Of a stretch of DNA of 64,000 bases, positions 1 to 64,000 are shown piece by piece (within the stretch, counting starts at the first letter, position 1; each line of letters opens with the position of its first letter). The notes below the pieces were generated by a model. That model was not told where the DNA came from, made no database searches, and worked only from the letters and a program-made list of their open reading frames with translations. The stretch is from the sequence record KP869102; one strand, given 5' to 3'. The position numbers were made by a program, and so were the translations under genes. Origin of the DNA: Escherichia coli O157 typing phage 4.

Positions 1-499
1 TGGTTATTTCAGCCTTAATTCCCTGAAGATCCTCAAAAGCCCCAATGTCTGTTTCAACAAACCTTACGTTAAATGTCAGCATCACAGTGGCTCTATTTTC
101 ATACGTCTGCTTATTCAACGGCACTCTTTGAGGTGAGATTGTTGAATTGTTAGAGTAGGCAAAGCACGATCCCAGAGGGAAATACTTGTCATAAAACATT
201 GGAAGGTTTATTGCTTGCAATACTCTGCTAAGTGCAGCATATGCCCTGCCACGATAAGCTGTTAACAGATAAGTAACAGTGTAACTGTGGGTGACGTAAG
301 CATTACCCTCCGCATCTTGAAACTCATTATCTTCCCAAGTGGTGGGATTGATCGCCAAGGTTTGTAAAAGTACAAACTCACCTTCCGGCTTCGGTATGGT
401 AGAGCTTTCTGCCAGAACTACAGTTCTTCCTGTGGCAACCTTGACGAGCTTAGCAATGGTTGTTTCAAGATCAGAAAAAACTTTTTCGAAAGCTTCCAT
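1..499 (-). CDS. virion structural protein, partial (3-prime end lies beyond window start)
   Basis: Stop-free minus-strand frame from ATG at 499 to window edge; start overlaps upstream stop (TGATG); downstream of head genes. Confidence 0.45.
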   Translation of the reverse strand, partial: MEAFEKVFSDLETTIAKLVKVATGRTVVLAESSTIPKPEGEFVLLQTLAINPTTWEDNEFQDAEGNAYVTHSYTVTYLLTAYRGRAYAALSRVLQAINLPMFYDKYFPLGSCFAYSNNSTISPQRVPLNKQTYENRATVMLTFNVRFVETDIGAFEDLQGIKAEIT

Positions 500-924
500 C
501 AGTTTTCTCCTTCAGGCTCTTCTACCACAAAAAATCTATATCTCCCACCACCAGAGGTAACATATGCATCGCATTTTAAAACAGTAAACCATTTCAAGTC
601 ACCACGGATGTCAGGCAGCTGAATTTGGTCAGCCATTGCATATGTTCCTTCGTCCGGACTATACAACTTGGTTGAGGAGTAAACTGTAAAAGCCTCGTAC
701 TGTCTGTCACCTTCAGGGTTTATTTGAGAGGAGTAATCTTTAGCTGCCCTTCCTGTCAACGGCTGCACAACACAATCTAAGACATCAAACTCTTCATACT
801 CAAGTTCTAACCCCTCGTTGGCAAAAGGGCCACCAACTGTTTTGTTATACACTCTGTGGCGACCTTTGAATGTTTTACGAGGTATTAGTCTGTTCTTTCC
901 TATCAGCTTATAACCTGCTGCCAC
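499..924 (-). CDS. hypothetical virion/head-tail joining protein
   Basis: 141-aa ORF co-oriented with and downstream of capsid genes. Confidence 0.45.
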   Translation of the reverse strand: MAAGYKLIGKNRLIPRKTFKGRHRVYNKTVGGPFANEGLELEYEEFDVLDCVVQPLTGRAAKDYSSQINPEGDRQYEAFTVYSSTKLYSPDEGTYAMADQIQLPDIRGDLKWFTVLKCDAYVTSGGGRYRFFVVEEPEGEN

Positions 925-940
925 TCAACCCCCTTATTTT

Positions 941-1411
941 TTACTGTCCGATTTTAAAGGTTGCAGATTCAAGCAGCACATCGTAATGCCGCATAGCCTC
1001 GTTGAAGCCTTTCTCTTGTGCCCACTGCTCGCTAACAGTAGGATTACTAAACTGCCCAGCCTCAATAACAAACTGGATAGCTTTGGCCCCTGTGTCCCCC
1101 ATCTGCTTAAGAATAGCCTCTGCACTTGATCCCCTAGCCATAGCTCTCAACAATTTTTCTGTCAAGGTCTGTAGTTGAGTGCTGTGAAATGCAAAAGCTG
1201 TCTCCATGAAATTGCGAACAGGCAGCCCGTTCCAACCGAAGTTGTGAATGGCTGCCAATGTTGCCATATTTAAGCCTGACGGGTGAGGTTCGTCATAAAA
1301 GCCGTAGGTTATTGTTTTACTTTCAAGTCTCACAAGTTCTTTGTAGAAGCGATCTAAACGCTTTAGGTTGAAACTTGTTTGACATTTAACCTTTAGCATT
1401 ATATTCCTCAC
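941..1411 (-). CDS. hypothetical virion protein
   Basis: 156-aa ORF in structural gene string. Confidence 0.45.
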   Translation of the reverse strand: MRNIMLKVKCQTSFNLKRLDRFYKELVRLESKTITYGFYDEPHPSGLNMATLAAIHNFGWNGLPVRNFMETAFAFHSTQLQTLTEKLLRAMARGSSAEAILKQMGDTGAKAIQFVIEAGQFSNPTVSEQWAQEKGFNEAMRHYDVLLESATFKIGQ

Positions 1412-1452
1412 TAATGTATTTTACCACAAAGATACATCAAAAGCAACAATTT

Positions 1453-2073
1453 TTAAAAACTGCGTTTGCGTCTTGGGTGGCGAGGAGGTTGATTATTTAG
1501 ACCACTGATAGGTGTAATCCCCTGAACATCGAACGGTCCGTTACTGTTTTCATTAAATTTAACCCGAATTCCTTCGTCTACACGAACACCACCAATGATA
1601 ATCATTCTGCTATAAGCATCTAGCTCAGAGTCTACATAATCTGGGTGTGCCAGCAGCCAATCAAGAAAATCTTTCCACTGAGCGTAGGAAGATCCACCAC
1701 GAATCTCTATGGTCTCATCACCTATTTTTTCCAGACGAGAAGTTATACTTGCATTACCACTGGAAACTTCCTGCATCATCAGCCACCGCACAAGCTGCAC
1801 AAGCACATTGTACTTAAGCAGGGGTAGCTTATCAGGGTCTGCCGGATAATTTAGTTTCAGCTTCTCCATGTCAAGGAATGTTTTAATTACCCCATCAGGG
1901 AGTGTTTCCTCATCAACATTTCCAAGCAATAACCTCATAATATCAATAAGAGGTTGGTCTGGATCAGGTTCTGGGGGCACAGGATCTTCTTTTGGTGGTT
2001 CTTCTGGGGTATCGACTACACCATCATGGTTAGGCGGTGACGGGATAATCTCTTCATCTTCATACCATGCCAT
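1453..2073 (-). CDS. hypothetical virion protein (Pro/Glu-rich N-terminus)
   Basis: ORF trimmed to internal ATG (MAWYEDEE) with GAGG RBS; track ORF 1453..2130. Confidence 0.4.
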   Translation of the reverse strand: MAWYEDEEIIPSPPNHDGVVDTPEEPPKEDPVPPEPDPDQPLIDIMRLLLGNVDEETLPDGVIKTFLDMEKLKLNYPADPDKLPLLKYNVLVQLVRWLMMQEVSSGNASITSRLEKIGDETIEIRGGSSYAQWKDFLDWLLAHPDYVDSELDAYSRMIIIGGVRVDEGIRVKFNENSNGPFDVQGITPISGLNNQPPRHPRRKRSF

Positions 2074-2132
2074 TTGAAAATACCTCGTAAAAATAAAGCC
2101 CCATTCCTGATTTGGAAGGGGCCTTAACAAAA

Positions 2133-2987
2133 TTATGCCAGTGCAGCCTCAAAATCTTTCATCATATTTTGGAAAGTTTTTGCCTTACTTAAGGTAACAC
2201 CGTGCTCTTTAGCGAAGGTTTGGAGTGCATCTTTCGAACCACTTTTGTCATCTTCGTTGTTAAGAGCTGAGGCTTGCTGTAGTATGGCATCAATATCATT
2301 ACCGGAAGATCTTGATTCTTGTGCCTGTTCAGGATCCTGCTTAGTTCCTTCCGTACCATCCGGTGCGGTAGGGCCTGGTGATTCCTCACTGCCACCACCA
2401 GGTTCAGTAGGACCTACAGGTGGCTCCGGCTCTGGTTCAGGTTCTGGGGCTACTGTAGAAGTCAGCCCAAGATTTACAACCTGAGAACGTTTCTTAGGCC
2501 ACTCAATGGTGAAAGTCTGGGTATCTTCTGCATAAGCAACATCGCATTGCTCATCGTTTATGGTCACTTTTTTGGGCATCCCTTCAGGGTCCCACAGATG
2601 ACCTTCTGCTACGGAAACCTTGAAAGCAGCATCTACCTCTTTAAACACCGAAGGAGTGAGTGTAATATTGACATCACCGCTTTGAAGTGTTAAAGTGCTT
2701 TCATCAAGATTTTCTGTGAAGAACAGAAGAATAACACCCATACGGATGGTTGAAATGCCTGTATCAATTGGCAGGCCTGTGTGTTTTGCAATCTTCTCGA
2801 AGAAGTCTACAATCGTTCTGCATGGATAGTGAACACTTCCAATAACGAACTCTGTTGGTGGAAGCAGGGCTGATAAACCAACATTGATTTCTGGATTGTA
2901 TTGTGCTAAAAATTGATAAAAACTTAACTGATTGTTGAAAACTCTTAATAGAGGATCATACTCGACTGGATATACGGCTCTCTTCAC
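2133..2987 (-). CDS. virion structural protein with PEPEPEPEP linker
   Basis: 284-aa ORF directly downstream of major capsid gene; two domains joined by Pro-Glu repeat. Confidence 0.5.
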   Translation of the reverse strand: MKRAVYPVEYDPLLRVFNNQLSFYQFLAQYNPEINVGLSALLPPTEFVIGSVHYPCRTIVDFFEKIAKHTGLPIDTGISTIRMGVILLFFTENLDESTLTLQSGDVNITLTPSVFKEVDAAFKVSVAEGHLWDPEGMPKKVTINDEQCDVAYAEDTQTFTIEWPKKRSQVVNLGLTSTVAPEPEPEPEPPVGPTEPGGGSEESPGPTAPDGTEGTKQDPEQAQESRSSGNDIDAILQQASALNNEDDKSGSKDALQTFAKEHGVTLSKAKTFQNMMKDFEAALA

Positions 2988-3068
2988 GGGACACTCCTGT
3001 TAAACCCTAATAAATAAAAAAGGGGAGGGGAGAACCCCCTCCCCATATGGGATGAATCACATTAGTGA

Positions 3069-4091
3069 TTATTCACTTTTCAGAGTTACTTTAACAACCA
3101 GCTCTGGGCGGGTGTTAACTGCCAGCATGGAAGTTTCAGATTCGATTTTCTGTTCTCTCAGGTAGGCAGAGTGTTTATACCACATATACAGCTCTTGAGC
3201 TGGGGTATTTGCATCTTCCAGAGTGTCAGCCGGAGCAAAGTGCAGCTGGAACATCTGATCGATACCCATAGGCATCAGACGAGCCTCACCGTCCGGAATG
3301 TTGCCAGAGATGTCTTCGATGAAGGTCATACCCTTGTGTTCAAACACACGGTAAATGCTCTGTTCACCACCTGCACCCAGACGACGACGCAGCGGTTCCT
3401 GAGAAGAGCTGTAGTAGGTGTAAGCCAGCTCTACCAGCGGGTGATGAACCAGTGCTGAGAAGAATTTCGGAGAGCACAGCGCGATGATGTTATAAGCACC
3501 AGCGTTGTCACCAGCCTGCAGAGCAATGTGCAGACGTGCATCTTCGATTACTTCCATCGGGTCCTGTGCTGCATTTTTAGGATCGATTTCGATAGATTTC
3601 TGGGAAACGCCCCACAGTTTGTAATAGTCATACTGACAGGTGGTGTCGCCAGGGGCATATGATTTACCCAGAACTGCAGCAAACAGCGCTTTTTCACGCA
3701 GAGTTTCGTGGGTCAGACGGATACGACGAACCACACGGGTAACTACGTCCTGAACAGTTTTCGGTGCATCAGGGGTGAAGTAGCGACGGAAGTTCTGAAC
3801 ATCCGCAGCGGTGATGCCTTTATCCAGCGGGAAGAACGGGATGTTCAGGTTTTTGATCTGAGCACGTTCGCTACCAACGTAGTTACGTTCACCACCACGG
3901 CGACGTGCAGCAATATCACCAACCACTTCATCTACACGTTCAATCTGTGCGATTGTTGAGGTGCCTAGATGAGTTTCAAACAGATCCATACCAGTGATCA
4001 GTCGGAATTGGCGCGGAACCAGTTCAAGAGTAGCACCTAAATCAACAATACCAAAATCATCTTTACGGGTGTTAGCCATTATTTTCTCCAA
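3069..4091 (-). CDS. major capsid protein
   Basis: 340-aa ORF at the lambda gpE position (portal-scaffold-decoration-capsid order); GC-richer codon usage than surroundings. Confidence 0.75.
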   Translation of the reverse strand: MEKIMANTRKDDFGIVDLGATLELVPRQFRLITGMDLFETHLGTSTIAQIERVDEVVGDIAARRRGGERNYVGSERAQIKNLNIPFFPLDKGITAADVQNFRRYFTPDAPKTVQDVVTRVVRRIRLTHETLREKALFAAVLGKSYAPGDTTCQYDYYKLWGVSQKSIEIDPKNAAQDPMEVIEDARLHIALQAGDNAGAYNIIALCSPKFFSALVHHPLVELAYTYYSSSQEPLRRRLGAGGEQSIYRVFEHKGMTFIEDISGNIPDGEARLMPMGIDQMFQLHFAPADTLEDANTPAQELYMWYKHSAYLREQKIESETSMLAVNTRPELVVKVTLKSE

Positions 4092-4125
4092 ATAACTTTA
4101 AAATTTATTTCCCAAAGATCTAGGA

Positions 4126-4500
4126 TTATTCCTGAACTTTGTTGCCTTTGGCTTCAAGCGCTGCCAGAACTGCTTCAGCTGCCGCTGTGCCGCCAGCAAC
4201 TTTCAAATGAGCTTTAGCGAAGGTTACACCGCGAACAGCAACAACCAGCTTGTACTTCTCGCCAACTTTCAGCGGTTCTGCAAGATTTACACGACCAGCA
4301 GAGTCGGGCAGAAGCGCACGGTCAACCAGCACACCAAAGGTGTCTGAACCATCTTGATTAGCCAGAGTACCGGTTTTGGTAACTACTGCGCCAGCAACGT
4401 GATCAGCAGTGAGAGTGATTTCAATTTCTTTAAAGTTGAAACCTGCATCGCTAGAATCAACTTTGCCGAGCACGATATCAGAATATTGAGTGGTGATCAT
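4126..4500 (-). CDS. putative head decoration protein
   Basis: 124-aa ORF between scaffold and capsid genes (lambda gpD position); sequence itself not clearly gpD-like. Confidence 0.45.
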   Translation of the reverse strand: MITTQYSDIVLGKVDSSDAGFNFKEIEITLTADHVAGAVVTKTGTLANQDGSDTFGVLVDRALLPDSAGRVNLAEPLKVGEKYKLVVAVRGVTFAKAHLKVAGGTAAAEAVLAALEAKGNKVQE

Positions 4501-4521
4501 TATTTTCCCCTATTAAACAAA

Positions 4522-5502
4522 TTATTTATTGGATTCTTTACGTGCGCGAGCCAGAGCTTTAGCGACGTTTTCAGCAATAATGTCTTCAGCAGATTTAGCA
4601 ATGTCGTCCACCACGACATCACCATCTTTACCTTGCTCTGTGGTTGCGAACTCTTCTTTAGCTTTTTCAACTTTAGCTTCCAGTTCAGCAATACGAGCTT
4701 GAGCTTTTTCCAGCAATTCAACAACAGGGGCGTTAGCTTTATCCAGCATGAATTCGACCAGAGGTGCGTGGTCTTCTTCAGTGGTGAAGCTTAACGCCTG
4801 AGCTTTTTCCAGCATTTTAGCTTTTTCAACTTCTACCTGAGCCTTGATGATTTCTTCAGCTTTTTCATTGGTAGCTTTCAGTTCTTCGAACTGTTTCAGC
4901 AGGTCCAGGTACTCTTGAGACTTGGTTACGTCTTCCACCGGATTCTCCTCGGTATTTGCGGATTTATCAACATTGTCCACAGCGTCTGTAACAACTTCTT
5001 CTGTGGTTTCCTGTGCCGCTTTAATAAGTTTCCCTTCTTCATCGAAGAGATCAGCGGTCATCTGCTCAAAAACTTGTTGGGTTTTCAACAGAGTGTATTG
5101 GTCAACAATACTTAAATCTTTACCTTCTTTAGCAGCTTTGTGAATGGTTACGTTATCACAACGTTCTTCTAACCACTGCACACAAGCCTCTGCATCAGCC
5201 TGTGCCCACTCCCAATCTGGGTGTTCTTTTGCCCAAGCTTCTTCCTCAATCTCGAACCCAAGCAGGTGAGCCAGTGCCTTAGCATCGTCATACCACATAT
5301 CGAAAAAACGACGCAGGTATTCTTCAAAGCTAAGTTCAACAGTAACTTGGCGAAGAGCCTTAACGATATCCTCTGTTAACTGCTCGGGCTTAAGATCGCT
5401 CTTCATTAAAAGAGATACAGGCCTATTGTTAGCGCTATAGCCTTGCGCCTTGTGGCACAGGGCAATCCCTTTCTCTTTAATAGTGATTGTTTTTTCAGAC
5501 AT
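4522..5502 (-). CDS. putative capsid scaffolding protein
   Basis: 326-aa acidic, coiled-coil-rich protein (AELEAKVEKAKEE) upstream of capsid gene. Confidence 0.5.
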   Translation of the reverse strand: MSEKTITIKEKGIALCHKAQGYSANNRPVSLLMKSDLKPEQLTEDIVKALRQVTVELSFEEYLRRFFDMWYDDAKALAHLLGFEIEEEAWAKEHPDWEWAQADAEACVQWLEERCDNVTIHKAAKEGKDLSIVDQYTLLKTQQVFEQMTADLFDEEGKLIKAAQETTEEVVTDAVDNVDKSANTEENPVEDVTKSQEYLDLLKQFEELKATNEKAEEIIKAQVEVEKAKMLEKAQALSFTTEEDHAPLVEFMLDKANAPVVELLEKAQARIAELEAKVEKAKEEFATTEQGKDGDVVVDDIAKSAEDIIAENVAKALARARKESNK

Positions 5503-5933
5503 TACTCATTGCCCTCTTCTACAACACTGATCCCGAAGTTTACGTTGGTGATCTCGCCAGTTTCTTCATCAACATTGCCAGTTGCCTGAATGCTTAGTCC
5601 ACCAACAATGCCAGCCTTCTTAGCTTCCCATAATTCAGGATTGTTGTATTTAACTTTAGCAACCCAAGAGCCAGCCTTGATGACCTGCTCAGTACCAATT
5701 ACCACAACATCAAACTCTTCTTGAATCCACGTCTTTTCAATAGTGAATGCATCTGTGGAGGTCAAGTGGAAAAGGTTTTCAGAAACTAGGCCTGCGGCGT
5801 ATGCTGCGTCCCAATTATCTTTAGCCTTTTTGATGGTGTCTTTACTCATCCACTCACCGTGAGCGTCTTTAGTGTCCGGTTCGTAGATGATTTCGTAGGA
5901 AATCATTTCTTCCTGTGGCATCTTATTCCCCAT
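5502..5933 (-). CDS. hypothetical head morphogenesis protein (protease position)
   Basis: ORF between portal and scaffold; trimmed to internal ATG to avoid portal overlap. Confidence 0.3.
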   Translation of the reverse strand: MGNKMPQEEMISYEIIYEPDTKDAHGEWMSKDTIKKAKDNWDAAYAAGLVSENLFHLTSTDAFTIEKTWIQEEFDVVVIGTEQVIKAGSWVAKVKYNNPELWEAKKAGIVGGLSIQATGNVDEETGEITNVNFGISVVEEGNE

Positions 5934-5988
5934 GTGGATTATTTTATCACGCCAAAGGAGGTTTTGCAACCCCCTGTGTTGATAATTT

Positions 5989-7545
5989 TTAATTTTCCAT
6001 GTTGGATATGGAATTATCTCTGGTTGATGACATCTTAGAAGTGCCGTTGCCAGTGGATCCTGCAGCCATACCATCACCAGCCCTGCTGATATCCTGGCCC
6101 AAGAGCTTCATCAGCTCTTCTTGATCCATGTCTTCGTCAAATCTTTCATCAAACCCGCCTACTTCAAGAATCTTATTAATTACTGCAGGAGTTTTTGGCA
6201 AGTAACCTACAGCACCGATCCTCTGGACAAACTTGGAGAAGCTCTCCATGTCCACTTCTTCAATCAGACCAGGTTTCAGTTTAGGCATATCATCATCTTC
6301 AAGGATGATACCATTCAATGCCAGAAGCTGTGGAATAAGATCCTTATTGAAGGCTTCAGTGATAATATCTATATCACGCTGAACAAAATGACCATGGATA
6401 GACTGTTTTGACTCAGACAGAGAGAAGGATCCAACGTTATCGTTACCGAGGTTAATAAAGCCAGCACCGAAACGGTCAAGAATCGCCTTCTTACGGGCAT
6501 CGATCAAATCTTTAGTGGAATATTGCTTACCCATACCGTCAACCCCCTTCAGGGTCATGGAGTAAAGCTCTTTACCAGACTTATCTCTATCAGACGGAAG
6601 TATAAAGAAACTTTGCTCACCACTATGGGCGTTTGCTGCGTCAAGCATAAGGTCTGCAACCATTCTCCCTTCCATTGAATTCGGGTCAATACTGGCCTTG
6701 TTCAAAATATTGGAAGGAATTTTCAGCTCAAGCACCCCACCAAGGTCTTTGGAACAGCCAACAACCTCAAGGTTTTCAATCAGAACTTTCTCACGGAAAG
6801 ATCTGTAGCAACCTATCATCGGTGACACACCTGCAGGGTTAGATTCTGTTCCTGACAGGGTCATGAGCATAAGCTTTTTAGCAGGGATGAAAATTTCAGG
6901 CTCATTAAAGCCTTTTGAAGGCATTGCAGCAAGAGGTCCAGCCCAGCGTGCATTCTGAGTGTTTAGAAATGCATTAGGTGACTGATAAATACCTGTCAGT
7001 GTTCTACTATTCTTGTCAAAGACAAACGGCTCTGATCTGGACAAACTGGCCTGAGGTCGGAATGCAATTTTATCAATAAGAAGCATCCCGGCATATTTAC
7101 CTTCTTTCTCTCTGCGGTATACTTTCTCAAACAGTGAAAAACCATACTCGTTAAAGGTAGCTGCGCTTCTTGCAATATCCCGAAGGGTTTGTTGGTTTGC
7201 CAAATTACGCAAAGAATACTCTATAAGCTCGGCAGCTTTCTTAGAGTCTTCACTTTTAACATTATAAAGGATCTTAAAATCATTGAATGCTTTCGTGATG
7301 AAAACATATTTTGTATCTAAGGCAGTAGCAACTGTGGAATCACATTTCATAGTCTCCACTGTGGCAATCAGCTGAGGCCAACGCAATTCCTCAACCATCA
7401 TAGATTGCGATTCTGCCATAATTTGGGAAAGTGCGCCAGAACCGATCTCACTCATACGAACATTATGAGTTGGTGCGCCTGCGTTCCCAGATTTATTCAC
7501 AGTTTTGGCTGTGGCGTTGTGTTTCCTGCGGTTCTTTTTGGACAC
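5989..7545 (-). CDS. portal protein
   Basis: 518-aa ORF immediately downstream of terminase large subunit; size and synteny. Confidence 0.65.
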   Translation of the reverse strand: MSKKNRRKHNATAKTVNKSGNAGAPTHNVRMSEIGSGALSQIMAESQSMMVEELRWPQLIATVETMKCDSTVATALDTKYVFITKAFNDFKILYNVKSEDSKKAAELIEYSLRNLANQQTLRDIARSAATFNEYGFSLFEKVYRREKEGKYAGMLLIDKIAFRPQASLSRSEPFVFDKNSRTLTGIYQSPNAFLNTQNARWAGPLAAMPSKGFNEPEIFIPAKKLMLMTLSGTESNPAGVSPMIGCYRSFREKVLIENLEVVGCSKDLGGVLELKIPSNILNKASIDPNSMEGRMVADLMLDAANAHSGEQSFFILPSDRDKSGKELYSMTLKGVDGMGKQYSTKDLIDARKKAILDRFGAGFINLGNDNVGSFSLSESKQSIHGHFVQRDIDIITEAFNKDLIPQLLALNGIILEDDDMPKLKPGLIEEVDMESFSKFVQRIGAVGYLPKTPAVINKILEVGGFDERFDEDMDQEELMKLLGQDISRAGDGMAAGSTGNGTSKMSSTRDNSISNMEN

Positions 7546-7647
7546 AAGCTTTACCCCTCAAAACAGTATAACAAAATAGCCCTCGTGTTAGAGGGCTAGT
7601 ATCTCCGATTACTCTATTCTACCACATCTAATTAAGATTGGCAACAC

Positions 7648-8736
7648 TTAGATAAAACGCTTGAACATAGAAGGTGATGAGATTGATGGAATCACACAAG
7701 GAAGTGCTACCTCCTCTTTCTCCAGGAAATTAATCGCAGAAGCTACACAGTCGGCCCAGTCGTCTTTCCTGTTAAATGTTGATCTTTCCCCGTTGAATTT
7801 TTCAAGTTCAGTCAGAAATGCTTCCAGAGTATCAGGATGGAAACTGGATTTTACAATCCTAACCATTCCTTGTTGGGCAAGATTGGCAAAAGGTGAGAAC
7901 CTTGTCAGTTTAGATTTGTTGGAAGGCATTGGGTCTTCTTCAACCCTAAACCCTTCGGCGAGCAAGGATCTGGAGGATGTTAAGAACTCACTCTTACCTG
8001 CCTGACCGGGGTCCACAGAGAATACGATTATACAATCATCACCATCAAACTGCGCCTGTTTCCTGATGATCACATCTCGTTCACCAGCCTTTTTACAGAA
8101 CTTGCCTTCCAGACCTGTGGAATACCTCCCGTCATCCACGTTCTCAGGACAATAATCACCGGACAGGTAATAAAAGCCGTCGCTATCTTTACTTACCTTA
8201 ACACTGGCGGTAAAGTCAGGAAATTTATTACCGGAAGTTCTCTCGGTTCCTGCCTTATCCCATGCCCTGCAAGATACTGATCCAAGGGGTACTCTATCGG
8301 CATCACGAAGGAAAGATCTTTGAAAATAGTTTGCACCCTCAGGCTTTGCAAACCAGTTGCCATGAAGAAGCTGGGCTTTTTCAAGCTCGGGCAGACCTTC
8401 AAGAAAAGCAAGGTATTCTGGGTTGTCTCTCAAGCAGACAGGATTATCGAAGATTGTTGCGCCTATAAACGAGAATGACAACGGTCTTGGCTTGATCTCT
8501 ACACCAAGTCCGTTAACCGTGGTGTATTTCTCTATCAACTCTTCCTTAGAGTCTCCCCAAATAAATTCACCGTCGCGTCGGATAAAATATCTTTTCTTAC
8601 CGCATTTCTCCGGATCTGGATACCCTTCATCGTCCAACCACCATCTAACCAGTTTGGCAAGCATGTGTTCTGAATCTGGGTTACAGCTGATAACCATTCT
8701 TGATGGATACTTTGACTGAGATCGCAGACGAGACAT
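7648..8736 (-). CDS. terL: terminase large subunit, C-terminal nuclease part (exon 2 or separately translated half)
   Basis: 362 aa with terminase-like VISCNP segment; continues the Walker A/B-containing ORF at 9650..10078. Confidence 0.75.
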   Translation of the reverse strand: MSRLRSQSKYPSRMVISCNPDSEHMLAKLVRWWLDDEGYPDPEKCGKKRYFIRRDGEFIWGDSKEELIEKYTTVNGLGVEIKPRPLSFSFIGATIFDNPVCLRDNPEYLAFLEGLPELEKAQLLHGNWFAKPEGANYFQRSFLRDADRVPLGSVSCRAWDKAGTERTSGNKFPDFTASVKVSKDSDGFYYLSGDYCPENVDDGRYSTGLEGKFCKKAGERDVIIRKQAQFDGDDCIIVFSVDPGQAGKSEFLTSSRSLLAEGFRVEEDPMPSNKSKLTRFSPFANLAQQGMVRIVKSSFHPDTLEAFLTELEKFNGERSTFNRKDDWADCVASAINFLEKEEVALPCVIPSISSPSMFKRFI

Positions 8737-9649
8737 CAGGTAGTCTATCTGTTCCCATTCGAATTGTGTCGTTTATGTTCAGGCAAGGTCGCTAGTCTTG
8801 CCCCGCCATTTTCAGGCAGCTGCATGTCTCCATGCAGACCAGACTATATCTTATGAATGTGTAAATACTCTGCCGCTCTAAGAATAGTTTCCTCATCTTC
8901 TTGGAAGAAACCTAAAGCTCTGTTGCATTTATCACAAAGCAACCCTCTTACAGCACCAGTTTTATGGTCATGATCAACACAAAAGAAATCTCTGTACCCT
9001 TGCGTCCTATACTCATCGAGAGATATTCTACAAATGGCACACTTATGATCTTGATCTGAGAGTAGACGATAGTATTCATCTTTTGTTATGTGAAATTTCT
9101 TCTCAATCTGATAAAACTTTTCACACATCTTACACCTGTTCGTAACCAGATATACTTTACCATAGTCACGTTTTGTGTAAAAACTATCAGCGAGCATACT
9201 TTCATGACAAGATTTGCATTCAAAAAGTTCACCTTTCTTCAGCAAGTCTTGAATAAATAATGCTGCGTCATCTCTCTTAACCATATTTTTGTTTTTACGA
9301 GATCCACCCTTCCTGTAGTACATATAGCATTCCTTGCATGTACCTGAGTATCCATCCTTGCTCTTAGATGATAAAAAGAAATCATCAATAGGTAGAACTC
9401 TTTGGCAATCCATACATTTTTTAGTATTACACATTCACCCTCCCGTTTCGAATCGCTTGATTCTACGTCTTTCGACTAGTCGTTGAACGTTCATCCTCTC
9501 GGATGCTTCGCTGCGGATTATCTAAACTAACACACTGTTACCATACCTTCGATCTCTCTTCGAAGCCTCTATCATGTTACCATGACAGGTTGGTGGTGTC
9601 AATAATAAAGATTTCCCCGCAATTAGGGAGGTTTTACGAGAGCTACAAA
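8737..9649 (-). mobile_element. intervening sequence in terL: candidate group I intron (or free-standing HEG insertion)
   Basis: ~910 bp between the two terL halves; contains endonuclease ORF flanked by 215-nt and ~107-nt non-coding segments. Confidence 0.6.
8844..9434 (-). CDS. homing endonuclease, endonuclease VII/HNH family
   Basis: Cys-rich N-terminus plus CVDHDHKTGAVRGLLCDKCN motif (Endo VII-type HNH). Confidence 0.75.
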   Translation of the reverse strand: MCNTKKCMDCQRVLPIDDFFLSSKSKDGYSGTCKECYMYYRKGGSRKNKNMVKRDDAALFIQDLLKKGELFECKSCHESMLADSFYTKRDYGKVYLVTNRCKMCEKFYQIEKKFHITKDEYYRLLSDQDHKCAICRISLDEYRTQGYRDFFCVDHDHKTGAVRGLLCDKCNRALGFFQEDEETILRAAEYLHIHKI

Positions 9650-10078
9650 TTAACCCTCATCGAAGCAAACCATGGTGTACTCAAGCCCTTGATGGTTAAG
9701 CTTATCTTGTACATACTCCATGTGGCAGTATTTTACAACAGCTCCCTTTTTGCTTCTATCCCACTTGCCAGTGTTCGGATCAAACCGTGGAAAAATGAAC
9801 TTATGATCCTTCTCTCTGAACTTTGGCTTAATGTTTTCAGGCAGATCGCTATAAATAGCTACTGCTTTAGGCCATAGTCCACCCTCACCTTCCAACTGTG
9901 GGGTTGTTCTTCGGAACATAACCACAGAGCTGTGGGGGTCATCAATAATTTTAAGTGGCATCAACTGCAAGAGAAACGACTTGCCAGACCCTGCGGCACC
10001 GCCGATTACCAAAATATCTGCATCGTTTTCGAGGATCATCTTCTGCTTTTCAGAACACGGTCCGTAAATCTTAGACAT
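9650..10078 (-). CDS. terL: terminase large subunit, N-terminal ATPase part (exon 1)
   Basis: Walker A GGAAGSGKS and Walker B VCFDE; ORF ends at a stop right after Walker B. Confidence 0.8.
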   Translation of the reverse strand: MSKIYGPCSEKQKMILENDADILVIGGAAGSGKSFLLQLMPLKIIDDPHSSVVMFRRTTPQLEGEGGLWPKAVAIYSDLPENIKPKFREKDHKFIFPRFDPNTGKWDRSKKGAVVKYCHMEYVQDKLNHQGLEYTMVCFDEG

Positions 10079-10365
10079 TAACCTCTCTCCTTTGGAAACA
10101 GTGTTCTAATATAGTCTTGCAAAATGATCAATTTAGCTCTATCATTGCTACAAGACAAATTATTATCCCTCATAATGCCAGAATTTACTGCATCTGGAGC
10201 ACCTTTCTTCAAAGGCATAGCTTTAGCAGGTGGTTTCATGGCACCTTCCGGGGGTTTAACAATCAACCTTCCTACATCTGGAGGGTCAATCTTGTATTCT
10301 CTCTCAACGCTGGTTGCACACCCACATAATAAAAAGCACACAATAAACAGTGCAGCAACTCTCAT
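10078..10365 (-). CDS. o-spanin (Rz1-like outer membrane lipoprotein)
   Basis: Signal peptide with lipobox LLCGC, Pro-rich body; 4-bp overlap with upstream i-spanin. Confidence 0.55.
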   Translation of the reverse strand: MRVAALFIVCFLLCGCATSVEREYKIDPPDVGRLIVKPPEGAMKPPAKAMPLKKGAPDAVNSGIMRDNNLSCSNDRAKLIILQDYIRTLFPKERG

Positions 10366-10760
10366 CGATCCTCCTGATTGATACTCTCATTATAAATATC
10401 TATAAGCTGATCAGGGAGTGTTGACTTCTTACCTTCAGGTGATTGGAGGTAGATAATCTGCTTTTCTCTACCTGCCCTCTCAGCTATATTTAATTTATCC
10501 TGCAGATCAGAAAGAGATTTTTCAAGGTTTTTAACCTCCTCTGCGTGGCCCATTTTAATCTTGTCGGCCTGCTTTTGTTGCTGATCAAGGATCCGTTCCC
10601 ACTTTAACTCTGTTGCTGACACACCCTCCTGGTAGGCATCATTAAGCTTGGAGTTAAACCAATACACGGCCCCAAGATAAGCTGTACCTATCGCAGCTGC
10701 AAAAACTAAACCTTTTATGATCCCTTTATACCTACTCAGCCATGTTAAAACTGAAATCAT
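10362..10760 (-). CDS. i-spanin (Rz-like)
   Basis: N-terminal TM helix followed by coiled-coil periplasmic domain; paired with lipoprotein gene. Confidence 0.55.
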   Translation of the reverse strand: MISVLTWLSRYKGIIKGLVFAAAIGTAYLGAVYWFNSKLNDAYQEGVSATELKWERILDQQQKQADKIKMGHAEEVKNLEKSLSDLQDKLNIAERAGREKQIIYLQSPEGKKSTLPDQLIDIYNESINQEDR

Positions 10761-10769
10761 TTTAAGGCT

Positions 10770-10806
10770 CCAGAAACGAAAAAACCCCGCAGCTATGCAG
10801 CTAACG
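10770..10806 (-). terminator. rho-independent terminator
   Basis: On minus strand: CCCCG stem / 15-nt loop / CGGGG followed by TTTTTT. Confidence 0.5.
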
Positions 10807-10865
10807 GGGCGGGTTAAAATTGAGTAACCTAAATAGATCGAAACTAACTAAAAGGAGACTAATAC

Positions 10866-11135
10866 TTATCGAGGCACTCGGTGGATGATTCTAACAGTAA
10901 CTGCATTTTCATTCATCAAGTATGCATCTACATCTCTGTAAATATAAAACTTCTGCTCACTATCAACAACACAAGCTACTGCCCCTTCAGAGTTGTCTTC
11001 AAAAAAGACCACCACTGCATCGCAGCTGAGTTCATGATATGACTCTCGAAGATTTACAGCCAGAGGATTGAAATCGTCACGAAAATCTACGGTATGGGTT
11101 GGATTTACACGCTCTACAATTTTAAGTGTATACAT
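10866..11135 (-). CDS. hypothetical protein
   Basis: ORF trimmed to ATG at 11135 (AAAGGA RBS) so it does not overlap tRNA-Pro. Confidence 0.4.
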   Translation of the reverse strand: MYTLKIVERVNPTHTVDFRDDFNPLAVNLRESYHELSCDAVVVFFEDNSEGAVACVVDSEQKFYIYRDVDAYLMNENAVTVRIIHRVPR

Positions 11136-11181
11136 TTTAAAGGTTCCTTTTGTTTGTATATGTTTAAAGTATAACTGAAAG

Positions 11182-11258
11182 TGGTCTCCACGGAGTGATT
11201 CGAACACTCGACCTCCTGATCCCAAATCAGGCGCTCTACCAAGCTGAGCTACGCGGAG
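11182..11258 (-). tRNA. tRNA-Pro (anticodon TGG)
   Basis: Cloverleaf folded by hand: C1-G72 acceptor, T-arm GAGTG-TTCGAAT-CACTC, anticodon loop TTTGGGA, CCA encoded. Confidence 0.75.
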
Positions 11259-11269
11259 TATTCATTATT

Positions 11270-11344
11270 TGGTGGCCCTGGGTGGAATTGAACCACCGTC
11301 TGGCGATTATGAGTCGCTTGCTTGAACCTTCCAGCTACAGGGCC
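11270..11344 (-). tRNA. tRNA-Met/Ile2 (anticodon CAT)
   Basis: Acceptor GGCCCTG/CAGGGCC, T-arm GGTGG-TTCAATT-CCACC, anticodon loop CTCATAA, CCA encoded. Confidence 0.7.
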
Positions 11345-11345
11345 A

Positions 11346-11421
11346 TGGTGCTGATGGCAGGACTTGAACCTGCAACCTATTGATTACAAATCAATTGCAC
11401 TACCAATTGTGCTACATCAGC
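11346..11421 (-). tRNA. tRNA-Thr (anticodon TGT)
   Basis: Perfect acceptor GCTGATG/CATCAGC, T-loop TTCAAGT, anticodon loop TTTGTAA, CCA encoded. Confidence 0.75.
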
Positions 11422-11426
11422 AAAAA

Positions 11427-11517
11427 GGTGCTAGGTGATGGAGTCGAACCACCCGAATCGCAATGATAACAGATTTACAGTCTGCCCCGCTACCCCTACG
11501 GAATTAACTCACCTAAA
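11427..11517 (-). tRNA. tRNA-Tyr-like (anticodon GTA), long variable arm; possibly aberrant
   Basis: Anticodon arm GCAGA-CTGTAAA-TCTGT, T-arm GGTGG-TTCGACT-CCATC, variable hairpin; acceptor stem pairs imperfectly. Confidence 0.45.
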
Positions 11518-11643
11518 TACTAATATTTAAATTCTTTTTAAAATAGCTAGTGTTCTCACCACTAACTATGAGGTATCGGTAAAGTGGTTACCGCCACTTG
11601 CCGAAGATTTACTCTGCTAAAGTAAGCTACATTAAAAAGAACT

Positions 11644-11718
11644 TGGCACCCCGTACTGGACTCGAACCAGTGTCAACGGCTTAGAAGGCCGCTGCTTTAT
11701 CCACTAAGCTAACAGGGC
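11644..11718 (-). tRNA. tRNA-Arg (anticodon TCT)
   Basis: Acceptor with two G-U pairs, T-arm ACTGG-TTCGAGT-CCAGT, anticodon loop CTTCTAA, CCA encoded. Confidence 0.7.
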
Positions 11719-11814
11719 ACTGGGTGGCTTTCTTTTACACCTTAGCCGCCAGAAAAGGTGGGAGACCATGTTTACAATATTACACTGTTAAGCAAAGTTT
11801 GTCAAGAAAATATT

Positions 11815-12153
11815 TTAGCTATTGCTAACAGGCTGTATTTCTGTGGTAAACGGCATAAAAGGTGCTGGTTTTTCAGCCTCTTCTACTACCACCTCTTCCT
11901 CTTCACCAAACATCTCATCATATTCTTCCTGCATTCGGTCTGCCTTATCAAGAACATACTCTGCAATGCTTTGACGAATATTTTGTTTGGTTTTCGGGTC
12001 CAACATCAGCTCTCTTAAAACTTTGTGAGCTTCTGGAACCATCGCTATAAAAGATTCCTTCATATCAAGGATGTTCTTCTCTAGCTGAATGGCGTTGGAC
12101 TCCTCTTTCAGAGGTCTGCCTCTACGGCGACGCTTTTTAGTTGTATCCGCCAT
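11815..12153 (-). CDS. putative terminase small subunit / DNA-binding packaging protein
   Basis: 112 aa from ATG at 12153 (GGAGGA RBS); basic N-terminus KKRRRRGRP, acidic C-terminus; upstream of terL. Confidence 0.4.
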   Translation of the reverse strand: MADTTKKRRRRGRPLKEESNAIQLEKNILDMKESFIAMVPEAHKVLRELMLDPKTKQNIRQSIAEYVLDKADRMQEEYDEMFGEEEEVVVEEAEKPAPFMPFTTEIQPVSNS

Positions 12154-12501
12154 GTTTCCTCCATTATCACGTGATAGGTGGATTTTATCACAGCAAATAC
12201 TGATTGTCAAGTTCGCCGCAGGGTGGTGTTCCCTGCGACTTGTCCAGCGTCCTGGACCAGCAAGACCCAACAAGTGGGTTTTCCAGCTATACCCATTACC
12301 GCGCTCAGGCTCGACCTTATTACAGGTTGGCTGGGGTCACATCGTCATGTGCTGGCTGCCCCTACCATTTTAAGTGTGGTGCACTATCAAGCCCTCTAAG
12401 GGGAACTCAGTCTTCTCCGAACCCTGTTTCAAAGCATCCGGAGATAAAGCCATCAAATTCATCTTTAAATTGGATATTCATCATGATACACGAAAACAAC
12501 C

Positions 12502-12744
12502 TCATTGTAAAGCGCAAATAAATAAAACATACTTAATTTGTTTGTTATCAGGCTCAGGGTAGAAGTAGAAGATCTTGCTATCACCGATCTGAACACCACC
12601 ATCCCAACAGCATAGCCCATAACCTGTATTCATACAAGCTAAGTCGTTGGCAAAATCTATTGCATCATCCAGTGCACGAAATTCACCTTCATCTTCTAAA
12701 TAATCCTCATTCATGGAACGAAAAACGAGCTTAACCTTAAACAT
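12502..12744 (-). CDS. hypothetical protein
   Basis: 80-aa minus-strand ORF. Confidence 0.35.
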   Translation of the reverse strand: MFKVKLVFRSMNEDYLEDEGEFRALDDAIDFANDLACMNTGYGLCCWDGGVQIGDSKIFYFYPEPDNKQIKYVLFICALQ

Positions 12745-12820
12745 AGCATTACCTGTAGACCTCGTAAGTTAAAATTGTAGCACATCATATTGCAGATCTT
12801 ATCAGGTAACACTGTTTTTG

Positions 12821-13030
12821 TCAACAGATTCCGGCCTTATCTCGCCTGTCTGCGTATTCTTTAATCGCAACCTCATCTGCATTAGTGACCAGGTCTTCAA
12901 AGTAACTCTCAAGCTCCTCGTCAATGTCAGGAGACCAGCTCTTTTTCCTGTCAGTGTGAATTGCAGACTTGTTGAACTTATTACAGTTCTTTGCTACCGG
13001 GTTATTCATTAAGCGCTCCTCAGCGTTCAT
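12821..13030 (-). CDS. hypothetical protein
   Basis: 69-aa acidic ORF, short overlap with upstream gene. Confidence 0.3.
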   Translation of the reverse strand: MNAEERLMNNPVAKNCNKFNKSAIHTDRKKSWSPDIDEELESYFEDLVTNADEVAIKEYADRRDKAGIC

Positions 13031-13598
13031 AGTAAATTTTATTTAACATTACCTCATCCTTTGCAGAAAGAATACCGAGATATGCATCACCGAATCTACC
13101 TGCAACAACCTCTGCATGATACATTACTTCGTTAATATCGTCAAGAGTGATAACTGGATGACCGTATCTCTCTGAGTATTGTCTCAGAGTGCGATGTAGA
13201 GAGTCATCATCATAGGCAGACTTTTTAATATCACAAACACGACGAATAGCCTTGATGTCGAAAAACCCTGTACGATACCAACCAAGAAAAAGGTTTCGTG
13301 CAGTGTCAACATCTACATCAATACCATCAAGAACCTTATCTACAAGATAGCTATCATCCTTTGGACTCGCTTCCTTAGTGCGGATATAGTTGCCATCTTT
13401 TCCAGGTGACAGCTCCTTCTCATCACCAGCCTTCATGTCATCATTTGGCGGGGTTAGCCACTTATCCGGATGCTTACGATCACGAGCGTTAGAATGATTA
13501 CGCTGGAAACCTGGCTGCCACTTGAAAGTTTTCTCCATCTGTTCTTCATTCTGATAACGTTTTGCAATCTTTTCACGGTCATCTTTGCGTGAACTCAT
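13020..13598 (-). CDS. hypothetical protein
   Basis: 192-aa ORF. Confidence 0.5.
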   Translation of the reverse strand: MSSRKDDREKIAKRYQNEEQMEKTFKWQPGFQRNHSNARDRKHPDKWLTPPNDDMKAGDEKELSPGKDGNYIRTKEASPKDDSYLVDKVLDGIDVDVDTARNLFLGWYRTGFFDIKAIRRVCDIKKSAYDDDSLHRTLRQYSERYGHPVITLDDINEVMYHAEVVAGRFGDAYLGILSAKDEVMLNKIYYER

Positions 13599-14102
13599 AG
13601 CTGCCTCCTCTTCAAGTTATAGAAAAACTCACTGTATCGCTTTGTAACGAGCTTTTCTATCAAACTGGTGCGATTGCATTACTTGGTATGGTTTATATAG
13701 CTGTGGAGCGATTTAGGGTCCTTCTTGTCCGTTTCCACACATAAACTTTATCCAAACTCGCGCGGGAGGCTCTCAACCGACTCCTTACGGCGCTGGCAAG
13801 CTTTCGTCGGTGGCCCACATTAGTGCTCGGCCTTTGGCCTGCGCTATCGCTTCGCTCCCACACATGTTAACAGACCTGCATGTATGCACTTCTGTTATTG
13901 TGTGCACTATGGAGGCCCGGCATCTCGCCCCTCGTAGGCGAGTGCCAATGAAGGGCCGACACTACCCATAGTAAGTAATAAATTTAAAACATGGTACTTA
14001 GGATCTAATATATTCTACATAAGTTAAGTATATGTACTTTAGTACCATAAGTACTAGATCTTTTATTTTTTATTATTCAGTTATTTTAGTTATATTCTTT
14101 AT

Positions 14103-14170
14103 GTGTCCGTATCACGGACAGTTAGTGTCCGTATTACGGGCAGTAGTGTCCGTATCACGGACAGTTAGTG
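14103..14170. repeat. three tandem palindromes TGTCCGT-N3-ACGGACA (candidate operator or origin sites)
   Basis: 18-bp inverted repeat present three times at ~21-23 bp spacing; middle copy degenerate. Confidence 0.6.
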
Positions 14171-14238
14171 GACTCTGTTCCAGAGCGAACATAAAACATA
14201 CGAATCCTTATAGTACAGATATTTAAGTTTTTACTGGT

Positions 14239-14589
14239 CTAACCAGTTGTTGACATCCGAATAACCTCTTCTGGTGGCAAAACTTTGGAAAATGTGCATC
14301 TTTTACCTCTCCCTTGTGTGGATGTTTCAACCACCCCCGCACACTCTAAAGTTTTAACGCACGCTGCTGCTTTTGTTTTCTTTATCCCAACATCTGCTGC
14401 AATTTTCCTTGTGCTTGGTGTGAAGCGTGAATTTCCTCCAAGCTTATACCAGTTGTGCAGGTAGCAGTATACAATCTTGTCATACAAGTCAAGAACAACA
14501 ACCTCTCCAGTTGTGTCATTCAAAACTTTTGACATAGACAGTATTTCAAGGGGGACTTTAAGATATAGCAGCTTATCCCCATCTTTCAT
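14239..14589 (-). CDS. putative HTH DNA-binding protein
   Basis: 116 aa with helix-turn-helix-like segment TRKIAADVGIKKTKAAACVKTLECAGVV. Confidence 0.45.
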   Translation of the reverse strand: MKDGDKLLYLKVPLEILSMSKVLNDTTGEVVVLDLYDKIVYCYLHNWYKLGGNSRFTPSTRKIAADVGIKKTKAAACVKTLECAGVVETSTQGRGKRCTFSKVLPPEEVIRMSTTG

Positions 14590-14636
14590 ATCTCCTGATT
14601 CTCCTTGTGTGGCAATTTTCTTTAAAATAGCAGGGA

Positions 14637-15191
14637 TTACTCCCCGCTGTCAATAGCAAAACTCATTGCAATACGGTATGCTTCTTCTAATGGTAAGAGT
14701 CTCCCCCACACATCCCAACCGACATCAAGCTGCCTGCCAAACAACTGTTGTGTGGTTCCGTGAGCATGACCGAACAGTTGGACTGATCCATGAGGCTTTC
14801 TGTTCCACTTTGCAAACTGGTAATGGCTCATACAGATCAAATTCTTGTTGTGGCGAAGCTCGTAATAATCTACAACCTCGTGATAGAACTCTTTCATAAT
14901 TCTGACAGTCGTCCTTGTGTCATGGTTGCCACGAACAAGAATAATATGTCCGTTCAACATATTTAGAATATCCGGGAGTAAGTTGTTGATATTCTTATCA
15001 TTAGTGCACGCAATATCTCCCAAGTGGAACACAGTGTCTGCAGGTGACACAACAGAGTTCCACTCGGCGATGATTCCTGCATTCATACTGTCAAGATTGT
15101 GATCATACTGAGATCTGTGTTTTTGACATGAATCAAACTCCATGACCCGCTGGTGGAGAAAGTGTGTGTCGCTTGTTACAAAGTATTTCAT
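14637..15191 (-). CDS. calcineurin-like metallophosphoesterase
   Basis: Motifs DTHF, GDIAC, GNHD; start trimmed to ATG at 15191 with GAGGA RBS. Confidence 0.7.
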   Translation of the reverse strand: MKYFVTSDTHFLHQRVMEFDSCQKHRSQYDHNLDSMNAGIIAEWNSVVSPADTVFHLGDIACTNDKNINNLLPDILNMLNGHIILVRGNHDTRTTVRIMKEFYHEVVDYYELRHNKNLICMSHYQFAKWNRKPHGSVQLFGHAHGTTQQLFGRQLDVGWDVWGRLLPLEEAYRIAMSFAIDSGE

Positions 15192-15198
15192 ACATTCC

Positions 15199-15609
15199 TC
15201 ATTTAAGTTTAATGCAGTTTTTAAGCTGGCGTTCCATACGATCCACAACCCTGTCTGGAACATCATGAATGCTTTTATTACCGTGGCGGTTTTCAACCAC
15301 GATCACGGTATAACTATACCCATGACTGATTGCCATGTCAACATATTCCTGCACATGTTTTTCTTTTGTAAACGTATTACTTACCACGATACGGTCGTAT
15401 CCCATACGCATCATATCTTCTACGTTATCTTTGCACCATTTTGCTGCGAGTGTTACTTTACTTGCATCCCAGTTGTAATTGCCGTCATCGTCATACCAGA
15501 ACATGTCGTTCTCAAAATGTGGATACAGACCTTCTAAAGATAGCGCATTTGCCAGTGTTGATTTGCCAGACCCTGGCAGACCACGCACGATATATAGCAT
15601 TTTAGACAT
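15199..15609 (-). CDS. P-loop kinase (polynucleotide kinase-like)
   Basis: Walker A GLPGSGKST near N-terminus; start at ATG 15609 with GGAGGA RBS. Confidence 0.6.
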   Translation of the reverse strand: MSKMLYIVRGLPGSGKSTLANALSLEGLYPHFENDMFWYDDDGNYNWDASKVTLAAKWCKDNVEDMMRMGYDRIVVSNTFTKEKHVQEYVDMAISHGYSYTVIVVENRHGNKSIHDVPDRVVDRMERQLKNCIKLK

Positions 15610-15709
15610 AGCAATCCTCCGTTTTAATTTTAATGATAGTATACCTAACTGTTTTGTTAATTTCAAGTGTTGACACTAGGTTATTTGTGTGGCAGGATAG
15701 ACTGACAAA

Positions 15710-16645
15710 ATGACAAATGAGGAACGTATGATGAAGTATTTTAATGCAGACGATCTAGTTGACAAAGGTCTTGTAACCAGCAGATATTACCCAGATCTTG
15801 GATTAAAGATTTATAAATATGCCAGAAAAGTATTTTACAACAATTTATGGCATTTGTCCCCTCGTTTGCTGGAGTGCCGAGGCATTGTTGTCGGTAATGA
15901 AGGAAATGTTGTGGCATGGCCCTTCACAAAAGTGTTTAACTTGGGAGAAAATCACACCAACCTGCCTGACAATAAGCTTGTGACGGCGGTAGAGAAAAAG
16001 AACGGATTCCTCGGTGTGGTGTCATCTCATAAAGGTGAACTATTGTTCTCAACAACCGGATCTCTTGATTCCCCATATTGTAACCTCGCAAAGGAAACCA
16101 TCCGGGAGCAATGTGGTAATTTAGATCTTATCAAGAAGGTTATGGGCAATGAAAACATGACATTCATGTTTGAAATTTGTCACCCTTCAGATCCGCATAT
16201 TGTTCAGGAAGATCATGGCGCATATTTGATAGGTTGCAGATATAATGATTCTGGAATAATGCTACCAGAAGCAGCTTTAGATGGGATTGCCAAATACCTT
16301 GGCGCAAAACGTCCTCACACTGTGCGTGAAATTCCGTTCAGCTATGCAAAAGAATTGGCTGCAGAAACAAGAGGTGAAGGGTATATGATTCGTAAGCCTT
16401 ACTACCCTTATGATCTGCAGCTGAAGATCAAGTCTCCATACTATCTGGCACGGAAGGCCGTAATGAGGGGTAAAGCTTGGAAGATTTGGGATGATGATAT
16501 CTTTAAACGTGTTGACGAAGAGTTTTACGGCATGGTAAACTTCATTCGTAGCAATTACACAGAAGATGTGTGGAACTGCCTACTGGAGCAGGAACGCAGG
16601 GAGATACTCGACCACTATTTCCACAACGAGGACTATATGCAATGA
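15710..16645 (+). CDS. putative RNA ligase (nucleotidyltransferase superfamily)
   Basis: Lysine motif VEKKNGF (KxNG) in 311-aa protein; divergent from flanking kinase/phosphoesterase. Confidence 0.5.
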   Translation: MTNEERMMKYFNADDLVDKGLVTSRYYPDLGLKIYKYARKVFYNNLWHLSPRLLECRGIVVGNEGNVVAWPFTKVFNLGENHTNLPDNKLVTAVEKKNGFLGVVSSHKGELLFSTTGSLDSPYCNLAKETIREQCGNLDLIKKVMGNENMTFMFEICHPSDPHIVQEDHGAYLIGCRYNDSGIMLPEAALDGIAKYLGAKRPHTVREIPFSYAKELAAETRGEGYMIRKPYYPYDLQLKIKSPYYLARKAVMRGKAWKIWDDDIFKRVDEEFYGMVNFIRSNYTEDVWNCLLEQERREILDHYFHNEDYMQ

Positions 16646-16992
16646 AGAAGTTGATTGTGTGGCTGGATGATTTGAGAGATCCGTCAAATTATGGACTCCC
16701 AGACGCTGTTTGGCTGAAGAATTCCTCCGAGTTTATGGATTTTATTAACGATAAGGGAAAGCTCTACAGACGCGTTTCTGAGTGGCATATGGACAACGAC
16801 CTAGGAGAAGTATTCGAAGGATATGATTGCCTATCCATGTTGGAGGAAAAATTTGTATTCGGTAAGCCTCCCGTGGTTGACAACGTGAAGATTTTCGTAC
16901 ATACTTCTAATCCATCAGCGGCTCGTAAATTCATGCTTGCAGCTGACTCGTTTAAAAAGTTTGGAATAGAGATTAAACAAAACATCTACTGA
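16642..16992 (+). CDS. hypothetical protein
   Basis: ATGA overlap with ligase stop; 116 aa. Confidence 0.4.
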   Translation: MKKLIVWLDDLRDPSNYGLPDAVWLKNSSEFMDFINDKGKLYRRVSEWHMDNDLGEVFEGYDCLSMLEEKFVFGKPPVVDNVKIFVHTSNPSAARKFMLAADSFKKFGIEIKQNIY

Positions 16993-17000
16993 GGACACTT

Positions 17001-17762
17001 ATGCGACGACTGATTATTATCTCCGGTGCTGGTTTGAGCGCTGAATCTGGTATTCCCACTTTCCGATCTGGTAGCACTGCAATGTGGGAGAATTTCAGCA
17101 TCGATGAGGTGTGCAACATCCACACCTTTGCCAAGAACTACTATAAGGTGCATGACTTTTACAATGCACGTCGCGTAGCTCTGGGCAGTGTTGATCCTAA
17201 CCTTGCACATCTTCGGATCGCTGAGTGGTATTCCCGCTGGTCTGGTCGTGTGATCAACCTTACCACCAATGTAGATGATTTGCTGGAGCGTGCTGGTGTA
17301 AAACATGAAGATATTTTACATGTCCACGGGTATTTGCCTGAAATCACCTACGAAGATGCTGAAGGTAATGATGTAATTAAAAATATCGGATACACGGAGG
17401 TAGATACAGGCAAGTATACCTGGGTTAAGCCCAATGTAGTGTTCTTCGGTGAGGTTGCTCCTAAGTATACAGACATGTATGACCTGTTGACATCTCTCAC
17501 AAGCAATGATATGGTGATCCTGGTAGGTTGTTCTAACACAGTTATTAATTTTAACTGGGAATTGTTTCCTGCTACTTGTAAAGGCACAAAACTGCTGATT
17601 GTAAACAAGTATGATTCGCAGAGTGCAGATGGAAGTGGCATTTCACGTAGCGACCTTTATCAATATGAGGATCGCGGGATCCCTGTATGGTTTAACGGTG
17701 CTGTTGACGCTTTCTCTGATAAAGTATTTATTGAAACTGTAGAAAACTTTATGGAACTTTAA
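17001..17762 (+). CDS. Sir2-family NAD-dependent deacetylase / ADP-ribosyltransferase
   Basis: Sirtuin motifs GAGLSAESGIPTFR, NxDxL-like TTNVDDL and HG. Confidence 0.7.
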   Translation: MRRLIIISGAGLSAESGIPTFRSGSTAMWENFSIDEVCNIHTFAKNYYKVHDFYNARRVALGSVDPNLAHLRIAEWYSRWSGRVINLTTNVDDLLERAGVKHEDILHVHGYLPEITYEDAEGNDVIKNIGYTEVDTGKYTWVKPNVVFFGEVAPKYTDMYDLLTSLTSNDMVILVGCSNTVINFNWELFPATCKGTKLLIVNKYDSQSADGSGISRSDLYQYEDRGIPVWFNGAVDAFSDKVFIETVENFMEL

Positions 17763-17775
17763 AAGGAGACCTTTA

Positions 17776-18489
17776 ATGCTGAATACTAAACTGATCGACA
17801 ACCTGGAAAAACTGTCTCAGCCTGAAAACTACCTTTGGTCTGCCAACTGGGTGGAAAACTGGAACCGTGTGGCAGCTAAGGTGAAAAAATCATACACACC
17901 ATTCGAATTACAGCTTAGCTTCATTGAGGAAGAGTTCAATGAAGTTTTGGAAGAGCTGGAGAAAGGTGATGGTGGAGATCACTTGCTAAAAGAGGCCTGC
18001 GATCTTCATGTTGTCACAAGTTATGCCGCTTATCTTGTTAATGACAATCACGAAAAGTGGTCAAACCTGTTTGATAATCCACGAGGTATTAAGTTCAAGA
18101 TTGGTGAGTTCTATGATACACTGATCGCTGCGAAAAACACCTCTAAGCAAAGAGCGTCTGCTTACCGCTTAGCAGAGTTGTCAACAGCTTTGCTGTTCCA
18201 GCTTCGCGGCGATGTGTGCGGGATGATGCGTAAGGTTCTCAAATCGAATGACAGCAAGTTTGCACGGGTCAACCATCTACGGTATTCACACGGTGCCAGT
18301 GCAGATATGCCTGCTGAACAACTCATCGAGTTGGAGATTAAAGATCTTGAGCGACGCTTTGATGGTCGATATGAAGGTTTTGTTGCTAAGGAAGAATTCT
18401 ACAACGGTAATAAAGTTATCATATTCCTTGACAGTAAAGGTAAGATCATGAAGCCTTCAAGCTTCAAGGATGTAACAGAGTATATTTAA
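17776..18489 (+). CDS. putative MazG-like nucleotide pyrophosphohydrolase
   Basis: EEEFNEVLEELE...EACDL resembles the MazG EExxE motif; weak. Confidence 0.35.
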   Translation: MLNTKLIDNLEKLSQPENYLWSANWVENWNRVAAKVKKSYTPFELQLSFIEEEFNEVLEELEKGDGGDHLLKEACDLHVVTSYAAYLVNDNHEKWSNLFDNPRGIKFKIGEFYDTLIAAKNTSKQRASAYRLAELSTALLFQLRGDVCGMMRKVLKSNDSKFARVNHLRYSHGASADMPAEQLIELEIKDLERRFDGRYEGFVAKEEFYNGNKVIIFLDSKGKIMKPSSFKDVTEYI

Positions 18490-18522
18490 CAACATAGCCG
18501 GGATCACCCGGCTTTACTTGTT

Positions 18523-18861
18523 GTGGAAAGTATGCAAGTGAGGCAGATAGTTATGTACAAGCACTCTAGAGATCTTGAAAACGATGCTGTGTTTGGGGAT
18601 CAGATGAAAGAGTTGGTTAAACTCATAGGCAGGATAGAGGATAAGTTTGACACTAAGATCTACATCGACAGCAAAGTATTCAACCACAAAATATGGACAA
18701 ATCTGTGTGTTGGACTACATGGAGATAAAGATGTTGTAAATTTAGTTGTAATTAGGTTCATAGTGTGGCAGAATAAAACTATAAATTATTACGATCCACA
18801 CCTGCTTGTTTACCCGATAAAAGACCTATTAGATAAGGAGGACTGCAATGCCGTTATTTAA
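18523..18861 (+). CDS. hypothetical protein
   Basis: 112-aa ORF. Confidence 0.4.
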   Translation: MESMQVRQIVMYKHSRDLENDAVFGDQMKELVKLIGRIEDKFDTKIYIDSKVFNHKIWTNLCVGLHGDKDVVNLVVIRFIVWQNKTINYYDPHLLVYPIKDLLDKEDCNAVI

Positions 18862-19117
18862 TCTTGCTAAACCTGTAGAAGCACACCAGTTTGACGGAAG
18901 CTCTTCATCAGTATCTGATCTGCAACGGTGGATTGATACAGGTGTGTTTACATCGTCACCTGTTCGGACCAGAGATCTTCGTCGTATGTGTGAGCTTGTA
19001 GAGCCGTTTGGTAACCTAGTCTTGTACCAGGGTGATTGGCTTGTTGATTTTATGGGGGACTGGTTGGTAATGAGTAAAGAAGAGATGTTTAAAATTTTTA
19101 AGGAAGAGGTAGAGTAA
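18848..19117 (+). CDS. hypothetical protein
   Basis: 89-aa ORF overlapping neighbours by a few nt. Confidence 0.4.
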   Translation: MPLFNLAKPVEAHQFDGSSSSVSDLQRWIDTGVFTSSPVRTRDLRRMCELVEPFGNLVLYQGDWLVDFMGDWLVMSKEEMFKIFKEEVE

Positions 19118-20400
19118 TGCATCAAATCAAAACAACACTGTACGCACTGAACAAAGATGGCAGCTACCAACAGTGGAAAGTATTCACGGATGGTGATAAG
19201 GTTATCGTAGAGTTTGGCAAGCTTGATGGTAAACTGCAATACAAAGAGACGATCTGCACACCTAAGAACGTAGGTCGTGCCAACGAGACTACAGCTGAGC
19301 AACAGGCCGAGCTTGAGGCTATCAGTAAGTGGGAAAAACAAGTCCGTCTGGGGTATGTTGAAAACATGGAAGATTGCGAGCAGGGTGTTGACCTTTTACC
19401 CATGCTGGTGCATGACTATCTGAAGCGTGGCAAGGCACTTAAATTACCTTGCTGGATCTTGCGTAAGTTAGATGGCCTTCGTCTGCTTGTTGTTTTCCAA
19501 AATGGTGAGCCTAAATTTATTTCCCGTGGTAATAAGTCCTACCCTATTCAAGGAAAGCTTTTAGAGCAACTTCGTTCTTTCCATTCTACCACTGGGATTA
19601 AACAACTTGATGGGGAACTATACATTCATGGTCTTCCTTTGCAGAAAATAGTGTCTCTTGCTAAACGGTGGCGCACACAGGAAGAGATTCAGGCCGAGAT
19701 CGATAAAGACTATGAGGCAGATAAAAAACGCCGTCATGCCGCAATTAAGGCAGGCTTATCAACATACAAAAACTTCAACAAGGTAGATATTCCTGTCGAT
19801 GTTGATCCTGTTCGTGATGATTTGCGTTACGGTGGGTACTGTAGCTACGATCTGGAGTATCACATTTTTGATATTCCTAGCGACAAGGTGTGGTGGGATC
19901 CAGAAACAGAGTCTGGACGCTGCAAGGATCTTATGGATGCAGAGGATACCGTTACCACTCTGATGCTTGACCATATCAAGGTTGTTGACGCAGAGCTTGC
20001 GTACACAGTTGATCATTGCGAAGAATCTGTTGGTATATTCATGTCCGAAGGATATGAAGGTACCATTATGCGTAACTTCTGTGGTAAATATGAGTACGGT
20101 CAGCGAACATCTGAAGCATTGAAATGGAAAAAGTTCAACGACGCAGAGGTGAAAGTTATTGACGTTGAGAAAGATAAGAATGATGAAGGTGTTCTTATCT
20201 GTGTTGACAAGGAAGGTATTGTTGTTAAAATGAAGATGAAAGGTACGCACGAGGAGCGTAGCTATGACAGAATGCAGGAAATGATCGGCAAGTTTGTCAC
20301 CTTCAAATATCAAGCAAGGACAGAAGACAACAACTACCAATTCCCTGTCGGTATCTGCGTCCGAAATGTTAACCCAGACACTTGGGAGGTGCTGGAATAA
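19117..20400 (+). CDS. ATP-dependent DNA ligase
   Basis: Adenylation motif I RKLDGLR (KxDG) and EGTIMR motif; 427 aa. Confidence 0.75.
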   Translation: MHQIKTTLYALNKDGSYQQWKVFTDGDKVIVEFGKLDGKLQYKETICTPKNVGRANETTAEQQAELEAISKWEKQVRLGYVENMEDCEQGVDLLPMLVHDYLKRGKALKLPCWILRKLDGLRLLVVFQNGEPKFISRGNKSYPIQGKLLEQLRSFHSTTGIKQLDGELYIHGLPLQKIVSLAKRWRTQEEIQAEIDKDYEADKKRRHAAIKAGLSTYKNFNKVDIPVDVDPVRDDLRYGGYCSYDLEYHIFDIPSDKVWWDPETESGRCKDLMDAEDTVTTLMLDHIKVVDAELAYTVDHCEESVGIFMSEGYEGTIMRNFCGKYEYGQRTSEALKWKKFNDAEVKVIDVEKDKNDEGVLICVDKEGIVVKMKMKGTHEERSYDRMQEMIGKFVTFKYQARTEDNNYQFPVGICVRNVNPDTWEVLE

Positions 20401-20542
20401 TTTAGGTATGTTTAGTAGCCAATTGAATAAGTGTTTTCAATTTGCACCTACATATGCCCTGATGTATGAACTGTGCAACCTAGCCACACCACACAGTGGT
20501 GCTGATCGGGGCTCGTTATGAGTGAACTGGAGAGTATGAAAA

Positions 20543-21013
20543 ATGAAACTTGATAAAAATGTTCAACGAAAGGCTTTCTTGGATATGATCGCATATTCGG
20601 AAGGCACAGATAATGGTAGACAACCTACCAAGGATCGGGGATACGATGTCATAGTCGGAGGCAAGCTGTTCAGCGATTACAGCAAGCATCCCGGTGTTTA
20701 CGTTAAGCTAAATGCTAAACTTACCTCCTCCGCTGCTGGGCGTTACCAGGTTTTGGAGAAGTTTGCTAAACACTACATGGAACAGTTAGGATTGCCAGAT
20801 TTTGGCCCTGCCAGTCAGGACAAGATTGCGTTGCAACTGATCCGTGAGTGCAAGGCTCTCGCCGACATTGACGAAGGGCGTATCCACGAGGCTATCCATA
20901 AATGCCGTTCCCGCTGGGCTTCGTTACCTGGTGCTGGATATGGTCAGCATGAACAGAAGATCGAGAAGTTGATCGAGGTGTTTAAAAAGGCAGGCGGTGT
21001 TGTCCTTGATTGA
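20543..21013 (+). CDS. endolysin, lambda R-type lytic transglycosylase
   Basis: Near-colinear similarity to lambda R recalled from memory (QRKAFLDMIAYSEGTDNGRQ, GRYQ, WASLPGAGYGQHE, FKKAGG). Confidence 0.85.
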   Translation: MKLDKNVQRKAFLDMIAYSEGTDNGRQPTKDRGYDVIVGGKLFSDYSKHPGVYVKLNAKLTSSAAGRYQVLEKFAKHYMEQLGLPDFGPASQDKIALQLIRECKALADIDEGRIHEAIHKCRSRWASLPGAGYGQHEQKIEKLIEVFKKAGGVVLD

Positions 21014-21076
21014 TCATTGACATAACCACACGGACGTGGTATTGTTACCTCATAAAATGTTTAGGAGGGTTTAACC

Positions 21077-21283
21077 ATGAAAGATTTTCTGTTGGCAATT
21101 TTGTTCATGGCCGCATGTCTGGCCTGTGGTGTCGTGTTTGCAGGTGAAACAGCGTATCTTGTCGATGTATACCGGGACAATGGTAAACGTATTTGCCTTT
21201 ATGAGACAAGCCAAGGTGAGCTCTACGAGCTTGTGAAACAAGGTGAGGCAGGTTCCTGCCCTCGCACCCATTTCTTTGAATGA
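21077..21283 (+). CDS. small secreted or membrane-anchored protein
   Basis: N-terminal hydrophobic segment LLAILFMAACLACG; 68 aa. Confidence 0.35.
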   Translation: MKDFLLAILFMAACLACGVVFAGETAYLVDVYRDNGKRICLYETSQGELYELVKQGEAGSCPRTHFFE

Positions 21284-21311
21284 GGGAGAACACGTGGAAG
21301 ACGGACGTTTA

Positions 21312-21758
21312 ATGAAGTCTGAACGCAGGCTTATTGTGCAACTGATCCCAGAAACAGCTTGGTATAATAACCTCCGAAACGCTGTGAAGAAGGGTGAGTG
21401 GGATAAGATCCGCAAGAAGTGCTATAGAGAAGCCAACTACACCTGTGAGGTGTGCGGCGGTAAAGGCAGCAAACACCCAGTGGAGTGTCATGAACTTTAC
21501 ACTTTCGAAGAGGGAGTGATCCGGCTTGTCGGACTGATAGCGTTGTGCCCAGATTGTCACACATCGGTGCATCCTGGGTTAGCAAATATCCGTGGAAAGT
21601 ATGCTCAGGCAGTTAATCAGTTGGCTAAGGTGAATAAGATCACCAAAGGTATGGCAGAGGCGTATTACCGAGACTGCTTTGCAGAGTGGCGTGAGCTTAG
21701 TAAAGTTCCAGAATGGAAGACTGACTTTTCGTGGATAGAGGGTTACCTTGATGGCTAA
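21312..21758 (+). CDS. putative HNH-type nuclease
   Basis: CEVCG...ECHELY...CPDCH zinc/HNH-like arrangement; start trimmed to ATG 21312. Confidence 0.45.
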   Translation: MKSERRLIVQLIPETAWYNNLRNAVKKGEWDKIRKKCYREANYTCEVCGGKGSKHPVECHELYTFEEGVIRLVGLIALCPDCHTSVHPGLANIRGKYAQAVNQLAKVNKITKGMAEAYYRDCFAEWRELSKVPEWKTDFSWIEGYLDG

Positions 21759-22041
21759 GAGACCTGTAAAAGAGAAATTTGATAAGACAGCTTTTGTATT
21801 CGATACACCTTTGGACGATATCATCAGAGGTATGCAAGCTTTGTATCGGAAGGCTGAATCGGAGCAGCTGTCAGAATCAGAGCTTTACTGGTTGGGTTGG
21901 TGGGAGCTTAATCTACCTAAAGCTGAAAGATCTGATCTAAAAACCGTTAAAACGTGTGCCCAAGAAAATGCTGCACTTGGAATTTACCACAAAAGAAAAA
22001 GATCAACAAAAAGCTCTCCAAGAAAGACTAAAAAGTCTTGA
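21748..22041 (+). CDS. hypothetical protein
   Basis: 97-aa ORF with basic C-terminus. Confidence 0.35.
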   Translation: MMAKRPVKEKFDKTAFVFDTPLDDIIRGMQALYRKAESEQLSESELYWLGWWELNLPKAERSDLKTVKTCAQENAALGIYHKRKRSTKSSPRKTKKS

Positions 22042-22067
22042 CAAATGAGTCTCTGATCTGATATTAT
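22038..22067 (+). promoter_or_regulatory. sigma70-like promoter
   Basis: TTGACA - 18 nt - TATTAT upstream of gene at 22101. Confidence 0.5.
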
Positions 22068-22100
22068 CAGTTAACTATTTATTAACTAGGAGAACTAGGT

Positions 22101-22409
22101 ATGCTTAAAATTTTCATTGTTGAAGATAAAGATATCGTCCAGTTGTATGCAAATGAGAATCACAAAGGTATGATTCTGAAGAAGGCAAAAAACCTTCATG
22201 AAAACACAATTCAACCGGGCGATGTAATTAAGATCTGTGGTTATATGATACCAGACTCCTTGATGAAAATAACCTACCACTGGGGGTCTAATCCGTTCCT
22301 TTTTGAAAAGTATTGGGATGTTGAGTCACTTATTGCAGAGAGTGATGATGCATTCCATTACAGCATCCAACCATCTTGCAGAATAACTAACAGGAGGGTC
22401 TTTGAGTAG
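22101..22409 (+). CDS. hypothetical protein
   Basis: 102-aa ORF with AGGAG RBS. Confidence 0.4.
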   Translation: MLKIFIVEDKDIVQLYANENHKGMILKKAKNLHENTIQPGDVIKICGYMIPDSLMKITYHWGSNPFLFEKYWDVESLIAESDDAFHYSIQPSCRITNRRVFE

Positions 22410-23541
22410 AGAATATCCACTTATTGAGTCCATAGATTGTCTGGCTGATCTTCTTGAACCTGACGCTATAGTTTATTATGACTTCGATCAGGTTGCATAT
22501 CAAGCTGCAGCAAGTTGTGAAAAAAGGACAATTGAGGTAACACACAAAGCCTCCGGACGTAAGAAGATGTTTAAAACACGAACAGAGTTCTGGGGGCGGC
22601 AGAAGAACACCGTTGGTGGTTGGTTAAAAGCTGAGAATACCAACCGTGAAGCTGCATGTAAAAAGGCTGGCAAGGAGTTTATTCCGTGGACACGGGAAGA
22701 TTTCGATGTCTTGGATATCCAAACCCCTGATCCTGTAGAGAACTGCTTGCACACAATTAAGTGTAAAGCTAATGCAGTCCTTAATTATCTCGGTATTCCG
22801 GAAGATCGGTGCGTGGGGGTACTTGGAGGCACAGGTAATTTCAGACTAGATCTTCCCATGCCGGAAAGATATAAAGCCAACCGTAACAATACTCTTCGAC
22901 CACTGCTGCTTGGAGATGCAAGACAGTATCTCCAAAAGCAGTATAATGCTCAAGTGATCAACGGTATCGAGGCTGATGACTGGTTAGCTATCCAGCAATT
23001 TGAAGGTTGGAACCACTACCAAAAAACAGGTAAGTTCAACAAGTTTATTATCTCTATTGATAAGGACCAAAGAACACTACCGGGGCTTGTGTTCGATCCC
23101 ATGCGAAACGATAAGGGAGATTTTGTAAGGGAAACCCCTATGCTGATCGATAACGGTATGGGTAACATCTTCATGAAGCCTAATGGAGAGGTTGGTGGTT
23201 ACGGAATGCTGTTCTTCGGATACCAAATGCTGTGTGGTGACTCTGCTGACAACATCAAGCCGTATCAAGGACTTATCGGTAAGGGTAAGTTCGGGGATGC
23301 CTCAGCATTCTACCTGCTGTCTCAGTGCAGCACTCCAAAGGAGATGTGGGTGGCTATTATTGATCAGTACAAGAAGTGGTTCCCGAAAGGTGTTGTTAAG
23401 TATACTGATTTCAATGGTATTGATCGTAGAATTTCCGTAGGTCAGTGGATGAGTATAATTTTTGACTGTTTGTATATGAAGCGAACATTCAATGATCAAA
23501 CAAAACTTGTTAACGTTCTTAGAAATGTTGGAGCAATTTGA
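22402..23541 (+). CDS. 5-prime-3-prime exonuclease / flap endonuclease
   Basis: GIEADDWLA motif typical of FEN/Pol I 5-prime nuclease family; 379 aa. Confidence 0.55.
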   Translation: MSREYPLIESIDCLADLLEPDAIVYYDFDQVAYQAAASCEKRTIEVTHKASGRKKMFKTRTEFWGRQKNTVGGWLKAENTNREAACKKAGKEFIPWTREDFDVLDIQTPDPVENCLHTIKCKANAVLNYLGIPEDRCVGVLGGTGNFRLDLPMPERYKANRNNTLRPLLLGDARQYLQKQYNAQVINGIEADDWLAIQQFEGWNHYQKTGKFNKFIISIDKDQRTLPGLVFDPMRNDKGDFVRETPMLIDNGMGNIFMKPNGEVGGYGMLFFGYQMLCGDSADNIKPYQGLIGKGKFGDASAFYLLSQCSTPKEMWVAIIDQYKKWFPKGVVKYTDFNGIDRRISVGQWMSIIFDCLYMKRTFNDQTKLVNVLRNVGAI

Positions 23542-23873
23542 TGACTAAAAACTCTGTAGATAGTGCAATTATGGAAGCTGTTTTTGAGGATGATCATACA
23601 ACAGGGGCCCTTAAAACAAAAAATACATTCGTTGTTGCCACAGGTATGTGGCGGTTGTATGAAGATGACACCATTTCATACATCCTGTACACAGATGATT
23701 ACGCAGATGACCGTGTATGGTCTGCTGTTTTAAAAGAGGATTGTGAGTTGATTGAGGGCGAGCGGTTATGCATGTTCACCAGTGTGGAAACAGATGTTAA
23801 GCTTTGCTCTCTCGTCTTGTTCAAAGATAAGGCTTATGCTCCTGATGAAGGAGAGGAGGATGAGGAAGCATGA
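23538..23873 (+). CDS. hypothetical acidic protein
   Basis: 111-aa ORF, ATGA overlap with upstream gene. Confidence 0.4.
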   Translation: MMTKNSVDSAIMEAVFEDDHTTGALKTKNTFVVATGMWRLYEDDTISYILYTDDYADDRVWSAVLKEDCELIEGERLCMFTSVETDVKLCSLVLFKDKAYAPDEGEEDEEA

Positions 23874-24499
23874 GAGAGCGTCTATTATCCATAGACCAGT
23901 CGTTGACACACACAGCTTGCGTTGTATGGGACGATGGAAAGCCTGTTCACAAGGTTGTGTTACGAACTCAAAGCTCATCTGCAAAAGAGAAGAAACCAGG
24001 GACGGTTTCTTTTGCAACAGCTGCTGAGCGTATTGACTGGATCTGCAAACAGGTCAGATATTATATCCACACGCACGGCGTTGACACCGTGGTTATGGAA
24101 GGGCTTTCCTTTGGATCACGCGGGGATGCCACACGTGAACTGGCTGGGTTGTTTTACGGTCTTGAAGTTATGCTTTGGGATGCTTTGGCTGATTGTGAAA
24201 ATGACGGCCTGTTTAAGGTCCACACAGTGACACCAACAACTGCCAAAAAGTTTGCTCGTAGTCATCTTCCTGAGGAACTTGCTTTTGAGGAGAAGAAAAA
24301 GCTTGACAAAAAGACAGGTAAAGAGCATACTGTGAAGAAACCTGTTACGATGGATAAAAAGTTGATGGTTAAGGCCTGCGAAGTATCTGAACCTGGGTTC
24401 CTAGACGGGATCAATTTGGTACAAGGTAAGGCCGATCTCGCAGATGCTTATTGGATAGGCAGGGCGCATCTGGAGGGATTATCGCAAAGCGTAAAATAA
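23870..24499 (+). CDS. RuvC-like Holliday junction resolvase
   Basis: LSIDQSLTHTACVVW (catalytic Asp) and MEGLSFGSRGDA segments resemble RuvC fold motifs. Confidence 0.5.
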   Translation: MRERLLSIDQSLTHTACVVWDDGKPVHKVVLRTQSSSAKEKKPGTVSFATAAERIDWICKQVRYYIHTHGVDTVVMEGLSFGSRGDATRELAGLFYGLEVMLWDALADCENDGLFKVHTVTPTTAKKFARSHLPEELAFEEKKKLDKKTGKEHTVKKPVTMDKKLMVKACEVSEPGFLDGINLVQGKADLADAYWIGRAHLEGLSQSVK

Positions 24500-25056
24500 G
24501 AAAGAAAGCTGTCAAAGCACCCGTTCATAACGGGTGGCTAAAAGATTCTAAGGACATAGCCAACTTTCGAAAAGAATTGTCAGAGGAGCAGGATGGTCTT
24601 GATCCGATCTTGTGCGAGCCACTTCGTAAGCCTTGTTTAGATCATGATCATCTGACTGGTCGTTGCAGGGGTGTTTTGTCTCAGTGCACTAATACCTTTG
24701 AGGGGTATGTGCTTAAATACTGGATGAAATACTGTAACGAGTATACAGATTGCAGTTTATCAGAGGCGTTGCGCCGGATGGCTGACTATTTGGAGAAAGA
24801 CTACAGCGACTTCCCGCTCCACAAAAACTACAGAGATGATATGACAAAGTTCTTGAGGAGATGCTCTAAAGCTACGATCATTGCACGAGCAGAATCAGAT
24901 CTCAATCTTGTCATTAATCCAGAGTGCACCAAGCATGAGGCTATTGAGCTCTACATGCAGGAGTTTATAAAGAAAACTGAGGAGAGAGATTTCTATGGGG
25001 ATGAAAAAGGTATTCAATCCTTGCGACTCAGTCCTGATCAGGATGAAATACCGTAA
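24451..25056 (+). CDS. endonuclease VII-family protein
   Basis: CLDHDHLTGRCRGVLSQCTN motif; 49-nt overlap with upstream gene suggests a later non-ATG start. Confidence 0.5.
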   Translation: MDRQGASGGIIAKRKIRKKAVKAPVHNGWLKDSKDIANFRKELSEEQDGLDPILCEPLRKPCLDHDHLTGRCRGVLSQCTNTFEGYVLKYWMKYCNEYTDCSLSEALRRMADYLEKDYSDFPLHKNYRDDMTKFLRRCSKATIIARAESDLNLVINPECTKHEAIELYMQEFIKKTEERDFYGDEKGIQSLRLSPDQDEIP

Positions 25057-25216
25057 CTGGAAAGGTGTTGTTGCAGATCGCTGCGTTACTGAGCCCAATT
25101 TATGGTTTGGCTCTACAGAGTATCATAAAGAAGAGCAGTGGTTGATGCGTGCCTTCGATGTAGACAAGGGCGAATATCGTGACTTCGCTTTAAAAGACAT
25201 TCTTCAGTTTTACTAA
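25043..25216 (+). CDS. hypothetical protein
   Basis: Short ORF from internal ATG of track ORF 24995..25216. Confidence 0.3.
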   Translation: MKYRNWKGVVADRCVTEPNLWFGSTEYHKEEQWLMRAFDVDKGEYRDFALKDILQFY

Positions 25217-25228
25217 GGAATCTTAACG

Positions 25229-26212
25229 ATGATGACAAAGTTAACTCTTGAGCAAATTTTAACACTAAAGCAACAAGGATACACTAATAGACAAATTGCT
25301 CGTGAATTTTTAGGCCGTGAGTCACGTGAGAGCTGGATCCGACTACAGCTTAAACGTGCACAAGAGAATATGTCAGAGATTGTAGGAGAAGCAACGGAGC
25401 GCTTCCTTGAAGAGCACAAAGGTGCTAAAGTTTGGGTGTATGATACAGAGACATCCCCAACAAACGGCTGGTTCTTTGGGCACTATAAGACCAACATTCA
25501 AACCTGTGGTATTGAAGTTATGCCCTATATGCTAACTTTCGCAGGTAAGTGGTTAGACAGCCCTAGTGTGGTTGACTGCGCTCTTCCAGATTACAAAATG
25601 TGGGATGAGGATATTCACAATGATCTCGAATTGATTCAGGATTTGTGGTATTATCTGGATAAATGCGATGTCGCAGTAGCCCACAATTCAGGTTTTGACT
25701 GCGGGTGGGCCAACCAACGATTTGCATTTCACGGGTTGCCTCCAACAAGCCCCTACAAAGATGTTGACACCCTTAAAATGATCAAAAAGGCATTCCGTTT
25801 GAATGCAAACACTTTGGAGTATGCATGCAAATACTTCCAACTGGCCCGACAGAAACTTATTGATCACACATTTGAAATGTGGATCAAGTGTGTCCATGGT
25901 GATCTTGAGGCATTTAAACAGATGCGGGAGTATAATGTTGGTGATATCCTGTCTCTGGAAGGACTGTATTTGCTGGCTCGCCCGTTTGCTAAGCAGCACC
26001 CAAACATGTCATTGTACTACCAGGACGAGGAGCCAAAGGTTCGTTGCCCACGCTGTGGTGGAGAACACCTTCACGAGGAAGAAGCTTTGGCATATACTCA
26101 GCTGAGTGCATTTAAAACATACCGCTGTGAAGGTTGTGGATCTGTTGTTCGTGATCGTAACAACATCCGTACCCGAGAAGAGATGAAAAACACCCTGATT
26201 CAGATAATCTAA
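25229..26212 (+). CDS. DnaQ-like 3-prime-5-prime exonuclease with N-terminal HTH
   Basis: Exo I VYDTETS and Exo II HNSGFD motifs; C-terminal zinc ribbon CPRCG...CEGCG. Confidence 0.65.
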   Translation: MMTKLTLEQILTLKQQGYTNRQIAREFLGRESRESWIRLQLKRAQENMSEIVGEATERFLEEHKGAKVWVYDTETSPTNGWFFGHYKTNIQTCGIEVMPYMLTFAGKWLDSPSVVDCALPDYKMWDEDIHNDLELIQDLWYYLDKCDVAVAHNSGFDCGWANQRFAFHGLPPTSPYKDVDTLKMIKKAFRLNANTLEYACKYFQLARQKLIDHTFEMWIKCVHGDLEAFKQMREYNVGDILSLEGLYLLARPFAKQHPNMSLYYQDEEPKVRCPRCGGEHLHEEEALAYTQLSAFKTYRCEGCGSVVRDRNNIRTREEMKNTLIQII

Positions 26213-26220
26213 CAAGTATA

Positions 26221-26245
26221 GGGAGGCGCAAGCCTCCCTTTTCCT
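26221..26245 (+). terminator. rho-independent terminator
   Basis: GGAGGC-GCAA-GCCTCC hairpin followed by T-rich run. Confidence 0.7.
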
Positions 26246-26257
26246 TTTGGAGGCACT

Positions 26258-27076
26258 TTGAGTAAGAAAGAGTCCAACGACAAATATTACACAAACCCTG
26301 AGTATGCAGAATATCTTGTTGGTAAAGTAAAAGATAAGTATGGGAATTGTGCATACGTTGAGCCTTCTGCTGGAAGAGGTTCTTTTTCAAAACTATTTTC
26401 AGAGATACTGTCGTACGATTTAGTACCAGATCCTGAATTTGAAGGACCAACACCGTGCATTCAGGCAAACTTCTTGGAGGTGCACCCCAAGGCAGATGTC
26501 TTCATAGGTAACCCACCGTTTGGTAAGAATTCATCTTTAGCTTGCAAATTCTTTAACCATTGTGCATCATTGCTAGAGCTTGGCGGGGCTATAGCCTTCA
26601 TCTTGCCACGGACATTTGAAAAAATATTTTTTTCAAACAAACTGGACATGTCTATGCACCTTGTCTACAGCGAAAGGTGCCCTAAGAACTCGTTTTTACT
26701 TAATGGCAAACCTTATGACGTGCCATGTGTTTTCCAAATTTGGGAGAAAAAGGCGTGCAATAGGGATCCTGTAGATATTGGAGAGAATAAGTTATTTTCT
26801 TTTAGCACACCGGATGACTACGACTTCTGTGTAAGACGTGTTGGGTATAACGCTGGAAAAGTATTGGGTGATGATGATCCAAAATCTGAAGAATCTACAT
26901 ATTTCATAAAATCTTTAGTTGACGGTGTTGACAGAGTGTTTGCTGAATGCTATTCTTCTTTTCAAGAAGAAGCAGGTAAGACTGCTGGAATGAAGAGTAT
27001 AGGCAAGAAAGAACTACAATACATTTTGGAGACCCGGTATGATCAAAAGCATAGACTTGACCAAAGAACTTACTGA
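26258..27076 (+). CDS. DNA N6-adenine methyltransferase
   Basis: Motif I EPSAGRGSF and motif IV IGNPPFG; apparent TTG start. Confidence 0.7.
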   Translation: MSKKESNDKYYTNPEYAEYLVGKVKDKYGNCAYVEPSAGRGSFSKLFSEILSYDLVPDPEFEGPTPCIQANFLEVHPKADVFIGNPPFGKNSSLACKFFNHCASLLELGGAIAFILPRTFEKIFFSNKLDMSMHLVYSERCPKNSFLLNGKPYDVPCVFQIWEKKACNRDPVDIGENKLFSFSTPDDYDFCVRRVGYNAGKVLGDDDPKSEESTYFIKSLVDGVDRVFAECYSSFQEEAGKTAGMKSIGKKELQYILETRYDQKHRLDQRTY

Positions 27077-27497
27077 TGCAAAAGCTTTTGGTGAGACAGC
27101 GGTACAAAGAGGCCAGGCTATGGGACTGGCACTACCTTTCGTCTTAAAAGAGCACTTTACAGATTTTCAACTTATCAAGGGTGATAAGGGAATTCTTATC
27201 CTGGAGCATAAGTTGAGTAAGAAACGCTATAAAGTTGTTTTTAATTCTAAAGCTCCAACAAAACTGGGATTCAGAACTTACAATCTTAACCCATCCTACA
27301 CTAAGGGTGTAGGAAGAGTAGAACAACAGCATTTCAGTGCTAGAGCTTCTTTAGCTCCCTTGATGCTAAATTTTTCAGGGGTGGCTTTAGGATACCTTGA
27401 CAAGAAAAGAGTTCTTCATGTCCGTTTCACAGACTTTGTAACGCTTTTAGCTAACAATGAGGTAGATGAAAAGGGACGTGTAAAAACAAACTTCTAA
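27039..27497 (+). CDS. hypothetical protein
   Basis: 152-aa ORF. Confidence 0.4.
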   Translation: MIKSIDLTKELTDAKAFGETAVQRGQAMGLALPFVLKEHFTDFQLIKGDKGILILEHKLSKKRYKVVFNSKAPTKLGFRTYNLNPSYTKGVGRVEQQHFSARASLAPLMLNFSGVALGYLDKKRVLHVRFTDFVTLLANNEVDEKGRVKTNF

Positions 27498-27512
27498 TAA
27501 CGCATAGTATGA

Positions 27513-27716
27513 TTGGAGACCGCAATGACACTAAAGTTAACAGTTCCAGACAGCTTTTCAGAAAACTTTATCCCAGAAATGATGGATAAGATGCGATCAT
27601 TGCTTGATCAGATTGAAGAGGCTGTTTGGGAAGACGATGCTGTAGTGGCTAACGAGCTGGTAGATAAGTGTAAAAGTATTATTGATGCAGTTGAAGAATA
27701 CCACGGAGGTTTTTGA
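27513..27716 (+). CDS. hypothetical acidic protein
   Basis: 67-aa ORF. Confidence 0.4.
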   Translation: METAMTLKLTVPDSFSENFIPEMMDKMRSLLDQIEEAVWEDDAVVANELVDKCKSIIDAVEEYHGGF

Positions 27717-28330
27717 TGGATATTATTGTTCTTAACGCCCCACCTAGTAGTGGTAAGGATCACATTGCAGATCTCTTGTTGGAAGCTATTCCTAACTCAC
27801 ACCATCGTGAGGTTAAGGAGATGCTCTTCAGCGTGGCAATTAAGGCAGCTGGTGTAACTCCTCAACTCTGGAATGCACTTTATGACCGCCACTACAAAGA
27901 AGAGCCTTGCCCTTTCTTAATGATAGACGGTAAGCATGTTTCTCCGCGAGAGTGGATGATCCATTGTAGTGAAAATCTGATTAAACCTATCTTTGGTGAA
28001 GATGCTTTCGGTAAGGCCGCAGTCACATCCTTGAAGAAAGATTTCCCTAAAGGTAAAGGGGTTGTTGTTTACTCCGATGGTGGATTCAAAGAGGAGCTGG
28101 CATGCCTTAGTGAGTACGCATACAGCACAGGTGGAGATCTGTTGTTGTTCCGTATTCACCGTGTTGGATATGACTGGGGAAATGATTCCAGAACCTATCT
28201 AAGTCTGGAAAAGAACGGAATAAAAGGGATTGAGTTCGATGTTGTAAATCCTGAAGGTGCACCTTGGGAATGTGCATCGGAGATTGTGTGCAAGTATATT
28301 GATGCTAAAGAGGCCCAAGAAGAATGTTAA
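27713..28330 (+). CDS. putative deoxynucleoside monophosphate kinase
   Basis: N-terminal P-loop NAPPSSGKD; 205 aa. Confidence 0.5.
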   Translation: MMDIIVLNAPPSSGKDHIADLLLEAIPNSHHREVKEMLFSVAIKAAGVTPQLWNALYDRHYKEEPCPFLMIDGKHVSPREWMIHCSENLIKPIFGEDAFGKAAVTSLKKDFPKGKGVVVYSDGGFKEELACLSEYAYSTGGDLLLFRIHRVGYDWGNDSRTYLSLEKNGIKGIEFDVVNPEGAPWECASEIVCKYIDAKEAQEEC

Positions 28331-28918
28331 TCGGAATTGATGTAGATTTGACACTGGTAGATTCAGGAACAGCATGGTGGGAGTGGTTGGAGCGTTTGTA
28401 TGGTCCAGCCAGTAAGACAGTCGTTAAACCTTCTAATGGGCTGATGTATTACGATCTGTCAAAGTATTGGCCTGATCGCCCCAAAGAAAACATCATAGGA
28501 CCTTTTGATTTCTGGAGTGATCCGTTCCTCTACGACTTTCTTAAGCCTGAAGAGGGGGGCTATTGAGGTTATGAAAGATTTGGTGGCTCGCGGTCACAAG
28601 CTCGCATTTATCTCGGTATGCAAGAAAGGTCACCTTGCATCTAAATCAAGGTTCTTAAAGCGTTGGACCAGTGATTTTATGGATCTGGATGATCACACCC
28701 AGGGTCACGGCTTCTACGCCACACATTTTAAAGGAAATGTGGCTGTAGATGTTATAATTGACGACAGGCATGAATACCTGAACCAATTCGCTTCACGACC
28801 TGAAGTTATTAAAATCCTAAAAGATACGCCTTATGAGCAATTTGAGGAGTTAAAGGTCAGTGTTGACTATACCGCTGATAGCTGGTATAAAATAGGAAAG
28901 TTTTTAGAAGGTATTTGA
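28324..28918 (+). pseudogene. HAD-family hydrolase interrupted by a frameshift at a G-homopolymer
   Basis: Motif I IDVDLTLVDS in frame A stops at 28566; continuation (GAIEVMKDL...VIIDD) in another frame; GGGGGG run at ~28552-28557. Confidence 0.55.
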
Positions 28919-28919
28919 A

Positions 28920-29120
28920 ATGGGCAGATGTTCTAAAGGTGGCGATCCTGTAGTCAGATACGGTGACTGGCTAGAGGTGTATGATCTGGGAGGTAAGCTA
29001 GTGTATGCCTCCAGGATCACCCAAGATATGTGCTCTGACATGTTTAACAGATACCTTGCATTTAAGGCCAACATAAACCCAGACGAAATTTCCAAAATTA
29101 AAACAAGGAGAGCTAAATAA
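28920..29120 (+). CDS. hypothetical protein
   Basis: 66-aa ORF. Confidence 0.4.
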   Translation: MGRCSKGGDPVVRYGDWLEVYDLGGKLVYASRITQDMCSDMFNRYLAFKANINPDEISKIKTRRAK

Positions 29121-30103
29121 TGCTAAAACTGTGCACTGCAAAGATTATTGCTGACAGCATTTCCGAGAAAGGTAAGCGTATCACCACTTTTGAACTAGAG
29201 TATCCTCGAATTATTCACTCAGAGCTTATGACGCACCGAGTGTTCAGCCGAAACGCCATGTCTTCCCGTGCAGTGCCTGTCGGCAAGATGCTGCAACAGA
29301 TTGTGGAGAATCCGGCAATGCCAGTTCGCTTCGGTGTAAATAAGCGAGGGATGGAAGATGGTGGGGAACACGATCAAAAGATCCGTGTAGAGTACACTGA
29401 CATGGAGTTAACTCCTGAAGAGTTTTGGAAAGAAGCTGCAAAAAACGCCGCTTGGCATGCAGAGAAGTTCGCCCTTGCTGGTTACCATAAGCAAGTATGT
29501 AACCGTTTAGTGGAGCCGTTTCAGCGCATGAAAACAGTTGTAACAAGCACAGAGTGGAATAATTTCTTCCATCTCCGTTGCTGGCACGATGCTGACCCTA
29601 CTATTCAGATGTTAGCGAATTGCATGTGGGAGGCTCTTATGAATAGCACTCCTGAAATCCTTAAACCTGGTCAATGGCACACACCATATGTAGAGCACGT
29701 TTATTTGGACGGCGAGTTTAACTATGCTGTACGTGACACAGAAGGAAAGCTTTGCATTCTCGATACTGGAGAAGCTCTGTCTATTAGTGCTAGTTGCTGT
29801 GCACAAGTATCTTATCGAAATATTGACAGCACGTTTGAAAAGGCAGACAGTGTGGCTAAAAAACTAATTGGTGGGGATCGTATTCATGCAAGCCCTTACG
29901 AGCACCAGGCAACACCTATGGATCATGATAACGCAATGGAACGTTTAAACTACTACCTGTCTTCATGTGAAATCACACAAGACATTAGTACTTGGCAGGA
30001 AGGTGTAACCCATCAAGACCGTGATGGTAAATTCTGGTCTGCCAACTTTTGTGGGTGGGTTCAGCACAGACAGCTGCTTAATAACCACTTCGTGAAAGGT
30101 TAA
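29120..30103 (+). CDS. thyX: flavin-dependent thymidylate synthase
   Basis: ThyX-like MTHRVFSRNAMSSR segment and TEWNNFFHLR segment; 327 aa. Confidence 0.7.
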   Translation: MLKLCTAKIIADSISEKGKRITTFELEYPRIIHSELMTHRVFSRNAMSSRAVPVGKMLQQIVENPAMPVRFGVNKRGMEDGGEHDQKIRVEYTDMELTPEEFWKEAAKNAAWHAEKFALAGYHKQVCNRLVEPFQRMKTVVTSTEWNNFFHLRCWHDADPTIQMLANCMWEALMNSTPEILKPGQWHTPYVEHVYLDGEFNYAVRDTEGKLCILDTGEALSISASCCAQVSYRNIDSTFEKADSVAKKLIGGDRIHASPYEHQATPMDHDNAMERLNYYLSSCEITQDISTWQEGVTHQDRDGKFWSANFCGWVQHRQLLNNHFVKG

Positions 30104-30132
30104 TCCTATCACAGCGATAGGTAACTTTTGTG

Positions 30133-30161
30133 TTGACTAATAGTATCAGATAATCTATAAT
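30133..30161 (+). promoter_or_regulatory. sigma70-like promoter
   Basis: TTGACT - 17 nt - TATAAT immediately upstream of gene at 30163. Confidence 0.6.
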
Positions 30162-30162
30162 A

Positions 30163-30663
30163 ATGGCTCACTTTGTTAGTGAGCCAGAAATGGAGACAGA
30201 TATGAGTAATGTTATGATTCCTAAAAAGACATTTATTTCAGTTACTTTGGATTTCCTATCTACCGTTCCCGGGTTTAACGTTCGCACACGAAACGGTCTC
30301 CGAGCTGCACTCTTTGCCGTAGGGTTTGATTTAAAAAGTATTGATGTTCTTCGTGGAAAAAACGTTCGATGCAAAAATAAGCCAACACATTATCGAAAGG
30401 CAGATGTATTTGCTGGTGTCATGCGTGCAGACTTTAGATACCCGCAAATGTATAACGGTGTAGATATTTTAGATGTAGATAAAGCACCCGGTGAGGCAAT
30501 GCTTGTTCAAGATCTTCCGTATGATATCCCTGTGGAGGATCGTGTTAATGTAAGAAAGTATACAAAACAATCTGAAAAGGCTGAAGATATTCATATTGTT
30601 GATGAACCTTTCAATTTTGAAGATCTGCATCGCCTGGAAAAATTATTCGGTATTGAAAGCTAA
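30163..30663 (+). CDS. hypothetical protein
   Basis: 166-aa ORF. Confidence 0.45.
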   Translation: MAHFVSEPEMETDMSNVMIPKKTFISVTLDFLSTVPGFNVRTRNGLRAALFAVGFDLKSIDVLRGKNVRCKNKPTHYRKADVFAGVMRADFRYPQMYNGVDILDVDKAPGEAMLVQDLPYDIPVEDRVNVRKYTKQSEKAEDIHIVDEPFNFEDLHRLEKLFGIES

Positions 30664-30673
30664 GGTGGTGAAG

Positions 30674-30904
30674 ATGAGTCATAACTCCAAGTGGAAGGAT
30701 CTTGGTTTTGCAAGTCGGGCAGAGTATGTTGGTTGGCTTTGGTTCAATGGCCTGACAAACGATATTAAAATGTATGATGATGTCTATTATGACGAGTATA
30801 CAGGTAAAATTATAAATATCTCTGTAGAAGAGGATACTTTTATCCAGCAAGATACTGATACCTGCCTTGATAAATACGTTAGTGAAGTGGAGGAAGCAAA
30901 TTGA
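30674..30904 (+). CDS. hypothetical protein
   Basis: ATG at 30674 with AAGGTGG RBS; 76 aa. Confidence 0.4.
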   Translation: MSHNSKWKDLGFASRAEYVGWLWFNGLTNDIKMYDDVYYDEYTGKIINISVEEDTFIQQDTDTCLDKYVSEVEEAN

Positions 30905-33216
30905 TCACCAAGGTAATTAAAAGCAACGGATGTGAAGTGGCATTCGATCCAGAACGTTTAAATAAGGCAGCTATTTTCGGTGACGACGGTAACGGCAATT
31001 GGTCACACATTGCACTGGATGCATACAAACGACTGTATGATGGATGTACAACCAAAGAAGTTAACCAAGCTATCATAGACTCCTGTGTTAGCCGTAAAGA
31101 CGAAGCACATTCCCGTATGGCTGGTCGTGTTCTTATTGGTCAGATTTATAAAGAGGCTTTTGGAGGGTTTACAAAGATCCCTTCCTTACCATCATTTTAC
31201 AATACCATGGTTGAGAAAGGGTATTGGGAGGATATGGGATATAGCTTTACCGAGCTAAACACTTTAGACGCTGTTATTGACCACAGTAAAGATCTCGGTT
31301 ATGGCTATGCAGTCCTTAAACAGTTTCGCGACAAATACGGGATCAAGGATACTCTTAAAGACACCTTGTTTGAATCTCCCCAGATGATGTTTATGGGGAT
31401 AGCAATGGCTGTCATGAAGAATATGCCGAAAGAACGTCGTATCAACGATGTTGTAAAATTATACACTTATCTGTCCGACTTAAAGATCAATGCCCCAACA
31501 CCGTACTTAAACGGGCTGCGCACAGGTAAGACAGGGTATGCATCTTGTTGTGTAATAAAAGCTGACGATACAGCAAAATCTATTGGTGTGGCACGTGAAG
31601 TTGCGTACACAATGACGGTTAACCAAGCAGGTATCGGCTACTATTTATCATCAAGATCTGCAGGCGATGGTGTTCGTGGTAACACTATTAAACACATGGG
31701 TAAGATTCCATATTATCGAGGTATTGATGCTGGGGTTAAGGAGAACAGACAACAATCACGTGGCGGTTCTGCAACAGTATCATTCCTTGCACTAGACCCA
31801 CAGATTGATGAGCTAATCCGTTTGAGAAACCCTATGACTGTTGCTTCAAAAAGAATCAACACCATGGACTACTCTATAGGTATTAACAGGTCGTTTATCA
31901 ACCGTGTGGCTAAGAATTTAGATTGGATGCTTGTTTCTTATAAGCACGCGCCTCAACTGCATGAAGGTATCTTCACCATGTCTATGGAGGAGTTTGATGC
32001 AGAGGTTGATCGTATCGCTAAAGATGACAGTATTCCTAAAACATGGATCCGAGCTAGAGATCTTGCTGTTGAGCTGATCACGCAGCGTACCGAAGTGGGA
32101 AGGCTGTACGTATACTGGACAGATGAGATGAATAGACATACACCTTTTAAAGATGTGATCTATTCAAGTAACCTGTGTGCAGAAATAGCCCTCCCGACAA
32201 AAGGCTATTCAGATATGCGTAATATCTTCAAGTACGATGTTGATGATGGTGAGGTTGCATTGTGCTTCCTGTCATCTCTTGTAGCTGGAAGGGTTACCCC
32301 AGAGGAGTATGAGGATGTTGCATACTATACGGTGCTTATGATTGACAATGTTATGGAAATCATGACATATCCATATGAAAATATGGAGAGCACTGTTAAA
32401 AAACGCAGATCCATCGGGGTTGGCCTTACCAATGTTGCACATTTTATTGCCAGCCACAAGGTTACTTACGGATCTCCTGAAAGTAAACAGCTTGTTCACG
32501 ATCTTGCAGAACTTCACAGCTACAGCTTGCATAAGGCAAGTTTACGGTTGGCAAAAGAGCGTGGTGTCTGCGAGTGGATGCATAAAACAAAATATCCAGA
32601 AGGTTGGTTACCAATCGACACCTATAACAAAGAGGTAGATAGCGTGGTGAAAGATCCTTCTCTTAAACAGGATTGGGAAGGGTTACGTAAAGAAATCATT
32701 GAAAATGGTGGGCTACGTAATAGCGTTCTTGAAGCATATATGCCTAATGAAAGCTCTTCGCTGGCAACAAACACCACTAATGGGGTTTATCCTGTCCGTG
32801 AGCACATCATCTTTAAAAAATCGCCACAAGGGCAGGTGCTGTTTATCGTTCCTGACTATGATGAGTTGAAAGAGTATTACACCTCGGCTTGGGACGTTGA
32901 TACTAACGACATGATCGATATGTATGCTGTGATTCAAAAATTCACAGGTCAGGCAATCAGCGCGGATTTATACATAGACTACACCAAGTTGAAAGATGGT
33001 AAAATTTCAATGAAGGAGCAGCTAGGGTACCTTATCCGTGCCACTAAATTTGGGATGAAGACATGGTATTATTTAAACTCTAGGGTTGGTGCTGGTGACT
33101 CCTTGGCAGAGGAACTTCATGCCAAGAAACAGGCTGAAGATGAAACCAGAAAGAACTACCCTTTGATTGCAGATAGTTCAGTTGAAGATCCGTATTGCGA
33201 AAGCTGTGCACTATAA
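30901..33216 (+). CDS. nrdA: ribonucleotide reductase class Ia large subunit
   Basis: 771 aa, N-terminal ATP cone, active-site NLCAEIALPT; apparent TTG start. Confidence 0.85.
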   Translation: MITKVIKSNGCEVAFDPERLNKAAIFGDDGNGNWSHIALDAYKRLYDGCTTKEVNQAIIDSCVSRKDEAHSRMAGRVLIGQIYKEAFGGFTKIPSLPSFYNTMVEKGYWEDMGYSFTELNTLDAVIDHSKDLGYGYAVLKQFRDKYGIKDTLKDTLFESPQMMFMGIAMAVMKNMPKERRINDVVKLYTYLSDLKINAPTPYLNGLRTGKTGYASCCVIKADDTAKSIGVAREVAYTMTVNQAGIGYYLSSRSAGDGVRGNTIKHMGKIPYYRGIDAGVKENRQQSRGGSATVSFLALDPQIDELIRLRNPMTVASKRINTMDYSIGINRSFINRVAKNLDWMLVSYKHAPQLHEGIFTMSMEEFDAEVDRIAKDDSIPKTWIRARDLAVELITQRTEVGRLYVYWTDEMNRHTPFKDVIYSSNLCAEIALPTKGYSDMRNIFKYDVDDGEVALCFLSSLVAGRVTPEEYEDVAYYTVLMIDNVMEIMTYPYENMESTVKKRRSIGVGLTNVAHFIASHKVTYGSPESKQLVHDLAELHSYSLHKASLRLAKERGVCEWMHKTKYPEGWLPIDTYNKEVDSVVKDPSLKQDWEGLRKEIIENGGLRNSVLEAYMPNESSSLATNTTNGVYPVREHIIFKKSPQGQVLFIVPDYDELKEYYTSAWDVDTNDMIDMYAVIQKFTGQAISADLYIDYTKLKDGKISMKEQLGYLIRATKFGMKTWYYLNSRVGAGDSLAEELHAKKQAEDETRKNYPLIADSSVEDPYCESCAL

Positions 33217-33223
33217 TTTTAAA

Positions 33224-33242
33224 GGGGCTTCGGCCCCATTTT
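33224..33242 (+). terminator. rho-independent terminator
   Basis: GGGGC-TTCG-GCCCC hairpin followed by ATTTT. Confidence 0.6.
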
Positions 33243-33254
33243 AGAGGTAGAATA

Positions 33255-34343
33255 ATGGCTGTATTTAATGCTGAGAACACCGCTCATAAAACTGGTGACT
33301 ATCCGCTGTTTCTGGGACAGCAAATGGGTATGTACGACTCTATCAACAAAAAATATCCACAACTGTTCGAACTGTACAAAAAACAAAAAGAACAAGACTG
33401 GGCAGAGGATGAAGTGGATTTGTCGCAATCTATTTCAGATTTTGTAACATGCTCCAAGTCAACTTATGATGTGATGGTGCAGACCTTGATGTGGCAATGG
33501 GAGGCTGATAGCGTTGCGGCAAGATCGATCATCTGCCTCTTTTCACCATTCATCACTAATAGTGAGCTTTTCACTCTATTGATGAAACAGTCAGAGATTG
33601 AAGTTCTTCACGCACTAACTTACTCAGAGATTGTTAGACAATGCCTCCCCAATGCCCGTGAGATTATAGAAGAGATTCAGGAAAACCAAAACGTTCTGAG
33701 CAGATCTGGCGTTATTGTCAAATACATGCAAGAGCTTGAGGTTATTGGTGCAAAATACCGACTGGATCCTTCTAGTGTTGAAGAAGATATTGTGCGGAAA
33801 TGCATTCTTAGAGCGCTTTTTGCACTTTTAGCCCTGGAAAGTATTGAGTTTATTGCAAGTTTTGCATGCACTTTCGCAGTAGCTGAACAGGGTATTTTTG
33901 TTCAGGTGGCGCAGCTTGTTCAAAAAATCATGCTTGACGAAATGCTACATTCGAAAGGTGATTTTGCCATCATTGATATCCTGCTTAATGATCCGGCATG
34001 GGAGAAAAGCTTCCTTGAGATAAAAGGGGAGTTAAAAGAGATTCTTGATGAAGTACGAACCAAAGAGTACGGTTGGAGTGACTATATTTTCAGCGAAGGA
34101 AGAGCGATTATAGGTCTTAACTCACCGTTGCTTAAAGAATGGGTTGACTATAACTGCTCACCGATTTATGATTACTACGGCATCGACAAAGACTTTGTGC
34201 CGCCAACAAAGGACCCTCTACCGTTTATGCAGGTGTGGATGAAACCTTCATTGCAACAGACGGCGAACCAAGAAATGTCGAACACTGACTACCGCGTCAA
34301 CACAACTGTTAATGACGCTGAAGAAGAAATTTGGGAGTTTTAA
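33255..34343 (+). CDS. nrdB: ribonucleotide reductase class Ia small subunit
   Basis: Follows nrdA; ATG at 33255 with GAGG RBS; ferritin-like di-iron protein length. Confidence 0.8.
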   Translation: MAVFNAENTAHKTGDYPLFLGQQMGMYDSINKKYPQLFELYKKQKEQDWAEDEVDLSQSISDFVTCSKSTYDVMVQTLMWQWEADSVAARSIICLFSPFITNSELFTLLMKQSEIEVLHALTYSEIVRQCLPNAREIIEEIQENQNVLSRSGVIVKYMQELEVIGAKYRLDPSSVEEDIVRKCILRALFALLALESIEFIASFACTFAVAEQGIFVQVAQLVQKIMLDEMLHSKGDFAIIDILLNDPAWEKSFLEIKGELKEILDEVRTKEYGWSDYIFSEGRAIIGLNSPLLKEWVDYNCSPIYDYYGIDKDFVPPTKDPLPFMQVWMKPSLQQTANQEMSNTDYRVNTTVNDAEEEIWEF

Positions 34344-34346
34344 TAC

Positions 34347-34625
34347 ATGAGCTGTGAAAAATCTTTTTTCTTTATTATTTACGGTAAAGATAACTGCCCA
34401 CATTGTGTAAGAGCAAAAGAATTTGCAGTCAGTAAAGGTCTGCCTTTTGTATATAAGACACTTGGCGAGGGTTACACAAAAGAAGAGCTTATCGAGAAGT
34501 GCAGTCCAATCGTACCCAGAACGTTGCCGCAGATCTTCTTAGAAAGCAATCTTGAAAGTGTCCATATAGGCGGTGCCGACGATTTCATCTCTTTTGTTAA
34601 GAATGGTTTTGGAGAGAAAAAGTGA
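34347..34625 (+). CDS. glutaredoxin / NrdH-like redoxin
   Basis: CPHC active-site motif in 92-aa protein between RNR genes. Confidence 0.65.
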   Translation: MSCEKSFFFIIYGKDNCPHCVRAKEFAVSKGLPFVYKTLGEGYTKEELIEKCSPIVPRTLPQIFLESNLESVHIGGADDFISFVKNGFGEKK

Positions 34626-36745
34626 AAGTTGTAAAACGGGACGGTAGAGAAGAGGTCTATAACGGAATTAAGGTGATCAAGGCGGCAGAGTCCGCCTTAC
34701 TTGAGTCTGGACATACTGAAGAAGAAGCTTACCGGATCGCCTGCGCGGTTAATGAAGTTGTTGCTAACAATCTACCAACCGACCAGTGCACGATCTCTGT
34801 AAAAAATATCCATATCCTTGTTGAAGACGCTCTTATGGATATGGGTTTAAAATGTGCAGCCAGAGAATACATCCAGTATAGGCAGACAAGAGATAATAAC
34901 AGAGAGGCAGGTGGAAAACTGCTTGCAGATATTAGTGGCTTCTTGGATCGCACTTGTGATGAATTTACAAAAGAAAACGCAAATAAGCCTACCAATCATG
35001 TACACACTCATCGTGACCTGCTTGCAGGCATCCTTAGCAAACACCTTGCATCAACACAGATCCTGCCAGACCGTGTCTCAGAAGAGCACAATAAAGGCTT
35101 CATCCATGTGCATGATCTTGACTACTTGATCAGTCCGTTAACAAACTGTTGTTTGGTAAATTATCCAGATATGTTGGAAAACGGATTCAACATTGGCAAC
35201 GCCCATGTCAGTAAGCCGAAGTCAATAGGGGTTGCAACAACAATCCTTAGCCAAATCTCTAGTGCAGTAGCTAGTGCTCAATATGGAGGTCAGACTATGA
35301 GCCATATTGATCATTATCTGGCACAGTATGCTGAGGCGACCTATGAGAAGAATCTTAAATTTTGCCAGGAACACTGGTTGCCAGATGCTGAGACTGTTGC
35401 AATGCAAATGACAGATAAAGACGTATTTGACAGCATGCAGACTTTGCTCTATCAAATCAATACGTTAACCTCTGTCAACGGGCAAACTCCATTCATCACA
35501 TTAAGTTTAGGACTGGATACCTCGGTCTTTGGTAGAATGATTACCAAAAACTACTTGAAAGTCCACAAAATGGGTCTTGGTGAAGAACGTATCACACCTG
35601 TGTTCCCTAAAGTGCTGTTCTTCCTAGAAGAGGGTGTCAACATGAGCCCTGGAGATCCCAACTATGATTTGAAACGATTAGCTCTGGAATGCTCTGCAGA
35701 GCGGATTTATCCTGACTTTGTTTCTGTTCCACTAAATCGTAAAGTGACAGGCTCGACAGATGGCAAAGTAACGAGCATGGGTTGCCGGAGTTTTCTTAGC
35801 AAATACAATGACTTGGAAACAGGCGAGGAGAAATACCTTGGTAGATTTAACTTAGGCGTTGTTAGCCTTAACCTGCCAATGATTGCGGCAAAAGCTAAAA
35901 CGGAAGGTGTTGATTTCTTTGCAGTTCTTGACGAATACCTGGATCTTGCATACGAGGCTCACCTTGTAAGGGTTAACCGTCTAAAAGGAACAAAGGCAGG
36001 GCAGAACCCTATCATGTGGTGTGAAGGCGCTCTTGCTCGCCTGGATCCTGAAGAGAGTATTGATAAACTCTTCTATGACGGGTACGCTTCCATCAGTATT
36101 GGGTATATTGGTGTGTATGAAACCTGTCAGATTTTGGGCAGGGAGGGTGACAAGGCTTTAGCTCTTGGAATACTCCAGCACATGAGAGATGCTTGTGAGC
36201 GATACAAGAAGGAAAGTAGACTAGCGTTTAGCTTGTACGGCACCCCTTCTGAGAGTCTATGCTATAAAGCTGCAACCTGTCTGGATCGTGAATATCCTGA
36301 AGTGTTGAAGCATGAGCATGAATACCTCACCAACAGTTTCCATCAGCCAGTATGGATAAATAGCTCTCCTTTTGATAAGTGGGAATACGAGGAAGGTTTT
36401 GCTATGATCTCCTCTGGTGGCAACATCGGATACGTAGAGACACCAAATCTGAAAAACAACTTAGATGCTTTAGAGGCTCTTGTTGACTTCGGGTATAAAC
36501 ACATTATGTATTTTGGTATCAACCAGCCTGTGGATAAATGTCTTAAGTGTGGTTTCTCTGGTGAGTTCAGTGCAACAGCTAAGGGATTCGTATGCCCGGA
36601 GTGTGGAAACCATGAAGAGGGAACGATCAGTGTGATCAGACGTGTATCCGGGTACCTGTCTAGTCCAAACTCCCGTCCTTACAATAAAGGTAAGCAAGCG
36701 GAAGTTATAGAACGGGTTAAGCACTACGGAAGTTGTGGTTGCTGA
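34622..36745 (+). CDS. nrdD: anaerobic ribonucleoside-triphosphate reductase
   Basis: 707 aa, C-terminal glycyl-radical-like RRVSGYLSS and Cys cluster; followed by activase gene. Confidence 0.8.
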   Translation: MKVVKRDGREEVYNGIKVIKAAESALLESGHTEEEAYRIACAVNEVVANNLPTDQCTISVKNIHILVEDALMDMGLKCAAREYIQYRQTRDNNREAGGKLLADISGFLDRTCDEFTKENANKPTNHVHTHRDLLAGILSKHLASTQILPDRVSEEHNKGFIHVHDLDYLISPLTNCCLVNYPDMLENGFNIGNAHVSKPKSIGVATTILSQISSAVASAQYGGQTMSHIDHYLAQYAEATYEKNLKFCQEHWLPDAETVAMQMTDKDVFDSMQTLLYQINTLTSVNGQTPFITLSLGLDTSVFGRMITKNYLKVHKMGLGEERITPVFPKVLFFLEEGVNMSPGDPNYDLKRLALECSAERIYPDFVSVPLNRKVTGSTDGKVTSMGCRSFLSKYNDLETGEEKYLGRFNLGVVSLNLPMIAAKAKTEGVDFFAVLDEYLDLAYEAHLVRVNRLKGTKAGQNPIMWCEGALARLDPEESIDKLFYDGYASISIGYIGVYETCQILGREGDKALALGILQHMRDACERYKKESRLAFSLYGTPSESLCYKAATCLDREYPEVLKHEHEYLTNSFHQPVWINSSPFDKWEYEEGFAMISSGGNIGYVETPNLKNNLDALEALVDFGYKHIMYFGINQPVDKCLKCGFSGEFSATAKGFVCPECGNHEEGTISVIRRVSGYLSSPNSRPYNKGKQAEVIERVKHYGSCGC

Positions 36746-36748
36746 TAC

Positions 36749-36780
36749 TTGACAAAAGCCACAAGGATGTGGCATATTAT
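36749..36780 (+). promoter_or_regulatory. sigma70-like promoter with embedded palindrome GCCACAAGGATGTGGC
   Basis: TTGACA then inverted repeat then ATATTAT; near-identical element at 43.7 kb. Confidence 0.5.
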
Positions 36781-36808
36781 TGACACACAGTGAGCTAGGA
36801 GGTACAGT

Positions 36809-36925
36809 ATGTCTACAGGTATTTATAAAATTTGCAAGTGTGGTTGTCGTTGCAATCTTCGTTGGTGCAAGGCACTGGACGATTTTATTTGGCATTGCCC
36901 TAAATGTGATGCGGAGTATCTATGA
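36809..36925 (+). CDS. small zinc-ribbon protein (38 aa)
   Basis: AGGAGG RBS 7 nt upstream; CKCGCRC...CPKC; ATGA overlap with nrdG start; too short for the ORF track. Confidence 0.4.
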   Translation: MSTGIYKICKCGCRCNLRWCKALDDFIWHCPKCDAEYL

Positions 36926-37395
36926 ATATTGCCGGATACACAGAAATATCTTACACCGAAGGGCCAGGTATTAGAACTGCCTTATGGGTATCTGGGTGCC
37001 CACACGCTTGCCCTGGTTGCTTTAATCAGGCATTTTGGTCAAAAGATAAGGGGAGAGAGTTTACTGAAGAAGACTTGCAAAAAATCTTGTCAGATTTAGA
37101 TAACCCGTCTGTGTGCGGTATCTCTCTGCTGGGTGGAGAACCCTTAGCATACTATAATGAGCCAGATATTATTAGCCTGATGGAGAAAATTAAGGAAAAA
37201 TTTGGTGACAAGAAAACTATTCTTGTATATACTGGGTTCACATTTGACCATATCTCTAGTGATGTTCTTAAACTGGCTGATATCATCATTGACGGTAAGT
37301 ATGTAAAAGATTTACCAACCAAGAAACCGTTCCGAGGCAGTGATAACCAAAGAATGTTTAAAAAAGTATCAGGCGGTTGGGTCCAGGTAGACTAG
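36922..37395 (+). CDS. nrdG: anaerobic ribonucleotide reductase activating protein (radical SAM)
   Basis: CPHACPGC radical-SAM cysteine motif; downstream of nrdD. Confidence 0.8.
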   Translation: MNIAGYTEISYTEGPGIRTALWVSGCPHACPGCFNQAFWSKDKGREFTEEDLQKILSDLDNPSVCGISLLGGEPLAYYNEPDIISLMEKIKEKFGDKKTILVYTGFTFDHISSDVLKLADIIIDGKYVKDLPTKKPFRGSDNQRMFKKVSGGWVQVD

Positions 37396-37398
37396 CTG

Positions 37399-37429
37399 TT
37401 GACAAAGCTTTGTTTAGATAGGTATAATT
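37399..37429 (+). promoter_or_regulatory. sigma70-like promoter
   Basis: TTGACA - 19 nt - TATAAT. Confidence 0.5.
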
Positions 37430-37459
37430 ATCGTAAAATGAAAGCAGAGGAGGTGCCAA

Positions 37460-37573
37460 ATGGCTAAAAAAGCCTTGAAGAAGGCGTACAAAAAAGAAAT
37501 TGCGCTTGAGCTCAAGAAAAAACACAAGCGTGAAAAGAAACATCATGAGGATGAAGAGGGGGTGCAACAGTGA
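37460..37573 (+). CDS. small basic protein (37 aa)
   Basis: GAGGAGG RBS; Lys-rich peptide; GTGA overlap with next gene. Confidence 0.3.
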   Translation: MAKKALKKAYKKEIALELKKKHKREKKHHEDEEGVQQ

Positions 37574-37920
37574 CACAAGAACGTATCGATTTGGCTAATA
37601 AGTTTGTAGATCTCATTTTGCCACGGTTAGTTACTCAACATGCAGACGCTATTTCTACTAATCTTGATGGCTTACGCCTAATGCTGAATCGCACAGATGA
37701 CCCTCGTATTCGGGCTGATTTAGAAGCCTCTGCCAACAAACTGGAAAAGTTCTTGCAAGTAGACACGCAAGAAGCCTTACACAAGATTATGGTGGAAGGT
37801 TTCTCTAAAGAATTTACCATTAAAGAGCTTAAGGAGCTGATCCACCAAGAAGAGATGAATATCCGAGTTCAGGCTGTTGCAAGCAGCATGGAAGCGGCTA
37901 TTGAAAAACTGTTGCAGTAA
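37570..37920 (+). CDS. hypothetical protein
   Basis: 116-aa ORF, apparent GTG start. Confidence 0.45.
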   Translation: MTQERIDLANKFVDLILPRLVTQHADAISTNLDGLRLMLNRTDDPRIRADLEASANKLEKFLQVDTQEALHKIMVEGFSKEFTIKELKELIHQEEMNIRVQAVASSMEAAIEKLLQ

Positions 37921-37958
37921 AAGTACTTGGCACATCTCAATCTGAAAGGAGTCCCAAC

Positions 37959-38747
37959 ATGGGTCGAGCTAAAGAAACAAAACGCATGCGTGATGAAGCT
38001 AGAGAGGCTCGCAAATCTGATCGCCTGCGTAAGGCTGCTGAGAAATTTGCTGACGAAAGAGAGCACACCGCTCCAGCTCTCCGACCAATGAATAAGAAGC
38101 AGCAAAAGTATCTTGATTATCTAGGGTCACGTAAGATTATCATTGTAAACGGTGTGTTTGGATCTGGTAAGACATTCATGGCATCTGCCTATGCAGGTGA
38201 TCTTCTGCGTAAGAACGAGATTGATAAGATCATTGTTGCACGTCCTTACGTTCAGACAGGAAAGACTTCAGGATTTAAACCTGGAAATGCAATGCAGAAA
38301 CTGTGGCCCTATCTTCGAAGCATGATGGACACGATTTGTCGTCGTGTTGGCAAAGGTGCTTTTGCCGCAATGCTGGGAGACGGTCAGAACAGCCGTATCG
38401 AGATTTGTGAGGTTGAAAGCATTCGTGGTCGTAGTTTCGATGAGCGATGCTTTGTCCTGATTGACGAGGCACAGCAAACTAACCCTGAAGAAATGTTGTC
38501 AATTATCACAAGGATCTCTGATCAGGCCACCCTTGTAATTATGGGCGATAATAGCCAACGTGACATCCCTGGTAAATCTGGCCTTGCATGGGTGACGGAT
38601 TTCTTTACTCGTCATCCAGATCCTGAGGTTGGAATGATCAGCTTTGATAGTCCAGACGATGTTGTTCGTTCCGGGTTGGGTCGTCAGATTGCACTCAATC
38701 TTATTGAGGATCGTGCAAATCATATTTGGACCCCTGTTTCCGAGTAA
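37959..38747 (+). CDS. phoH: PhoH-like ATPase
   Basis: Walker A GVFGSGKTF and Walker B VLIDEAQ in 262-aa protein. Confidence 0.8.
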   Translation: MGRAKETKRMRDEAREARKSDRLRKAAEKFADEREHTAPALRPMNKKQQKYLDYLGSRKIIIVNGVFGSGKTFMASAYAGDLLRKNEIDKIIVARPYVQTGKTSGFKPGNAMQKLWPYLRSMMDTICRRVGKGAFAAMLGDGQNSRIEICEVESIRGRSFDERCFVLIDEAQQTNPEEMLSIITRISDQATLVIMGDNSQRDIPGKSGLAWVTDFFTRHPDPEVGMISFDSPDDVVRSGLGRQIALNLIEDRANHIWTPVSE

Positions 38748-38791
38748 TACAGAAGGGTGGTTATTCCACCCTTAGATATCTAAAACAGTTG

Positions 38792-38820
38792 TTGACAAAC
38801 AGGTAAGATTTAGATATTAT
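38792..38820 (+). promoter_or_regulatory. sigma70-like promoter
   Basis: TTGACA - 17 nt - TATTAT upstream of gene at 38851. Confidence 0.55.
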
Positions 38821-38850
38821 TACCGGACAAGACAAGGAGAAGGAGATAGT

Positions 38851-39162
38851 ATGGCTACAATACAAGAGAGACTGAATAAAATATACTGCCTGTTTGTCTA
38901 TAACGGCGAGACAATTTTGGCAAATAAAGGATCCAAGAATGTGTGGATCAAGGACAGGGGTGGTAATATAATCAACTTAGCGTTGCTACGTGAGCGCCGA
39001 CACAGATTCTTTATCGAGTCTCGGATTATTGAAAGCAGCACCTGCTACAGAACAGGCGATAAAGTAATTGTTGACAATGATACGTGGTATGTGGTAGACT
39101 GGCAATCATTGAGCTGTGATGCTTCTGACAATCGTAAGTATTCCCTAGTGATTGCTAAATAA
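38851..39162 (+). CDS. hypothetical protein
   Basis: 103-aa ORF with GGAGAAGGAG RBS. Confidence 0.45.
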   Translation: MATIQERLNKIYCLFVYNGETILANKGSKNVWIKDRGGNIINLALLRERRHRFFIESRIIESSTCYRTGDKVIVDNDTWYVVDWQSLSCDASDNRKYSLVIAK

Positions 39163-39222
39163 AGGTAAATGTGAATCAGGTTTAAATAAATAGCTTTCAA
39201 CTTCCAATATTAAGGATTTCTC

Positions 39223-40272
39223 ATGAATTTAACACCTCGCAGCACCATGGTACACGGCATGAAAGAAAAACAGAACGGTTTCGAACCTATGAGTAATAAA
39301 ATGTTTGGTATGCCGGGTGGTATTATGGAAACATACAGCTACCCAACACCTGTTGTTGACCACGTTCTTTATATCGACGATTTGGAAGACTTACAAGATC
39401 ATATGTCTCGTCTGCAGACGATCCGTATGGCTCAGCCGGAAGAAAGCATTCGGGTGATCATCAATAGCCCTGGGGGTTGCGTGCACATTGCAATGGCTTA
39501 TCTGCAGGCATTCCGCGAGTCTCAGGCAAGCGTTGTTGCACATGCTGAAGGGATGTGCTGCTCTGCTGGAACAATCTTATGGCTTGGTTGTAAAGAACGT
39601 ACTGTGGCTCCGGACACAGAGTTTATGTTCCACTACTATCAAGGTGGCACTTATGGTAACGGTGTGAACATGAATACTCAGGTCAGCTACTGGAAAAAAC
39701 GTTTTGAACGCCTGATCGAAAAATACTACGGTGGGGTGCTGACAGAAGATGAGATCGCATCCATCACAGCTGGTGGCGAAGTGTGGTTGGACGGAGAAGA
39801 GCTGGCAGCACGCACTGGAGCTATTATTCTGGATGAAGGCAACATACAACGCATCCAGAACGGACAAAAACCGAAAAAGCTTCTGGCAAAAGGTGATGAA
39901 GAAGGCGTGTTAGGTGAAGCAGGTCTTCCGGAGATTCACCAGTGCACATCTTTAGATGAGTTAGTTCATGCTGTTGAATCTGCAAAAGCGGGTGGTTCGA
40001 AAGGTGATGTTCACACTGTGTTCCTGAATCTGCAGATGGAAAGTGGCGAGACCGTCAGAATTGCCCTGGGTGAGATTACTTCAGAAGATCTGCAGAGATT
40101 CTCTGTCGTTGAACTTCAGGATATTCTGTCTCAATTGAAGACTACTCTGAACGGCGGTGAAGAGGTTAAGGTGAAAGATAAGACGCGCAAGCGTCTGGTG
40201 GACAATATTATTAAAACAGCAAAAGAGCTCAATGAAAAAATCCTGGGTGCAGGAATTGTCGAAGAAGCTTAA
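39223..40272 (+). CDS. ClpP-like serine protease with C-terminal extension
   Basis: INSPGG and CCSAGT motifs (ClpP/S14-like) in N-terminal ~200 aa; ~150-aa acidic C-terminal extension. Confidence 0.6.
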   Translation: MNLTPRSTMVHGMKEKQNGFEPMSNKMFGMPGGIMETYSYPTPVVDHVLYIDDLEDLQDHMSRLQTIRMAQPEESIRVIINSPGGCVHIAMAYLQAFRESQASVVAHAEGMCCSAGTILWLGCKERTVAPDTEFMFHYYQGGTYGNGVNMNTQVSYWKKRFERLIEKYYGGVLTEDEIASITAGGEVWLDGEELAARTGAIILDEGNIQRIQNGQKPKKLLAKGDEEGVLGEAGLPEIHQCTSLDELVHAVESAKAGGSKGDVHTVFLNLQMESGETVRIALGEITSEDLQRFSVVELQDILSQLKTTLNGGEEVKVKDKTRKRLVDNIIKTAKELNEKILGAGIVEEA

Positions 40273-40284
40273 ACATTAATTCTA

Positions 40285-40307
40285 AAGCCCTCTTCGGAGG
40301 GCTTTTA
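40285..40307 (+). terminator. rho-independent terminator
   Basis: AAGCCCTC-TTCG-GAGGGCTT hairpin followed by TTT. Confidence 0.7.
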
Positions 40308-40323
40308 TGATCTGGAGATTTGC

Positions 40324-40857
40324 ATGACTTGTGCTAGAAAACCTGATGAACAACGTAACGCCTACGATGAGTATGTGACACCGGAGTGGTGTGCAGAAGG
40401 GCTGTATGACCTTATTCCGTTCCCAGAAGACTGGACCTACTTAGAGCCTTGCAGGAATAGTGCCTCAGGTGTGTTCTACTCCCGTATGCCGTTAGGATCT
40501 GCATGGGGAGAAATCCAAGAAGGTGTTGACTATCTGAATACAGAATACAACCATGTTGACTGTATTATCACCAACCCGCCGTACAGCCTGGCTCGTGAGT
40601 TTGTGGACAAGGCGTTGAAAGATGCCGACGTAGTTATTATGCTTTTGCGTCTTAATTTTCTGGAAAGCAAGGCCAGATTTGAATGGTGGCTTGATAATGC
40701 ACCTACCACTGTGATCACAATATCTAAGCGCCCGTCATTCCAATCCAATGGTAGAACGGATGGGCAGGCATATGCATATTTTGTATGGGACAAGAAAAAC
40801 CGTCTAGACTTGCCGCCATTTATGTGGTTGGCACCACCAGAGGCAGATTTGAAATGA
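40324..40857 (+). CDS. DNA methyltransferase (NPPY-type, N6-adenine or N4-cytosine)
   Basis: IITNPPY motif; 177 aa. Confidence 0.6.
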   Translation: MTCARKPDEQRNAYDEYVTPEWCAEGLYDLIPFPEDWTYLEPCRNSASGVFYSRMPLGSAWGEIQEGVDYLNTEYNHVDCIITNPPYSLAREFVDKALKDADVVIMLLRLNFLESKARFEWWLDNAPTTVITISKRPSFQSNGRTDGQAYAYFVWDKKNRLDLPPFMWLAPPEADLK

Positions 40858-41138
40858 AAATGAGTGCTAAGGACAAGTTGCACCAGTTAGCGCTAAAACG
40901 TCCTGTAACGCTCCCTGACGAGCTTAACTCCATTTATGATGCGATTGTAGGGGAGATACAAAATAAAGCGTTAGCAGGCTTTCTGGGATGCGGATTTTCG
41001 ATAAATCTACCCTCACATCTCTCAGATTACTTCCCGCATATTGTTGGGGATTTGAGGGCAGGAGGTCTGCAGGTAGATGTTGTTGGCATCTCTCCAGAGA
41101 AAAATAACACGGTTGCCTACTTGACAGTAACCTGGTAG
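40854..41138 (+). CDS. hypothetical protein
   Basis: ATGA overlap with methyltransferase stop. Confidence 0.4.
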   Translation: MKMSAKDKLHQLALKRPVTLPDELNSIYDAIVGEIQNKALAGFLGCGFSINLPSHLSDYFPHIVGDLRAGGLQVDVVGISPEKNNTVAYLTVTW

Positions 41139-41140
41139 TT

Positions 41141-41413
41141 ATGTATTGTTGTTCTCAACAAGGGGGGTCATTTATGTACAAGTCATTTTCAATTTACTCA
41201 AGACAGGCGAAACACTACACAGAGATCCTGATTACTCAGAAAAAATCTGTAGAAGGTGAGTGGGAATATCACCATAAAATGTTGCGTCCAGATTGGGTTT
41301 TTGATAGACTTATTGCTATGATCCCTCTTGGAGAAGTATACCCTCTGACAGGTCATAGGGATGCTTGGGATTTAATTGATTACATAGATTCATTTAAGGA
41401 GCCCAGTGTATGA
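41141..41413 (+). CDS. hypothetical protein
   Basis: 90-aa ORF. Confidence 0.4.
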   Translation: MYCCSQQGGSFMYKSFSIYSRQAKHYTEILITQKKSVEGEWEYHHKMLRPDWVFDRLIAMIPLGEVYPLTGHRDAWDLIDYIDSFKEPSV

Positions 41414-41808
41414 AGATTGAGATCACTAAAGAAGGTAAGAAAGTGTCTGGAGACTATGCAACAGTAATTCGAGATTTAATGTTTGAAACCACCAAGTTCG
41501 GCACATCTAAAGTTGGTCAAACGGTGAGTGTGCAAGGTAATATCACCTCAGGAGAGAAGATAATCATCGTGATCAAAGGACAAGATCCTGTGGAAGGAAC
41601 AGTGGGCCGAGGAGGCTACCTGTGCATTTCTGAAGAACCGCGCATGCTGGTTGCTGATGACTCCACAGGTAAAAAGCGGGTATGTAACACTGACGAGGTG
41701 ATGATTATCTATCCAGTCAACCCAGATGATCCTGCAACATGGATTGTGGGGAATGAAATCTTCTCTTTAGAAGAGTTATCATTCCCAGCTCCGCGCTCTG
41801 TTCAGTAA
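41410..41808 (+). CDS. hypothetical protein (MKIEIT N-terminus)
   Basis: 132-aa ORF; N-terminus resembles other small proteins in this region. Confidence 0.45.
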   Translation: MKIEITKEGKKVSGDYATVIRDLMFETTKFGTSKVGQTVSVQGNITSGEKIIIVIKGQDPVEGTVGRGGYLCISEEPRMLVADDSTGKKRVCNTDEVMIIYPVNPDDPATWIVGNEIFSLEELSFPAPRSVQ

Positions 41809-41847
41809 TAATTTATCTTACCAGGGACGGTAGAAGTAGGAGGTAGC

Positions 41848-42081
41848 ATGAAAGTTAAATTTCTTACAGATTTAGGGTACCCTTCCTTGGTTGACTGCGT
41901 TGGTAAAATTGTGGAAGCAAAACGACTATCTGCAAACGATAATGTTGTCATGGTTAAGGGAAAAGATTTACTATCTGCAGGTGCAGAGTCTGGCAGGATC
42001 TCTCCTGACTATACGTATTACCTGTCTTTAAGTAATCTACCAGAACGAGGCGGCAAAGGCCTTGAAGTTGTGGAGGAGTGA
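41848..42081 (+). CDS. small acidic protein, KGxDLxxAGA paralog family
   Basis: MKVKFL start, VKGKDLLSAGA motif, acidic C-terminus VVEE. Confidence 0.45.
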   Translation: MKVKFLTDLGYPSLVDCVGKIVEAKRLSANDNVVMVKGKDLLSAGAESGRISPDYTYYLSLSNLPERGGKGLEVVEE

Positions 42082-42605
42082 CAGGTATGCTACTGGTTGA
42101 TTGGAAAGATTTTTATGGCGATAAAGACCCGAAAGCATTTATATATAAGCCTTGGAGATACTCAGAGAGTCAAATTGCTGCAATAAACCTTACAGCAAAG
42201 CGCCGAAAAATTATTGAAAGTAAATATAGATACGCCCAGCTAGTGGCTGGTGTTTCTCCACAGGTAGAGGGTTTTGTACTTAAACTGTACGAAAAGTTTA
42301 TGAATTACGATTTGTCATTCGTGAAGGTGGGCGAGGATTTATCCCCTGGTAACAACGTAACTCGTTGGAAAGTTTCGTGTGACAAAAAACTCCCGATCAG
42401 TATTGAGGTGTGTCGATACTGGGGGTATCATGATTGTGGATTGTATGACTACCATGATGTGGAAATAAAGCCACGCAATCATCTAAGCGACACAGAAAAA
42501 GATTACTTGAAGCATGTGATTCTTTCCATGTTTGGAGGGTATATCACAGAGAAAAATAGCGAAGACAGAGTATCCTTTCTTAACAGTTTGAACCAGGAGA
42601 TGTAA
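42078..42605 (+). CDS. hypothetical protein
   Basis: 175-aa ORF. Confidence 0.45.
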   Translation: MTGMLLVDWKDFYGDKDPKAFIYKPWRYSESQIAAINLTAKRRKIIESKYRYAQLVAGVSPQVEGFVLKLYEKFMNYDLSFVKVGEDLSPGNNVTRWKVSCDKKLPISIEVCRYWGYHDCGLYDYHDVEIKPRNHLSDTEKDYLKHVILSMFGGYITEKNSEDRVSFLNSLNQEM

Positions 42606-42606
42606 T

Positions 42607-42843
42607 ATGGCCATAGATACTGTGTTGGTTTGGTATTGCGCATTGACCTTTCTGACAATGGTTGTTTTAGCAACTCTTTGCATCATATCTTGTAGAAAAA
42701 TTAAGTTTGACGACTTTATAACTATAATCACTGCCGCACCTTTTTGGCCTGTCGTTCTCTTCATTGTTGTTATGTGCTTGGTAGATCACTGTAAAACCGT
42801 CAGAAAAATGAAGGAGGCAGATAAGAATGGTAACAGTGACTGA
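42607..42843 (+). CDS. small membrane protein (two predicted TM helices)
   Basis: Two hydrophobic stretches in 78 aa. Confidence 0.45.
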   Translation: MAIDTVLVWYCALTFLTMVVLATLCIISCRKIKFDDFITIITAAPFWPVVLFIVVMCLVDHCKTVRKMKEADKNGNSD

Positions 42844-42957
42844 AACTGTTTATACTGTTCTTAGGGAGATTGCATTCTATACAGACCTTAGTTCAGTATC
42901 TTCATGGGAAAAGAGTGTGTATTTAAAATGGTGCGTGAAATTAGAGGGGACCTTCTA

Positions 42958-43077
42958 ATGTTTCAAGCCATGTTTATTGAAATGCTCTCCGGAGTATTAC
43001 TGCTGGTAGCCATTTTGGGTGGTGCGGCACTAATGTATAATTATCTTGAAAAAGGAGACAGCAATGGTAAAAAATAA
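42958..43077 (+). CDS. small membrane peptide (39 aa)
   Basis: Hydrophobic core SGVLLLVAILGGAALM; AGAGGGGA RBS; overlaps the next call, so one of the two may be wrong. Confidence 0.3.
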   Translation: MFQAMFIEMLSGVLLLVAILGGAALMYNYLEKGDSNGKK

Positions 43078-43249
43078 ATCTTTAGAGCAGGCTGAAAACC
43101 TTCTCCACGAGCTGGTAAAGGAGTGGAAAGTTGAATACTCAGATTTTAATGCACGAGAGGGTGAAGATTATTGGCCTACGGAGCGCTCAGAGGGTGAATG
43201 GTATCAAGATTTTATAGAGTGGTTATATCAGACGTGCGATGAGGGGTGA
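43064..43249 (+). CDS. hypothetical protein
   Basis: ATG at 43064 with AAGGAG RBS (track ORF 43046..43249). Confidence 0.4.
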   Translation: MVKNKSLEQAENLLHELVKEWKVEYSDFNAREGEDYWPTERSEGEWYQDFIEWLYQTCDEG

Positions 43250-43707
43250 CGATGTTTGTTAAATATGTAAAAACGTGCCTCAACAGCCTTGGCAGAGAGC
43301 ATTGGTACACCTTGCTTGAAAAAGGAGAGATTTTAACAAAATCTGGAAAGATAACTTTGATACCTCTTGACAGTAAAGACCCGTCACTACTTGTTATAGA
43401 TGATTACGTTACAGGTGTGACGTTCGAGGTCTCTGTGGAGAGGTTAATACGCAGAGCTGGCGGCCCTTGTGATCAAAGAGAGTATGTTTTCGATTCCGTT
43501 ACAGAGAGGGATCATCCGTCTTTAATGTTCAGGATGGTAATCAGAGATATGAGGTCATCTATAGATAGGATCGTAAAGGACATTAAGGAACCTTTTAGAG
43601 TAAAAGTTAAGAAGTTTTTTGATTCTAAGATTAACATACTTGCCGTTGTGCTAGGCGTAATTCAACTTCTGTTAATTTTGCACTATTTTGAACTGTTGTC
43701 TAAGTAG
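43246..43707 (+). CDS. hypothetical protein with C-terminal TM helix
   Basis: 153 aa, C-terminal ILAVVLGVIQLLLILHYF. Confidence 0.45.
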   Translation: MTMFVKYVKTCLNSLGREHWYTLLEKGEILTKSGKITLIPLDSKDPSLLVIDDYVTGVTFEVSVERLIRRAGGPCDQREYVFDSVTERDHPSLMFRMVIRDMRSSIDRIVKDIKEPFRVKVKKFFDSKINILAVVLGVIQLLLILHYFELLSK

Positions 43708-43767
43708 TGTGCAACAAGGCACAAAGGATGTGCCATAATTAAACAAATTAAGAAAGAGGTAGAGAGA

Positions 43768-44115
43768 ATGTCAAAGATTAAATCGATATTAATGTGGGTA
43801 GCTGTTGTGGCTTTTATAGGGTACTGGGTTTGGGAAACTGAATTAAAAGATATCGGATATACCAGTCTTGAGAGCAAGGCGTGCATTGGCATAACCGATG
43901 CGTTCAGGCAAAACGCTATGGATCACGAATGTGTTGATGCAGATATAGATGAGAAACTGTCTAAGGACAAAGATTTTTACCATGGGCATGCTTTGCTTGA
44001 TAGTGGTGACACTGTAGAGTTCTGGTCGTGGTTCCGTGAAGATGGAACAATAAAAACAGCAGTAAAGATCTCTAACAAAGAGTTAATGCTGTTGCAGCAG
44101 AAGGAGGCTCAATGA
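43768..44115 (+). CDS. hypothetical protein with N-terminal TM helix
   Basis: 115 aa, AGAGG RBS. Confidence 0.45.
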   Translation: MSKIKSILMWVAVVAFIGYWVWETELKDIGYTSLESKACIGITDAFRQNAMDHECVDADIDEKLSKDKDFYHGHALLDSGDTVEFWSWFREDGTIKTAVKISNKELMLLQQKEAQ

Positions 44116-44399
44116 TCTGGATATCCTATACTGATGGCACCATGCTGTATACTGCAGGTACCCGATATGAGGTTCAGGAGGACGATAAAAAATTTATCGT
44201 AAAAACATTTGACAAGGACGACAACCTTTTGCTAGAATTGACTTACAAGGTTGGAGAGGTATCCGATATCCAATTGGATTGTGGTCATAAAGATAATCCA
44301 CTCAAAAAACCTGGAATAGGCAAGGCTTCAGAAGAACGTTTGTCTCGTATTGCAGAAAGCGTTTCTCCCCAAAAATCTAAGAAGAGGAGTAGAAAATGA
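44112..44399 (+). CDS. hypothetical protein
   Basis: 95 aa, ATGA overlap. Confidence 0.45.
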   Translation: MIWISYTDGTMLYTAGTRYEVQEDDKKFIVKTFDKDDNLLLELTYKVGEVSDIQLDCGHKDNPLKKPGIGKASEERLSRIAESVSPQKSKKRSRK

Positions 44400-44596
44400 G
44401 TGACAAAATTCTTAAATTTAATACCTACTATGAGAATGATTTGAACGATCTGTATTATATAGTGCGTAGCGAAAACCCGAATGTAGTACTGTTTTGCCGA
44501 GAACCTTTCAAAGGAGAGGAGATTGAATCTACCATGAATGTGGATCAGATTTCACACCTGCTGCTCCTTGGATCATTAAAAGAGGCTGTATTCTAA
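44396..44596 (+). CDS. hypothetical protein
   Basis: 66 aa, ATGA overlap. Confidence 0.4.
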   Translation: MSDKILKFNTYYENDLNDLYYIVRSENPNVVLFCREPFKGEEIESTMNVDQISHLLLLGSLKEAVF

Positions 44597-44615
44597 ACCA
44601 GGGTGGAGGGTTTTT

Positions 44616-44801
44616 ATGAAGCACTATTGTCTGTCTGGTAGAATGGGTGCAGATTGTGATTGGGTTTTCTTAAAACTTGTCAGTATTCGAGAGTTCATTC
44701 CAGAGGAAGAGCAAGAAAGTGAGCTGATGTCATGGATCAACCATTACGGTAACACTTTTCGGCATGTTAAGGTGGAAGAGTTGCCAAGCGAGGCTGATTG
44801 A
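44616..44801 (+). CDS. hypothetical protein
   Basis: 61 aa. Confidence 0.4.
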   Translation: MKHYCLSGRMGADCDWVFLKLVSIREFIPEEEQESELMSWINHYGNTFRHVKVEELPSEAD

Positions 44802-44803
44802 CT

Positions 44804-44893
44804 ATGATTGCATCAATATTAACGTTTATGGGTGGCGTGGCATTCGGATTCATTGTTTGCCTGTTTATAGTGATTATGTCTATGCGAGGCTGA
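44804..44893 (+). CDS. small membrane peptide (29 aa)
   Basis: Fully hydrophobic peptide filling the gap between neighbouring genes. Confidence 0.3.
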   Translation: MIASILTFMGGVAFGFIVCLFIVIMSMRG

Positions 44894-44896
44894 ATT

Positions 44897-45190
44897 ATGA
44901 AACTTTTTGAGTGGTTTAAAAAGTTTAAATATAAAGCTGTAGCCATCGTGCCGTGGTCCATTCAGTGGGTGGACGATGAGGGATTACCAATTCCAGGTGA
45001 TAAAGACACGGGATACTGGATCATGCTTGAGAACGGGTTCGGTAAACGGAAATATTCCTGCACGGATACCTCAGGAGCATCTTTTAGGAGAATTCCTGGG
45101 TATAAATGTATGATTGTGTGGAAGATGTCTGGTGTACCTCCGGCCAATGCACAATATCTTACTACCAATCCAACCACAGAAGAGGACTAA
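44897..45190 (+). CDS. hypothetical protein
   Basis: 97 aa. Confidence 0.4.
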   Translation: MKLFEWFKKFKYKAVAIVPWSIQWVDDEGLPIPGDKDTGYWIMLENGFGKRKYSCTDTSGASFRRIPGYKCMIVWKMSGVPPANAQYLTTNPTTEED

Positions 45191-45193
45191 GTA

Positions 45194-45475
45194 ATGAAAA
45201 AGATTTGCGATACAGATGTGGAGTTCAAGGTGTGTAGTAAGGAGACCTATTGGGAAGTGAGACAAAAGGTATATTTGTTTGGACTTATCCCATATTGGTC
45301 TAAATTCTACTGGGGAGCAGATGAATTAGGGAGATATGCCACCAAAGCTATGGCGCTTATAGGTATAGCTGAATATATTGCTGCTAGGGACAGGGCTGGA
45401 AAAACCTGCTACTACACTGCTGACGAGATTCGTAACAGTGTTTACGTCCCCCAACCACCTGAAGGAGACCGTTGA
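45194..45475 (+). CDS. hypothetical protein
   Basis: 93 aa. Confidence 0.4.
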   Translation: MKKICDTDVEFKVCSKETYWEVRQKVYLFGLIPYWSKFYWGADELGRYATKAMALIGIAEYIAARDRAGKTCYYTADEIRNSVYVPQPPEGDR

Positions 45476-45699
45476 TGAAAGTTAAAGTTTTAGATTCAAG
45501 CTTCTATATTGGTCAGGAGCCTTTAGTGGGTAAAGTGTTTACCGCTGTCCCTAACGAAGATTATCCTGATCTTTTAAAAATAAAGGGCGCAGATCTTATT
45601 GCCGCTGGTGCATCTCAGGACTGCTTTGACAGCCAGTGGACCTACAACTTTGCCCTAGGTGAGGATGTAGAGATAGTGGAGGATGATCATGAAGGTTAA
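45472..45699 (+). CDS. small acidic protein, KGxDLxxAGA paralog family
   Basis: MKVKVLD start, IKGADLIAAGA motif, acidic tail. Confidence 0.45.
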   Translation: MMKVKVLDSSFYIGQEPLVGKVFTAVPNEDYPDLLKIKGADLIAAGASQDCFDSQWTYNFALGEDVEIVEDDHEG

Positions 45700-45943
45700 A
45701 ATTCTTGACTCTAACGTCTACTTGGGGCAATCCTTCCTGAAAGGAAAGGTCATCCCTGCGGTATACTTTGAAGGGTTGCCGTGGGATGATCCTGTGCGGC
45801 AACATCACAGTTATGTAGGCCACAACGTGGTGTTTATCTTAGGATCAGACCTGATCACCGCTGGTGCACCTGAATATTATTTCGGGGAAGAGTCCTATTA
45901 TGCCTTTGGGGTAGGGTCAGATGCAGATATTGTAGAGCTGTGA
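45689..45943 (+). CDS. small acidic protein, KGxDLxxAGA paralog family
   Basis: MKVKILD start, GSDLITAGA motif; start chosen at ATG 45689 after GGAGGA RBS. Confidence 0.45.
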   Translation: MKVKILDSNVYLGQSFLKGKVIPAVYFEGLPWDDPVRQHHSYVGHNVVFILGSDLITAGAPEYYFGEESYYAFGVGSDADIVEL

Positions 45944-45955
45944 TGGGTAACCGTT

Positions 45956-46354
45956 GTGAAAAATAAACTGTTCAAAGTTACAATGAAAATTCGCGGAGCT
46001 TGGAGCGTAAAGCAAGGGCGTATCCCAGAATTTGAGAAAGATTTCTACGTAGTCTCCACCTCGGAGGAGGCTGCATGCTGGCAGGCTGGCTATGCCTATG
46101 CAAGAACCTGGTACGAAGGATACCAGACTGGGGGCTATGACGGAGAAATTATCAGCAAGGGTGTAGAAGAAATTAATGTGTTGACAAGTGAAAAAGTTTT
46201 TGTTATAGTGCATCCAGATTCCAGAGTGAAGCATTACTGGAATGCCAGAACAAAAACTTGGACACCGTTTGCAGATTCTGCTACGCCACTTTTAAACCAG
46301 AAAGCTCTTGACTCTGCCCCAAGTTATGGGGTTGTTGAAGAAAAGCTAAACTGA
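45956..46354 (+). CDS. hypothetical protein (paralog of 48165..48560)
   Basis: Shares HPxS...YW...WTP segment with 48165 gene; apparent GTG start. Confidence 0.45.
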   Translation: MKNKLFKVTMKIRGAWSVKQGRIPEFEKDFYVVSTSEEAACWQAGYAYARTWYEGYQTGGYDGEIISKGVEEINVLTSEKVFVIVHPDSRVKHYWNARTKTWTPFADSATPLLNQKALDSAPSYGVVEEKLN

Positions 46355-46371
46355 AACAGTGAGGTGTCACC

Positions 46372-46662
46372 ATGATGGATTTAATTCTAAATATTGATAA
46401 CGCAGAAGAATTTAAAGACGATGGTGTAACAAGCATGGGCAAACCATGCTCTGCTAAGGTTGACTCAAAATGGACCTACAAGTTTGACGGAGAGATCTTC
46501 GCAAATGATGAGAAGGTTGTAGATGCTGCAGCCATTTTAAACGCTCTAGGGTACGACCCTGTGAATTCTTTGATCAAGGATCCTGTTGAGTTTGCAGAGT
46601 ATGTTCGAAAAATGGCAGATCTTGCTGTGGATATTTTAAAAACTATCGACAACAAGCTGTAA
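46372..46662 (+). CDS. hypothetical protein
   Basis: 96 aa. Confidence 0.45.
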   Translation: MMDLILNIDNAEEFKDDGVTSMGKPCSAKVDSKWTYKFDGEIFANDEKVVDAAAILNALGYDPVNSLIKDPVEFAEYVRKMADLAVDILKTIDNKL

Positions 46663-46668
46663 AAACTG

Positions 46669-46697
46669 TTGACACAACGCTTCAGATTTAGTATCAT
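46669..46697 (+). promoter_or_regulatory. sigma70-like promoter
   Basis: TTGACA - 17 nt - TATCAT upstream of hpf-like gene. Confidence 0.55.
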
Positions 46698-46744
46698 TGT
46701 TTTCAAAGAGGGTTTGGTTCCCTCTTCTTTAAAAGGAACATGTT

Positions 46745-47062
46745 GTGCAAATTGAAATCACTGGCAACGTAGAGATCACTGAAGGTATGGTGTCTTTCAT
46801 TTCCCACAAAATGTCTAAGCTGGAGCGTTTGCACCCCTCTGCCAACTATGCACGTGTGAGTGTAAAAGTTGAAAATGATCACCAGGAAGTCATGGCGTTC
46901 ATTTTTGACACTTCCGGAAAAGAAGTTATTGCCAAAGCTAAAGGCAGTAACGCTTACGAGGCAACTGACCGTATGGTAGATGTTGCAGCACGTCAGTTGG
47001 CTAAATGCGGTGGAAAGAAAGGTAAAGGGAAAGGCAAAGTAAAGATTGACTTTGGAGAATGA
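46745..47062 (+). CDS. hpf: ribosome hibernation promoting factor homolog (HPF/RaiA/YfiA family)
   Basis: N-terminal MQIEITGNVEITEGM and overall pattern match the HPF fold family; Lys/Gly-rich C-terminus; GTG start. Confidence 0.6.
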   Translation: MQIEITGNVEITEGMVSFISHKMSKLERLHPSANYARVSVKVENDHQEVMAFIFDTSGKEVIAKAKGSNAYEATDRMVDVAARQLAKCGGKKGKGKGKVKIDFGE

Positions 47063-47071
47063 GGTGCTACA

Positions 47072-47173
47072 ATGGGCGTGATTAAGAAATTAGTCCCAAA
47101 TGTAGAGATTGCATGCTTTGAAATTATGTTTGCAATCGCAGTTGTAGTTAATGTGTTAGGTTACGGCTATTAA
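47072..47173 (+). CDS. small membrane peptide (33 aa)
   Basis: GAGGTG RBS, hydrophobic core FEIMFAIAVVVNVLG. Confidence 0.3.
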   Translation: MGVIKKLVPNVEIACFEIMFAIAVVVNVLGYGY

Positions 47174-47199
47174 TATCAAATAATTGAGGAGACCTCTAA

Positions 47200-47469
47200 A
47201 TGAAAATTAAATTATTCAAAACTGAGCTGGCAGACAAAAACTGTGGACTGGTTGAAGGCATGATCGTTGAAGCACAACCAGTGGACTACATGAAGGTAGT
47301 TCGTGATGCCTTGGGTGAAGGCTTTGATCTGATGGAGCCAGCTCTGCGAGAAGATGTTATCGAGATGGCTAAAAAGCACACACCTGAAGGCTTGGTGGTG
47401 TTTGTTGCACCGGGTAACGGAGAAGAGTTGATTGTAACTCCTGATGTGTATGAGATTGTAGAAGAGTAA
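47200..47469 (+). CDS. small acidic protein (MKIKLF N-terminus)
   Basis: 89 aa, acidic tail IVEE. Confidence 0.45.
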   Translation: MKIKLFKTELADKNCGLVEGMIVEAQPVDYMKVVRDALGEGFDLMEPALREDVIEMAKKHTPEGLVVFVAPGNGEELIVTPDVYEIVEE

Positions 47470-47564
47470 TCCTGCTCGGATTAGCATACTTCTCTCAATA
47501 AAAAGAAAAGTTTGTAATTATTTGTGGGAAAGGAATCCCCATCTCTTGCCAGAGGTGATACTAT

Positions 47565-47828
47565 ATGATTGTTTATTTTAAAACTTCAGGTGGATACCCT
47601 GATTCTCAAAGCTTGATCGGAAAAACGTGCACAGCATACTCACCTCTTGATGAGGAGGTAAGCGATATTCTACGAGATATGTATCGGATTGATCCCCAAA
47701 AAGCTTTTGATCAAAACCTTGTATTTGTCAAGGGCTCAGACATGAAGTCTTTGGGAGCATTCCCTGAAGCAGATGATGATGCCGTTTATTCGTTCATGAC
47801 TCCTTTTGAAGCTATGGTTGTTGGGTGA
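47565..47828 (+). CDS. small acidic protein, KGxDLxxAGA-related
   Basis: VKGSDMKSLGA motif; 87 aa. Confidence 0.45.
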   Translation: MIVYFKTSGGYPDSQSLIGKTCTAYSPLDEEVSDILRDMYRIDPQKAFDQNLVFVKGSDMKSLGAFPEADDDAVYSFMTPFEAMVVG

Positions 47829-47832
47829 GAAT

Positions 47833-48165
47833 ATGAAAGTACGATTTATTGGTGAAACAATTCCTGTGCATCTCCGGTCGCCTGAAGATTCTGCAGATCT
47901 TGCATCTCAGAAGGCGAGAGGTTATGATAAGAAAGTAATCTCAAACGCTGTAGAACTTGAGGCTACTAGTTTACCTGACCCTGCCGCATTCTTTAATCAT
48001 TATGGATACTATTTCAGCAATCTGATGAATATCGGTGAGCTTGTGTTTATTAGTGGTGGAGAAATTGTTAGCAAGCTTGGCGGCGATCCGGATGTCTTTC
48101 ATGAAACCTGTCCTTTTGCATTTGTGGTAGGTTCAGATGTGGAAGTTATTGAGGAGGTGCGGTAA
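47833..48165 (+). CDS. small acidic protein (MKVRFIG N-terminus)
   Basis: Start at ATG 47833; acidic tail VEVIEEVR. Confidence 0.45.
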   Translation: MKVRFIGETIPVHLRSPEDSADLASQKARGYDKKVISNAVELEATSLPDPAAFFNHYGYYFSNLMNIGELVFISGGEIVSKLGGDPDVFHETCPFAFVVGSDVEVIEEVR

Positions 48166-48560
48166 TGGTAAGACTATACCGTGTTGAGTATAGCTCAGAT
48201 ACTGTATACAACGTAAGAAGCAAAGATCGCAGCGACAGAGTGCAAGAAATGTATGTTCTTGCCGACAGTCCGTTATCTGCAGCGTTCAAGGCAGGGTCTC
48301 TTGCATCTCGTTGGAAATTTGAAGGTGGATCTTTCTATGAAGAAACCCTTGAAGATTCTGTTGTTATTTCTTCTGCAGAGGTTTCAGATGACTACGAAGG
48401 GAAAAAGTTCGTAATGCGGCACCCACACAGCAACATTGCGTACTACTGGGATGTTCTGAACAACGAGTGGACCCCAGATCTTCAGAAGGCCACTGTGCTA
48501 ACACCGTTTTTGGCAGATAAGTTTCCACCAGAAGGTAATTTATCCGCACTGTTTCAGTAA
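48165..48560 (+). CDS. hypothetical protein (paralog of 45956..46354)
   Basis: Shared motif RHPHSNIAYYW...EWTP. Confidence 0.45.
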   Translation: MVRLYRVEYSSDTVYNVRSKDRSDRVQEMYVLADSPLSAAFKAGSLASRWKFEGGSFYEETLEDSVVISSAEVSDDYEGKKFVMRHPHSNIAYYWDVLNNEWTPDLQKATVLTPFLADKFPPEGNLSALFQ

Positions 48561-48578
48561 TTTTCTTGCACACAGGTG

Positions 48579-48608
48579 TTGACAACGCCAACCCTGTGTG
48601 AAATAATA
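48579..48608 (+). promoter_or_regulatory. sigma70-like promoter flanked by inverted repeat CACAGG/CCTGTG
   Basis: TTGACA with -10-like AATAAT; palindrome arms bracket the -35. Confidence 0.45.
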
Positions 48609-48636
48609 CCTTCATCTTAACAAGACAGGAGACCGA

Positions 48637-48897
48637 TTGATGAAGATTAAATTGAAAAACCTTGAAACGGCAGAGATTCAGGACGGTGTGGATTTCCGTT
48701 CTAAAGATGGTGACATCTTAGAGGTAAATATTCCAACCTACGAGCTGATCAAAGGTTTTGGCAACGTCCCCGAGGAAGGTATCGCAGACGTTCTTATAAT
48801 GTTAATCGTTAGTGGGACAGTGTTCTTGGGGGAAGGTGAGAACGCTATTGCAATCCCAAGCCATTTTTATGAAGTAGTTGACGAAGAGGCGCTGTAA
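48637..48897 (+). CDS. small acidic protein (MKIKL N-terminus)
   Basis: 86 aa, acidic tail VVDEEAL. Confidence 0.45.
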   Translation: MMKIKLKNLETAEIQDGVDFRSKDGDILEVNIPTYELIKGFGNVPEEGIADVLIMLIVSGTVFLGEGENAIAIPSHFYEVVDEEAL

Positions 48898-49248
48898 ATG
48901 AAAGTAGAAATTACTGGTTTTGATGTGAATGTGGTTCCGGAAGATATTTTAGCTAAACTCCCGGAAGGTTTTGGTAACGGTGTTGTGGTGGATGCTGTTC
49001 CTCCTACCAAAGACATTCTGCTGCAGTATGGTGTAGCAGAGGAAGATGTTGATAAAGTTCTTACAATGATGGCAATCGATCGTGTTGTCGTTGTTAAAGG
49101 TCTCGATAATTTTGAGAGTGATCCTCTGATTATTCGTGGAGATGACTACAAAATCATCGATAATGAAGGCCAAGAGTTCTATGAGCCTTGTGCAGAAGAT
49201 ATTCTTAACTTATTACTGGAAGCAGGCACCGAAGAGGAGGACGAATAA
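48898..49248 (+). CDS. small acidic protein (MKVEITG N-terminus)
   Basis: 116 aa, acidic tail TEEEDE. Confidence 0.45.
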   Translation: MKVEITGFDVNVVPEDILAKLPEGFGNGVVVDAVPPTKDILLQYGVAEEDVDKVLTMMAIDRVVVVKGLDNFESDPLIIRGDDYKIIDNEGQEFYEPCAEDILNLLLEAGTEEEDE

Positions 49249-49577
49249 TGAAGATTGACCCGTTACTGAAGGCTCGTGCAGAAAAAGCGTACACCATTAA
49301 GCTGACCAACCTGGTTCCTACTTGTCATCCAGATGTAGGTTGGCCCGAAGGTTTGGTGGAGGGAACTGTAACAGCTGCATACCTTCCTAACATCAAATAC
49401 CTCATGGAGATCTTAGAGATGGATGAGGAAACTGCAGAACAGTTCCAGTTGGATATGAAACAGAGTGGGACTCTGGTTATTCACGGGTGGTATAATACTA
49501 AAGATGCAGAAGACCCTCTGGTAACTTCTAATCTGGCATATGAAATCTTAGGGCCTTTGAACCTGGAGGAAGACTAA
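49248..49577 (+). CDS. hypothetical protein
   Basis: 109 aa, overlapping start/stop. Confidence 0.45.
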   Translation: MKIDPLLKARAEKAYTIKLTNLVPTCHPDVGWPEGLVEGTVTAAYLPNIKYLMEILEMDEETAEQFQLDMKQSGTLVIHGWYNTKDAEDPLVTSNLAYEILGPLNLEED

Positions 49578-49864
49578 TGAAAGATCTGGTTAAGATTAAG
49601 ATTAAAGATACCAATGGGGAGCTCAGCCATTTTGGAATTAATGATGGTGACGAGCTGATCGCACACCTGCCTACCAAGGAGGTTGTAAGCAAAGCAGTTG
49701 CCGGAGAAGAAGCTGCAATGCAGGCTGCAGGTGTGGATGAAAACTATGTAGCTATGTGCATGTGCCGAGATCAGGTTGTTCTGTATAAAGCGTATCGACC
49801 AAACGGAGCCACGGAGTGGCTTGTATTCCGACCCGAAGGATATGAAATCTTAGAGGCACTATGA
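49577..49864 (+). CDS. hypothetical protein
   Basis: 95 aa. Confidence 0.45.
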   Translation: MKDLVKIKIKDTNGELSHFGINDGDELIAHLPTKEVVSKAVAGEEAAMQAAGVDENYVAMCMCRDQVVLYKAYRPNGATEWLVFRPEGYEILEAL

Positions 49865-49953
49865 TAAATCTTGCCAAGGTTGCAACGGCACTGTTAATTA
49901 TTTGCTGGTCAGTAACCTTAACACTGTGTCTTGTATTTCAGTGAGGTGCTTGT

Positions 49954-50217
49954 ATGAACATCCTGATGTGGGTTATAGCAGTGGCGTTTGTTGCATGTTT
50001 TTGCTGCTGGGTTGCGGTGAGGATTTCTGTAGCTACCCTTCGGAAGTTGGGGTTCTCAGAATGGGATATTAATATCCTTTCTTTTCGCAATGAGACAATA
50101 TCAGCCGCCCTGCTTTGTAAGAAATTCAAGTGGGAACCTTGTGAGGTCATGAACTATCTAAGAACGGGAGATATCCCTGAAAGATTTAAAAAAGTTCTTG
50201 ACGGTAAGGATAAATGA
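49954..50217 (+). CDS. small membrane protein
   Basis: N-terminal TM helix; 87 aa. Confidence 0.4.
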   Translation: MNILMWVIAVAFVACFCCWVAVRISVATLRKLGFSEWDINILSFRNETISAALLCKKFKWEPCEVMNYLRTGDIPERFKKVLDGKDK

Positions 50218-50245
50218 TAGTATAGTGACTAACAAGAGGTGAGGA

Positions 50246-50386
50246 ATGACAGATTTTACTGAAGCTTTAATGATGGCCTTGTCTGTTTTAGCGCTATCGG
50301 TGTGTTTTGGGGCGTTATTCACATCTCTGGTTAAAGTTTTACATACAGTATTATTACCCAAGGAGCGCAGTAATGACGAAGATTGA
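50246..50386 (+). CDS. small membrane peptide (46 aa)
   Basis: GAGGTGAGGA RBS; hydrophobic core; overlaps next gene start. Confidence 0.3.
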   Translation: MTDFTEALMMALSVLALSVCFGALFTSLVKVLHTVLLPKERSNDED

Positions 50387-50624
50387 CTTGAATGCTGGCG
50401 ACCATGTTGTTGTCAAATGCATCGGAGATTATCTTGGATTCACAATCGGCAATACTTACGAGGCGGTAGTGGCGAAGGTTTATCATGATAAAGTCCTCAG
50501 TCTTGTATTTGACTGCGATGATGATGGGGATGACCGATACGTCTGTGAGGTGCTGGCACGAGACGATAGTGAAGACCAGAAATTCCTGGTTATTGAACTG
50601 AACGGTATTTTTGTAGAACGTTAA
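50373..50624 (+). CDS. hypothetical acidic protein
   Basis: ATG at 50373 with AAGGAG RBS. Confidence 0.4.
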   Translation: MTKIDLNAGDHVVVKCIGDYLGFTIGNTYEAVVAKVYHDKVLSLVFDCDDDGDDRYVCEVLARDDSEDQKFLVIELNGIFVER

Positions 50625-50652
50625 TTTAAAACAACATAAGGAGACTCTTACT

Positions 50653-50958
50653 ATGGCTAAATCTAAAGTTGAACTGTTCACCTCTCTTCCTTCTGACACT
50701 GCAGAGCGTGATCGCCTTCGCAAAACAATCGAAGAACTGGTGGAACTCCAACTTCAGATTAAAGATCTGAAAGATGCCATCAAGGATATCATTCTTGTTG
50801 AGAAGCAGGATCATCTGTATTCTCCTAAATTCATCAAATCTCTGGTGGCTACCGAGTTCGATATTCGATATGAGGCTGAAAAACGTCGAGCTAAAATCGA
50901 AGAAGAGGTTGAGCACATGTCCGAGGCAGACATTCTGTTCAAACGCTCTGTAGAATAA
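50653..50958 (+). CDS. hypothetical coiled-coil protein
   Basis: 101 aa, AAGGAG RBS. Confidence 0.45.
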   Translation: MAKSKVELFTSLPSDTAERDRLRKTIEELVELQLQIKDLKDAIKDIILVEKQDHLYSPKFIKSLVATEFDIRYEAEKRRAKIEEEVEHMSEADILFKRSVE

Positions 50959-50964
50959 TGACAA

Positions 50965-50990
50965 AGAGAGGGGCTTGGGCCCCTCTTTTT
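50965..50990 (+). terminator. rho-independent terminator
   Basis: GAGAGGGGC-TTG-GGCCCCTCT hairpin followed by TTTT. Confidence 0.7.
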
Positions 50991-51013
50991 ACTATCTATG
51001 AAGGAGATTTGAG

Positions 51014-51340
51014 ATGGGTATACCGATCACTGTAAAAGAATTGAATGAACGTGATGCAGGTGGTCTATGGCCTGCACGAAAAATACGCTGCGTCTACATG
51101 AAAGAGAACCTTGAACATCTTGATCAACAGATCAAGGTCGGTGATATTTTCGAGGTCTTCTATTCCAATCGTCGCAACTGGGAAACCATTCAGCCTTCTG
51201 GTTTTGTTCTTGCCAAACTTGACACTGGAGAAGTGATTATCCCAGGGTTGGATATTGTCTTCGAAATTATCCAGGAGTGGGATCCGGATAAGATTAGATA
51301 TGAAGAGTTATTCGGTGAAGGTATTATCAAACCTGTGTGA
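51014..51340 (+). CDS. hypothetical protein
   Basis: 108 aa, AAGGAG RBS. Confidence 0.45.
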   Translation: MGIPITVKELNERDAGGLWPARKIRCVYMKENLEHLDQQIKVGDIFEVFYSNRRNWETIQPSGFVLAKLDTGEVIIPGLDIVFEIIQEWDPDKIRYEELFGEGIIKPV

Positions 51341-51648
51341 GGTGGATTATGTCTACAAAGACGGCTAAATACTCCTACATGCCATCAACCTCTGCAGAGG
51401 TAGATTTTAGTTTCGATGTGTTTCCACTGTTTGAGGTGGTTCTGGCATACCCAACAATACTATCTACTCCGGAATCACTTGTGCCTGTTAAGTTGCAGAA
51501 CGCCATGCATTCTATGCACTACAACAATAAATGCAGGCACAGATGGTGTCAGGACGAGGAAAAAGATCTGGATAGTTTGAGAGATTTTGACAGTCACCTT
51601 TTGACACCTTTCAGCTACTCCAACCTTGATAAGCCATCATGGGTATAG
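51337..51648 (+). CDS. hypothetical protein
   Basis: 103 aa, ATGA overlap. Confidence 0.4.
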   Translation: MRWIMSTKTAKYSYMPSTSAEVDFSFDVFPLFEVVLAYPTILSTPESLVPVKLQNAMHSMHYNNKCRHRWCQDEEKDLDSLRDFDSHLLTPFSYSNLDKPSWV

Positions 51649-51861
51649 CAAAATATCAAATTTAAGACACCTAGGACGCTCTGTGGCGTCCTTTTCTTTA
51701 TCTGGTGCACGATTGCATACCTTGGACAGATAATCTCCTTACAGAGCGTTTAAGAGCTTCCTACAAACAACTCTCTTTTTCGAGCGTAGCGAGAACGCAC
51801 GTCCGTTTTGACCAAAATCACCATACGCTCGGATTTTAACCAAACCCTCGCGGCGTTTCTG

Positions 51862-51891
51862 TTGACACATTGCCGCTCCAGTGATAATATC
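51862..51891 (+). promoter_or_regulatory. sigma70-like promoter
   Basis: TTGACA - 18 nt - TAATAT. Confidence 0.5.
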
Positions 51892-51910
51892 CACACATCA
51901 TTTGGAGAAT

Positions 51911-52012
51911 ATGGAATACACAATGAAAACATTGTCCGAAGTTTTAGTGGTGATCCTGATGATCATTACGTCCATAGCGGCTGTTGCCGGAATACTCACG
52001 GGTGGAACATGA
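51911..52012 (+). CDS. small membrane peptide (33 aa)
   Basis: GGAG RBS; hydrophobic LVVILMIITSIAAVAGIL; ATGA overlap with next gene. Confidence 0.3.
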   Translation: MEYTMKTLSEVLVVILMIITSIAAVAGILTGGT

Positions 52013-52221
52013 TCAACACACATGCATCTGAAGAGACATCAAAAGGAGTGACTATATGTCCCTTGGCTGAGCCAGTGAAAGAGGAAAACTTCGATTCTGA
52101 AGATTCTCCATCTTCGCTCCAGGTAGACCCTGAGGCTGATGACCTAACGTGGGAAGACATCGTAGATATCTGGTTCTCTGTTATGCCTGAGCACGAAGAG
52201 TTCAGGGGTGGTAGACTATGA
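52009..52221 (+). CDS. hypothetical acidic protein
   Basis: Internal ATG of track ORF 51808..52221; the upstream part of that ORF would run through the promoter. Confidence 0.35.
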   Translation: MINTHASEETSKGVTICPLAEPVKEENFDSEDSPSSLQVDPEADDLTWEDIVDIWFSVMPEHEEFRGGRL

Positions 52222-52342
52222 AGCACCGAGCCCACACAAGTTCCTCATGCTAAAGCATGGCCTGAAGAGGCAAACGTGCATAATTCCTGTGCATCGGAAC
52301 GTATGAAACCTTGTTCACACTCTCATTTCCAGAGGAGATTTT

Positions 52343-52558
52343 ATGAAGATAGAAATATTTGGTGGAGCTGACAACACTCGTGGCCTGATTTACCTTGAAT
52401 TCGATGAATCATACCTACCAGAGGTGTTAAATATAGACTCTGTTGCGGAGGCTTTGGGAGTAAACCCTAAAGAACTCCACTCTTGTGCTGAGATCGATGG
52501 TTGGGAAGAGACCATGAACATTGATTTCAGTGAAGTAGAGGATGAACCGCTGGACTGA
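52343..52558 (+). CDS. small acidic protein (MKIEIFG N-terminus)
   Basis: 71 aa, GGAG RBS, acidic tail. Confidence 0.4.
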   Translation: MKIEIFGGADNTRGLIYLEFDESYLPEVLNIDSVAEALGVNPKELHSCAEIDGWEETMNIDFSEVEDEPLD

Positions 52559-52793
52559 CACACAATTAGCTGCCCGGCTAAAGTGCTGGAAGCACCTATA
52601 ACACATCTTTCAACTAAATTTCCCACCACAACAATCACTTACCTCCCATACATGACTGTTTGCTTGTTTAGTGAGCAGTCATGCCTTGACATTCTTGCCT
52701 ATCCTGATAAAATTAAGTTCTTCTCTTTTCTTTTACCGAGTAATTCGGGTTTTCTGTTCTCTTCGGTTTGAAGGGGTATGGAGATACACCTGA

Positions 52794-52893
52794 NNNNNNN
52801 NNNNNNNNNNNNNNNNNNNNNNNNNNNNNNNNNNNNNNNNNNNNNNNNNNNNNNNNNNNNNNNNNNNNNNNNNNNNNNNNNNNNNNNNNNNNN
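52794..52893. other. assembly gap (run of N)
   Basis: 100 consecutive N. Confidence 0.99.
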
Positions 52894-52944
52894 TTAGTGG
52901 CGGGAAGTTTTCCCGCCTGTGTTTTTAATTATACTTATTGAGAT

Positions 52945-53205
52945 TTACTTGTCAACACTATTTTTTAAATTATTGTGGCGCAAAATGTTTAAAATCTCTT
53001 CAACGTCATCAACACGGCGGCAATTTTTAAACGCTACCAATTGCCCCATGATTTTAATCACTGGGCGGCCTTGCCAGTGCCCCTGGAGAAAGCGCGCCTT
53101 GACTTTATCAGTGGAACTATCACGCCACCAAACGGCCTTGTTATTGCAGTAGTAAAAATTATTCAGGACAATATCAACTTTATCAAAATTTTTTAATTTA
53201 CGCAT
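52945..53205 (-). CDS. hypothetical protein
   Basis: 86-aa minus-strand ORF. Confidence 0.4.
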   Translation of the reverse strand: MRKLKNFDKVDIVLNNFYYCNNKAVWWRDSSTDKVKARFLQGHWQGRPVIKIMGQLVAFKNCRRVDDVEEILNILRHNNLKNSVDK

Positions 53206-53413
53206 AGTGTTTACTCCTTCCTTCTTGCTTTGATGTGGTTAGTATATCCGGACTATTCCAAGGTGTCAAGCTTTAAATAAAATCACTGTCAATGATATTT
53301 TTAACACCATAAAACGGCCCTGGGTGATGTTTTCAGGCTAAGAAAGGGGATTGCATAGGTAGGGGCTTTTGTGGCGTTTGTGGGGCCAACCAGGGGCGCT
53401 ATTCGTAGGATAG

Positions 53414-53442
53414 AAATAAAAAGCCCCGCACAATGGCGGGGC
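53414..53442 (-). terminator. rho-independent terminator
   Basis: On minus strand GCCCCGC-CATTGT-GCGGGGC followed by TTTTTATTT. Confidence 0.55.
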
Positions 53443-53531
53443 GTTGGTTGTTATTTGTCTTTATGGCGGTATCGTTCCGCTTGTCGTTCACGTTCCAAAA
53501 GTAGGCCCGGCAATTTACGATCATAATGATT

Positions 53532-53633
53532 CCNNNNNNNNNNNNNNNNNNNNNNNNNNNNNNNNNNNNNNNNNNNNNNNNNNNNNNNNNNNNNNNNNNN
53601 NNNNNNNNNNNNNNNNNNNNNNNNNNNNNNNNN
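53532..53633. other. assembly gap (run of N)
   Basis: About 100 consecutive N. Confidence 0.99.
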
Positions 53634-53949
53634 TGGCCTGAATCGCCCGGATACGGCGTTTTATAACCTCCTGATCCGTGCAATCGTATCCCCAAAAGTC
53701 TACAATTTTCGCGCCGCCAGCTTTTAAGCGGTATAATGTTTCTTGCATTTTGTAAGCTGGGATCGGTCGCGGTGTTACCTGGTCGCCTTTTTCATCCTTG
53801 TACTTGATTATGTAGTCCTCGTTGTCGTTGAATACCCAAAAAGGGTACTCTGTAAGGGCGTTGCTTTCTTTTTCGTTTTTAGATTGGATCTTGTTTACAA
53901 TTAAAGCCGTAGCAATAGCGCCAATAATAAAACTAGCCCCGCTGATCAT
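53634..53949 (-). CDS. hypothetical protein with N-terminal TM helix, partial (runs into gap)
   Basis: Minus ORF from ATG ~53949; 3-prime end lost in N run. Confidence 0.35.
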
Positions 53950-54024
53950 GTTACTTTCTCCTTTCATTGTGTTGATAAACTATCTTTATAGATGGCCCTG
54001 TTACCAGGACCACCGAAAAAATAA

Positions 54025-54270
54025 CTATTTCACAATGCCTACAAAACAGATCCCGCCTTCACCTATATAGGCAATATCGGTAATTTTATAATTTGTCAAG
54101 ATCCGCGTGTTCAGATCATTAATAAAATCGGTCATCGCGTTGGTGTAGTTGTCTTCCGTGTCTAAGGCATAATCCCAGGTGTAAACCTTTTTACGTCCGA
54201 AGCCTTTTACCATGATACGGGCGCTTTTGGTGTTGGTAGGGGCATAATATTTGGTGATTAGTGCTGCCAT
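54025..54270 (-). CDS. hypothetical protein
   Basis: 81 aa, AGGAG RBS. Confidence 0.4.
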   Translation of the reverse strand: MAALITKYYAPTNTKSARIMVKGFGRKKVYTWDYALDTEDNYTNAMTDFINDLNTRILTNYKITDIAYIGEGGICFVGIVK

Positions 54271-54359
54271 GGTTTTAACTCCTCTGAATTAGTTCAGTGT
54301 TAACAGTATAAAGTTTACTTTATTGATGGCCCTGAAGTCAAGGCCATCTAAAAATAAAC

Positions 54360-54701
54360 TTACTCGTTTTCTTCCAGCTCCGCAAGCTCTTCTTTTGCTT
54401 CTTCTAACTCTGTCTGTAGTTCCTGGTATTCTTCATCGTCCTCAATATCCAGGCTGTCGATGTAGTCGCTAAATCCGCAGCGGTAAGCGATAGGATCTAG
54501 CTCCTTGAGGATACGCGACGGAAGAAAAGAAATGTTTCCGATCATAATTTCGCCGTAGATCTCGTCTAACCATTCATCATAGTTTTCGTCGTACTTGTCC
54601 TCGTCGATTTCAAAGTTATCGATCTTGTTCTCAAGGTCTGCGATCTGTTTTTTCAGCGCGGCGATCTGCATAGCTTTTTCTGCGGCGGTCATAGTAGTCA
54701 T
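54360..54701 (-). CDS. hypothetical acidic coiled-coil protein
   Basis: 113 aa, AAGGAG RBS. Confidence 0.45.
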   Translation of the reverse strand: MTTMTAAEKAMQIAALKKQIADLENKIDNFEIDEDKYDENYDEWLDEIYGEIMIGNISFLPSRILKELDPIAYRCGFSDYIDSLDIEDDEEYQELQTELEEAKEELAELEENE

Positions 54702-54980
54702 GGTGTTTTCTCCTTTTGTGTGCTCTGGGAAGTTTTCCCGTTTACGTGTTTAAGTATAGCGATCTAAGTTAGTTTGTCAATTAAAAATTTAAGAAAAATT
54801 TTGCAAAACTGTTAGCGCTACTCATTAACATTTGCGCCAGGATGTAACCAATGATGCAAACGATAATAGTTACCTTTGTGTGCTGGCGTGTAGTACTCAT
54901 CTTTAAGCCCCCCTTTCCGCTCAACTGTGGTTAGTTTACTTTATTGATGGCCCTGGAGTCAAGGCCATCTAAAAATAAAC

Positions 54981-55376
54981 TCAGTACGTTTTCAGTACTT
55001 TCCCGTCCAACCTGTCTAACTGAATCTCAATAGCTGCAGAAAACCTATTGTAAACCACATCGCCCAAGGAGTCCAGCCAATCTATAACGTTATACACCTG
55101 CTCTTTATTCTTGCAAGTCCGGATCCGTTTCATTACGTAAGACGGATCAATATTAGTACTCCCGTTGTTGTGGTCATGCGCCTGGCCTGCTGCACTGGTT
55201 ATAGATTTTACAACCACCTGAAAGGGCTTTAAGGTGCCTTTTGCGTTCATCTCACGCGCTTTTGCGGCGCGGTTGTTATATGTTACACAACGGCGGCAAA
55301 TGTTGAATAAATGCATGTCAATAATTTTTTCATCGTTTGCCAGTTCGTTCATGATGCGGCGTACGTTCTTATTCAT
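54981..55376 (-). CDS. hypothetical protein
   Basis: 131 aa, AGAGGA RBS. Confidence 0.45.
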   Translation of the reverse strand: MNKNVRRIMNELANDEKIIDMHLFNICRRCVTYNNRAAKAREMNAKGTLKPFQVVVKSITSAAGQAHDHNNGSTNIDPSYVMKRIRTCKNKEQVYNVIDWLDSLGDVVYNRFSAAIEIQLDRLDGKVLKTY

Positions 55377-55460
55377 AGCTTTTCCTCTGTGTTGGCGGGA
55401 TGTTTCCCGCCTTTTGTGTCTAGTTTACTTGAATTTTGCAGCGTGTCAATAATTTTTTTT

Positions 55461-55859
55461 TTATTCGTGGGCACATGTTACAATGTGCTTTTTATAGCCC
55501 AGGTGGGCAGCAAGTGCCGCCAAAAACTCATCTTCATAGATCCAGCCGTTGGCAGTGATCCCCATAGCATTTAATGCGCTCTCAAGTGCTGCGTTAGCTT
55601 TATCATAACCGTGACCGCTCGCCTTGCCGCCAGTATAACCGTACTTATTGTTCTTGTTGTCGTGTATCCAAAAAACGCAGTAGTTAGTGTTACCGCTGGC
55701 GGCGGCATAGTACCGGATCTCCGCTACTTCGTGCAAATTATTATCATCGTCCAGGCCAACCAGATTATAAGCCTTGTAAAATCCACGATCACGGCGGCAG
55801 TTCTTGACATCAGAAAAAGAGAAGTCGGCATTGTCAAAATTAAAGGTTGTGGTTTTCAT
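55461..55859 (-). CDS. hypothetical protein
   Basis: 132-aa ORF. Confidence 0.45.
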   Translation of the reverse strand: MKTTTFNFDNADFSFSDVKNCRRDRGFYKAYNLVGLDDDNNLHEVAEIRYYAAASGNTNYCVFWIHDNKNNKYGYTGGKASGHGYDKANAALESALNAMGITANGWIYEDEFLAALAAHLGYKKHIVTCAHE

Positions 55860-55923
55860 GATTTTATCCTCTTAGTGTCTTTTGTGATTTCAGTATATTT
55901 TGTGTCGGGGCGTATGTCAATAC

Positions 55924-56121
55924 TTATTTTTTATTAAACCAGTGATTGATCTGACCTTTTGTCAGGGCGCAACGATTAAGCTGTTGCAGGGTATAGCTAT
56001 GACCGCGACGAAATTTATAAAGGCCTTGCCCGTTGTTGATGGTTACATCCACCAGGCAAACCACTTGATCGGTGACCACCTGGCGAGTGTTGCGACGTAC
56101 TTTGATTCCGTATGCGTTCAT
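55924..56121 (-). CDS. hypothetical basic protein
   Basis: 65-aa ORF. Confidence 0.35.
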   Translation of the reverse strand: MNAYGIKVRRNTRQVVTDQVVCLVDVTINNGQGLYKFRRGHSYTLQQLNRCALTKGQINHWFNKK

Positions 56122-56209
56122 GATTTTTTATCCTCTCTGTTAATTAGTGTGGTGTTGTTCACCTTGCGAGGATAAGAATAACAAGAACTGTCCGAGCTGT
56201 CAACCATTA

Positions 56210-56362
56210 GTTAAAATTATTTTTGCCCCTGCCAGGTTAACCATCATTTTTTCGTACTCTTCTTTATGTTCCAACGCTCCCGCCATAGCCTTTTCAACCA
56301 GGGCGATAGCCTCAGCGTCATTAATAGCTACATTTTCCAGGGGGATCATATTACCTTTCATT
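56210..56362 (-). CDS. small hypothetical protein (~50 aa)
   Basis: Minus ORF MKGNMIPLENVAINDAEAIALVEK... with AAGGGGAGG RBS; below ORF-track length cutoff. Confidence 0.3.
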
Positions 56363-56544
56363 TTTGTACCTCCCCTTCAATTGTTACCTATCCTATAGCA
56401 TAGGCCCACCAGGTTTACAAGCCTTCATTCTCTCCTGCCTGGTCAGTTAGGTCCTGCCAGGCTGGCCCCGCCAGGTTGCAGCGGTTAGCGCATCAGGTTA
56501 GAAAAATTTTTTGAAAAGTGTTGACAGCGGCCCCGCCAGGTGGC
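56231..56544. repeat. iteron-like array of CYGCCAGGT motifs (about 7 copies)
   Basis: cctgccaggtt, cccaccaggtt, cctgcctggtc, cctgccaggct, ccccgccaggtt, catcaggtt, ccccgccaggtg read directly. Confidence 0.55.
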
Positions 56545-56894
56545 ACAATATACCTATCGAAAGGACGGCAGGCACCGGTGACGGGGGAGGCAACCACCGG
56601 GGATGGACGCTGCATAAAATGAGAACGGTTATCATTATCATTTAAAAATTTATGCAAAAAATCCTTGCTTTCTTTGTCCTGTGTGATACTATAATAACAA
56701 GCCGGGGCAACAGGGGCCGGGAGACAATCACCGGGCCTGCCCGTTATTCTGCAAACGAGAATGATTATCATTCAAAATTCTAAATGAGAACTCCTCGCAT
56801 TTAATAAATTTAATTAGCATGCTAATTACCCTCCGTAACAATTTCCTATAAAACAGTATCCCATAAAATATTTCCATATAGAAATTTTAAAAAT

Positions 56895-57069
56895 CCATTT
56901 CTGAAAACGAAAAATCGATTTCGTCCCCAAAAATTTCAGGTCGAGATCCGGAACGATTTCCAGAAAATCCGATTTAGAAAACGAAAAACAGATCGAGTAC
57001 TGAGAAATTTATCGAGAAAAATTTTCAGAAAATTCAATCTTTGAAACGAAAAACAGATCGAGTACCTGG
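56895..57069. repeat. AT-rich direct repeats (unit ending GAAAACGAAAAACAGATCGAGTAC), two full copies and one partial
   Basis: Near-identical ~44-bp copies at ~56957-57000 and ~57023-57066, partial copy ~56895-56925. Confidence 0.6.
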
Positions 57070-57377
57070 AAAGCTGCACTGCAACTTCAAGATAGTGGTT
57101 AGATTATTACCATAAAAGGTCAAGGGTAAGTGGAGGAAGTTCTAGTAGAAGGATGTGAGCATGTGTGGGAAATCTATAATGGTGGCCTGGAATATGGTGC
57201 AAACGATAGGATGAGTTATTCAGCTTGTCGCGCCTACTCTGAAAAATCCATTTTAGTTTTCGATCCATTTTCTGATTTTCTAAGAATTTTAAAATATCCA
57301 GCCCGGTGAAATATCAAAAGGAGGAAATCCATTTTAGAAATCCCCCTTATACTTGATATGCCAGGAATTTTCAAGTA

Positions 57378-57707
57378 TCAGTTGTCTTTGTTTTTAGGTT
57401 TGTACATGCGCAGAGGTATGGTCTTTGTAACATTCCATTTCCTCAACCCTTCCCAGCTCCAGTTGTGGGCGTGGTATCCGGTTATGCATGCACTACTGGA
57501 GTGATCGTAAGCATAAGAGAACGCTAAGCGCACCAGGTGGGGCCAGTCCTTCCATGGTTGTGGACCGTAAGCTTTTCTCCAACACCGACACAAACTAAAT
57601 GTCTCAAGGATAGGAAGGATAACAAACCCATACACTGTCACCAAAATAGTCAGTGCAATGATTGTCAGGAACACATACCCTGCAGTTGAAATGATGATCT
57701 CTGTCAT
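57378..57707 (-). CDS. membrane protein
   Basis: N-terminal TM helices; 109 aa. Confidence 0.4.
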   Translation of the reverse strand: MTEIIISTAGYVFLTIIALTILVTVYGFVILPILETFSLCRCWRKAYGPQPWKDWPHLVRLAFSYAYDHSSSACITGYHAHNWSWEGLRKWNVTKTIPLRMYKPKNKDN

Positions 57708-57907
57708 TTGTCGTCCCCTTTCTTACGGATATAGATGTGAGAACCTGCCTGTATATAAATTTCTCGACCATCTTCTGCGAAGATGTGGAATACACGGTCA
57801 CCTTCGTACTCAATACGAGATATCTTCATAATGGTCTTTCCACCTGGGATACGGATCTCGTCCCCCACAGCGATGTTCCATGCAGATTTAAGCTTAAACA
57901 TCTGCAC
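57704..57907 (-). CDS. hypothetical protein
   Basis: 67 aa, overlapping stop/start. Confidence 0.4.
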   Translation of the reverse strand: MQMFKLKSAWNIAVGDEIRIPGGKTIMKISRIEYEGDRVFHIFAEDGREIYIQAGSHIYIRKKGDDK

Positions 57908-58139
57908 CCTCCTTTGGGAACTTGAACTCTGGCATAGCCATATACGCTACAACAGGGTTGTGATCAAAGTAGAACTGACCGTTAATTATCCCGGTTTTAC
58001 TCACATAGTTACCAGATCCTGCAAGAACAACCTCGCAAGCTCCGAAATCTACATTGCCATCCTCATCAGCCATGGCTACGATATACTTTCCTAGAGGCAT
58101 GTTTTTAACGCCGTCTACAAATGTCCACCCTTTGTTCAT
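57894..58139 (-). CDS. hypothetical protein
   Basis: 81 aa. Confidence 0.4.
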   Translation of the reverse strand: MNKGWTFVDGVKNMPLGKYIVAMADEDGNVDFGACEVVLAGSGNYVSKTGIINGQFYFDHNPVVAYMAMPEFKFPKEGADV

Positions 58140-58159
58140 ACTTTATCTCCTGCACTTTC

Positions 58160-58492
58160 TTAAGGTAACCAGTAAACAATCTCGCCTTTCAGCTTCATGT
58201 CGTTTCCAACATAAATTTCCCAGCCATCCATCTTAGCAACTGTAGGCCCAAAGTCATCCGCACCCCTTACCTCTTTCCAGGCTCCGTAGTCAGGTTGCCA
58301 GATATAGAATCCACCTTCTTTGTCCCATGCTCCGTACACTACGTTTAACAGGTTTCCCATTGCAACAATGGTGGGCCGTGGGAATAATACATCTACAGAT
58401 GCGCCACAATTTCGGGTATCTTTTAAGTTGCAATCCCAAAAGATGTCTGCCAGTGTGGCGGCGATAGCTTTACGTCTTTCCAATGTTACCAT
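58160..58492 (-). CDS. hypothetical protein
   Basis: 110 aa. Confidence 0.4.
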   Translation of the reverse strand: MVTLERRKAIAATLADIFWDCNLKDTRNCGASVDVLFPRPTIVAMGNLLNVVYGAWDKEGGFYIWQPDYGAWKEVRGADDFGPTVAKMDGWEIYVGNDMKLKGEIVYWLP

Positions 58493-58502
58493 GGCACGAT
58501 AC

Positions 58503-58694
58503 TCACTTGTTGTTAATAAGTTCTAAAACTTTCTGTCTTACTTTGTCAAGGTCTGTTGATTCAAAAACTGTGCGATATCCCCAACTTTGCCCATAGGAGT
58601 GACTGCAATCTCCGTAGCACCATTGCTCAATTTGATAGTATTCAAGGAAGGGGTGCTGTCTAACTATGATGCCATCCCGGTTAAAAATTACCAT
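58503..58694 (-). CDS. hypothetical protein
   Basis: 63 aa. Confidence 0.35.
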   Translation of the reverse strand: MVIFNRDGIIVRQHPFLEYYQIEQWCYGDCSHSYGQSWGYRTVFESTDLDKVRQKVLELINNK

Positions 58695-58757
58695 AATACG
58701 TCGCTCTCTGTTAGTCTGTGCGTATATTATACACTGTAGTTTTCAGATGTCAATCTT

Positions 58758-59009
58758 TTACAGGTTACTCCAGTATACTCGGCATTTACATTTCGGGCAA
58801 TGAGGCTCTTTTATGTAATAACCATCAGTCTTTGGAACACTTTTTGGTGCAGTTTTAAGATTGTACCGAGTAAAACACCGGAAGCAGGTTACCTCTCCAA
58901 CCTGTTGATCGTTTATCCACTCGCCAGAGTAAAGCTCTCTCTTGTTTCTCATAATTCTCTCCCAAATCCTCTGCAATCTTATACCAAAATCTCCAGCCAG
59001 AAAGCACAC
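58758..59009 (-). CDS. zinc-ribbon protein
   Basis: CFRCFTRYNL...HCPKCKC Cys pairs. Confidence 0.4.
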   Translation of the reverse strand: MCFLAGDFGIRLQRIWERIMRNKRELYSGEWINDQQVGEVTCFRCFTRYNLKTAPKSVPKTDGYYIKEPHCPKCKCRVYWSNL

Positions 59010-59202
59010 GGGAACACTTTGATGATTGAATCTTTACCTGGTTCAGCAGTTCTTTTTCCGTAGGGTAGGTAGAAATACCCTCCTGCAGATTCGAACACAG
59101 CCCCTTCGGTTGTATCTATCACAGCCAGAATTAAGATTTTAGTCTCCATAGTGCTCCCTCTCTCAATCGTTGTGGTGACTATACCATCTCAAAAACCCGC
59201 TG

Positions 59203-59760
59203 TCAACACTTTTTGTACTCCACCACGATAATATTCATATCAAAAGTGGCAAGGTTAATAACGTCCTCTACGTGCTCCCACTTCAAACCGCCTATGCCGC
59301 ACCCGATCTTAGGGATGTAGAATGGTAAAGTCGATCCACTGAATACCTCATTGACTAGCTCAAAGCCTTTCAGGATTGAGAAATATTCAGCATTAGGTCC
59401 TGGGTAGAACTGAGTATACAGATTGATTCCGTAGACAATACCTCTCGGAGATAAGTGCTCCCATCGGGAGAACGCACCCAGTTTACTTAGGCAACCGTGT
59501 CTGGTCTCTTTGTCAGCTGCCAATGCTTGAGGGAACTCACGGGCAATCTGTTTTGCTATCCCCTTGCCCATTGTGTGGAAGCAGTTACAACCGTGGATCA
59601 GGTGACCAGCACCGCTCTTAAAAAGGGAGATTAAATCTCCCTCTACAGTATCAATAATCACGGTATGCCAGCTCCTCTTCCGCAATTTCAAAAAACTCAT
59701 CCCAACCTTGTGGCATATTTGAGTTGCCGAAGTGGCTTTCATAGTAAAGGTTCTCACCAC
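59203..59760 (-). CDS. macro-domain protein (ADP-ribose binding/processing)
   Basis: HLIHGCNCFHTMGKGIAKQIAREFP resembles the macro-domain core; true start probably an internal ATG. Confidence 0.55.
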   Translation of the reverse strand: MVRTFTMKATSATQICHKVGMSFLKLRKRSWHTVIIDTVEGDLISLFKSGAGHLIHGCNCFHTMGKGIAKQIAREFPQALAADKETRHGCLSKLGAFSRWEHLSPRGIVYGINLYTQFYPGPNAEYFSILKGFELVNEVFSGSTLPFYIPKIGCGIGGLKWEHVEDVINLATFDMNIIVVEYKKC

Positions 59761-60076
59761 TTGGGAGATAGAAATCTGTTACCTCGTAGAATCCACAATC
59801 GTCGCACTCGCCTTCTTCAAACTTGGCCTCAACCTTAATACCGAGGAAGGTGAAAAGTTTATGAATATCTTCAGTTTCGAACTCCCAGTGAATGTTGTTT
59901 TCCGCATCGGTGTAGAACTGGATCAGCAGACCATTGTCCAGTTTACCAAAATACTCTGTGAAGTAACTTCCTTCCCAGAAATCTCTATGACAAATAATAT
60001 CCATGCGTTTGCCCATAATAATGGTGTGAGCGTTTTGGGCATCGTCGCGAATCAGTTTTGGCATTTCATAGATCAT
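59651..60076 (-). CDS. hypothetical acidic protein
   Basis: 141-aa ORF; 3-prime end overlaps macro-domain ORF. Confidence 0.4.
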   Translation of the reverse strand: MIYEMPKLIRDDAQNAHTIIMGKRMDIICHRDFWEGSYFTEYFGKLDNGLLIQFYTDAENNIHWEFETEDIHKLFTFLGIKVEAKFEEGECDDCGFYEVTDFYLPSGENLYYESHFGNSNMPQGWDEFFEIAEEELAYRDY

Positions 60077-60144
60077 CTTAGTTCTCCGGGTTCAACAGGT
60101 GGTGGTGCTACAGGAAGATCATAAAACATAGCTATCACAGTCTC

Positions 60145-60342
60145 TTACACAGGAATTGCTTCAAACAGGCCGTTATCTATACCGTCCTTCAGATAGAGAT
60201 TATATTCTATATCGGTATCTGTATAAAGGGCAGCATCCAGCATTCTATCTGTGAGTCCATCCATTGGGTGGAGAAACCACCACCCACGCCAGTCAAAGTA
60301 ACAGCCTGGTGCATCTTCTCTTACACGGATTCGATAAATCAT
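60145..60342 (-). CDS. hypothetical protein (gene A; second copy starts at 61334)
   Basis: 65 aa; identical N-terminus seen again at 61285-61334. Confidence 0.4.
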   Translation of the reverse strand: MIYRIRVREDAPGCYFDWRGWWFLHPMDGLTDRMLDAALYTDTDIEYNLYLKDGIDNGLFEAIPV

Positions 60343-60438
60343 GGGCAGTGGCCTCCTGTTAGTTATACATCCCAGTTTTCTTCGTTCATCGCGTCCTCCC
60401 GTTATATGAAGTTATAATTGCACACCTTTCAACCTGTG

Positions 60439-60855
60439 TCAACAGAAAACTTCAACAAATTCTTCCACAGTTTTAATGTCGTGGGAAAAAGGTTTACGGC
60501 TATAACGGGCAATAGCACTATCAACCACCGCCCGGTACTCCAAATCTTCAGAATATTTCATGAAGCATTGCAGCGTCTCTGGGCAGATAGCTAAATAGCT
60601 CCACCACCCTTCTTCAGATTGGTAGTCGAATCCCATACTCTCCAACCATGAAGCATATACTCCTGCACCCTCAAGCCAGTGAGTATTTTCATCCAGAAAC
60701 TTGTTAATAGACATGTGAGCTTCTAAGCATTTATCTAGCTCTTTTCCGTTAACCAGCCACGCACTGACCGTGGCGCATCCAAGGTCTACAGATTGAGTTG
60801 ACAGGTTGTATTGGTCATAGTTCTCAGGTTTAACAATGATATCTTCTAATGTCAT
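60439..60855 (-). CDS. hypothetical protein (gene B, copy 1)
   Basis: 138 aa; ~98 percent identical to 61431..61847. Confidence 0.45.
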   Translation of the reverse strand: MTLEDIIVKPENYDQYNLSTQSVDLGCATVSAWLVNGKELDKCLEAHMSINKFLDENTHWLEGAGVYASWLESMGFDYQSEEGWWSYLAICPETLQCFMKYSEDLEYRAVVDSAIARYSRKPFSHDIKTVEEFVEVFC

Positions 60856-60874
60856 TTTTCAGATCTCCTTATAC

Positions 60875-60903
60875 AAAAATGCCCCACCCTTTCGGGCAGG
60901 GCT
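60875..60903 (-). terminator. rho-independent terminator (second copy at ~61867-61895)
   Basis: On minus strand GCCCTGCCC-GAAA-GGGTGGGGC followed by ATTTTT. Confidence 0.65.
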
Positions 60904-60917
60904 ATGTTAACTAATTG

Positions 60918-61184
60918 TTAAAAAGGGATGTCATCATCAAAGGAGTACTGTGCTGGATTCTGATCCATTGGGTCATCTTCCTCATCATTTACAGGAGGAG
61001 CGTCTACAGTGTTTTGCTGTGGAGCTGCTTCCTGTTTGGTAGCCTGAGGTTCTTGATGGTCAGTTGACCCAGCACCGTTCTTGATCCAATCGTACAACGG
61101 CTCAGCCAGATTAGTCAAGACATCTTTTGCTTCTGCAGTAATTGCCGCTGCAAAATCATCAACTTTCGTTTTCTTGTCAATACG
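60918..61184 (-). CDS. SSB-like protein, C-terminal fragment ending DDDIPF (5-prime part lost in gap)
   Basis: Gly/Pro/Gln-rich linker then acidic tip ...PAQYSFDDDIPF-stop. Confidence 0.4.
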   Translation of the reverse strand, partial: RIDKKTKVDDFAAAITAEAKDVLTNLAEPLYDWIKNGAGSTDHQEPQATKQEAAPQQNTVDAPPVNDEEDDPMDQNPAQYSFDDDIPF

Positions 61185-61284
61185 NNNNNNNNNNNNNNNN
61201 NNNNNNNNNNNNNNNNNNNNNNNNNNNNNNNNNNNNNNNNNNNNNNNNNNNNNNNNNNNNNNNNNNNNNNNNNNNNNNNNNNNN
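61185..61284. other. assembly gap (run of N)
   Basis: 100 consecutive N. Confidence 0.99.
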
Positions 61285-61430
61285 TCAAAGTAACAGCCTG
61301 GTGCATCTTCTCTTACACGGATTCGATAAATCATGGGCAGTGGCCTCCTGTTAGTTATACATCCCAGTTTTCTTCGTTCATCGCGTCCTCCCGTTCTATG
61401 AAGTTATAATTGCACACCTTTCCACCTGTG

Positions 61431-61847
61431 TCAACAGAAAACTTCAACAAACTCTTCCACAGCTTTAATGTCGTGGGAAAAAGGTTTACGGCTATAACGG
61501 GCAATAGCACTATCAACCACCGCCCGGTACTCCAAATCTTCAGAATATTTCATGAAGCATTGCAGCGTCTCTGGGCAGATAGCTAAATAGCTCCACCACC
61601 CCTCTTCAGATTGGTAGTCGAATCCCATACTCTCCAACCATGAAGCATATACTCCTGCACCCTCTAGCCAGTGGGTATTTTCATCAAGAAATTTATTCAC
61701 CGACATGTGTGCTTCCAGGCACTCGTCAAGCTCTTTTCCGTTAACCAGCCATGCACTGACTGTGGCGCATCCGAGGTCTACAGATTGAGTTGACAGGTTG
61801 TATTGGTCATAGTTCTCAGGTTTAACAATGATATCTTCTAATGTCAT
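61431..61847 (-). CDS. hypothetical protein (gene B, copy 2)
   Basis: 138 aa; differs from copy 1 at a few residues. Confidence 0.45.
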   Translation of the reverse strand: MTLEDIIVKPENYDQYNLSTQSVDLGCATVSAWLVNGKELDECLEAHMSVNKFLDENTHWLEGAGVYASWLESMGFDYQSEEGWWSYLAICPETLQCFMKYSEDLEYRAVVDSAIARYSRKPFSHDIKAVEEFVEVFC

Positions 61848-61909
61848 TTTTCAGATCTCCTTATACAAAAATGCCCCACCCTTTCGGGCAGGGCTATGTC
61901 AGTTAGGTG

Positions 61910-62533
61910 CTAAAAGTATTCATAGAGGTATCCATCGGGAGCTGGAATTTTTTCATGAATGTAGTAATCAACACATATTCCGGTTTCTCTTCTACAAGAA
62001 TTGTGGGATACCCATTCTTTAAGAACGTTGCCATTCATGTCCAGCCTCCTTACATTTTTACACCGTCTACCGCTGGTGCTTCTATGCAACAGAATATCCT
62101 CCGTCTGCTTGTCTTTATTTTCTCCCCAGGTCGTTAAACGGATATTATCAAAAGAGTACCCTTTGAAATCATCTATCCTGTCACAAGAAGGCTTTTTCCT
62201 TTTGTCGTATCCGCTGGCTACCCACTGGTCATACAACTCTTTGTAACCGTTCAGGTATAGCCACTCCTTAAACTCTTTTTTGGTGTAAGTCGGAGGAGGG
62301 TGACCTCTTTGCTTGCTGTTGCACTTTTGAGCCTTGTACAACACGCGTATTACACCTTTTTCTGAAGAGTCGTGGGAAAACTGGTCAGCCTCCCTACTGG
62401 CCTTCTTACAACACTCTTTGCACTTATTAAGATGACCGTCAGACATCTTTGGGTGTTTGTAGAACTCGGAGAGGTTTTTCACCTCTCCGCACTTGATGCA
62501 TCTCTTACAATGCGTAGATTCTACTTTTGCCAT
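61910..62533 (-). CDS. putative HNH-type homing endonuclease
   Basis: N-terminal Cys cluster [13 protein letters not shown]...CKEC, SFDNIRL...GEN segment; present only in copy 2 of the duplicated locus. Confidence 0.5.
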
Positions 62534-63027
62534 ATTGCAGACCTACCGGAGCGAAAGGAATGTCATCACAGAAGTCATACTGTGCTGGATTCTGATCCAT
62601 CGGGTCATCTTCCTCATCATTTACAGGAGGAGCGTCTACAGTGTTTTGCTGTGGAGCTGTTTCCTGTTTGGCAGCCTGAGGTTCTTGATGGTCAGTTGAC
62701 CCAGCACCGTTCTTGATCCAATCGTACAACGGCTCAGCCAGATTAGTCAAGACATCTTTTGCTTCTGCAGTAATTGCCGCTGCAAAATCATCAACTTTCG
62801 TTTTCTTGTCAATACGGCGACAAGCGTTCAACACCGCATTACCGACACTGGCACCTACTTCATCTTCAGTTCGGTTGGTGGCCTGAGCATACTCTTTCTT
62901 AAGCTCAATGGTGACTACGTGCAGTGTTTTAGCCACGCCCAGTGGGTCGTCTACCTTAAACCCGCGATCCAGGATGATCTGCAACGCATTGATGCTATGC
63001 CCCGTTTCCACACCGATAGGGTCGTAA
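62505..63027 (-). CDS. SSB-like protein (copy 2), partial, with C-terminal extension past DDIPF
   Basis: Same linker and acidic tail as 60918 copy but frame continues ...[23 protein letters not shown]; N-terminus lost at gap. Confidence 0.4.
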
Positions 63028-63127
63028 NNNNNNNNNNNNNNNNNNNNNNNNNNNNNNNNNNNNNNNNNNNNNNNNNNNNNNNNNNNNNNNNNNNNNNNNN
63101 NNNNNNNNNNNNNNNNNNNNNNNNNNN
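63028..63127. other. assembly gap (run of N)
   Basis: 100 consecutive N. Confidence 0.99.
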
Positions 63128-63416
63128 TTACGACCCTATCGGTGTGGAAACGGGGCATAGCATCAATGCGTTGCAGATCATCCTGGATCGCGGGTTTAAG
63201 GTAGACGACCCACTGGGCGTGGCTAAAACACTGCACGTAGTCACCATTGAGCTTAAGAAAGAGTATGCTCAAGCCACCAACCGAACTGAAGATGAAGTAG
63301 GTGCCAGTGTCGGTAATGCGGTGTTGAACGCTTGTCGCCGTATTGACAAGAAAACGAAAGTTGATGATTTTGCAGCGGCAATTACTGCAGAAGCAAAAGA
63401 TGTCTTGACTAATCTG
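63128..63416. repeat. inverted duplicate of 62738..63027 (probable assembly artefact)
   Basis: Reverse complement of 63128-63416 matches 62738-63027 with one mismatch; arms flank an N gap. Confidence 0.7.
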
Positions 63417-63516
63417 NNNNNNNNNNNNNNNNNNNNNNNNNNNNNNNNNNNNNNNNNNNNNNNNNNNNNNNNNNNNNNNNNNNNNNNNNNNNNNNNNNNN
63501 NNNNNNNNNNNNNNNN
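63417..63516. other. assembly gap (run of N)
   Basis: 100 consecutive N. Confidence 0.99.
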
Positions 63517-63585
63517 GAAATGGGCAAAAAAGATGCAGAGGACAGCTCAATTCGGGAGTCATATCTACTACAAGGAGCGCAATAA

Positions 63586-64000
63586 ATGATTGTAAACAGT
63601 AATGAAACTAAAGCAGTACTAACCGGAAATATGGAGGTCACCAGGGGCTCAATTTCTCTGAACAAAGAGACTTTTGGGCTAATCATTAAAGGGATTTACG
63701 AAGATAAGGTGCTGGCAAGCTGCCGTGAACCAATCTTCAATGCTGTGGACTCCCATGTTGAGTCTGGACGGGGTGATGTACCGATCATCATTCACTCTCC
63801 TACAGACCTTGAACCATACTTCTTTGTGCAGGACGTTGGATTGGGCATGTCGGAAGAGATGGTCCGCAACACTTTCATGAACCTCGGGGAGTCAACCAAG
63901 CGCAACAGCAACGCTCTGGTAGGTAATAAAGGTGTAGGTTCAAAGGCCCCGTTCAGCATGGTGGACACTTTCGATGTGATCAGTGTGCACAACGGTGTTG
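63586..64000 (+). CDS. GHKL-type ATPase (Hsp90/MutL/GyrB-like ATP-binding fold), partial at window end
   Basis: AAGGAG RBS; N-box EPIFNAVDSH, G1 box QDVGLGM, G2 box GNKGVGSKAPF; no stop before window end. Confidence 0.5.
   Translation, partial: MIVNSNETKAVLTGNMEVTRGSISLNKETFGLIIKGIYEDKVLASCREPIFNAVDSHVESGRGDVPIIIHSPTDLEPYFFVQDVGLGMSEEMVRNTFMNLGESTKRNSNALVGNKGVGSKAPFSMVDTFDVISVHNGV

Follow-up and report, generated by a model that had tools for sequence, protein, structure and literature searches.

The SELEX consensus of CsrA is RUACARGGAUGU, in which ACA and GGA are invariant and the GGA is found in a hairpin loop, the structural consensus of RsmE is (A/U)CANGGANG(U/A), and ACAAGGAUGU itself has been reported from P. 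protegens lipA as an RsmE site. Hairpins of the CsrA/RsmA/RsmE type are known from the glgC, hcnA and lipA leaders and from the repeats of the sponge sRNAs CsrB and RsmX/Y/Z. The phage hairpins that we describe here resemble them in the GGA of the loop, in being short, in the core ACA(N)GGAUGU, and in lying on the sense strand upstream of a Shine-Dalgarno (SD) sequence. They differ in that the known sites are usually in a 5' leader whereas the phage sites, at which binding is predicted, are intercistronic, 10-12 nt after a stop codon, and in that 2/4 of the phage sites are overlaid by sigma-70 promoters. Targets repressed by CsrA typically have a second site that overlaps the SD 10-63 nt away, although this is not obligatory.

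The promoter-early stem-loops (PeSLs) of T4-type phages consist of a sigma-70 promoter with a stem-loop mostly between the -35 and -10 boxes or over the -10 box, followed by an SD and an ATG (Arbiol et al. 2010; Comeau et al. 2014). Their stem-loops are polyG/polyC-rich, act as effective terminators and are repeated many times, whereas the hairpins in our phage have a modest stem and a conserved loop and number four. The boxB element of lambda-type nut sites is also somewhat similar, since it is a short GC-closed stem with a purine-rich loop of 4-5 nt that is recognized as RNA; the lambda loop is GAAAA, compared to AAGGA here, and to our knowledge there is no boxA and no N-like protein at our hairpin. 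Finally, operators of dimeric regulators have a constant half-site spacing and are independent of strand, unlike the elements in this study, which have loops of 4, 5 and 6 nt and a clear strand bias.

The window, which is the whole 64,000-nt stretch of Escherichia coli O157 typing phage 4 (KP869102) that we analyzed, is identical over its positions 1-52793 to positions 50145-102937 of Escherichia phage JES2013 (NC_022323.1), an rV5-like Vequintavirus. The palindrome under study (copy 2) is in a long rightward early/middle gene block in which every gene is on the + strand, 10 nt downstream of the ORF125 stop and 33 nt upstream of the ORF126 ATG. It has a relative, copy 1, between nrdD and ORF108/nrdG, as well as a third and a fourth counterpart elsewhere in the genome:

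43705-43707, + strand: stop codon (TAG) of ORF125, a virion structural protein.
43718-43734, + strand: copy 2, GGCACA-AAGGA-TGTGCC (GGCACAAAGGATGTGCC), two perfect arms of 6 bp around the 5-nt loop AAGGA; in RNA form, the arms pair as a 6-bp stem, the loop displays GGA, and the core is ACAAAGGAUGU.
43731-43739, + strand: extended -10-like sequence TGcCATAAT, overlapping the 3' arm of copy 2.
43756-43770, + strand: SD (GAGG) and ATG of ORF126 (ATG at 43768), fully conserved in 12 genomes.
36749-36778, + strand: sigma-70-type promoter-like sequence TTGACA-N18-CATATT with TG (10/12 matches), with copy 1 in its spacer.
36758-36773, + strand: copy 1, GCCACA-AGGA-TGTGGC (GCCACAAGGATGTGGC), core ACAAGGAUGU.
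36797-36811, + strand: SD (AGGAGG) and ATG of ORF108, containing another GGA, 31 nt beyond the one in the copy 1 loop.
21017-21045, + strand: promoter TTGACA-N17-TATTGT enclosing the third hairpin, equal to the published rV5 promoter P090.
21025-21040, + strand: third hairpin, ACCAC-ACGGAC-GTGGT, core A-CACGGACG-U.
Record positions 124909-124926, outside the window, - strand: fourth hairpin, CAGCAC-AGGGAG-GTGCTG, between the DNA polymerase gene and ORF209.

An earlier note on this DNA had placed a palindrome within 43705-43740, upstream of the gene at 43768, and it is indeed there. The ATAATT reported after it is the CATAAT at 43734-43739 offset by one base, and the first C of this hexamer is shared with the palindrome. 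ORF126 codes for 115 aa with an N-terminal hydrophobic segment, has no GGA in its SD, and had no homologues outside the genus in the phage collection that we searched. Copy 1 begins 12 nt past the nrdD stop codon (36743-36745); ORF108, the next gene, codes for a Cys-rich protein of 38 aa and is followed by nrdG. The third hairpin starts 11 nt after the stop of the endolysin gene ORF83 and ends 36 nt ahead of the ORF84 ATG. The loop GGA is at 43726-43728 in copy 2 and at 36765-36767 in copy 1, and is present in the 21025 hairpin as well.

Copy 1 had been named as the partner of copy 2. The two are related, although not identical: C and G at arm position 2 are swapped on both arms, which is a compensatory change, and the loop grows from 4 nt in copy 1 (AGGA) to 5 nt in copy 2 (AAGGA) and 6 nt at the 21025 site, with GGA kept. 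The register to the -10-like hexamer is the same in both copies (TGgCATATT in copy 1, TGcCATAAT in copy 2), as had been claimed. A rough count from sequence similarity alone makes the pairing of copies 1 and 2 marginal, and when all of the genome's 109 intergenic regions were dinucleotide-shuffled, 32/2000 trials gave a related palindrome pair in different regions. Comparative conservation is stronger evidence than such chance tests. As RNA, copies 1 and 2 are predicted to fold at -9.3 and -9.2 kcal/mol with z about -4 (-4.2 for copy 2). The palindrome at 23637-23652, which we also considered as a further copy, shares the arms; we rejected it, since it falls in coding sequence, contains no GGA and is no more than expected by chance.

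We aligned both spacers across 12 Vequintavirus genomes that are 88-99% identical. At copy 2 the palindrome has 1/17 variable columns, compared to 15/24 in the 12 nt on either side (Fisher p = 2.7e-4), and it is invariant in 11/12 genomes, so that its description as conserved was correct. The sole exception is Mangalyan, in which only the closing A-U pair is changed and the loop reads AAAGGAG. At copy 1 the block CTTGACAAAAG-palindrome-CATATT is invariant in all nine genomes in which nrdD abuts ORF108. In EPFV3, GCC of copy 1 is replaced by GTC (GUC in the RNA), which makes a G.U wobble pair on the + strand only. The changes that we see, namely the C:G to G:C swap between copies, the wobble in EPFV3 and the loss of just the closing pair in Mangalyan, thus preserve an RNA hairpin. 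Mangalyan and WM have a gene for a 386-aa HNH/homing endonuclease inserted immediately 3' of copy 1; TTGACA and the copy 1 palindrome remain with nrdD, and ORF108 has a different leader without the palindrome. Distant phages show no synteny in the nrdD-nrdG spacer, and a search of IMG/VR for related loci returned one Vequintavirus contig only. The two palindromes are related and conserved, and they are almost certainly functional.

The palindromes had been described as embedded in two promoters. This applies to copy 1, where TTGACA-N18-CATATT with TG is part of the invariant block, but not to copy 2, where the hexamer drifts (CATAAT in 2 genomes, CATAGT in 4, CATAAC without the -7 T in 4, and CATGAT in 2) and there is no conserved -35 in the 12 genomes. 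We regard the -10-like hexamer next to copy 2 as incidental, or as no more than a possible weak promoter specific to the JES2013 lineage. Neither site is among the 33 sigma-70 promoters listed in the rV5 paper, although that list does contain P090 (TTGACATAACCACACGGACGTGGTATTTT), which makes a third promoter with a GGA hairpin in its spacer. Spacer hairpins are not a general feature of this phage: z averages 0.01 over 69 sense-strand promoter-like sites and is below -2 at 5 of them. A sigma-54 promoter (GG-N10-GC; TGGCAC-N5-TTGC) was rejected, as GG and GC are 12 nt apart in GGCACAAAGGATGTGCC and copy 1 has no GG. Host boxes for NrdR, CRP, FNR, NtrC and MerR-type regulators did not fit either, and a MerR-like layout was considered for copy 1 only. 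We found no Vequintavirus transcription start sites in the literature, and no transcript or binding data for this phage group.

A perfect dyad that abuts TGn and a -10-like hexamer in the same register at both copies could be an operator in two promoter spacers, bound by a dimeric DNA-binding regulator of the phage or the host, whether a repressor or a MerR-like activator. Copy 1 is the better case for this, having a consensus -35, an overlong 18-bp spacer as in MerR-type promoters, and a conserved promoter block. Nevertheless, the half-sites are 4 nt apart in one copy and 5 nt in the other (6 nt at the third site), the center is conserved and not the arms only, the -10 of copy 2 has lost its -7 T in 4/12 genomes and has no -35, and four sites are all that this lytic phage genome contains. 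We also found no regulator gene, as Pfam gave no match in 8 nearby or candidate proteins, including ORF125, ORF126, ORF108 and ORF149 (annotated as a 'transcriptional regulator').

The center of the element matches the sites of the CsrA/Rsm family. On the + strand copy 1 reads CC-ACAAGGAUGU-GG, an exact match to the CsrA/RsmE consensus, and the core of the 21025 site, A-CACGGACG-U, is an exact match to (A/U)CANGGANG(U/A). Copy 2, with the core ACAAAGGAUGU, has one extra loop A relative to the consensus, and because of its 5-nt loop it is outside the strict consensus; it has the essential GGA, and has it in the loop of a hairpin. Genome-wide there are 41 matches to [AT]CA-N1-2-GGA-N-G[AT], of which 4 lie between genes. 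In each of these the neighboring genes are co-oriented and the match is on their sense strand, and these four are the only matches with a stem of at least 5 bp. The four hairpins start 10-12 nt after the upstream stop and end 21-36 nt before the next ATG. GGA-loop hairpins overall are not enriched in the genome (168, compared to 146 +/- 13), and the looser motif ACA-N0-2-GGA-N0-1-TGT has 8 matches where about 6 are expected. Rfam models found nothing relevant over 36000-45000.

The same hairpin is found in many other phages. The exact 16-mer of copy 1 occurs in 64 IMG/VR stretches, which fall into 39 flank families, 29 of them noncoding by the simple ORF rule that we used for coding and noncoding calls in metagenomic loci. 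Most of the noncoding families have it shortly after a stop codon and ahead of an SD and ATG. As a control, the copy 1 stem with the loop AAGG was found in 23 IMG/VR families, 22 of them coding, so the loop matters and not the hairpin alone. The exact copy 2 variant is rare, with 4 IMG/VR matches, 2 of them coding. When the outer pairs were left degenerate (GSCACAAGGATGTGSC), the outer positions were complementary in 70 IMG/VR families and non-complementary in 8, most families were noncoding, and the two stems recovered were those of JES2013 copies 1 and 2, all among the matches listed. Among the same listed matches, the distance from stop to hairpin is 4-28 nt with a mode of 7-13 nt, and in most families the hairpin is 16-52 nt from the ATG.

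Dozens of unrelated phage contigs carry the hairpin, and the promoter boxes are mostly absent from them. Relative to the flanking ORFs it is in sense orientation in 47 families and antisense in 3, among the matches listed. An operator fits poorly with this, because a symmetric protein-DNA operator is indifferent to strand; the operator-in-promoter model explains the least of what we observe, and we consider it improbable. We conclude that the element works as RNA or, failing that, in a strand-specific manner, and that selection acts on its loop sequence. The promoter operator implied by the earlier placement within two promoters is unlikely, and a short RNA hairpin with a CsrA binding motif is most likely.

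Host assignments for the IMG/VR families are indirect, and the families that could be identified by this means have hosts in the Enterobacterales or other Gammaproteobacteria. In the Mydovirus family (Raoultella phage Ro1, Klebsiella KB57 and KpS8, and Proteus Mydo; Vequintavirinae) the hairpin is between the tail-tube gene and the gene for the tail assembly chaperone, and the homologous place in JES2013 has a classical GC-rich terminator. In two more families a homologous chaperone gene follows the hairpin, which there has a covarying outer helix. Others are nearest to phages of Pseudoalteromonas/Vibrio and of Nitrincola/Pseudomonas/Acinetobacter.

The main rival to CsrA binding is a purely structural hairpin with no specific protein partner, that is, a weak attenuator or terminator, or an element that stabilizes the 3' end of the cistron before it, in some cases fused to an early promoter in the manner of PeSLs. 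The Mydovirus copy at the position of a GC-rich terminator is in line with this, as are the T-rich tails that follow the hairpin in 19/70 phage families among the matches listed and the presence of an upstream stop codon near the hairpin in every case. The layout of copy 1 and the 21025 site is exactly that of a PeSL, including the sigma-70 promoter, and the insertion point of the homing endonuclease gene in Mangalyan and WM coincides with the 3' edge of copy 1, which is also as in PeSLs. In contrast, copy 2 has no strong sigma-70 promoter, and with significant spacer hairpins at just 5/69 promoter-like sites this phage does not have the repeated motif of PeSLs. A terminator consensus scan listed copy 1 (tail ATATTATT) and not copy 2 (tail ATAATTAAAC); copy 2 has no U-tract and a stability of only -9 kcal/mol, and does not match the GC-rich stem plus U-tract of an intrinsic terminator, whereas the real terminators of JES2013 are GC-rich with U-runs. 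There is no recombination breakpoint at copy 2, where identity is 78-100% on both sides without a mosaic junction. A structural role also leaves the invariant loop unexplained, along with the recurrence of the same loop and closing pairs in unrelated phages and in bacterial noncoding RNA, and it does not account for the AAGG-loop version of the same stem being almost never intergenic. We think that a structural role on its own is unlikely.

Bacterial genomes also have the element. Among the matches listed, the noncoding bacterial copies of GSCACAAGGATGTGSC include 34 with complementary outer positions and 1 without. For the noncoding complementary copies with taxonomy, again among the matches listed, 21 are in Gammaproteobacteria, 3 in Bacillaceae, 2 in Spirochaetes, 1 in Alphaproteobacteria and 1 in Betaproteobacteria. 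The first three of these lineages are known to carry CsrA. Together they make up 26/28 of the noncoding complementary copies and 16/53 of the remaining ones (p = 3e-8), and Gammaproteobacteria alone make up 21/28 and 15/53 (p = 1.2e-4), both among the matches listed. One copy is inside a TwoAYGGAY RNA (RF01731, at gathering score), a family that shares an Rfam clan with rsmX. Noncoding loci of the Csr/Rsm clan type in bacteria have identical hairpins. Four Pseudomonas species have the hairpin in conserved noncoding DNA, directly ahead of a terminator; rsmX is the sole Rfam match at these loci, far below threshold (20.4 compared to 56 bits, E = 0.12).

These bacterial copies bear on the possibility that the loop and 3' arm (AAGGAUGUG) mimic an SD, pairing with the 3' end of 16S rRNA and holding terminating ribosomes or 30S subunits at a standby or re-initiation site. 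The complement of the 16S rRNA 3' end is AAGGAGGUG, which agrees with AAGGAUGUG at 8/9 positions, and the Mangalyan variant is a perfect AAGGAGGUG. The fixed distance of 10-12 nt after the stop codon and the short spacing from hairpin to ATG in most of the listed phage families would also suit such a site. However, SD pairing is near-universal in bacteria, yet the noncoding copies, among the matches listed, concentrate in Gammaproteobacteria and a few other lineages, and some copies precede terminators in sRNA-like loci where no ORF follows. Half of the would-be SD is sequestered in the stem. We see little chance that this is the function of the element.

A conserved, strand-specific loop could also be read as the site of a different sequence-specific RNA-binding protein, either encoded by the phage or another host factor, and most of the neighboring phage ORFs have no known function. 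It is hard to see unrelated phages with the same hairpin sharing one phage protein, though, and the motif coincides exactly with the CsrA/RsmE consensus. The phage itself does not appear to supply a CsrA homologue (the best tblastn hit in the whole genome has E = 2.8, with E. coli CsrA as the query). We believe that another protein partner is very improbable. Given the action as RNA or at least in a strand-specific manner, the match to the CsrA/Rsm motif and the distribution over lineages with CsrA, we rank CsrA binding first, and hold with moderate confidence, from sequence comparison, that the palindrome is a putative CsrA-binding intercistronic RNA hairpin.

Under CsrA binding, the palindrome would reflect, at the DNA level, an RNA stem-loop located in the ORF125-ORF126 spacer of rightward polycistronic transcripts of a lytic phage, where we infer transcription through the hairpin from the gene layout. 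The loop GGA, closed by ACA/UGU, would be the recognition module for host CsrA (RsmA/E family), and CsrA dimers of the host may bind the hairpin on read-through mRNA. Such binding might adjust how well the cistrons on either side are translated or how stable they are; alternatively, phage mRNA, being abundant, might titrate CsrA. The real promoters that overlap copy 1 and the 21025 hairpin would be there because a spacer of 17-18 bp is free sequence space in an intergenic region of 60 nt.

The consequences of binding need not be the same at each site. Copy 1 has a second GGA in the SD, 31 nt downstream, and would fit repression through two sites, whereas copy 2, which differs from typical CsrA/Rsm hairpins both in the extra loop base and in a downstream SD without GGA, would not. 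GGA is not enriched in the downstream SDs across phage families, being present in 16/32 among the matches listed compared to a background of 468/931, so the two-site repression model has no specific support. It is equally possible that the hairpin serves the 3' end of the cistron upstream, or that CsrA is titrated. With T-rich tails in 19/70 of the listed families and the Mydovirus hairpin at a terminator position, a role in termination or stability could be primary.

More broadly, we tentatively propose that lytic phages of Gammaproteobacteria widely carry a near-optimal candidate CsrA hairpin about 10 nt after stop codons in polycistronic mRNAs (in Vequintavirinae, between the tail-tube and chaperone genes), as a portable module that ties phage expression to the host Csr/Rsm system or titrates it, and that the palindromes of JES2013 are four instances of it. 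Hairpins of this kind are easily taken for promoter operators or terminators, so recognizing them is useful for annotation. The same element is at a fixed position after the stop in many unrelated phages, and one binding result would therefore be informative for the whole intergenic class. Enteric bacteria have in CsrA a master post-transcriptional regulator, whose interplay with virulent phages is almost unexplored. If CsrA does bind these hairpins, expression of ORF108/nrdG, an anaerobic nucleotide-reduction module, and of small early genes would be tied to the metabolic state of the host or, alternatively, the phage mRNA would be a CsrA sponge.

Besides copy 1, the 16-mer palindrome between nrdD and ORF108, and copy 2, the related one between ORF125 and ORF126, JES2013 has two further intergenic hairpins with GGA in the loop. 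These and the other sites discussed here are as follows (window positions, except for the fourth hairpin).

Third hairpin and its promoter, 21017-21045: TTGACA-N17-TATTGT, which is the published rV5 promoter P090, with ACCAC-ACGGAC-GTGGT in the spacer
Fourth hairpin, beyond the window, on the minus strand of NC_022323.1 at 124909-124926: CAGCAC-AGGGAG-GTGCTG
Look-alike palindrome, 23637-23652: GCCACA-GGTA-TGTGGC, within ORF89, with the arms of copy 1 and a loop without GGA
Second promoter-like site, 36780-36808: TTGACA-N17-TACAGT, immediately 3' of copy 1 and overlapping the ORF108 SD
Promoter-like site, 14624-14653, minus strand: TTGACA-GCGGGGAGTAATCCCTGC-TATTTT
Runs of N, 100 nt each: 52794-52893, 53534-53633, 61185-61284, 63028-63127 and 63417-63516

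The hairpin in the P090 spacer matches the RsmE/CsrA consensus exactly, and 11 nt separate its start from the stop codon of the endolysin gene. For the fourth hairpin, located in the spacer that separates ORF210, the DNA polymerase gene, from ORF209, the distance from the stop codon is 10 nt. We rejected the look-alike palindrome as a relative of copy 1, given that its arm identity is at chance level among the palindromes of the window, it is coding and it has no GGA. The strongest spacer hairpin of the genome is that of the 14624-14653 site (-13.9 kcal/mol, z = -4.8). At the second promoter-like site, the TTGACA lacks conservation, being TTGATA or TTGTTA in relatives.

Relatives also vary around both copies. 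In Escherichia phage Mangalyan (L019 2386-2450) and in phage WM (L015), a gene for a 386-aa HNH/homing endonuclease is inserted between nrdD and ORF108, and its left junction coincides with the point where the copy-1 palindrome ends on the 3' side. In the annotation, the hairpin loop AGGA is given as the ribosome-binding site of the inserted gene. In V18, Murica and APCEc02 (L006, L007 and L017), a separate 7-bp palindrome, ACTACTA-TTTAAG-TAGTAGT, covers the end of ORF125 just upstream of copy 2, and this lineage has TTGAGA 3 nt upstream of the copy-2 hairpin.

Colinearity of the window with NC_022323.1 ends at 52793. In the remainder (52794-64000), the N runs delimit stretches that lie between them and after the last one; the first three map by their ends to about 111814-120997 of NC_022323.1, and no placement was found for the last two. 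Among the phage collection matches, eighteen "Campylobacter phage" records (MG0656xx) share 90-98% identity in this region with Vequintaviruses of E. coli, and their host labels look doubtful.

Noncoding copies also occur in bacteria. In Bacillus ndiopicus (L201 948-1015), the 16-mer lies within a match to Bacillaceae-1 RNA (RF01690). Four Pseudomonas species (L212, L213 5928-6030, L230 and L257) share a conserved noncoding stretch ending in ..GTTCATGCGA..G-GCCACAAGGATGTGGC-CATTACAGGCC.. and a terminator; since Rfam gives a single match here, to rsmX and far under the threshold, the stretch may encode an Rsm-type sRNA that has so far escaped annotation. Among phages, Mydovirus and two other groups have the exact 16-mer hairpin between the tail-tube and tail assembly chaperone genes (L119 2438-2518, from Raoultella phage Ro1, and L026, L032 and L070). 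The outer helix beneath it covaries (CGTGA/TCACG, CGTGT/ACACG and GTCATG/CATGAC), and hairpin and helix together look like a larger conserved RNA structure.

What the first reader, a model, noticed from the sequence alone, without database searches (positions are those of the whole stretch)
46745..47062. Phage-encoded ribosome hibernation factor homolog
A 105-aa protein shows the HPF/RaiA/YfiA pattern (MQIEITG start, conserved spacing of charged residues) with a Lys/Gly-rich tail, preceded by its own promoter. A phage copy could stall or protect host ribosomes during takeover.
Basis: partly seen in the sequence, partly recalled or inferred. Interest (0 to 1): 0.65.

Follow-up and report, generated by a model that had tools for sequence, protein, structure and literature searches.

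The report
Known phage ribosome hibernation factor homolog
This small gene of an rV5-like E. coli phage really does encode a relative of the bacterial ribosome hibernation factor HPF, but it has been annotated for years and was published and partly tested in 2019, so only its role during infection is still open.

Summary
The ORF at 46745-47062 (+, 105 aa, GTG start) is real. The window is Escherichia phage JES2013, an rV5-like Vequintavirus. The protein passes the curated cut-offs of Pfam PF02482 and TIGR00741 (HPF/YfiA family). Its best solved relatives are E. coli and Vibrio short HPF (E about 4e-11, about 40% identity). An AlphaFold model has the beta-alpha-beta-beta-beta-alpha fold and superposes on HPF at 1.1-1.4 A. 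The homology claim is therefore supported.

It is not new. GenBank and RefSeq call it "sigma 54 modulation factor", RaiA or HPF. Mizuno et al. 2019 (Nat Commun) list this exact protein. They expressed the rV5 ortholog in E. coli and found no stable ribosome association and no change in 100S dimers, but their high-salt wash makes that test inconclusive.

- The gene is a distinct phage clade, kept at the same position in three lineages that have diverged to 56-63% identity, and it is under purifying selection.
- No cellular relative is closer than about 42% identity.
- It keeps about half of the published ribosome-contact residues (K26, R83, K87, D75). It replaces others in every lineage (Y30, T53, H55, K80).
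- It carries a longer, disordered, basic tail whose sequence is not conserved.

The most likely mechanism is a ribosome decoding-channel binder with altered behaviour. Whether it stalls, protects or wakes ribosomes is unresolved.

The parts
46669..46697 (+). Sigma70-type promoter-like site, TTGACA-17 nt-TATCAT, preceded by the extended motif AAACTG
   Evidence: It matches 11 of 12 consensus positions. The rV5 RefSeq record annotates promoter P144 at the equivalent position. AAACTGTTGACA is conserved upstream of the ortholog in L002 but is absent in L005. AACTGTTGACA with up to 1 mismatch occurs 10 times in the window against 1.9 expected. This is a consensus match only; no transcript has been mapped.
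46733..46738 (+). Ribosome-binding site AAGGAA, with the AGGA core 7 nt upstream of the GTG start
   Evidence: Read directly from the sequence.
46745..47062 (+). CDS of 105 aa plus stop codon: phage HPF/YfiA-family protein (rV5 gp139 ortholog; AGM12525 in phage JES2013)
   Evidence: ORF listing. Pfam PF02482 at 46.4 bits against 23.7. TIGR00741 at 45.1 against 40.9. PDB phmmer against E. coli HPF at E about 4e-11. 100% DNA identity to KC690136/NC_022323, where the gene is annotated. Listed in Table 1 of PMC6375957.
46745..47014 (+). Folded core, residues 1-90: beta1 (2-7), alpha1 (13-29), beta2 (33-42), beta3 (47-55), beta4 (60-67), alpha2 (70-90)
   Evidence: In the AlphaFold2 model the 10-residue blocks covering residues 1-80 average pLDDT 90-97, and residues 81-90 average 80. 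Foldseek matches 4hei, 6h4n_x and 2rql at rmsd 1.1-1.4 A. Conserved contact residues are K25, R28, D75, R83 and K87.
47015..47059 (+). Disordered basic C-terminal tail, residues 91-105 (KKGKGKGKVKIDFGE)
   Evidence: pLDDT is below 50. There are 18 residues after K87 with net charge +4, against 8 residues and +2 in E. coli HPF. Tail sequence identity between phage lineages is only 19-33%, with pN 0.44-0.56, but length and basic charge are kept.

Best explanation
The gene encodes a genuine, selectively maintained member of the HPF/YfiA ribosome hibernation factor family. By sequence it is closest to the 95-aa short HPF of Enterobacterales. A Vequintavirus ancestor acquired it long ago, and it has since evolved as its own phage clade.

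In this phage it sits in an array of small genes of unknown function, behind a promoter of the host sigma70 type. It is therefore probably made by the unmodified host RNA polymerase, i.e. early (inferred, not shown).

The most likely mechanism (inferred) is this. Like HPF, the protein binds the tRNA/mRNA channel between the head and body of vacant host 30S/70S ribosomes, using the conserved basic face of helices alpha1 and alpha2 (K25, R28, R83, K87, plus D75). Every phage lineage has replaced the beta-sheet residues that in host HPF touch m2G966 and the uS9 C-terminus (T53, H55), and also Y30 and K80. Every lineage has also roughly doubled the length of the C-terminal tail, which is basic and disordered. 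I therefore expect binding that differs from host HPF in affinity or in consequences. It would compete with host HPF/RaiA and, through the tail, possibly with RMF. That would let the phage set the hibernation state of the ribosome pool, instead of simply duplicating host HPF.

My estimates are:
- family membership: about 0.97
- binding at the HPF site on the ribosome: about 0.65
- net effect is competition with, or antagonism of, host hibernation rather than promotion of 100S dimers: about 0.35

The single confidence figure given (0.6) is for 'HPF-family protein that acts by binding the ribosomal HPF site'.
For: Family and fold:
- Pfam and TIGR profiles are above their curated cut-offs.
- phmmer against E. 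coli HPF structures gives E about 4e-11 at about 40% identity.
- The AF2 model has mean pLDDT 85.4, and its 36 best PDB matches are all hibernation factors.

Closest to HPF, not RaiA:
- The HPF equivalog PRK10470 scores 53.2 bits against 16.3 for the RaiA equivalog.
- E. coli YfiA is not retrieved by phmmer even at E <= 10.

Functional and maintained:
- The gene is present in about 117 Vequintavirus records.
- It sits at the same syntenic position in two uncultured lineages at 63% and 56% identity.
- Window against rV5 shows 7 synonymous and 2 non-synonymous differences (omega about 0.07).
- Between lineages, synonymous sites are saturated (pS about 0.8) while core pN is 0.22-0.25.

Old acquisition:
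- An exhaustive phmmer search of 1.84 billion representatives finds no cellular protein above about 42% identity.

Contact residues:
- The published HPF contacts map as kept (K26, Q29->R, D75, R83, K87, hydrophobic residues at 62 and 86) or replaced in all three lineages (Y30->L/I, T53->F/R, H55->F, K80->V/T/I, N8 deleted).
- The tail is longer and basic in all lineages, and the protein's pI is 9.0-9.7 against 6.5 for E. coli HPF.

Promoter.

Published observation: the rV5 protein accumulates in E. coli, and expressing it did not increase 100S dimers. That fits 'not a plain HPF duplicate'.
Against: - The only experiment found no rV5 HPF peptides in purified 70S/100S ribosomes, although the protein was present in the lysate. 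Genuine loss of ribosome binding is therefore possible.
- K80, one of only four ribosome-contacting residues identical between E. coli HPF and YfiA, is lost in all phage lineages. The alpha2 positions 89 and 91 are not conserved positionally.
- The AlphaFold alignment contained bacterial HPFs, so the model is not independent of the homology it is used to support.
- Early expression is inferred from a consensus promoter match only, and that promoter is missing in one lineage.
- The direction of the physiological effect rests on analogy with the YfiA tail. The phage tail is basic and its sequence is not conserved between lineages, and I did not compare it with the YfiA tail.
Confidence: 0.6

Rival explanations
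1. Plain hibernation or protection factor. The phage protein does what host HPF or RaiA does. It plugs the A/P sites of vacant ribosomes, silencing them during host shut-off or shielding them from nucleases, so that the ribosome pool survives for phage use.
For: It has the same family and fold, and the central rRNA contacts R83, K87, K26 and D75 are kept. HPF binding is reported to hinder rRNA cleavage and ribosome degradation. The negative association experiment used a 500 mM NH4Cl cushion on late-exponential cells, and high-salt washing is the routine way to strip such factors.
Against: Expression in E. coli gave no discernible change in 100S formation, and ribosome profiles stayed almost entirely 70S. 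Four to five contact residues are replaced in every lineage. The host already encodes HPF, RaiA and RMF, so a simple duplicate brings no obvious gain. The score is far below the HPF equivalog cut-off (53 against 125).
Confidence: 0.3
2. The protein has lost ribosome binding and been put to another use. The beta-alpha-beta-beta-beta-alpha fold resembles double-stranded-RNA-binding domains, so it could now bind another RNA or protein target, such as phage or host mRNA, or a defence component.
For: No peptides were found in purified ribosomes although the protein was abundant in the lysate. K80, T53, H55 and Y30 are lost. Beyond the hibernation factors, the fold search returns dsRBD proteins (Staufen, Dicer partners) at weak E-values (ranks 37-50). 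The protein is much more basic than host HPF.
Against: R83, K87, K26 and D75 are invariant across phage lineages that are otherwise only 56-63% identical. These are exactly the residues that contact m4C1402 and neighbouring 16S nucleotides in HPF. That pattern is what continued selection for the same rRNA site would produce. The negative experiment is not decisive.
Confidence: 0.15
3. A decaying, non-functional remnant of a captured host gene.
For: It is a small accessory gene in an array of poorly conserved ORFs. In this particular phage it has a GTG start.
Against: The reading frame is intact in about 117 cultured genomes and in two lineages diverged to 56-63% identity, at the same position. 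Non-synonymous change is strongly depleted. The protein was detected when expressed.
Confidence: 0.03

Closest known systems
rV5 gp139 / ORF144 and its Vequintavirus orthologs (the phage HPF of Mizuno et al. 2019, PMC6375957; PHROG 12469)
   Same: It is the same gene. It is 98% identical to rV5 gp139. The JES2013 protein AGM12525 itself is listed in that paper's Table 1. It matches phrog_12469 over its full length at 233 bits.
   Different: Nothing material. This copy has a GTG start and two substitutions (T56, N69) relative to rV5.
Short HPF (YhbH) of E. coli and other Enterobacterales and Vibrio (PDB 2rql, 6h4n, 4hei; NCBIfam PRK10470)
   Same: Same fold at rmsd 1.1-1.4 A. About 40% identity over residues 1-89. 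It shares the N-terminal MQ.(N/E)ITG..VEIT motif and K26, D75, R83, Q84, L85 and K87.
   Different: It scores 53 bits against the equivalog cut-off of 125. N8 is deleted, and MAFFT places a compensating one-residue insertion near residue 60; where it lies within the beta3-beta4 region is ambiguous. Y30->L, T53->F, H55->F and K80->V. The tail has 18 residues after K87 instead of 8. pI is about 9 against 6.5. It is encoded by a virulent phage behind a sigma70-type promoter, not in the rpoN operon. Expression did not raise 100S levels.
RaiA / YfiA / protein Y (PDB 1n3g, 4v8i; NCBIfam PRK10324)
   Same: Same fold (ranks 19-27). Like YfiA, it extends beyond the short-HPF C-terminus. The YfiA tail runs toward the RMF site and blocks RMF binding and 100S formation.
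   Different: Sequence similarity is much weaker than to HPF: 16.3 bits against a cut-off of 158, and no phmmer hit to E. coli YfiA at E <= 10. The phage tail is Lys/Gly-rich and basic, and its sequence is not conserved among phage lineages. I did not compare it with the YfiA tail. The RefSeq product name 'RaiA' is therefore more specific than the evidence allows.
Other phage-encoded HPF-like proteins (Cronobacter phage GAP32; PHROG 8990)
   Same: Same Pfam domain, also carried by a large myovirus. There is a weak match to phrog_8990 (E 1.9e-5).
   Different: They are separate clades. tblastn with the window protein finds only Vequintavirus records at E <= 1e-3. Mizuno et al. place GAP32 elsewhere in the HPF tree.

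Membership tests
HPF/YfiA family (Pfam PF02482 Ribosomal_S30AE; NCBIfam TIGR00741) | Profile match above the curated whole-protein cut-off | tested here: met
   PF02482 scores 46.4 bits against 23.7, covering profile positions 1-83 of 88. TIGR00741 scores 45.1 against 40.9.
HPF/YfiA family (Pfam PF02482 Ribosomal_S30AE; NCBIfam TIGR00741) | Beta-alpha-beta-beta-beta-alpha fold with two helices packed on one face of a four-stranded sheet | tested here: met
   The AF2 model has E2-7, H13-29, E33-42, E47-55, E60-67 and H70-90, with mean pLDDT 85.4. The top 36 Foldseek PDB matches are all hibernation factors. Caveat: the alignment used for modelling contained bacterial HPFs.
HPF/YfiA family (Pfam PF02482 Ribosomal_S30AE; NCBIfam TIGR00741) | Conserved basic track on helix alpha2 that contacts 16S rRNA (K80, R83, K87, K91 in E. 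coli numbering) | tested here: inconclusive
   R83 and K87 are invariant in all phage lineages. K80 is V, T or I in all of them. K91 is present in the rV5 type only, although other basic residues lie nearby in the tail.
HPF/YfiA family (Pfam PF02482 Ribosomal_S30AE; NCBIfam TIGR00741) | Binds the 30S decoding channel of vacant ribosomes | not testable with these tools
   The published test on the rV5 ortholog found no peptides in 70S/100S ribosomes pelleted through 500 mM NH4Cl from late-exponential cells. That wash normally strips such factors.
Short HPF / YhbH equivalog (NCBIfam PRK10470) | Equivalog-level profile score | tested here: not met
   53.2 bits against a cut-off of 125. Identity to Enterobacterales HPF is 33-39% over the full alignment and 34-42% in local BLASTP alignments.
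Short HPF / YhbH equivalog (NCBIfam PRK10470) | Beta-sheet contact motif to m2G966 and the uS9 C-terminus (T53, H55/R55, E60, H62/V62) | tested here: not met
   T53->F (R in the other lineages). H55->F in all. The E60 position is ambiguous, or K. Only position 62 stays hydrophobic.
Short HPF / YhbH equivalog (NCBIfam PRK10470) | Promotes RMF-dependent conversion to 100S dimers | not testable with these tools
   [quoted passage not shown] RMF levels in those late-exponential cells were not controlled.
RaiA / YfiA equivalog (NCBIfam PRK10324) | Equivalog-level profile score | tested here: not met
   16.3 bits against a cut-off of 158. E. coli YfiA chains are not retrieved by phmmer at E <= 10.
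RaiA / YfiA equivalog (NCBIfam PRK10324) | Extended C-terminal tail that reaches the RMF site and blocks dimerisation | tested here: inconclusive
   An extended tail exists, with 16-18 residues after K87 in all phage lineages. It is disordered in the model, and its sequence is poorly conserved between phage lineages. Its path on the ribosome cannot be modelled with these tools.
Long HPF (Gram-positive type with a C-terminal dimerisation domain) | Second, C-terminal dimerisation domain (proteins of about 180-190 aa) | tested here: not met
   The protein has 105 aa and a single Pfam domain spanning residues 3-88. The tail is 15 disordered residues.

The most novel reading that the evidence does not exclude
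The Vequintavirus HPF could be an anti-hibernation or hibernation-hijacking factor. It would keep the rRNA anchor residues (R83, K87, K26) and so occupy the HPF/RaiA site. Its rebuilt head/uS9 contact surface and long basic tail would let it displace or exclude host HPF, RaiA and RMF. That could let the phage wake or keep usable the dormant 100S/70S ribosomes of starved gut E. coli, or shield ribosomes from translation-targeting defences. If so, it would be a viral counter-measure against dormancy-based phage resistance.
Probability: 0.25. Interest if true: 0.6.

Novelty: already known. Interest (0 to 1): 0.25.

Why it matters
Ribosome hibernation is a main route into bacterial dormancy, and dormancy limits phage replication. 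One defence system (DRT2) is reported to raise RMF in infected cells. A virulent coliphage genus that has kept its own HPF-like protein through substantial divergence therefore probably manipulates this switch.

Showing how it does so would explain how common gut and sewage coliphages cope with non-growing hosts, which matters for phage therapy. The existence of the gene is not news. What stays open and testable is its activity during infection, because the single published assay was not suited to detecting a salt-labile factor.

Tried and rejected
1. A hairpin between the -10 box and the start codon (46707-46728) is not more stable than shuffled sequence (z = 0.52). It is absent from the divergent ortholog. 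I dropped it as a regulatory element.

2. P0122, a 1160-aa protein with nine matches to residues 35-81, is a repetitive PPC-domain protein. The match is spurious.

3. The single 'Salmonella' hit in the phage collection is a bacterial draft contig carrying the host's own hpf at 94.7% identity to E. coli HPF. It is not a phage gene.

4. The word-indexed protein search with the phage protein alone returned only the phage clade. I needed an alignment seeded with E. coli HPF and the exhaustive search to reach cellular relatives.

5. Literature searches found no experimental work beyond Mizuno et al. 2019. I searched for phage HPF with early genes, for viral HPF as an auxiliary gene, for hibernation with Vequintavirus, and for host hibernation genes in the LL12 Keio screen.

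6. Neighbouring genes gave no functional context. All are PHROGs of unknown function with no Pfam hit.

7. Rfam finds no RNA family at or near the locus.

8. The historical name 'sigma-54 modulation protein' appears to reflect gene neighbourhood in bacteria (from my own knowledge). No sigma-54-related feature is present here.

Full report
**What is there**

The window is 100% identical over the tested 3 kb to Escherichia phage JES2013 (KC690136 / NC_022323), an rV5-like myovirus of the genus Vequintavirus. On the + strand an ORF runs from 46745 to 47062 and encodes 105 residues. In this phage the start codon is GTG; the rV5 reference has ATG. An AGGA core lies 7 nt upstream of the start.

A sigma70-type promoter-like site, TTGACA-17-TATCAT, matches 11 of 12 consensus positions at 46669-46697. 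The rV5 RefSeq record annotates 'Sigma70-type promoter P144' at the equivalent place.

**Family membership**

It came out positive.
- Pfam PF02482 (Ribosomal_S30AE) scores 46.4 bits against a gathering score of 23.7, with E 7e-12 over profile positions 1-83 of 88.
- NCBIfam TIGR00741 (HPF/YfiA family) scores 45.1 against 40.9.
- Against all PDB sequences, the best hits are E. coli HPF (2rql, 4v8h, 6h4n; E about 4e-11, colinear over residues 1-89) and V. cholerae HPF.
- An AlphaFold2 model built on a 41-sequence alignment has mean pLDDT 85.4 and the order beta1-alpha1-beta2-beta3-beta4-alpha2. Residues 91-105 fall below pLDDT 50.
- Foldseek against the PDB returns 36 hibernation factors (HPF, YfiA, pY, long-HPF N-domains) before anything else. 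The best matches have TM 0.80/0.90 and rmsd 1.1-1.4 A to V. cholerae and E. coli HPF.

The modelling alignment contained bacterial HPFs, so the model corroborates the homology but is not independent of it.

**HPF or RaiA?**

Public records name the gene in several ways: 'sigma 54 modulation factor', 'RaiA', 'HPF', and in several records, wrongly, 'ATP-dependent protease La'. By sequence it is clearly nearer to short HPF.
- The HPF equivalog model gives 53.2 bits and the RaiA equivalog 16.3. Both are far below their equivalog cut-offs of 125 and 158.
- E. coli YfiA does not appear among phmmer hits even at E <= 10.

The defensible name is therefore 'HPF/YfiA-family protein, HPF-like'. It is not 'RaiA', and it is not an HPF equivalog.

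**Already known**

Mizuno et al. 2019 (Nat Commun 10:752, PMC6375957) list this very protein (Escherichia phage 2 JES-2013, AGM12525, 105 aa) among seven cultivated phages that encode HPF. They note that the coliphage copies cluster among gammaproteobacterial sequences. They propose that viral HPF might compete with cellular homologs and prevent ribosome dimer formation.

They also expressed the rV5 ortholog from pBAD24 in E. coli. The protein was detected in crude extract. No peptides were found in purified 70S or 100S ribosomes, and 100S formation did not change. They themselves list an unsuitable growth phase, real loss of binding, or dissociation during the stringent salt wash as possible reasons.

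Their methods show cells harvested at OD600 of 1 and ribosomes pelleted through 500 mM NH4Cl. Other laboratories use a high-salt wash precisely 'to remove any associated factors' before adding HPF back. So the negative result does not decide the matter. I found no later experimental work.

In the cultured-phage collection, the clade occurs in about 117 records. All are Vequintavirus-like genomes of about 130-143 kb, at 90-100% protein identity. The one 'Salmonella' hit is a bacterial contig carrying the host gene.

Public assemblies contain two further lineages: P0004 (103 aa, 63% identical) and P0008 (104 aa, 56% identical). In each, the gene sits at the same position in the same array of small ORFs. 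Neither lineage has a cultured representative in the collection.

Selection data:
- Between the window and rV5 there are 7 synonymous and 2 non-synonymous differences (omega about 0.07).
- Between lineages, synonymous sites are saturated (pS about 0.8), while pN is 0.22-0.25 in the core.
- The tail evolves much faster (pN 0.44-0.56).

The protein's divergence is mid-range among its neighbours, which run from 27% to 97% identity.

The nearest cellular proteins are 95-aa HPFs of Enterobacterales. They are 33-39% identical over the full alignment and 34-42% in local BLASTP alignments. An exhaustive phmmer pass over 1.84 billion representatives found nothing cellular closer than about 42%. This argues for an old capture followed by independent evolution, rather than the 'relatively recent' transfer suggested in 2019.

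A 2025 preprint (10.1101/2025.10.07.680626) lists the HPF residues that contact the ribosome in E. coli, E. hormaechei and P. aeruginosa. I mapped them onto the three phage lineages.

| E. coli HPF residue | Contact | Phage lineages |
|---|---|---|
| K26 | 16S phosphates | kept (K25) |
| Q29 | 16S phosphates | R28, more basic |
| D75 | contact residue | kept |
| R83 | m4C1402 | kept |
| K87 | base or sugar/base contact | kept |
| H62/V62 | m2G966 | hydrophobic (I, M or L) |
| N/T86 | m3U1498 | A, V or I (P. aeruginosa has Ile) |
| N8 | beta1-alpha1 loop | deleted |
| Y30 | stacks on A790 | L or I |
| T53 | m2G966 | F or R |
| H55 | uS9 C-terminus | F |
| K80 | alpha2 basic track | V, T or I |
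| K89, K91 | alpha2 basic track | not kept position for position |

Every phage lineage has 16-18 residues after K87 with net charge +3 to +4. E. coli HPF has 8 residues with net charge +2. The whole phage protein has pI 9.0-9.7 against 6.5 for E. coli HPF.

The anchor to the 16S decoding region therefore looks preserved. The surface facing the 30S head and uS9 has been rebuilt, and the C-terminus has become a longer basic, disordered tail whose sequence is free to vary.

**Mechanism**

Shown: family, fold, conservation, selection and the residue pattern.

Inferred: the protein still binds the HPF/RaiA site of vacant ribosomes through its conserved alpha1/alpha2 face, but with different affinity or consequences from host HPF.

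In E. coli, the longer C-terminal tail of YfiA runs toward the RMF pocket and prevents RMF binding and 100S formation. A longer basic tail on an HPF-like core could plausibly do something similar near the anti-Shine-Dalgarno region. That reading fits Mizuno's competition hypothesis and the lack of any 100S increase on expression.

I rate ribosome binding at about 0.65 and the competitor/antagonist direction at about 0.35. The rivals are:
- a plain silencing or protection role (0.30)
- loss of ribosome binding with a new RNA or protein target (0.15)
- a decaying remnant (0.03, contradicted by the selection data)

**Expression**

The promoter-like site matches the host sigma70 consensus and is conserved in the rV5 type and, more weakly, in L002. 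In L005 the gene follows its upstream neighbour after 33 nt with no promoter match. 'Its own promoter' is therefore a lineage-specific feature.

The gene lies in a long same-strand array of small genes of unknown function with internal paralog families. That is the typical look of an early host-takeover region, but no transcript data were found.

**Verdict**

The finding is correct and the homology is robust. It is also already annotated, published and partly tested, so its novelty is nil at the level claimed. What remains of interest is the unresolved role during infection. The residue and tail analysis above sharpens that question into specific experiments.

Noticed in passing
window 47072-47173 (+): A 33-aa hydrophobic ORF (MGVIKKLVPNVEIACFEIMFAIAVVVNVLGYGY; rV5 gp140, phrog_15151) starts 10 nt after the HPF stop codon, with a GAGGTG ribosome-binding site. 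It is probably co-transcribed with the HPF gene. No gene is called at this position in the divergent lineages L002 and L005.
   Followed up: partly
window 47046-47073 (+): A second promoter-like site (TTGACT-16-TACAAT with an upstream TG, 10 of 12) overlaps the last codons of the HPF gene. Its -10 box overlaps the ATG of the small ORF, so if it is real it would serve the gene at 47200 instead.
   Followed up: no
window 45472-45943, 47565-47828; 45956-46354 and 48165-48560 (+): There are paralogous small-gene families flanking the HPF gene: three members of phrog_5009 and two of phrog_7379, all of unknown function. The 45956-46354 copy has no ortholog at that position in L002 or L005; only the paralog matches.
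   Followed up: partly
window 11182-11718 (-): A cluster of four tRNA genes: Pro-TGG, Met-CAT, Thr-TGT and Arg-TCT. This is another translation-related feature of the phage.
   Followed up: no
phage collection records MG0656xx ('Campylobacter phage', 18 records): Eighteen unannotated records labelled Campylobacter phage, with host given as C. jejuni, carry this region at about 97% identity to E. coli rV5-like phages. The labels look like mis-assignment or contamination.
   Followed up: no
records OR062525/528/530 and MT884008-11 at the HPF ortholog: Several GenBank records annotate this 105-aa HPF ortholog as 'ATP-dependent protease La type I', which is clearly an annotation error. RefSeq's 'RaiA' is over-specific given the profile scores.
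   Followed up: yes
window-wide, e.g. 14524, 15665, 17482, 37394, 39066, 46664, 56516 (+): The extended -35 motif AACTGTTGACA, with up to 1 mismatch, occurs 10 times in the window against 1.9 expected and a maximum of 6 in shuffles. This suggests a shared class of strong sigma70-type promoters in this phage.
   Followed up: partly
L002 and L005, 4233-4262 (+): In both divergent lineages a near-consensus promoter-like site (TTGACA-18-TAAAAT, 11 of 12) lies inside the HPF coding sequence. The window gene does not have it. It may be chance.
   Followed up: no

Follow-up and report, generated by a model that had tools for sequence, protein, structure and literature searches.

Two kinds of promoter-plus-hairpin cassette in the early gene block of an rV5-like coliphage

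Two kinds of control cassette, each joining a promoter to a hairpin, precede early genes of the rV5-like phage analysed here, and our analysis confirmed that the repeats are real. We consider it probable that they are two versions of one composite promoter/stem-loop cassette: type 1, whose hairpin would act as a clamp on the mRNA, and E2, whose hairpin would act in read-through RNA, both also serving as recombination repeats. The window, i.e. the whole 64,000-nt stretch of DNA (KP869102), is 100% identical to Escherichia phage JES2013 (rV5-like Vequintavirus), and its N runs mask up to 8.9 kb each of the JES2013 genome. The early block consists of small genes on the minus strand, all without known function, and a plus-strand gene block converges on this minus-strand region. 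Early blocks usually house anti-defence and host-takeover genes. The JES2013 genome holds about 10 type 1 units in total; 9 of them, together with all four E2 copies, lie at 106–114.4 kb, a region whose gene content varies among close relatives. The genome-wide motif search suggested in the preliminary description showed that the elements recur in stretches masked in the window, which contain 7 more promoter-hairpin units and 1 more E2.

Type 1 units upstream of ORF174, ORF179 and ORF181

In the direction of the mRNA, a type 1 unit runs from a stop codon through the A/T-rich tract found upstream of the promoters to TTGACA, 16–17 bp, TAnnnT and about 10 nt, and then into a GC-rich stem-loop of 5–8 bp. 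This is followed by 15–30 nt of CA/A-rich unstructured RNA, a Shine-Dalgarno sequence and the ATG. The window displays three such units, all on the minus strand. At site 1, upstream of ORF174, the leader hairpin GGCGGGAA-aac-TTCCCGCC (52899–52917) starts 10 nt after the -10 of the sigma-70 promoter P174 (52928–52955; TTGACA-N16-TATAAT, 12/12 consensus bases), which overlaps the 3′ end of ORF175. The sequence GGCGGGAAGTTTTCCCGCC is an exact match to the pattern, with 0 expected in shuffles, and in mRNA sense it folds with -14.6 kcal/mol (z about -4.9). Site 3, upstream of ORF181, is similar: the hairpin GGCGGGA-aaca-TCCCGCC (GGCGGGATGTTTCCCGCC, 55394–55411; -14.3 kcal/mol and z -4.5 in mRNA sense) starts 10 nt after the -10 of P181 (55422–55449; TTGACA-N16-TAAACT, 10/12 consensus bases, preceded by an A/T-rich tract) and stops 17 nt short of the ATG. 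Site 2, in front of ORF179, is a shortened copy, CTGGGAAGTTTTCCCG at 54725–54740, in which CGGGAA-aac-TTCCCAG starts 12 nt after the -10 of P179 (54753–54780; TTGACA-N16-TATACT, 11/12 consensus bases); the stop codon of ORF180 abuts the -35 of this promoter. Its fold is poor, with -5.5 kcal/mol and a z of -1.07, and 35 of 200 shuffles fold equally well; the hairpin sequence is retained in most aligned orthologues. Sites 1 and 2 share about 70% identity across a 54-nt stretch that takes in the hairpin, the -10 and the -35, and a shorter stretch of 28 nt is shared by all three sites at 68–71%.

The preliminary description had placed a recurrent hairpin at these three sites, one of them shortened, each just upstream of a ribosome-binding site, and this holds. 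The ribosome-binding sites are visible in the window at sites 2 and 3, while that of site 1 lies under the N run at 52794–52893 and is present in the source genome (...CCGCCACTAACAAAGAAAACAGGAGAAAATATCATG). The proposal of a phage-specific promoter does not agree with the data, and we rejected such a motif: the hexamers are those of the host consensus, the promoters are near-consensus host sigma-70 promoters, and their orthologues were predicted in the rV5 paper (Table S4), where P174 corresponds to P185, P179 to P192 and P181 to P194. We did not find the hairpins described in that paper. Nor does the GGCGGGAA hairpin form part of the promoter, since it lies about 10 nt downstream of the -10 and should therefore be inside the transcript. 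A search of the whole window against Rfam at gathering thresholds matched only four tRNAs, and in the 9.7-kb early block at E <= 1 it returned three chance-level matches, none of them significant.

Homologous and more stereotyped type 1 units are carried by Phapecoctavirus phages. In ESCO37 and phage 92CQ they read TTGACA-N16-TAnnnT, gtatcacata and then GGGCGGGAAAtggTTTCCCGCTC, and 7 of the 12 promoters in ESCO37 and 7 of the 19 in phage 92CQ have a hairpin that starts 8–12 nt past the -10 (P = 2e-10 and 1e-8, respectively). The Phapecoctavirus-type unit is present in 142 phage records. Altogether, phages bearing the elements belong to Vequintavirus, Phapecoctavirus and Justusliebigvirus, and the arm GGCGGGAA recurs across two phage subfamilies. 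The promoter-hairpin architecture was absent from the four scanned IMG/VR loci (L007, L010, L012, L013) with 47–61% identical ORF179 homologues.

The E2 element and exchange of gene cassettes

E2 copies lie on the minus strand upstream of ORF178 (54312–54360), directly after the stop codon of ORF179, and upstream of ORF180 (54933–54981), directly after that of ORF181. The two copies (47–49 nt) lie 621 bp from each other and agree in 98% of their bases, none such being expected by chance. The preliminary description had reported both copies of this element of about 45 bp, and its position near 54926 is 8 nt off; the TTGACT/TAAACT pair that it noted is present in minus sense as TTGACT-N18-TAAACT. 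In the ORF178 copy the -35 TTGACT (54336–54341) sits in the loop of a 10-bp stem-loop, and the -10 TAAACT (54312–54317) lies 18 bp downstream. This promoter matches 9 of 12 consensus bases, and its 18-bp spacer is sub-optimal. The JES2013 element forms two stems of 10 bp each, a lower and an upper one, with a 2x3 internal loop between them and a tetraloop on top, with -24.3 kcal/mol (z -7.5) in sense vs -16.4 antisense for the ORF178 copy and -24.4 kcal/mol (z -6.2) for the ORF180 copy. A degenerate third copy, also noted earlier near 53975, was found upstream of ORF177 at 53975–54026 (minus strand; 69% identical to the reference copy). It has lost the -35 TTGAC and retains the stem GGTGGTCCTG/CAGGGCCATC, its upper stem being kept in all 9 genomes, and it folds with -18.7 kcal/mol in sense vs -9.5 antisense. 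The E2 stem-loop folds well only in mRNA sense, and both E2 and the degenerate copy need G-U pairs that are available only in sense RNA.

Conservation of E2 is near-total among genomes that are about 93% identical overall. Across the 9 genomes the -35 TTGAC is invariant in E2; in the 27 canonical copies of these genomes the stems and the loop bases ‘AC’, which are part of the -35, are almost invariant, and the last two loop bases vary. The lower stem is A/U-rich, and in the ORF178 copy it carries unpaired substitutions in HdK5, EdH4, A6-1, bov11CS3, CM1, ECP2309 and YP-6. E2 was found in 120 Vequintavirus records, at about three copies per genome and four in JES2013; the rest of the 50,697 phage records lacked it.

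Comparison with relatives showed that both types act as direct repeats for the gain and loss of gene cassettes. The two E2 copies flank, as direct repeats spaced by 621 bp, a minus-strand cassette (54361–54933) made up of ORF180, P179, hairpin 2 and ORF179. At least four relatives (phiWec189, ECP32, ECP26 and ime) lack this cassette, and in these a single E2 joins the 3′ end of ORF181 to the ORF178 leader. Similarly, phage YP-6 lacks the unit of P174, hairpin and ORF174, and the junction falls within the -35 regions of two promoters, which have AGTGTTGNCAA in common. Two other indels that we detailed, of a 351-nt gene beside ORF168 and a 312-nt gene beside ORF159, do not have these repeats at their bounds.

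The closest likeness in layout that we describe is to the PeSLs, promoter-early stem-loop cassettes of the T4-type phages phi1, RB49, PST and nt-1 (Arbiol et al. 2010, PMC2839356; Comeau et al. 2014, PMC4122927). PeSLs share the order of stop codon, A/T-rich tract, near-consensus sigma-70 promoter, GC stem-loop, SD and ATG, they likewise precede small genes that lack a known function, within an early region that varies, and their copies are likewise recombination points for the gain and loss of cassettes. Repeat similarity is also PeSL-like, with 98% over 49 nt for E2 and about 70% over 54 nt for type 1 sites 1 and 2. Of the five PeSL subclasses that have been described, one accommodates E2, whose stem-loop surrounds the -35 (PMC2839356). 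We checked intergenic regions of phi1 directly (taaAAAAGTTGTTGACAGGGGATC..GATCCCCTATAAT...AGGAGAATCAAAatg): there, in the regions examined, the spacer of the promoter or the surroundings of its -10 contain the stem-loop, which the promoter’s own transcript therefore lacks, whereas the type 1 hairpin has a fixed place about 10 nt past the -10 and is accordingly predicted to form the 5′ end of the transcript. PeSL hosts are T4-type phages, whereas the units described here belong to Vequintavirinae and Stephanstirmvirinae, which are unrelated lineages, and neither type 1 nor E2 has sequence homology to the phi1 PeSLs. The units are thus analogous to PeSLs and do not belong to one family with them by descent. 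The cassette losses bounded by E2 and by promoters show that shuffling of small early genes through repeats, previously described only for T4-type phages, operates in unrelated myovirus lineages too.

Position and pairing of the type 1 hairpins

Of the 15 promoter-proximal leader hairpins of JES2013, 10 start 8–12 nt past the -10 (about 1e-4 to 1e-6 for the binomial P), and the distance from -10 to ATG is 45–57 nt in leaders with a hairpin vs 28–35 nt in most leaders without one. With strict thresholds and in the JES2013 early block alone, a hairpin was found at only 2 of 9 promoters (P = 0.012), a modest enrichment; the gene-anchored analysis is more informative than this promoter scan. Most genuine promoters of the JES2013 genome have no hairpin, which indicates that early expression does not as a rule depend on one.

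In orthologues from 8 genomes the stems and the offset are retained and the loops change. Across 31 units from four phages, scored on a hand-written helix, 79% of helix positions pair vs 70.5% in shuffles (0 of 500 reach this value). The covariation score is 0.225 vs 0.137 in shuffles and <=0.117 with slid partners, exceeding all 500 shuffles and every slid control; the units are partly paralogous, so that these counts do not equal independent events. One stem pair alternates between G-C in 16 units and C-G in 6. The arms range over GGGCC, GGGGAGG, GGGGCAA and GGCGGGAA with complementarity kept, and the loops over aac, aaca, aaaa, gctaa, gacgt, cct, tgg and atag. RNAalifold did not predict a consensus structure from a plain MAFFT alignment of the 31 units, because stems of unequal length are misregistered there. 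Taken together, the comparison points to conservation of pairing rather than of sequence in type 1 hairpins.

Possible roles of the hairpins

We infer the roles of both hairpins from their position relative to the promoters. Transcription usually starts 7–8 nt past the -10, and a C-A step sits 7–8 nt after the -10 in these units, so the type 1 hairpin would begin 2–4 nt from the predicted 5′ end of the mRNA; the position of +1, and hence the presence of the hairpin in the RNA, is derived from spacing rules. The most likely job of the hairpin would then be that of a 5′-terminal clamp, either a stabiliser or an insulator. Such a clamp could slow 5′-end-dependent decay (RppH, RNase E) and could leave the ribosome-binding site free of pairing. 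The T7 gene 10 leader has the same 5′ hairpin layout as type 1, and so do the 5′ hairpins of ompA and papA, with a stem-loop a few nt from the 5′ end (a predicted end in our case), an A-rich linker and an SD. In these stabilising stem-loops, as in type 1, the stem may vary in sequence provided that it still pairs. Unlike them, the type 1 hairpin at its predicted 5′ end is part of a multi-copy cassette that includes the promoter. That a 5′-terminal stem-loop stabilises E. coli mRNA is an established principle (Emory 1992, Bouvet and Belasco 1992 and Arnold 1998, as cited in PMC3997798).

Transcripts from the E2 promoter itself should start downstream of the E2 hairpin, so only RNA that reads through from the gene upstream would contain the hairpin, which may mark or protect the 3′ end of that RNA or attenuate the read-through.

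A wider generalisation is tentative. The combination of sigma-70 promoter, 10 nt and GC hairpin might armour the 5′ ends of many early mRNAs in phages like rV5, phAPEC8 and phi92, E2 might be a mobile recombination cassette, possibly moving via mini-circles like those of T4-type phages, and PeSL-style shuffling might be general in large lytic coliphages. If so, early mRNAs would escape host 5′-end-dependent decay or RNA-directed defence in the first minutes of infection, E2 would move small early genes between phages, and gene shuffling would not be a peculiarity of T4. In the literature we did not find transcriptome or start-site studies of Vequintavirus or Phapecoctavirus.

Annotators have read the type 1 hairpins differently. 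Orthologous hairpins are labelled ‘putative transcriptional terminator’ in HdK5 and EdH4 and ‘rho-independent terminator’ in ASO2A, where they lie 11 nt after the annotated promoter. It is conceivable, though rather unlikely, that the hairpins are sense-strand terminators or attenuators which damp read-through from promoters further upstream, so that every small gene would be expressed from the promoter in front of it. PeSL stem-loops have been proposed to act in this way, and the phi1 stem-loop cloned alone lowered lacZ expression to a degree similar to that seen with the rrnB T1 terminator (PMC2839356). Also, E2 and four promoter-less hairpins (at ORF161, 163, 166 and 172) directly follow stop codons. 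Type 1 hairpins have in common with intrinsic terminators that they are short, intergenic and GC-rich, and several GenBank records label them so; intrinsic terminators, however, have a U-tract, which type 1 lacks in the gene direction and, among hairpins 1–3, has on the opposite strand only at sites 1 and 3. In mRNA sense a U-tract is absent after hairpins 1–3 and E2, with 0–2 T within 8 nt after hairpins 1, 3 and E2 and no more than 1 T when hairpins 1 and 3 are taken by themselves, and the terminator scan of the minus strand called none of the promoter-linked leader hairpins. Canonical U-tract terminators do exist in the same region, e.g. at 53414–53442, and the terminator search of the rV5 authors (ARNold and MFOLD) did not list these hairpins. 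The type 1 hairpin lies downstream of its own promoter and directly upstream of the gene driven by it, where an efficient terminator would silence that gene. A terminator some 11 nt past a promoter, as the GenBank labels have it, makes little functional sense.

RNase III processing, which the preliminary description had also considered, seems improbable, and conceivable only for E2. E2, and possibly the hairpins, would then be sites whose cleavage separates cistrons and leaves a protective 3′ hairpin. The E2 fold (10 + 10 bp, internal loop, -24.3 kcal/mol) resembles in shape the T7 R1.1-type sites, which like E2 are intercistronic in an early operon and have two stems of about 10 bp. E2 lies between genes that would be co-transcribed, and the degenerate copy without the -35 has kept its upper stem in 9 of 9 genomes. 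Unlike T7 R1.1-type sites, E2 contains conserved promoter hexamers and its lower stem is not conserved, being A/U-rich with unpaired substitutions in seven other genomes; the invariant loop ‘AC’ is explained by the -35 hexamer and not by a cleavage site. For hairpins 1–3 this reading is unlikely, as their stems of 5–8 bp are far under the ~20 bp needed by RNase III. The earlier view of a phage-specific promoter or processing-site family is thus partly supported: the elements are recurrent and regulatory and E2 is a plausible promoter, but phage specificity and the hairpin as promoter part do not stand.

We regard as very improbable that the hairpins terminate antisense, i.e. plus-strand, transcription, with the A-rich start region of the promoter supplying the U-tract. 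The plus-strand scan does call sites 1 and 3 terminator-like (GGCGGGAAGTTTTCCCGCC TGTGTTTTTA and GGCGGGATGTTTCCCGCC TTTTGTGTCT) as well as three more unit hairpins in the masked part, plus-strand genes converge on the region, and a 2026 preprint reportedly describes promoter-terminator coupling as widespread in bacteria. However, a usable plus-strand T-tract follows only about 5 of the 14 JES2013 hairpins, the plus strand of E2 folds poorly, and the plus-strand tail of the Phapecoctavirus units, which are homologous and much more numerous, is TATGTGATAC and not a U-tract.

There is hardly more than a slight chance that the palindromes act as DNA, be it as operators through which a dimeric phage or host protein would switch off early promoters, as cruciforms or as recombination sites. 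E2 is near-totally conserved in sequence, the GGCGGGAA arm occurs in two subfamilies, and the repeats do serve as recombination points. Moreover, unit hairpins are more stable in sense in 20 cases vs antisense in 11 (P = 0.07; many units are paralogous), and this slight difference, together with the paralogy, means that a DNA-level or antisense role may exist. Against this, E2 and its degenerate copy depend on the G-U pairs of sense RNA, and in the unit hairpins the loops vary freely and the arms differ widely with complementarity kept, including compensatory G-C to C-G changes. A boxB- or put-like antitermination signal was rejected: lambda nut (boxA/boxB) and HK022 put also place a small hairpin shortly past an early promoter, but type 1 has neither a conserved loop nor a boxA-like motif, and its stems and loops vary. 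Chance was rejected as well, with 0 matches expected in shuffles.

A correct reading of the units changes the annotation of early transcription units in more than 250 sequenced coliphages that are therapeutic candidates. If the role as 5′ clamp is true, the units would be compact natural parts, a promoter plus a stabilising leader, for expression in E. coli.

The same region also contains an intrinsic terminator after ORF176 (53414–53442, minus strand), in which GCCCCGC-cattgt-GCGGGGC is followed by TTTTTATTT. With its canonical U-tract it contrasts with the leader hairpins nearby, and the records of phages HdK5 and EdH4 carry a terminator annotation at the orthologous position.

Promoter and hairpin units in the minus-strand gene block

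Over window positions 52894-56000, the sequence is that of Escherichia phage JES2013 (KC690136; an rV5-like member of Vequintavirus) at 100% identity, and approximately 120 related records match this region at 90-95% identity. Five runs of 100 N (52794-52893, 53534-53633, 61185-61284, 63028-63127 and 63417-63516) mask sequence without keeping its length. Behind the first are 8,876 bp of JES2013 (genome 102938-111813), and the elements under study begin right after this hidden stretch; the second covers about 142 bp. The full genome was therefore reconstructed from the public record, and the analysis was performed in both window and genome coordinates. In the 7.5-kb third unmasked segment, the first difference from KC690136 is one T more in the window, in a T homopolymer (~55453-55462), just upstream of the -35 of P181, the promoter of ORF181. 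The hidden 8.9 kb contains 20 annotated small early genes and a non-coding stretch of ~1.8 kb, dense in short repeats (GTAAACAG, CATGTAAAC and a TGACA series), which resembles an origin or an iteron region.

All six elements of the preliminary description were found, with zero matches expected in shuffled sequence. Three are leader hairpins on the minus strand, preceding ORF174, ORF179 and ORF181 (sites 1-3). Hairpins 1 (52899-52917) and 3 (55394-55411) fold strongly (about -14.5 kcal/mol, z about -4.7), hairpin 2 (54725-54740) weakly (-5.5 kcal/mol, z -1.07). The other three, also on the minus strand, are two copies of a second element, E2, upstream of ORF178 (54312-54360) and ORF180 (54933-54981), and a degenerate copy upstream of ORF177 (53975-54026). 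The hairpin repeat is wider than previously seen: a 54-nt stretch that takes in the -10 and -35 is ~70% alike between sites 1 and 2, and a 28-nt stretch is common to all three hairpin sites (families D2 and D3).

In mRNA sense, each site reads A/T-rich tract, TTGACA, 16 bp, -10 (TATAAT, TATACT and TAAACT at sites 1, 2 and 3), 10-12 nt, hairpin, CA-rich linker, Shine-Dalgarno, ATG; we refer to this as the type 1 unit. The rV5 genome paper had already predicted the orthologous promoters as P185, P192 and P194, and mentions neither the hairpins nor E2. The proposal of a phage-specific promoter or processing-site family stands in part: E2 does contain a plausible promoter (TTGAC-N18-TAAACT), but the hairpins are not part of one, since their stem lies ~10 nt past the -10.

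A gene-anchored scan of the whole JES2013 genome gave a promoter match upstream of 58 genes. Fifteen of these leaders carry a hairpin at or below -6.4 kcal/mol, which in 10 cases starts 8-12 nt past the -10 (P about 1e-4 to 1e-6). Eight of the 10 lie in one block from ORF157 to ORF181 (genome 106-114.4 kb, mostly masked in the window) and the remaining two upstream of ORF136 and ORF217. With the weaker site 2 hairpin, also inside the block, the type 1 family comprises ~10 units, nine in the block plus ORF217. The distance from -10 to ATG is 45-57 nt with a hairpin versus 28-35 nt in most leaders without one, and the hairpin therefore looks like an insert in a standard short leader.

A separate 9-bp hairpin, TGGCTCACT-ttgtt-AGTGAGCCA, is located on the plus strand at window ~30164-30186 (JES2013 genome 80308-80330), 2 nt past the -10 of a promoter with a 12/12 consensus match upstream of ORF102. 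Its geometry is unlike type 1, and the transcription start would come after its 5′ arm.

Conservation and possible role of the leader hairpins

The stems and their offset are kept in eight related genomes, while the loops vary freely. The site 3 loop is aaca or tgt among these genomes, and loop changes upstream of ORF169 and ORF173 lengthen the stem. Almost all small early genes of Phapecoctavirus ESCO37 and phage 92CQ have the same layout, with a hairpin (GGGCGGGAAAtggTTTCCCGCTC and GGGCGGCAatagTGCCGCTC) that is clearly homologous and lies always ~10 nt past the -10 and after a conserved gtatcaCATA (hairpin enrichment versus background, P = 2e-10 and 1e-8). This Phapecoctavirus-type unit is present in 142 phage records, Justusliebigvirus and some Vequintavirus among them. 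In a structure-blind alignment of 31 units, which are partly paralogous so that counts are not independent events, helix pairing was 79% versus 70.5% in shuffles (0 of 500 as high) and covariation 0.225 versus 0.137 in shuffles and at most 0.117 with slid partners; G-C to C-G exchanges were seen in the helix. In mRNA sense the unit hairpins fold only slightly better than in antisense (P = 0.07). Rfam yielded no family matching the type 1 unit or E2.

The roles proposed here for the two element types are inferred from how the sequences are laid out and from comparison between genomes. Transcription by E. coli RNA polymerase begins 7-8 nt past the -10, and most units have a C-A step at this distance. 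An RNA started there would carry 2-4 unpaired bases at its 5′ end before a GC clamp, and the unstructured CA-rich linker would leave the ribosome-binding site open. The T7 gene 10 leader has a layout like that of the predicted type 1 leader. So do known 5′-terminal stabilising stem-loops such as that of ompA (references in PMC3997798). The hairpin would probably act as a 5′ clamp, not as an attenuator.

Two other readings treat the hairpins as terminators. Termination of antisense transcription fits sites 1 and 3, but disagrees with most JES2013 units and with the opposite-strand tail of the Phapecoctavirus units, TATGTGATAC. Termination in mRNA sense, the label given to leader hairpins in the HdK5, EdH4 and ASO2A records (in ASO2A the labelled hairpin follows an annotated promoter by 11 nt and immediately precedes the gene), is unlikely because no U-tract was found 3′ of the hairpins and they are placed just past a promoter. 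Hairpin-only terminator predictors have probably produced such labels in public annotations as a systematic artefact.

The E2 element, recombination and PeSL cassettes

E2 begins at the stop codon of the upstream gene. Its 10-bp stem (GAUGGCCUUG/CAGGGCCAUC) includes a U-G pair and is detected on the mRNA strand only, with a fold of -24.3 kcal/mol in sense (z -7.5) versus -16.4 in antisense. The -35, TTGAC, consists of stem TTG and loop AC. Among the 27 canonical copies seen in nine genomes, both the stems and these first two loop bases are almost invariant, and the last two loop bases vary. The nine degenerate copies have no -35, and three of their four loop bases are variable; their stem shows three one-sided changes, all of which retain pairing via wobble. 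The degenerate copy of JES2013 folds at -18.7 kcal/mol in sense, and in antisense (-9.5) the structure is lost. Since stem and -35 bases are kept, the degenerate stem remains paired and the promoter scores comparably to other promoters, both the promoter and the RNA stem-loop appear to be under selection. Among 50,697 phage records searched, E2 was found in 120 Vequintavirus records, at about three per genome, and in no other.

ORF180, P179, hairpin 2 and ORF179 lie between the two E2 copies, which form direct repeats at a distance of 621 bp. In phiWec189 and ECP32, a single E2 connects the 3′ end of the ORF181 homologue with the ORF178 leader. A junction query returned the same single-piece arrangement for ECP26 and ime, and a two-piece arrangement of roughly 920 bp for the other 56 records among the matches listed. 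Phage YP-6 lacks P174, hairpin 1 and ORF174, and its junction falls within the P174 and P173 -35 regions, both of which contain AGTGTTGNCAA. Two other indels were not bounded by these repeats.

The closest known system is the PeSL (promoter-early stem-loop) cassette of T4-type phages, which pairs a GC stem-loop with a strong sigma-70 early promoter. It precedes small orphan genes in hyperplastic regions and is a mediator of modular shuffling (PMC2839356, PMC4122927). Direct inspection of phi1 PeSL intergenic regions showed the stop, A-rich, promoter and SD layout common to the units here. However, phi1 has its stem-loop in the promoter spacer or around the -10, whereas that of type 1 is fixed past the -10 and is therefore predicted inside the promoter's own transcript. 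E2 agrees with the described -35-overlapping PeSL subclass. The phages studied here, unlike the PeSL hosts, are unrelated to T4. The units are PeSL-like in layout and recombination, and the type 1 hairpin probably has another job.

Neighbouring genes and related records

ORF176 (65 aa; window ~53450-53640, partly masked; 6558-6755, minus strand, in the JES2013 stretch L001) matches Pfam Phage_1_1, the family of the T7 gene 1.1 protein (E = 2e-11). For the other nine proteins around the elements no known function was found. Several small early genes at L001 760-2730 (JES2013 genome ~106.6-108.5 kb, masked) share 74-92% nucleotide identity with Phapecoctavirus and Justusliebigvirus, and likewise with jumbo coliphages of 350-380 kb, which suggests that unrelated phages have exchanged early genes.

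Between 17 and 22 GenBank records (MG0656xx) named 'Campylobacter phage', with C. jejuni given as host, match rV5-like coliphages at 93-98% identity across this region; they probably represent mislabelled or contaminant genomes. Upstream of ORF185, in an intergenic region of 335 nt, a ~62-nt unit occurs in three tandem-like copies (window 56872-57072), which are 61-77% alike, spaced by 65-74 nt and contain GAAAACGAAAAACAGATCGAGTAC. A cluster of four tRNA genes, annotated in the record as Pro, Met, Thr and Arg, is located on the minus strand at window 11185-11718.
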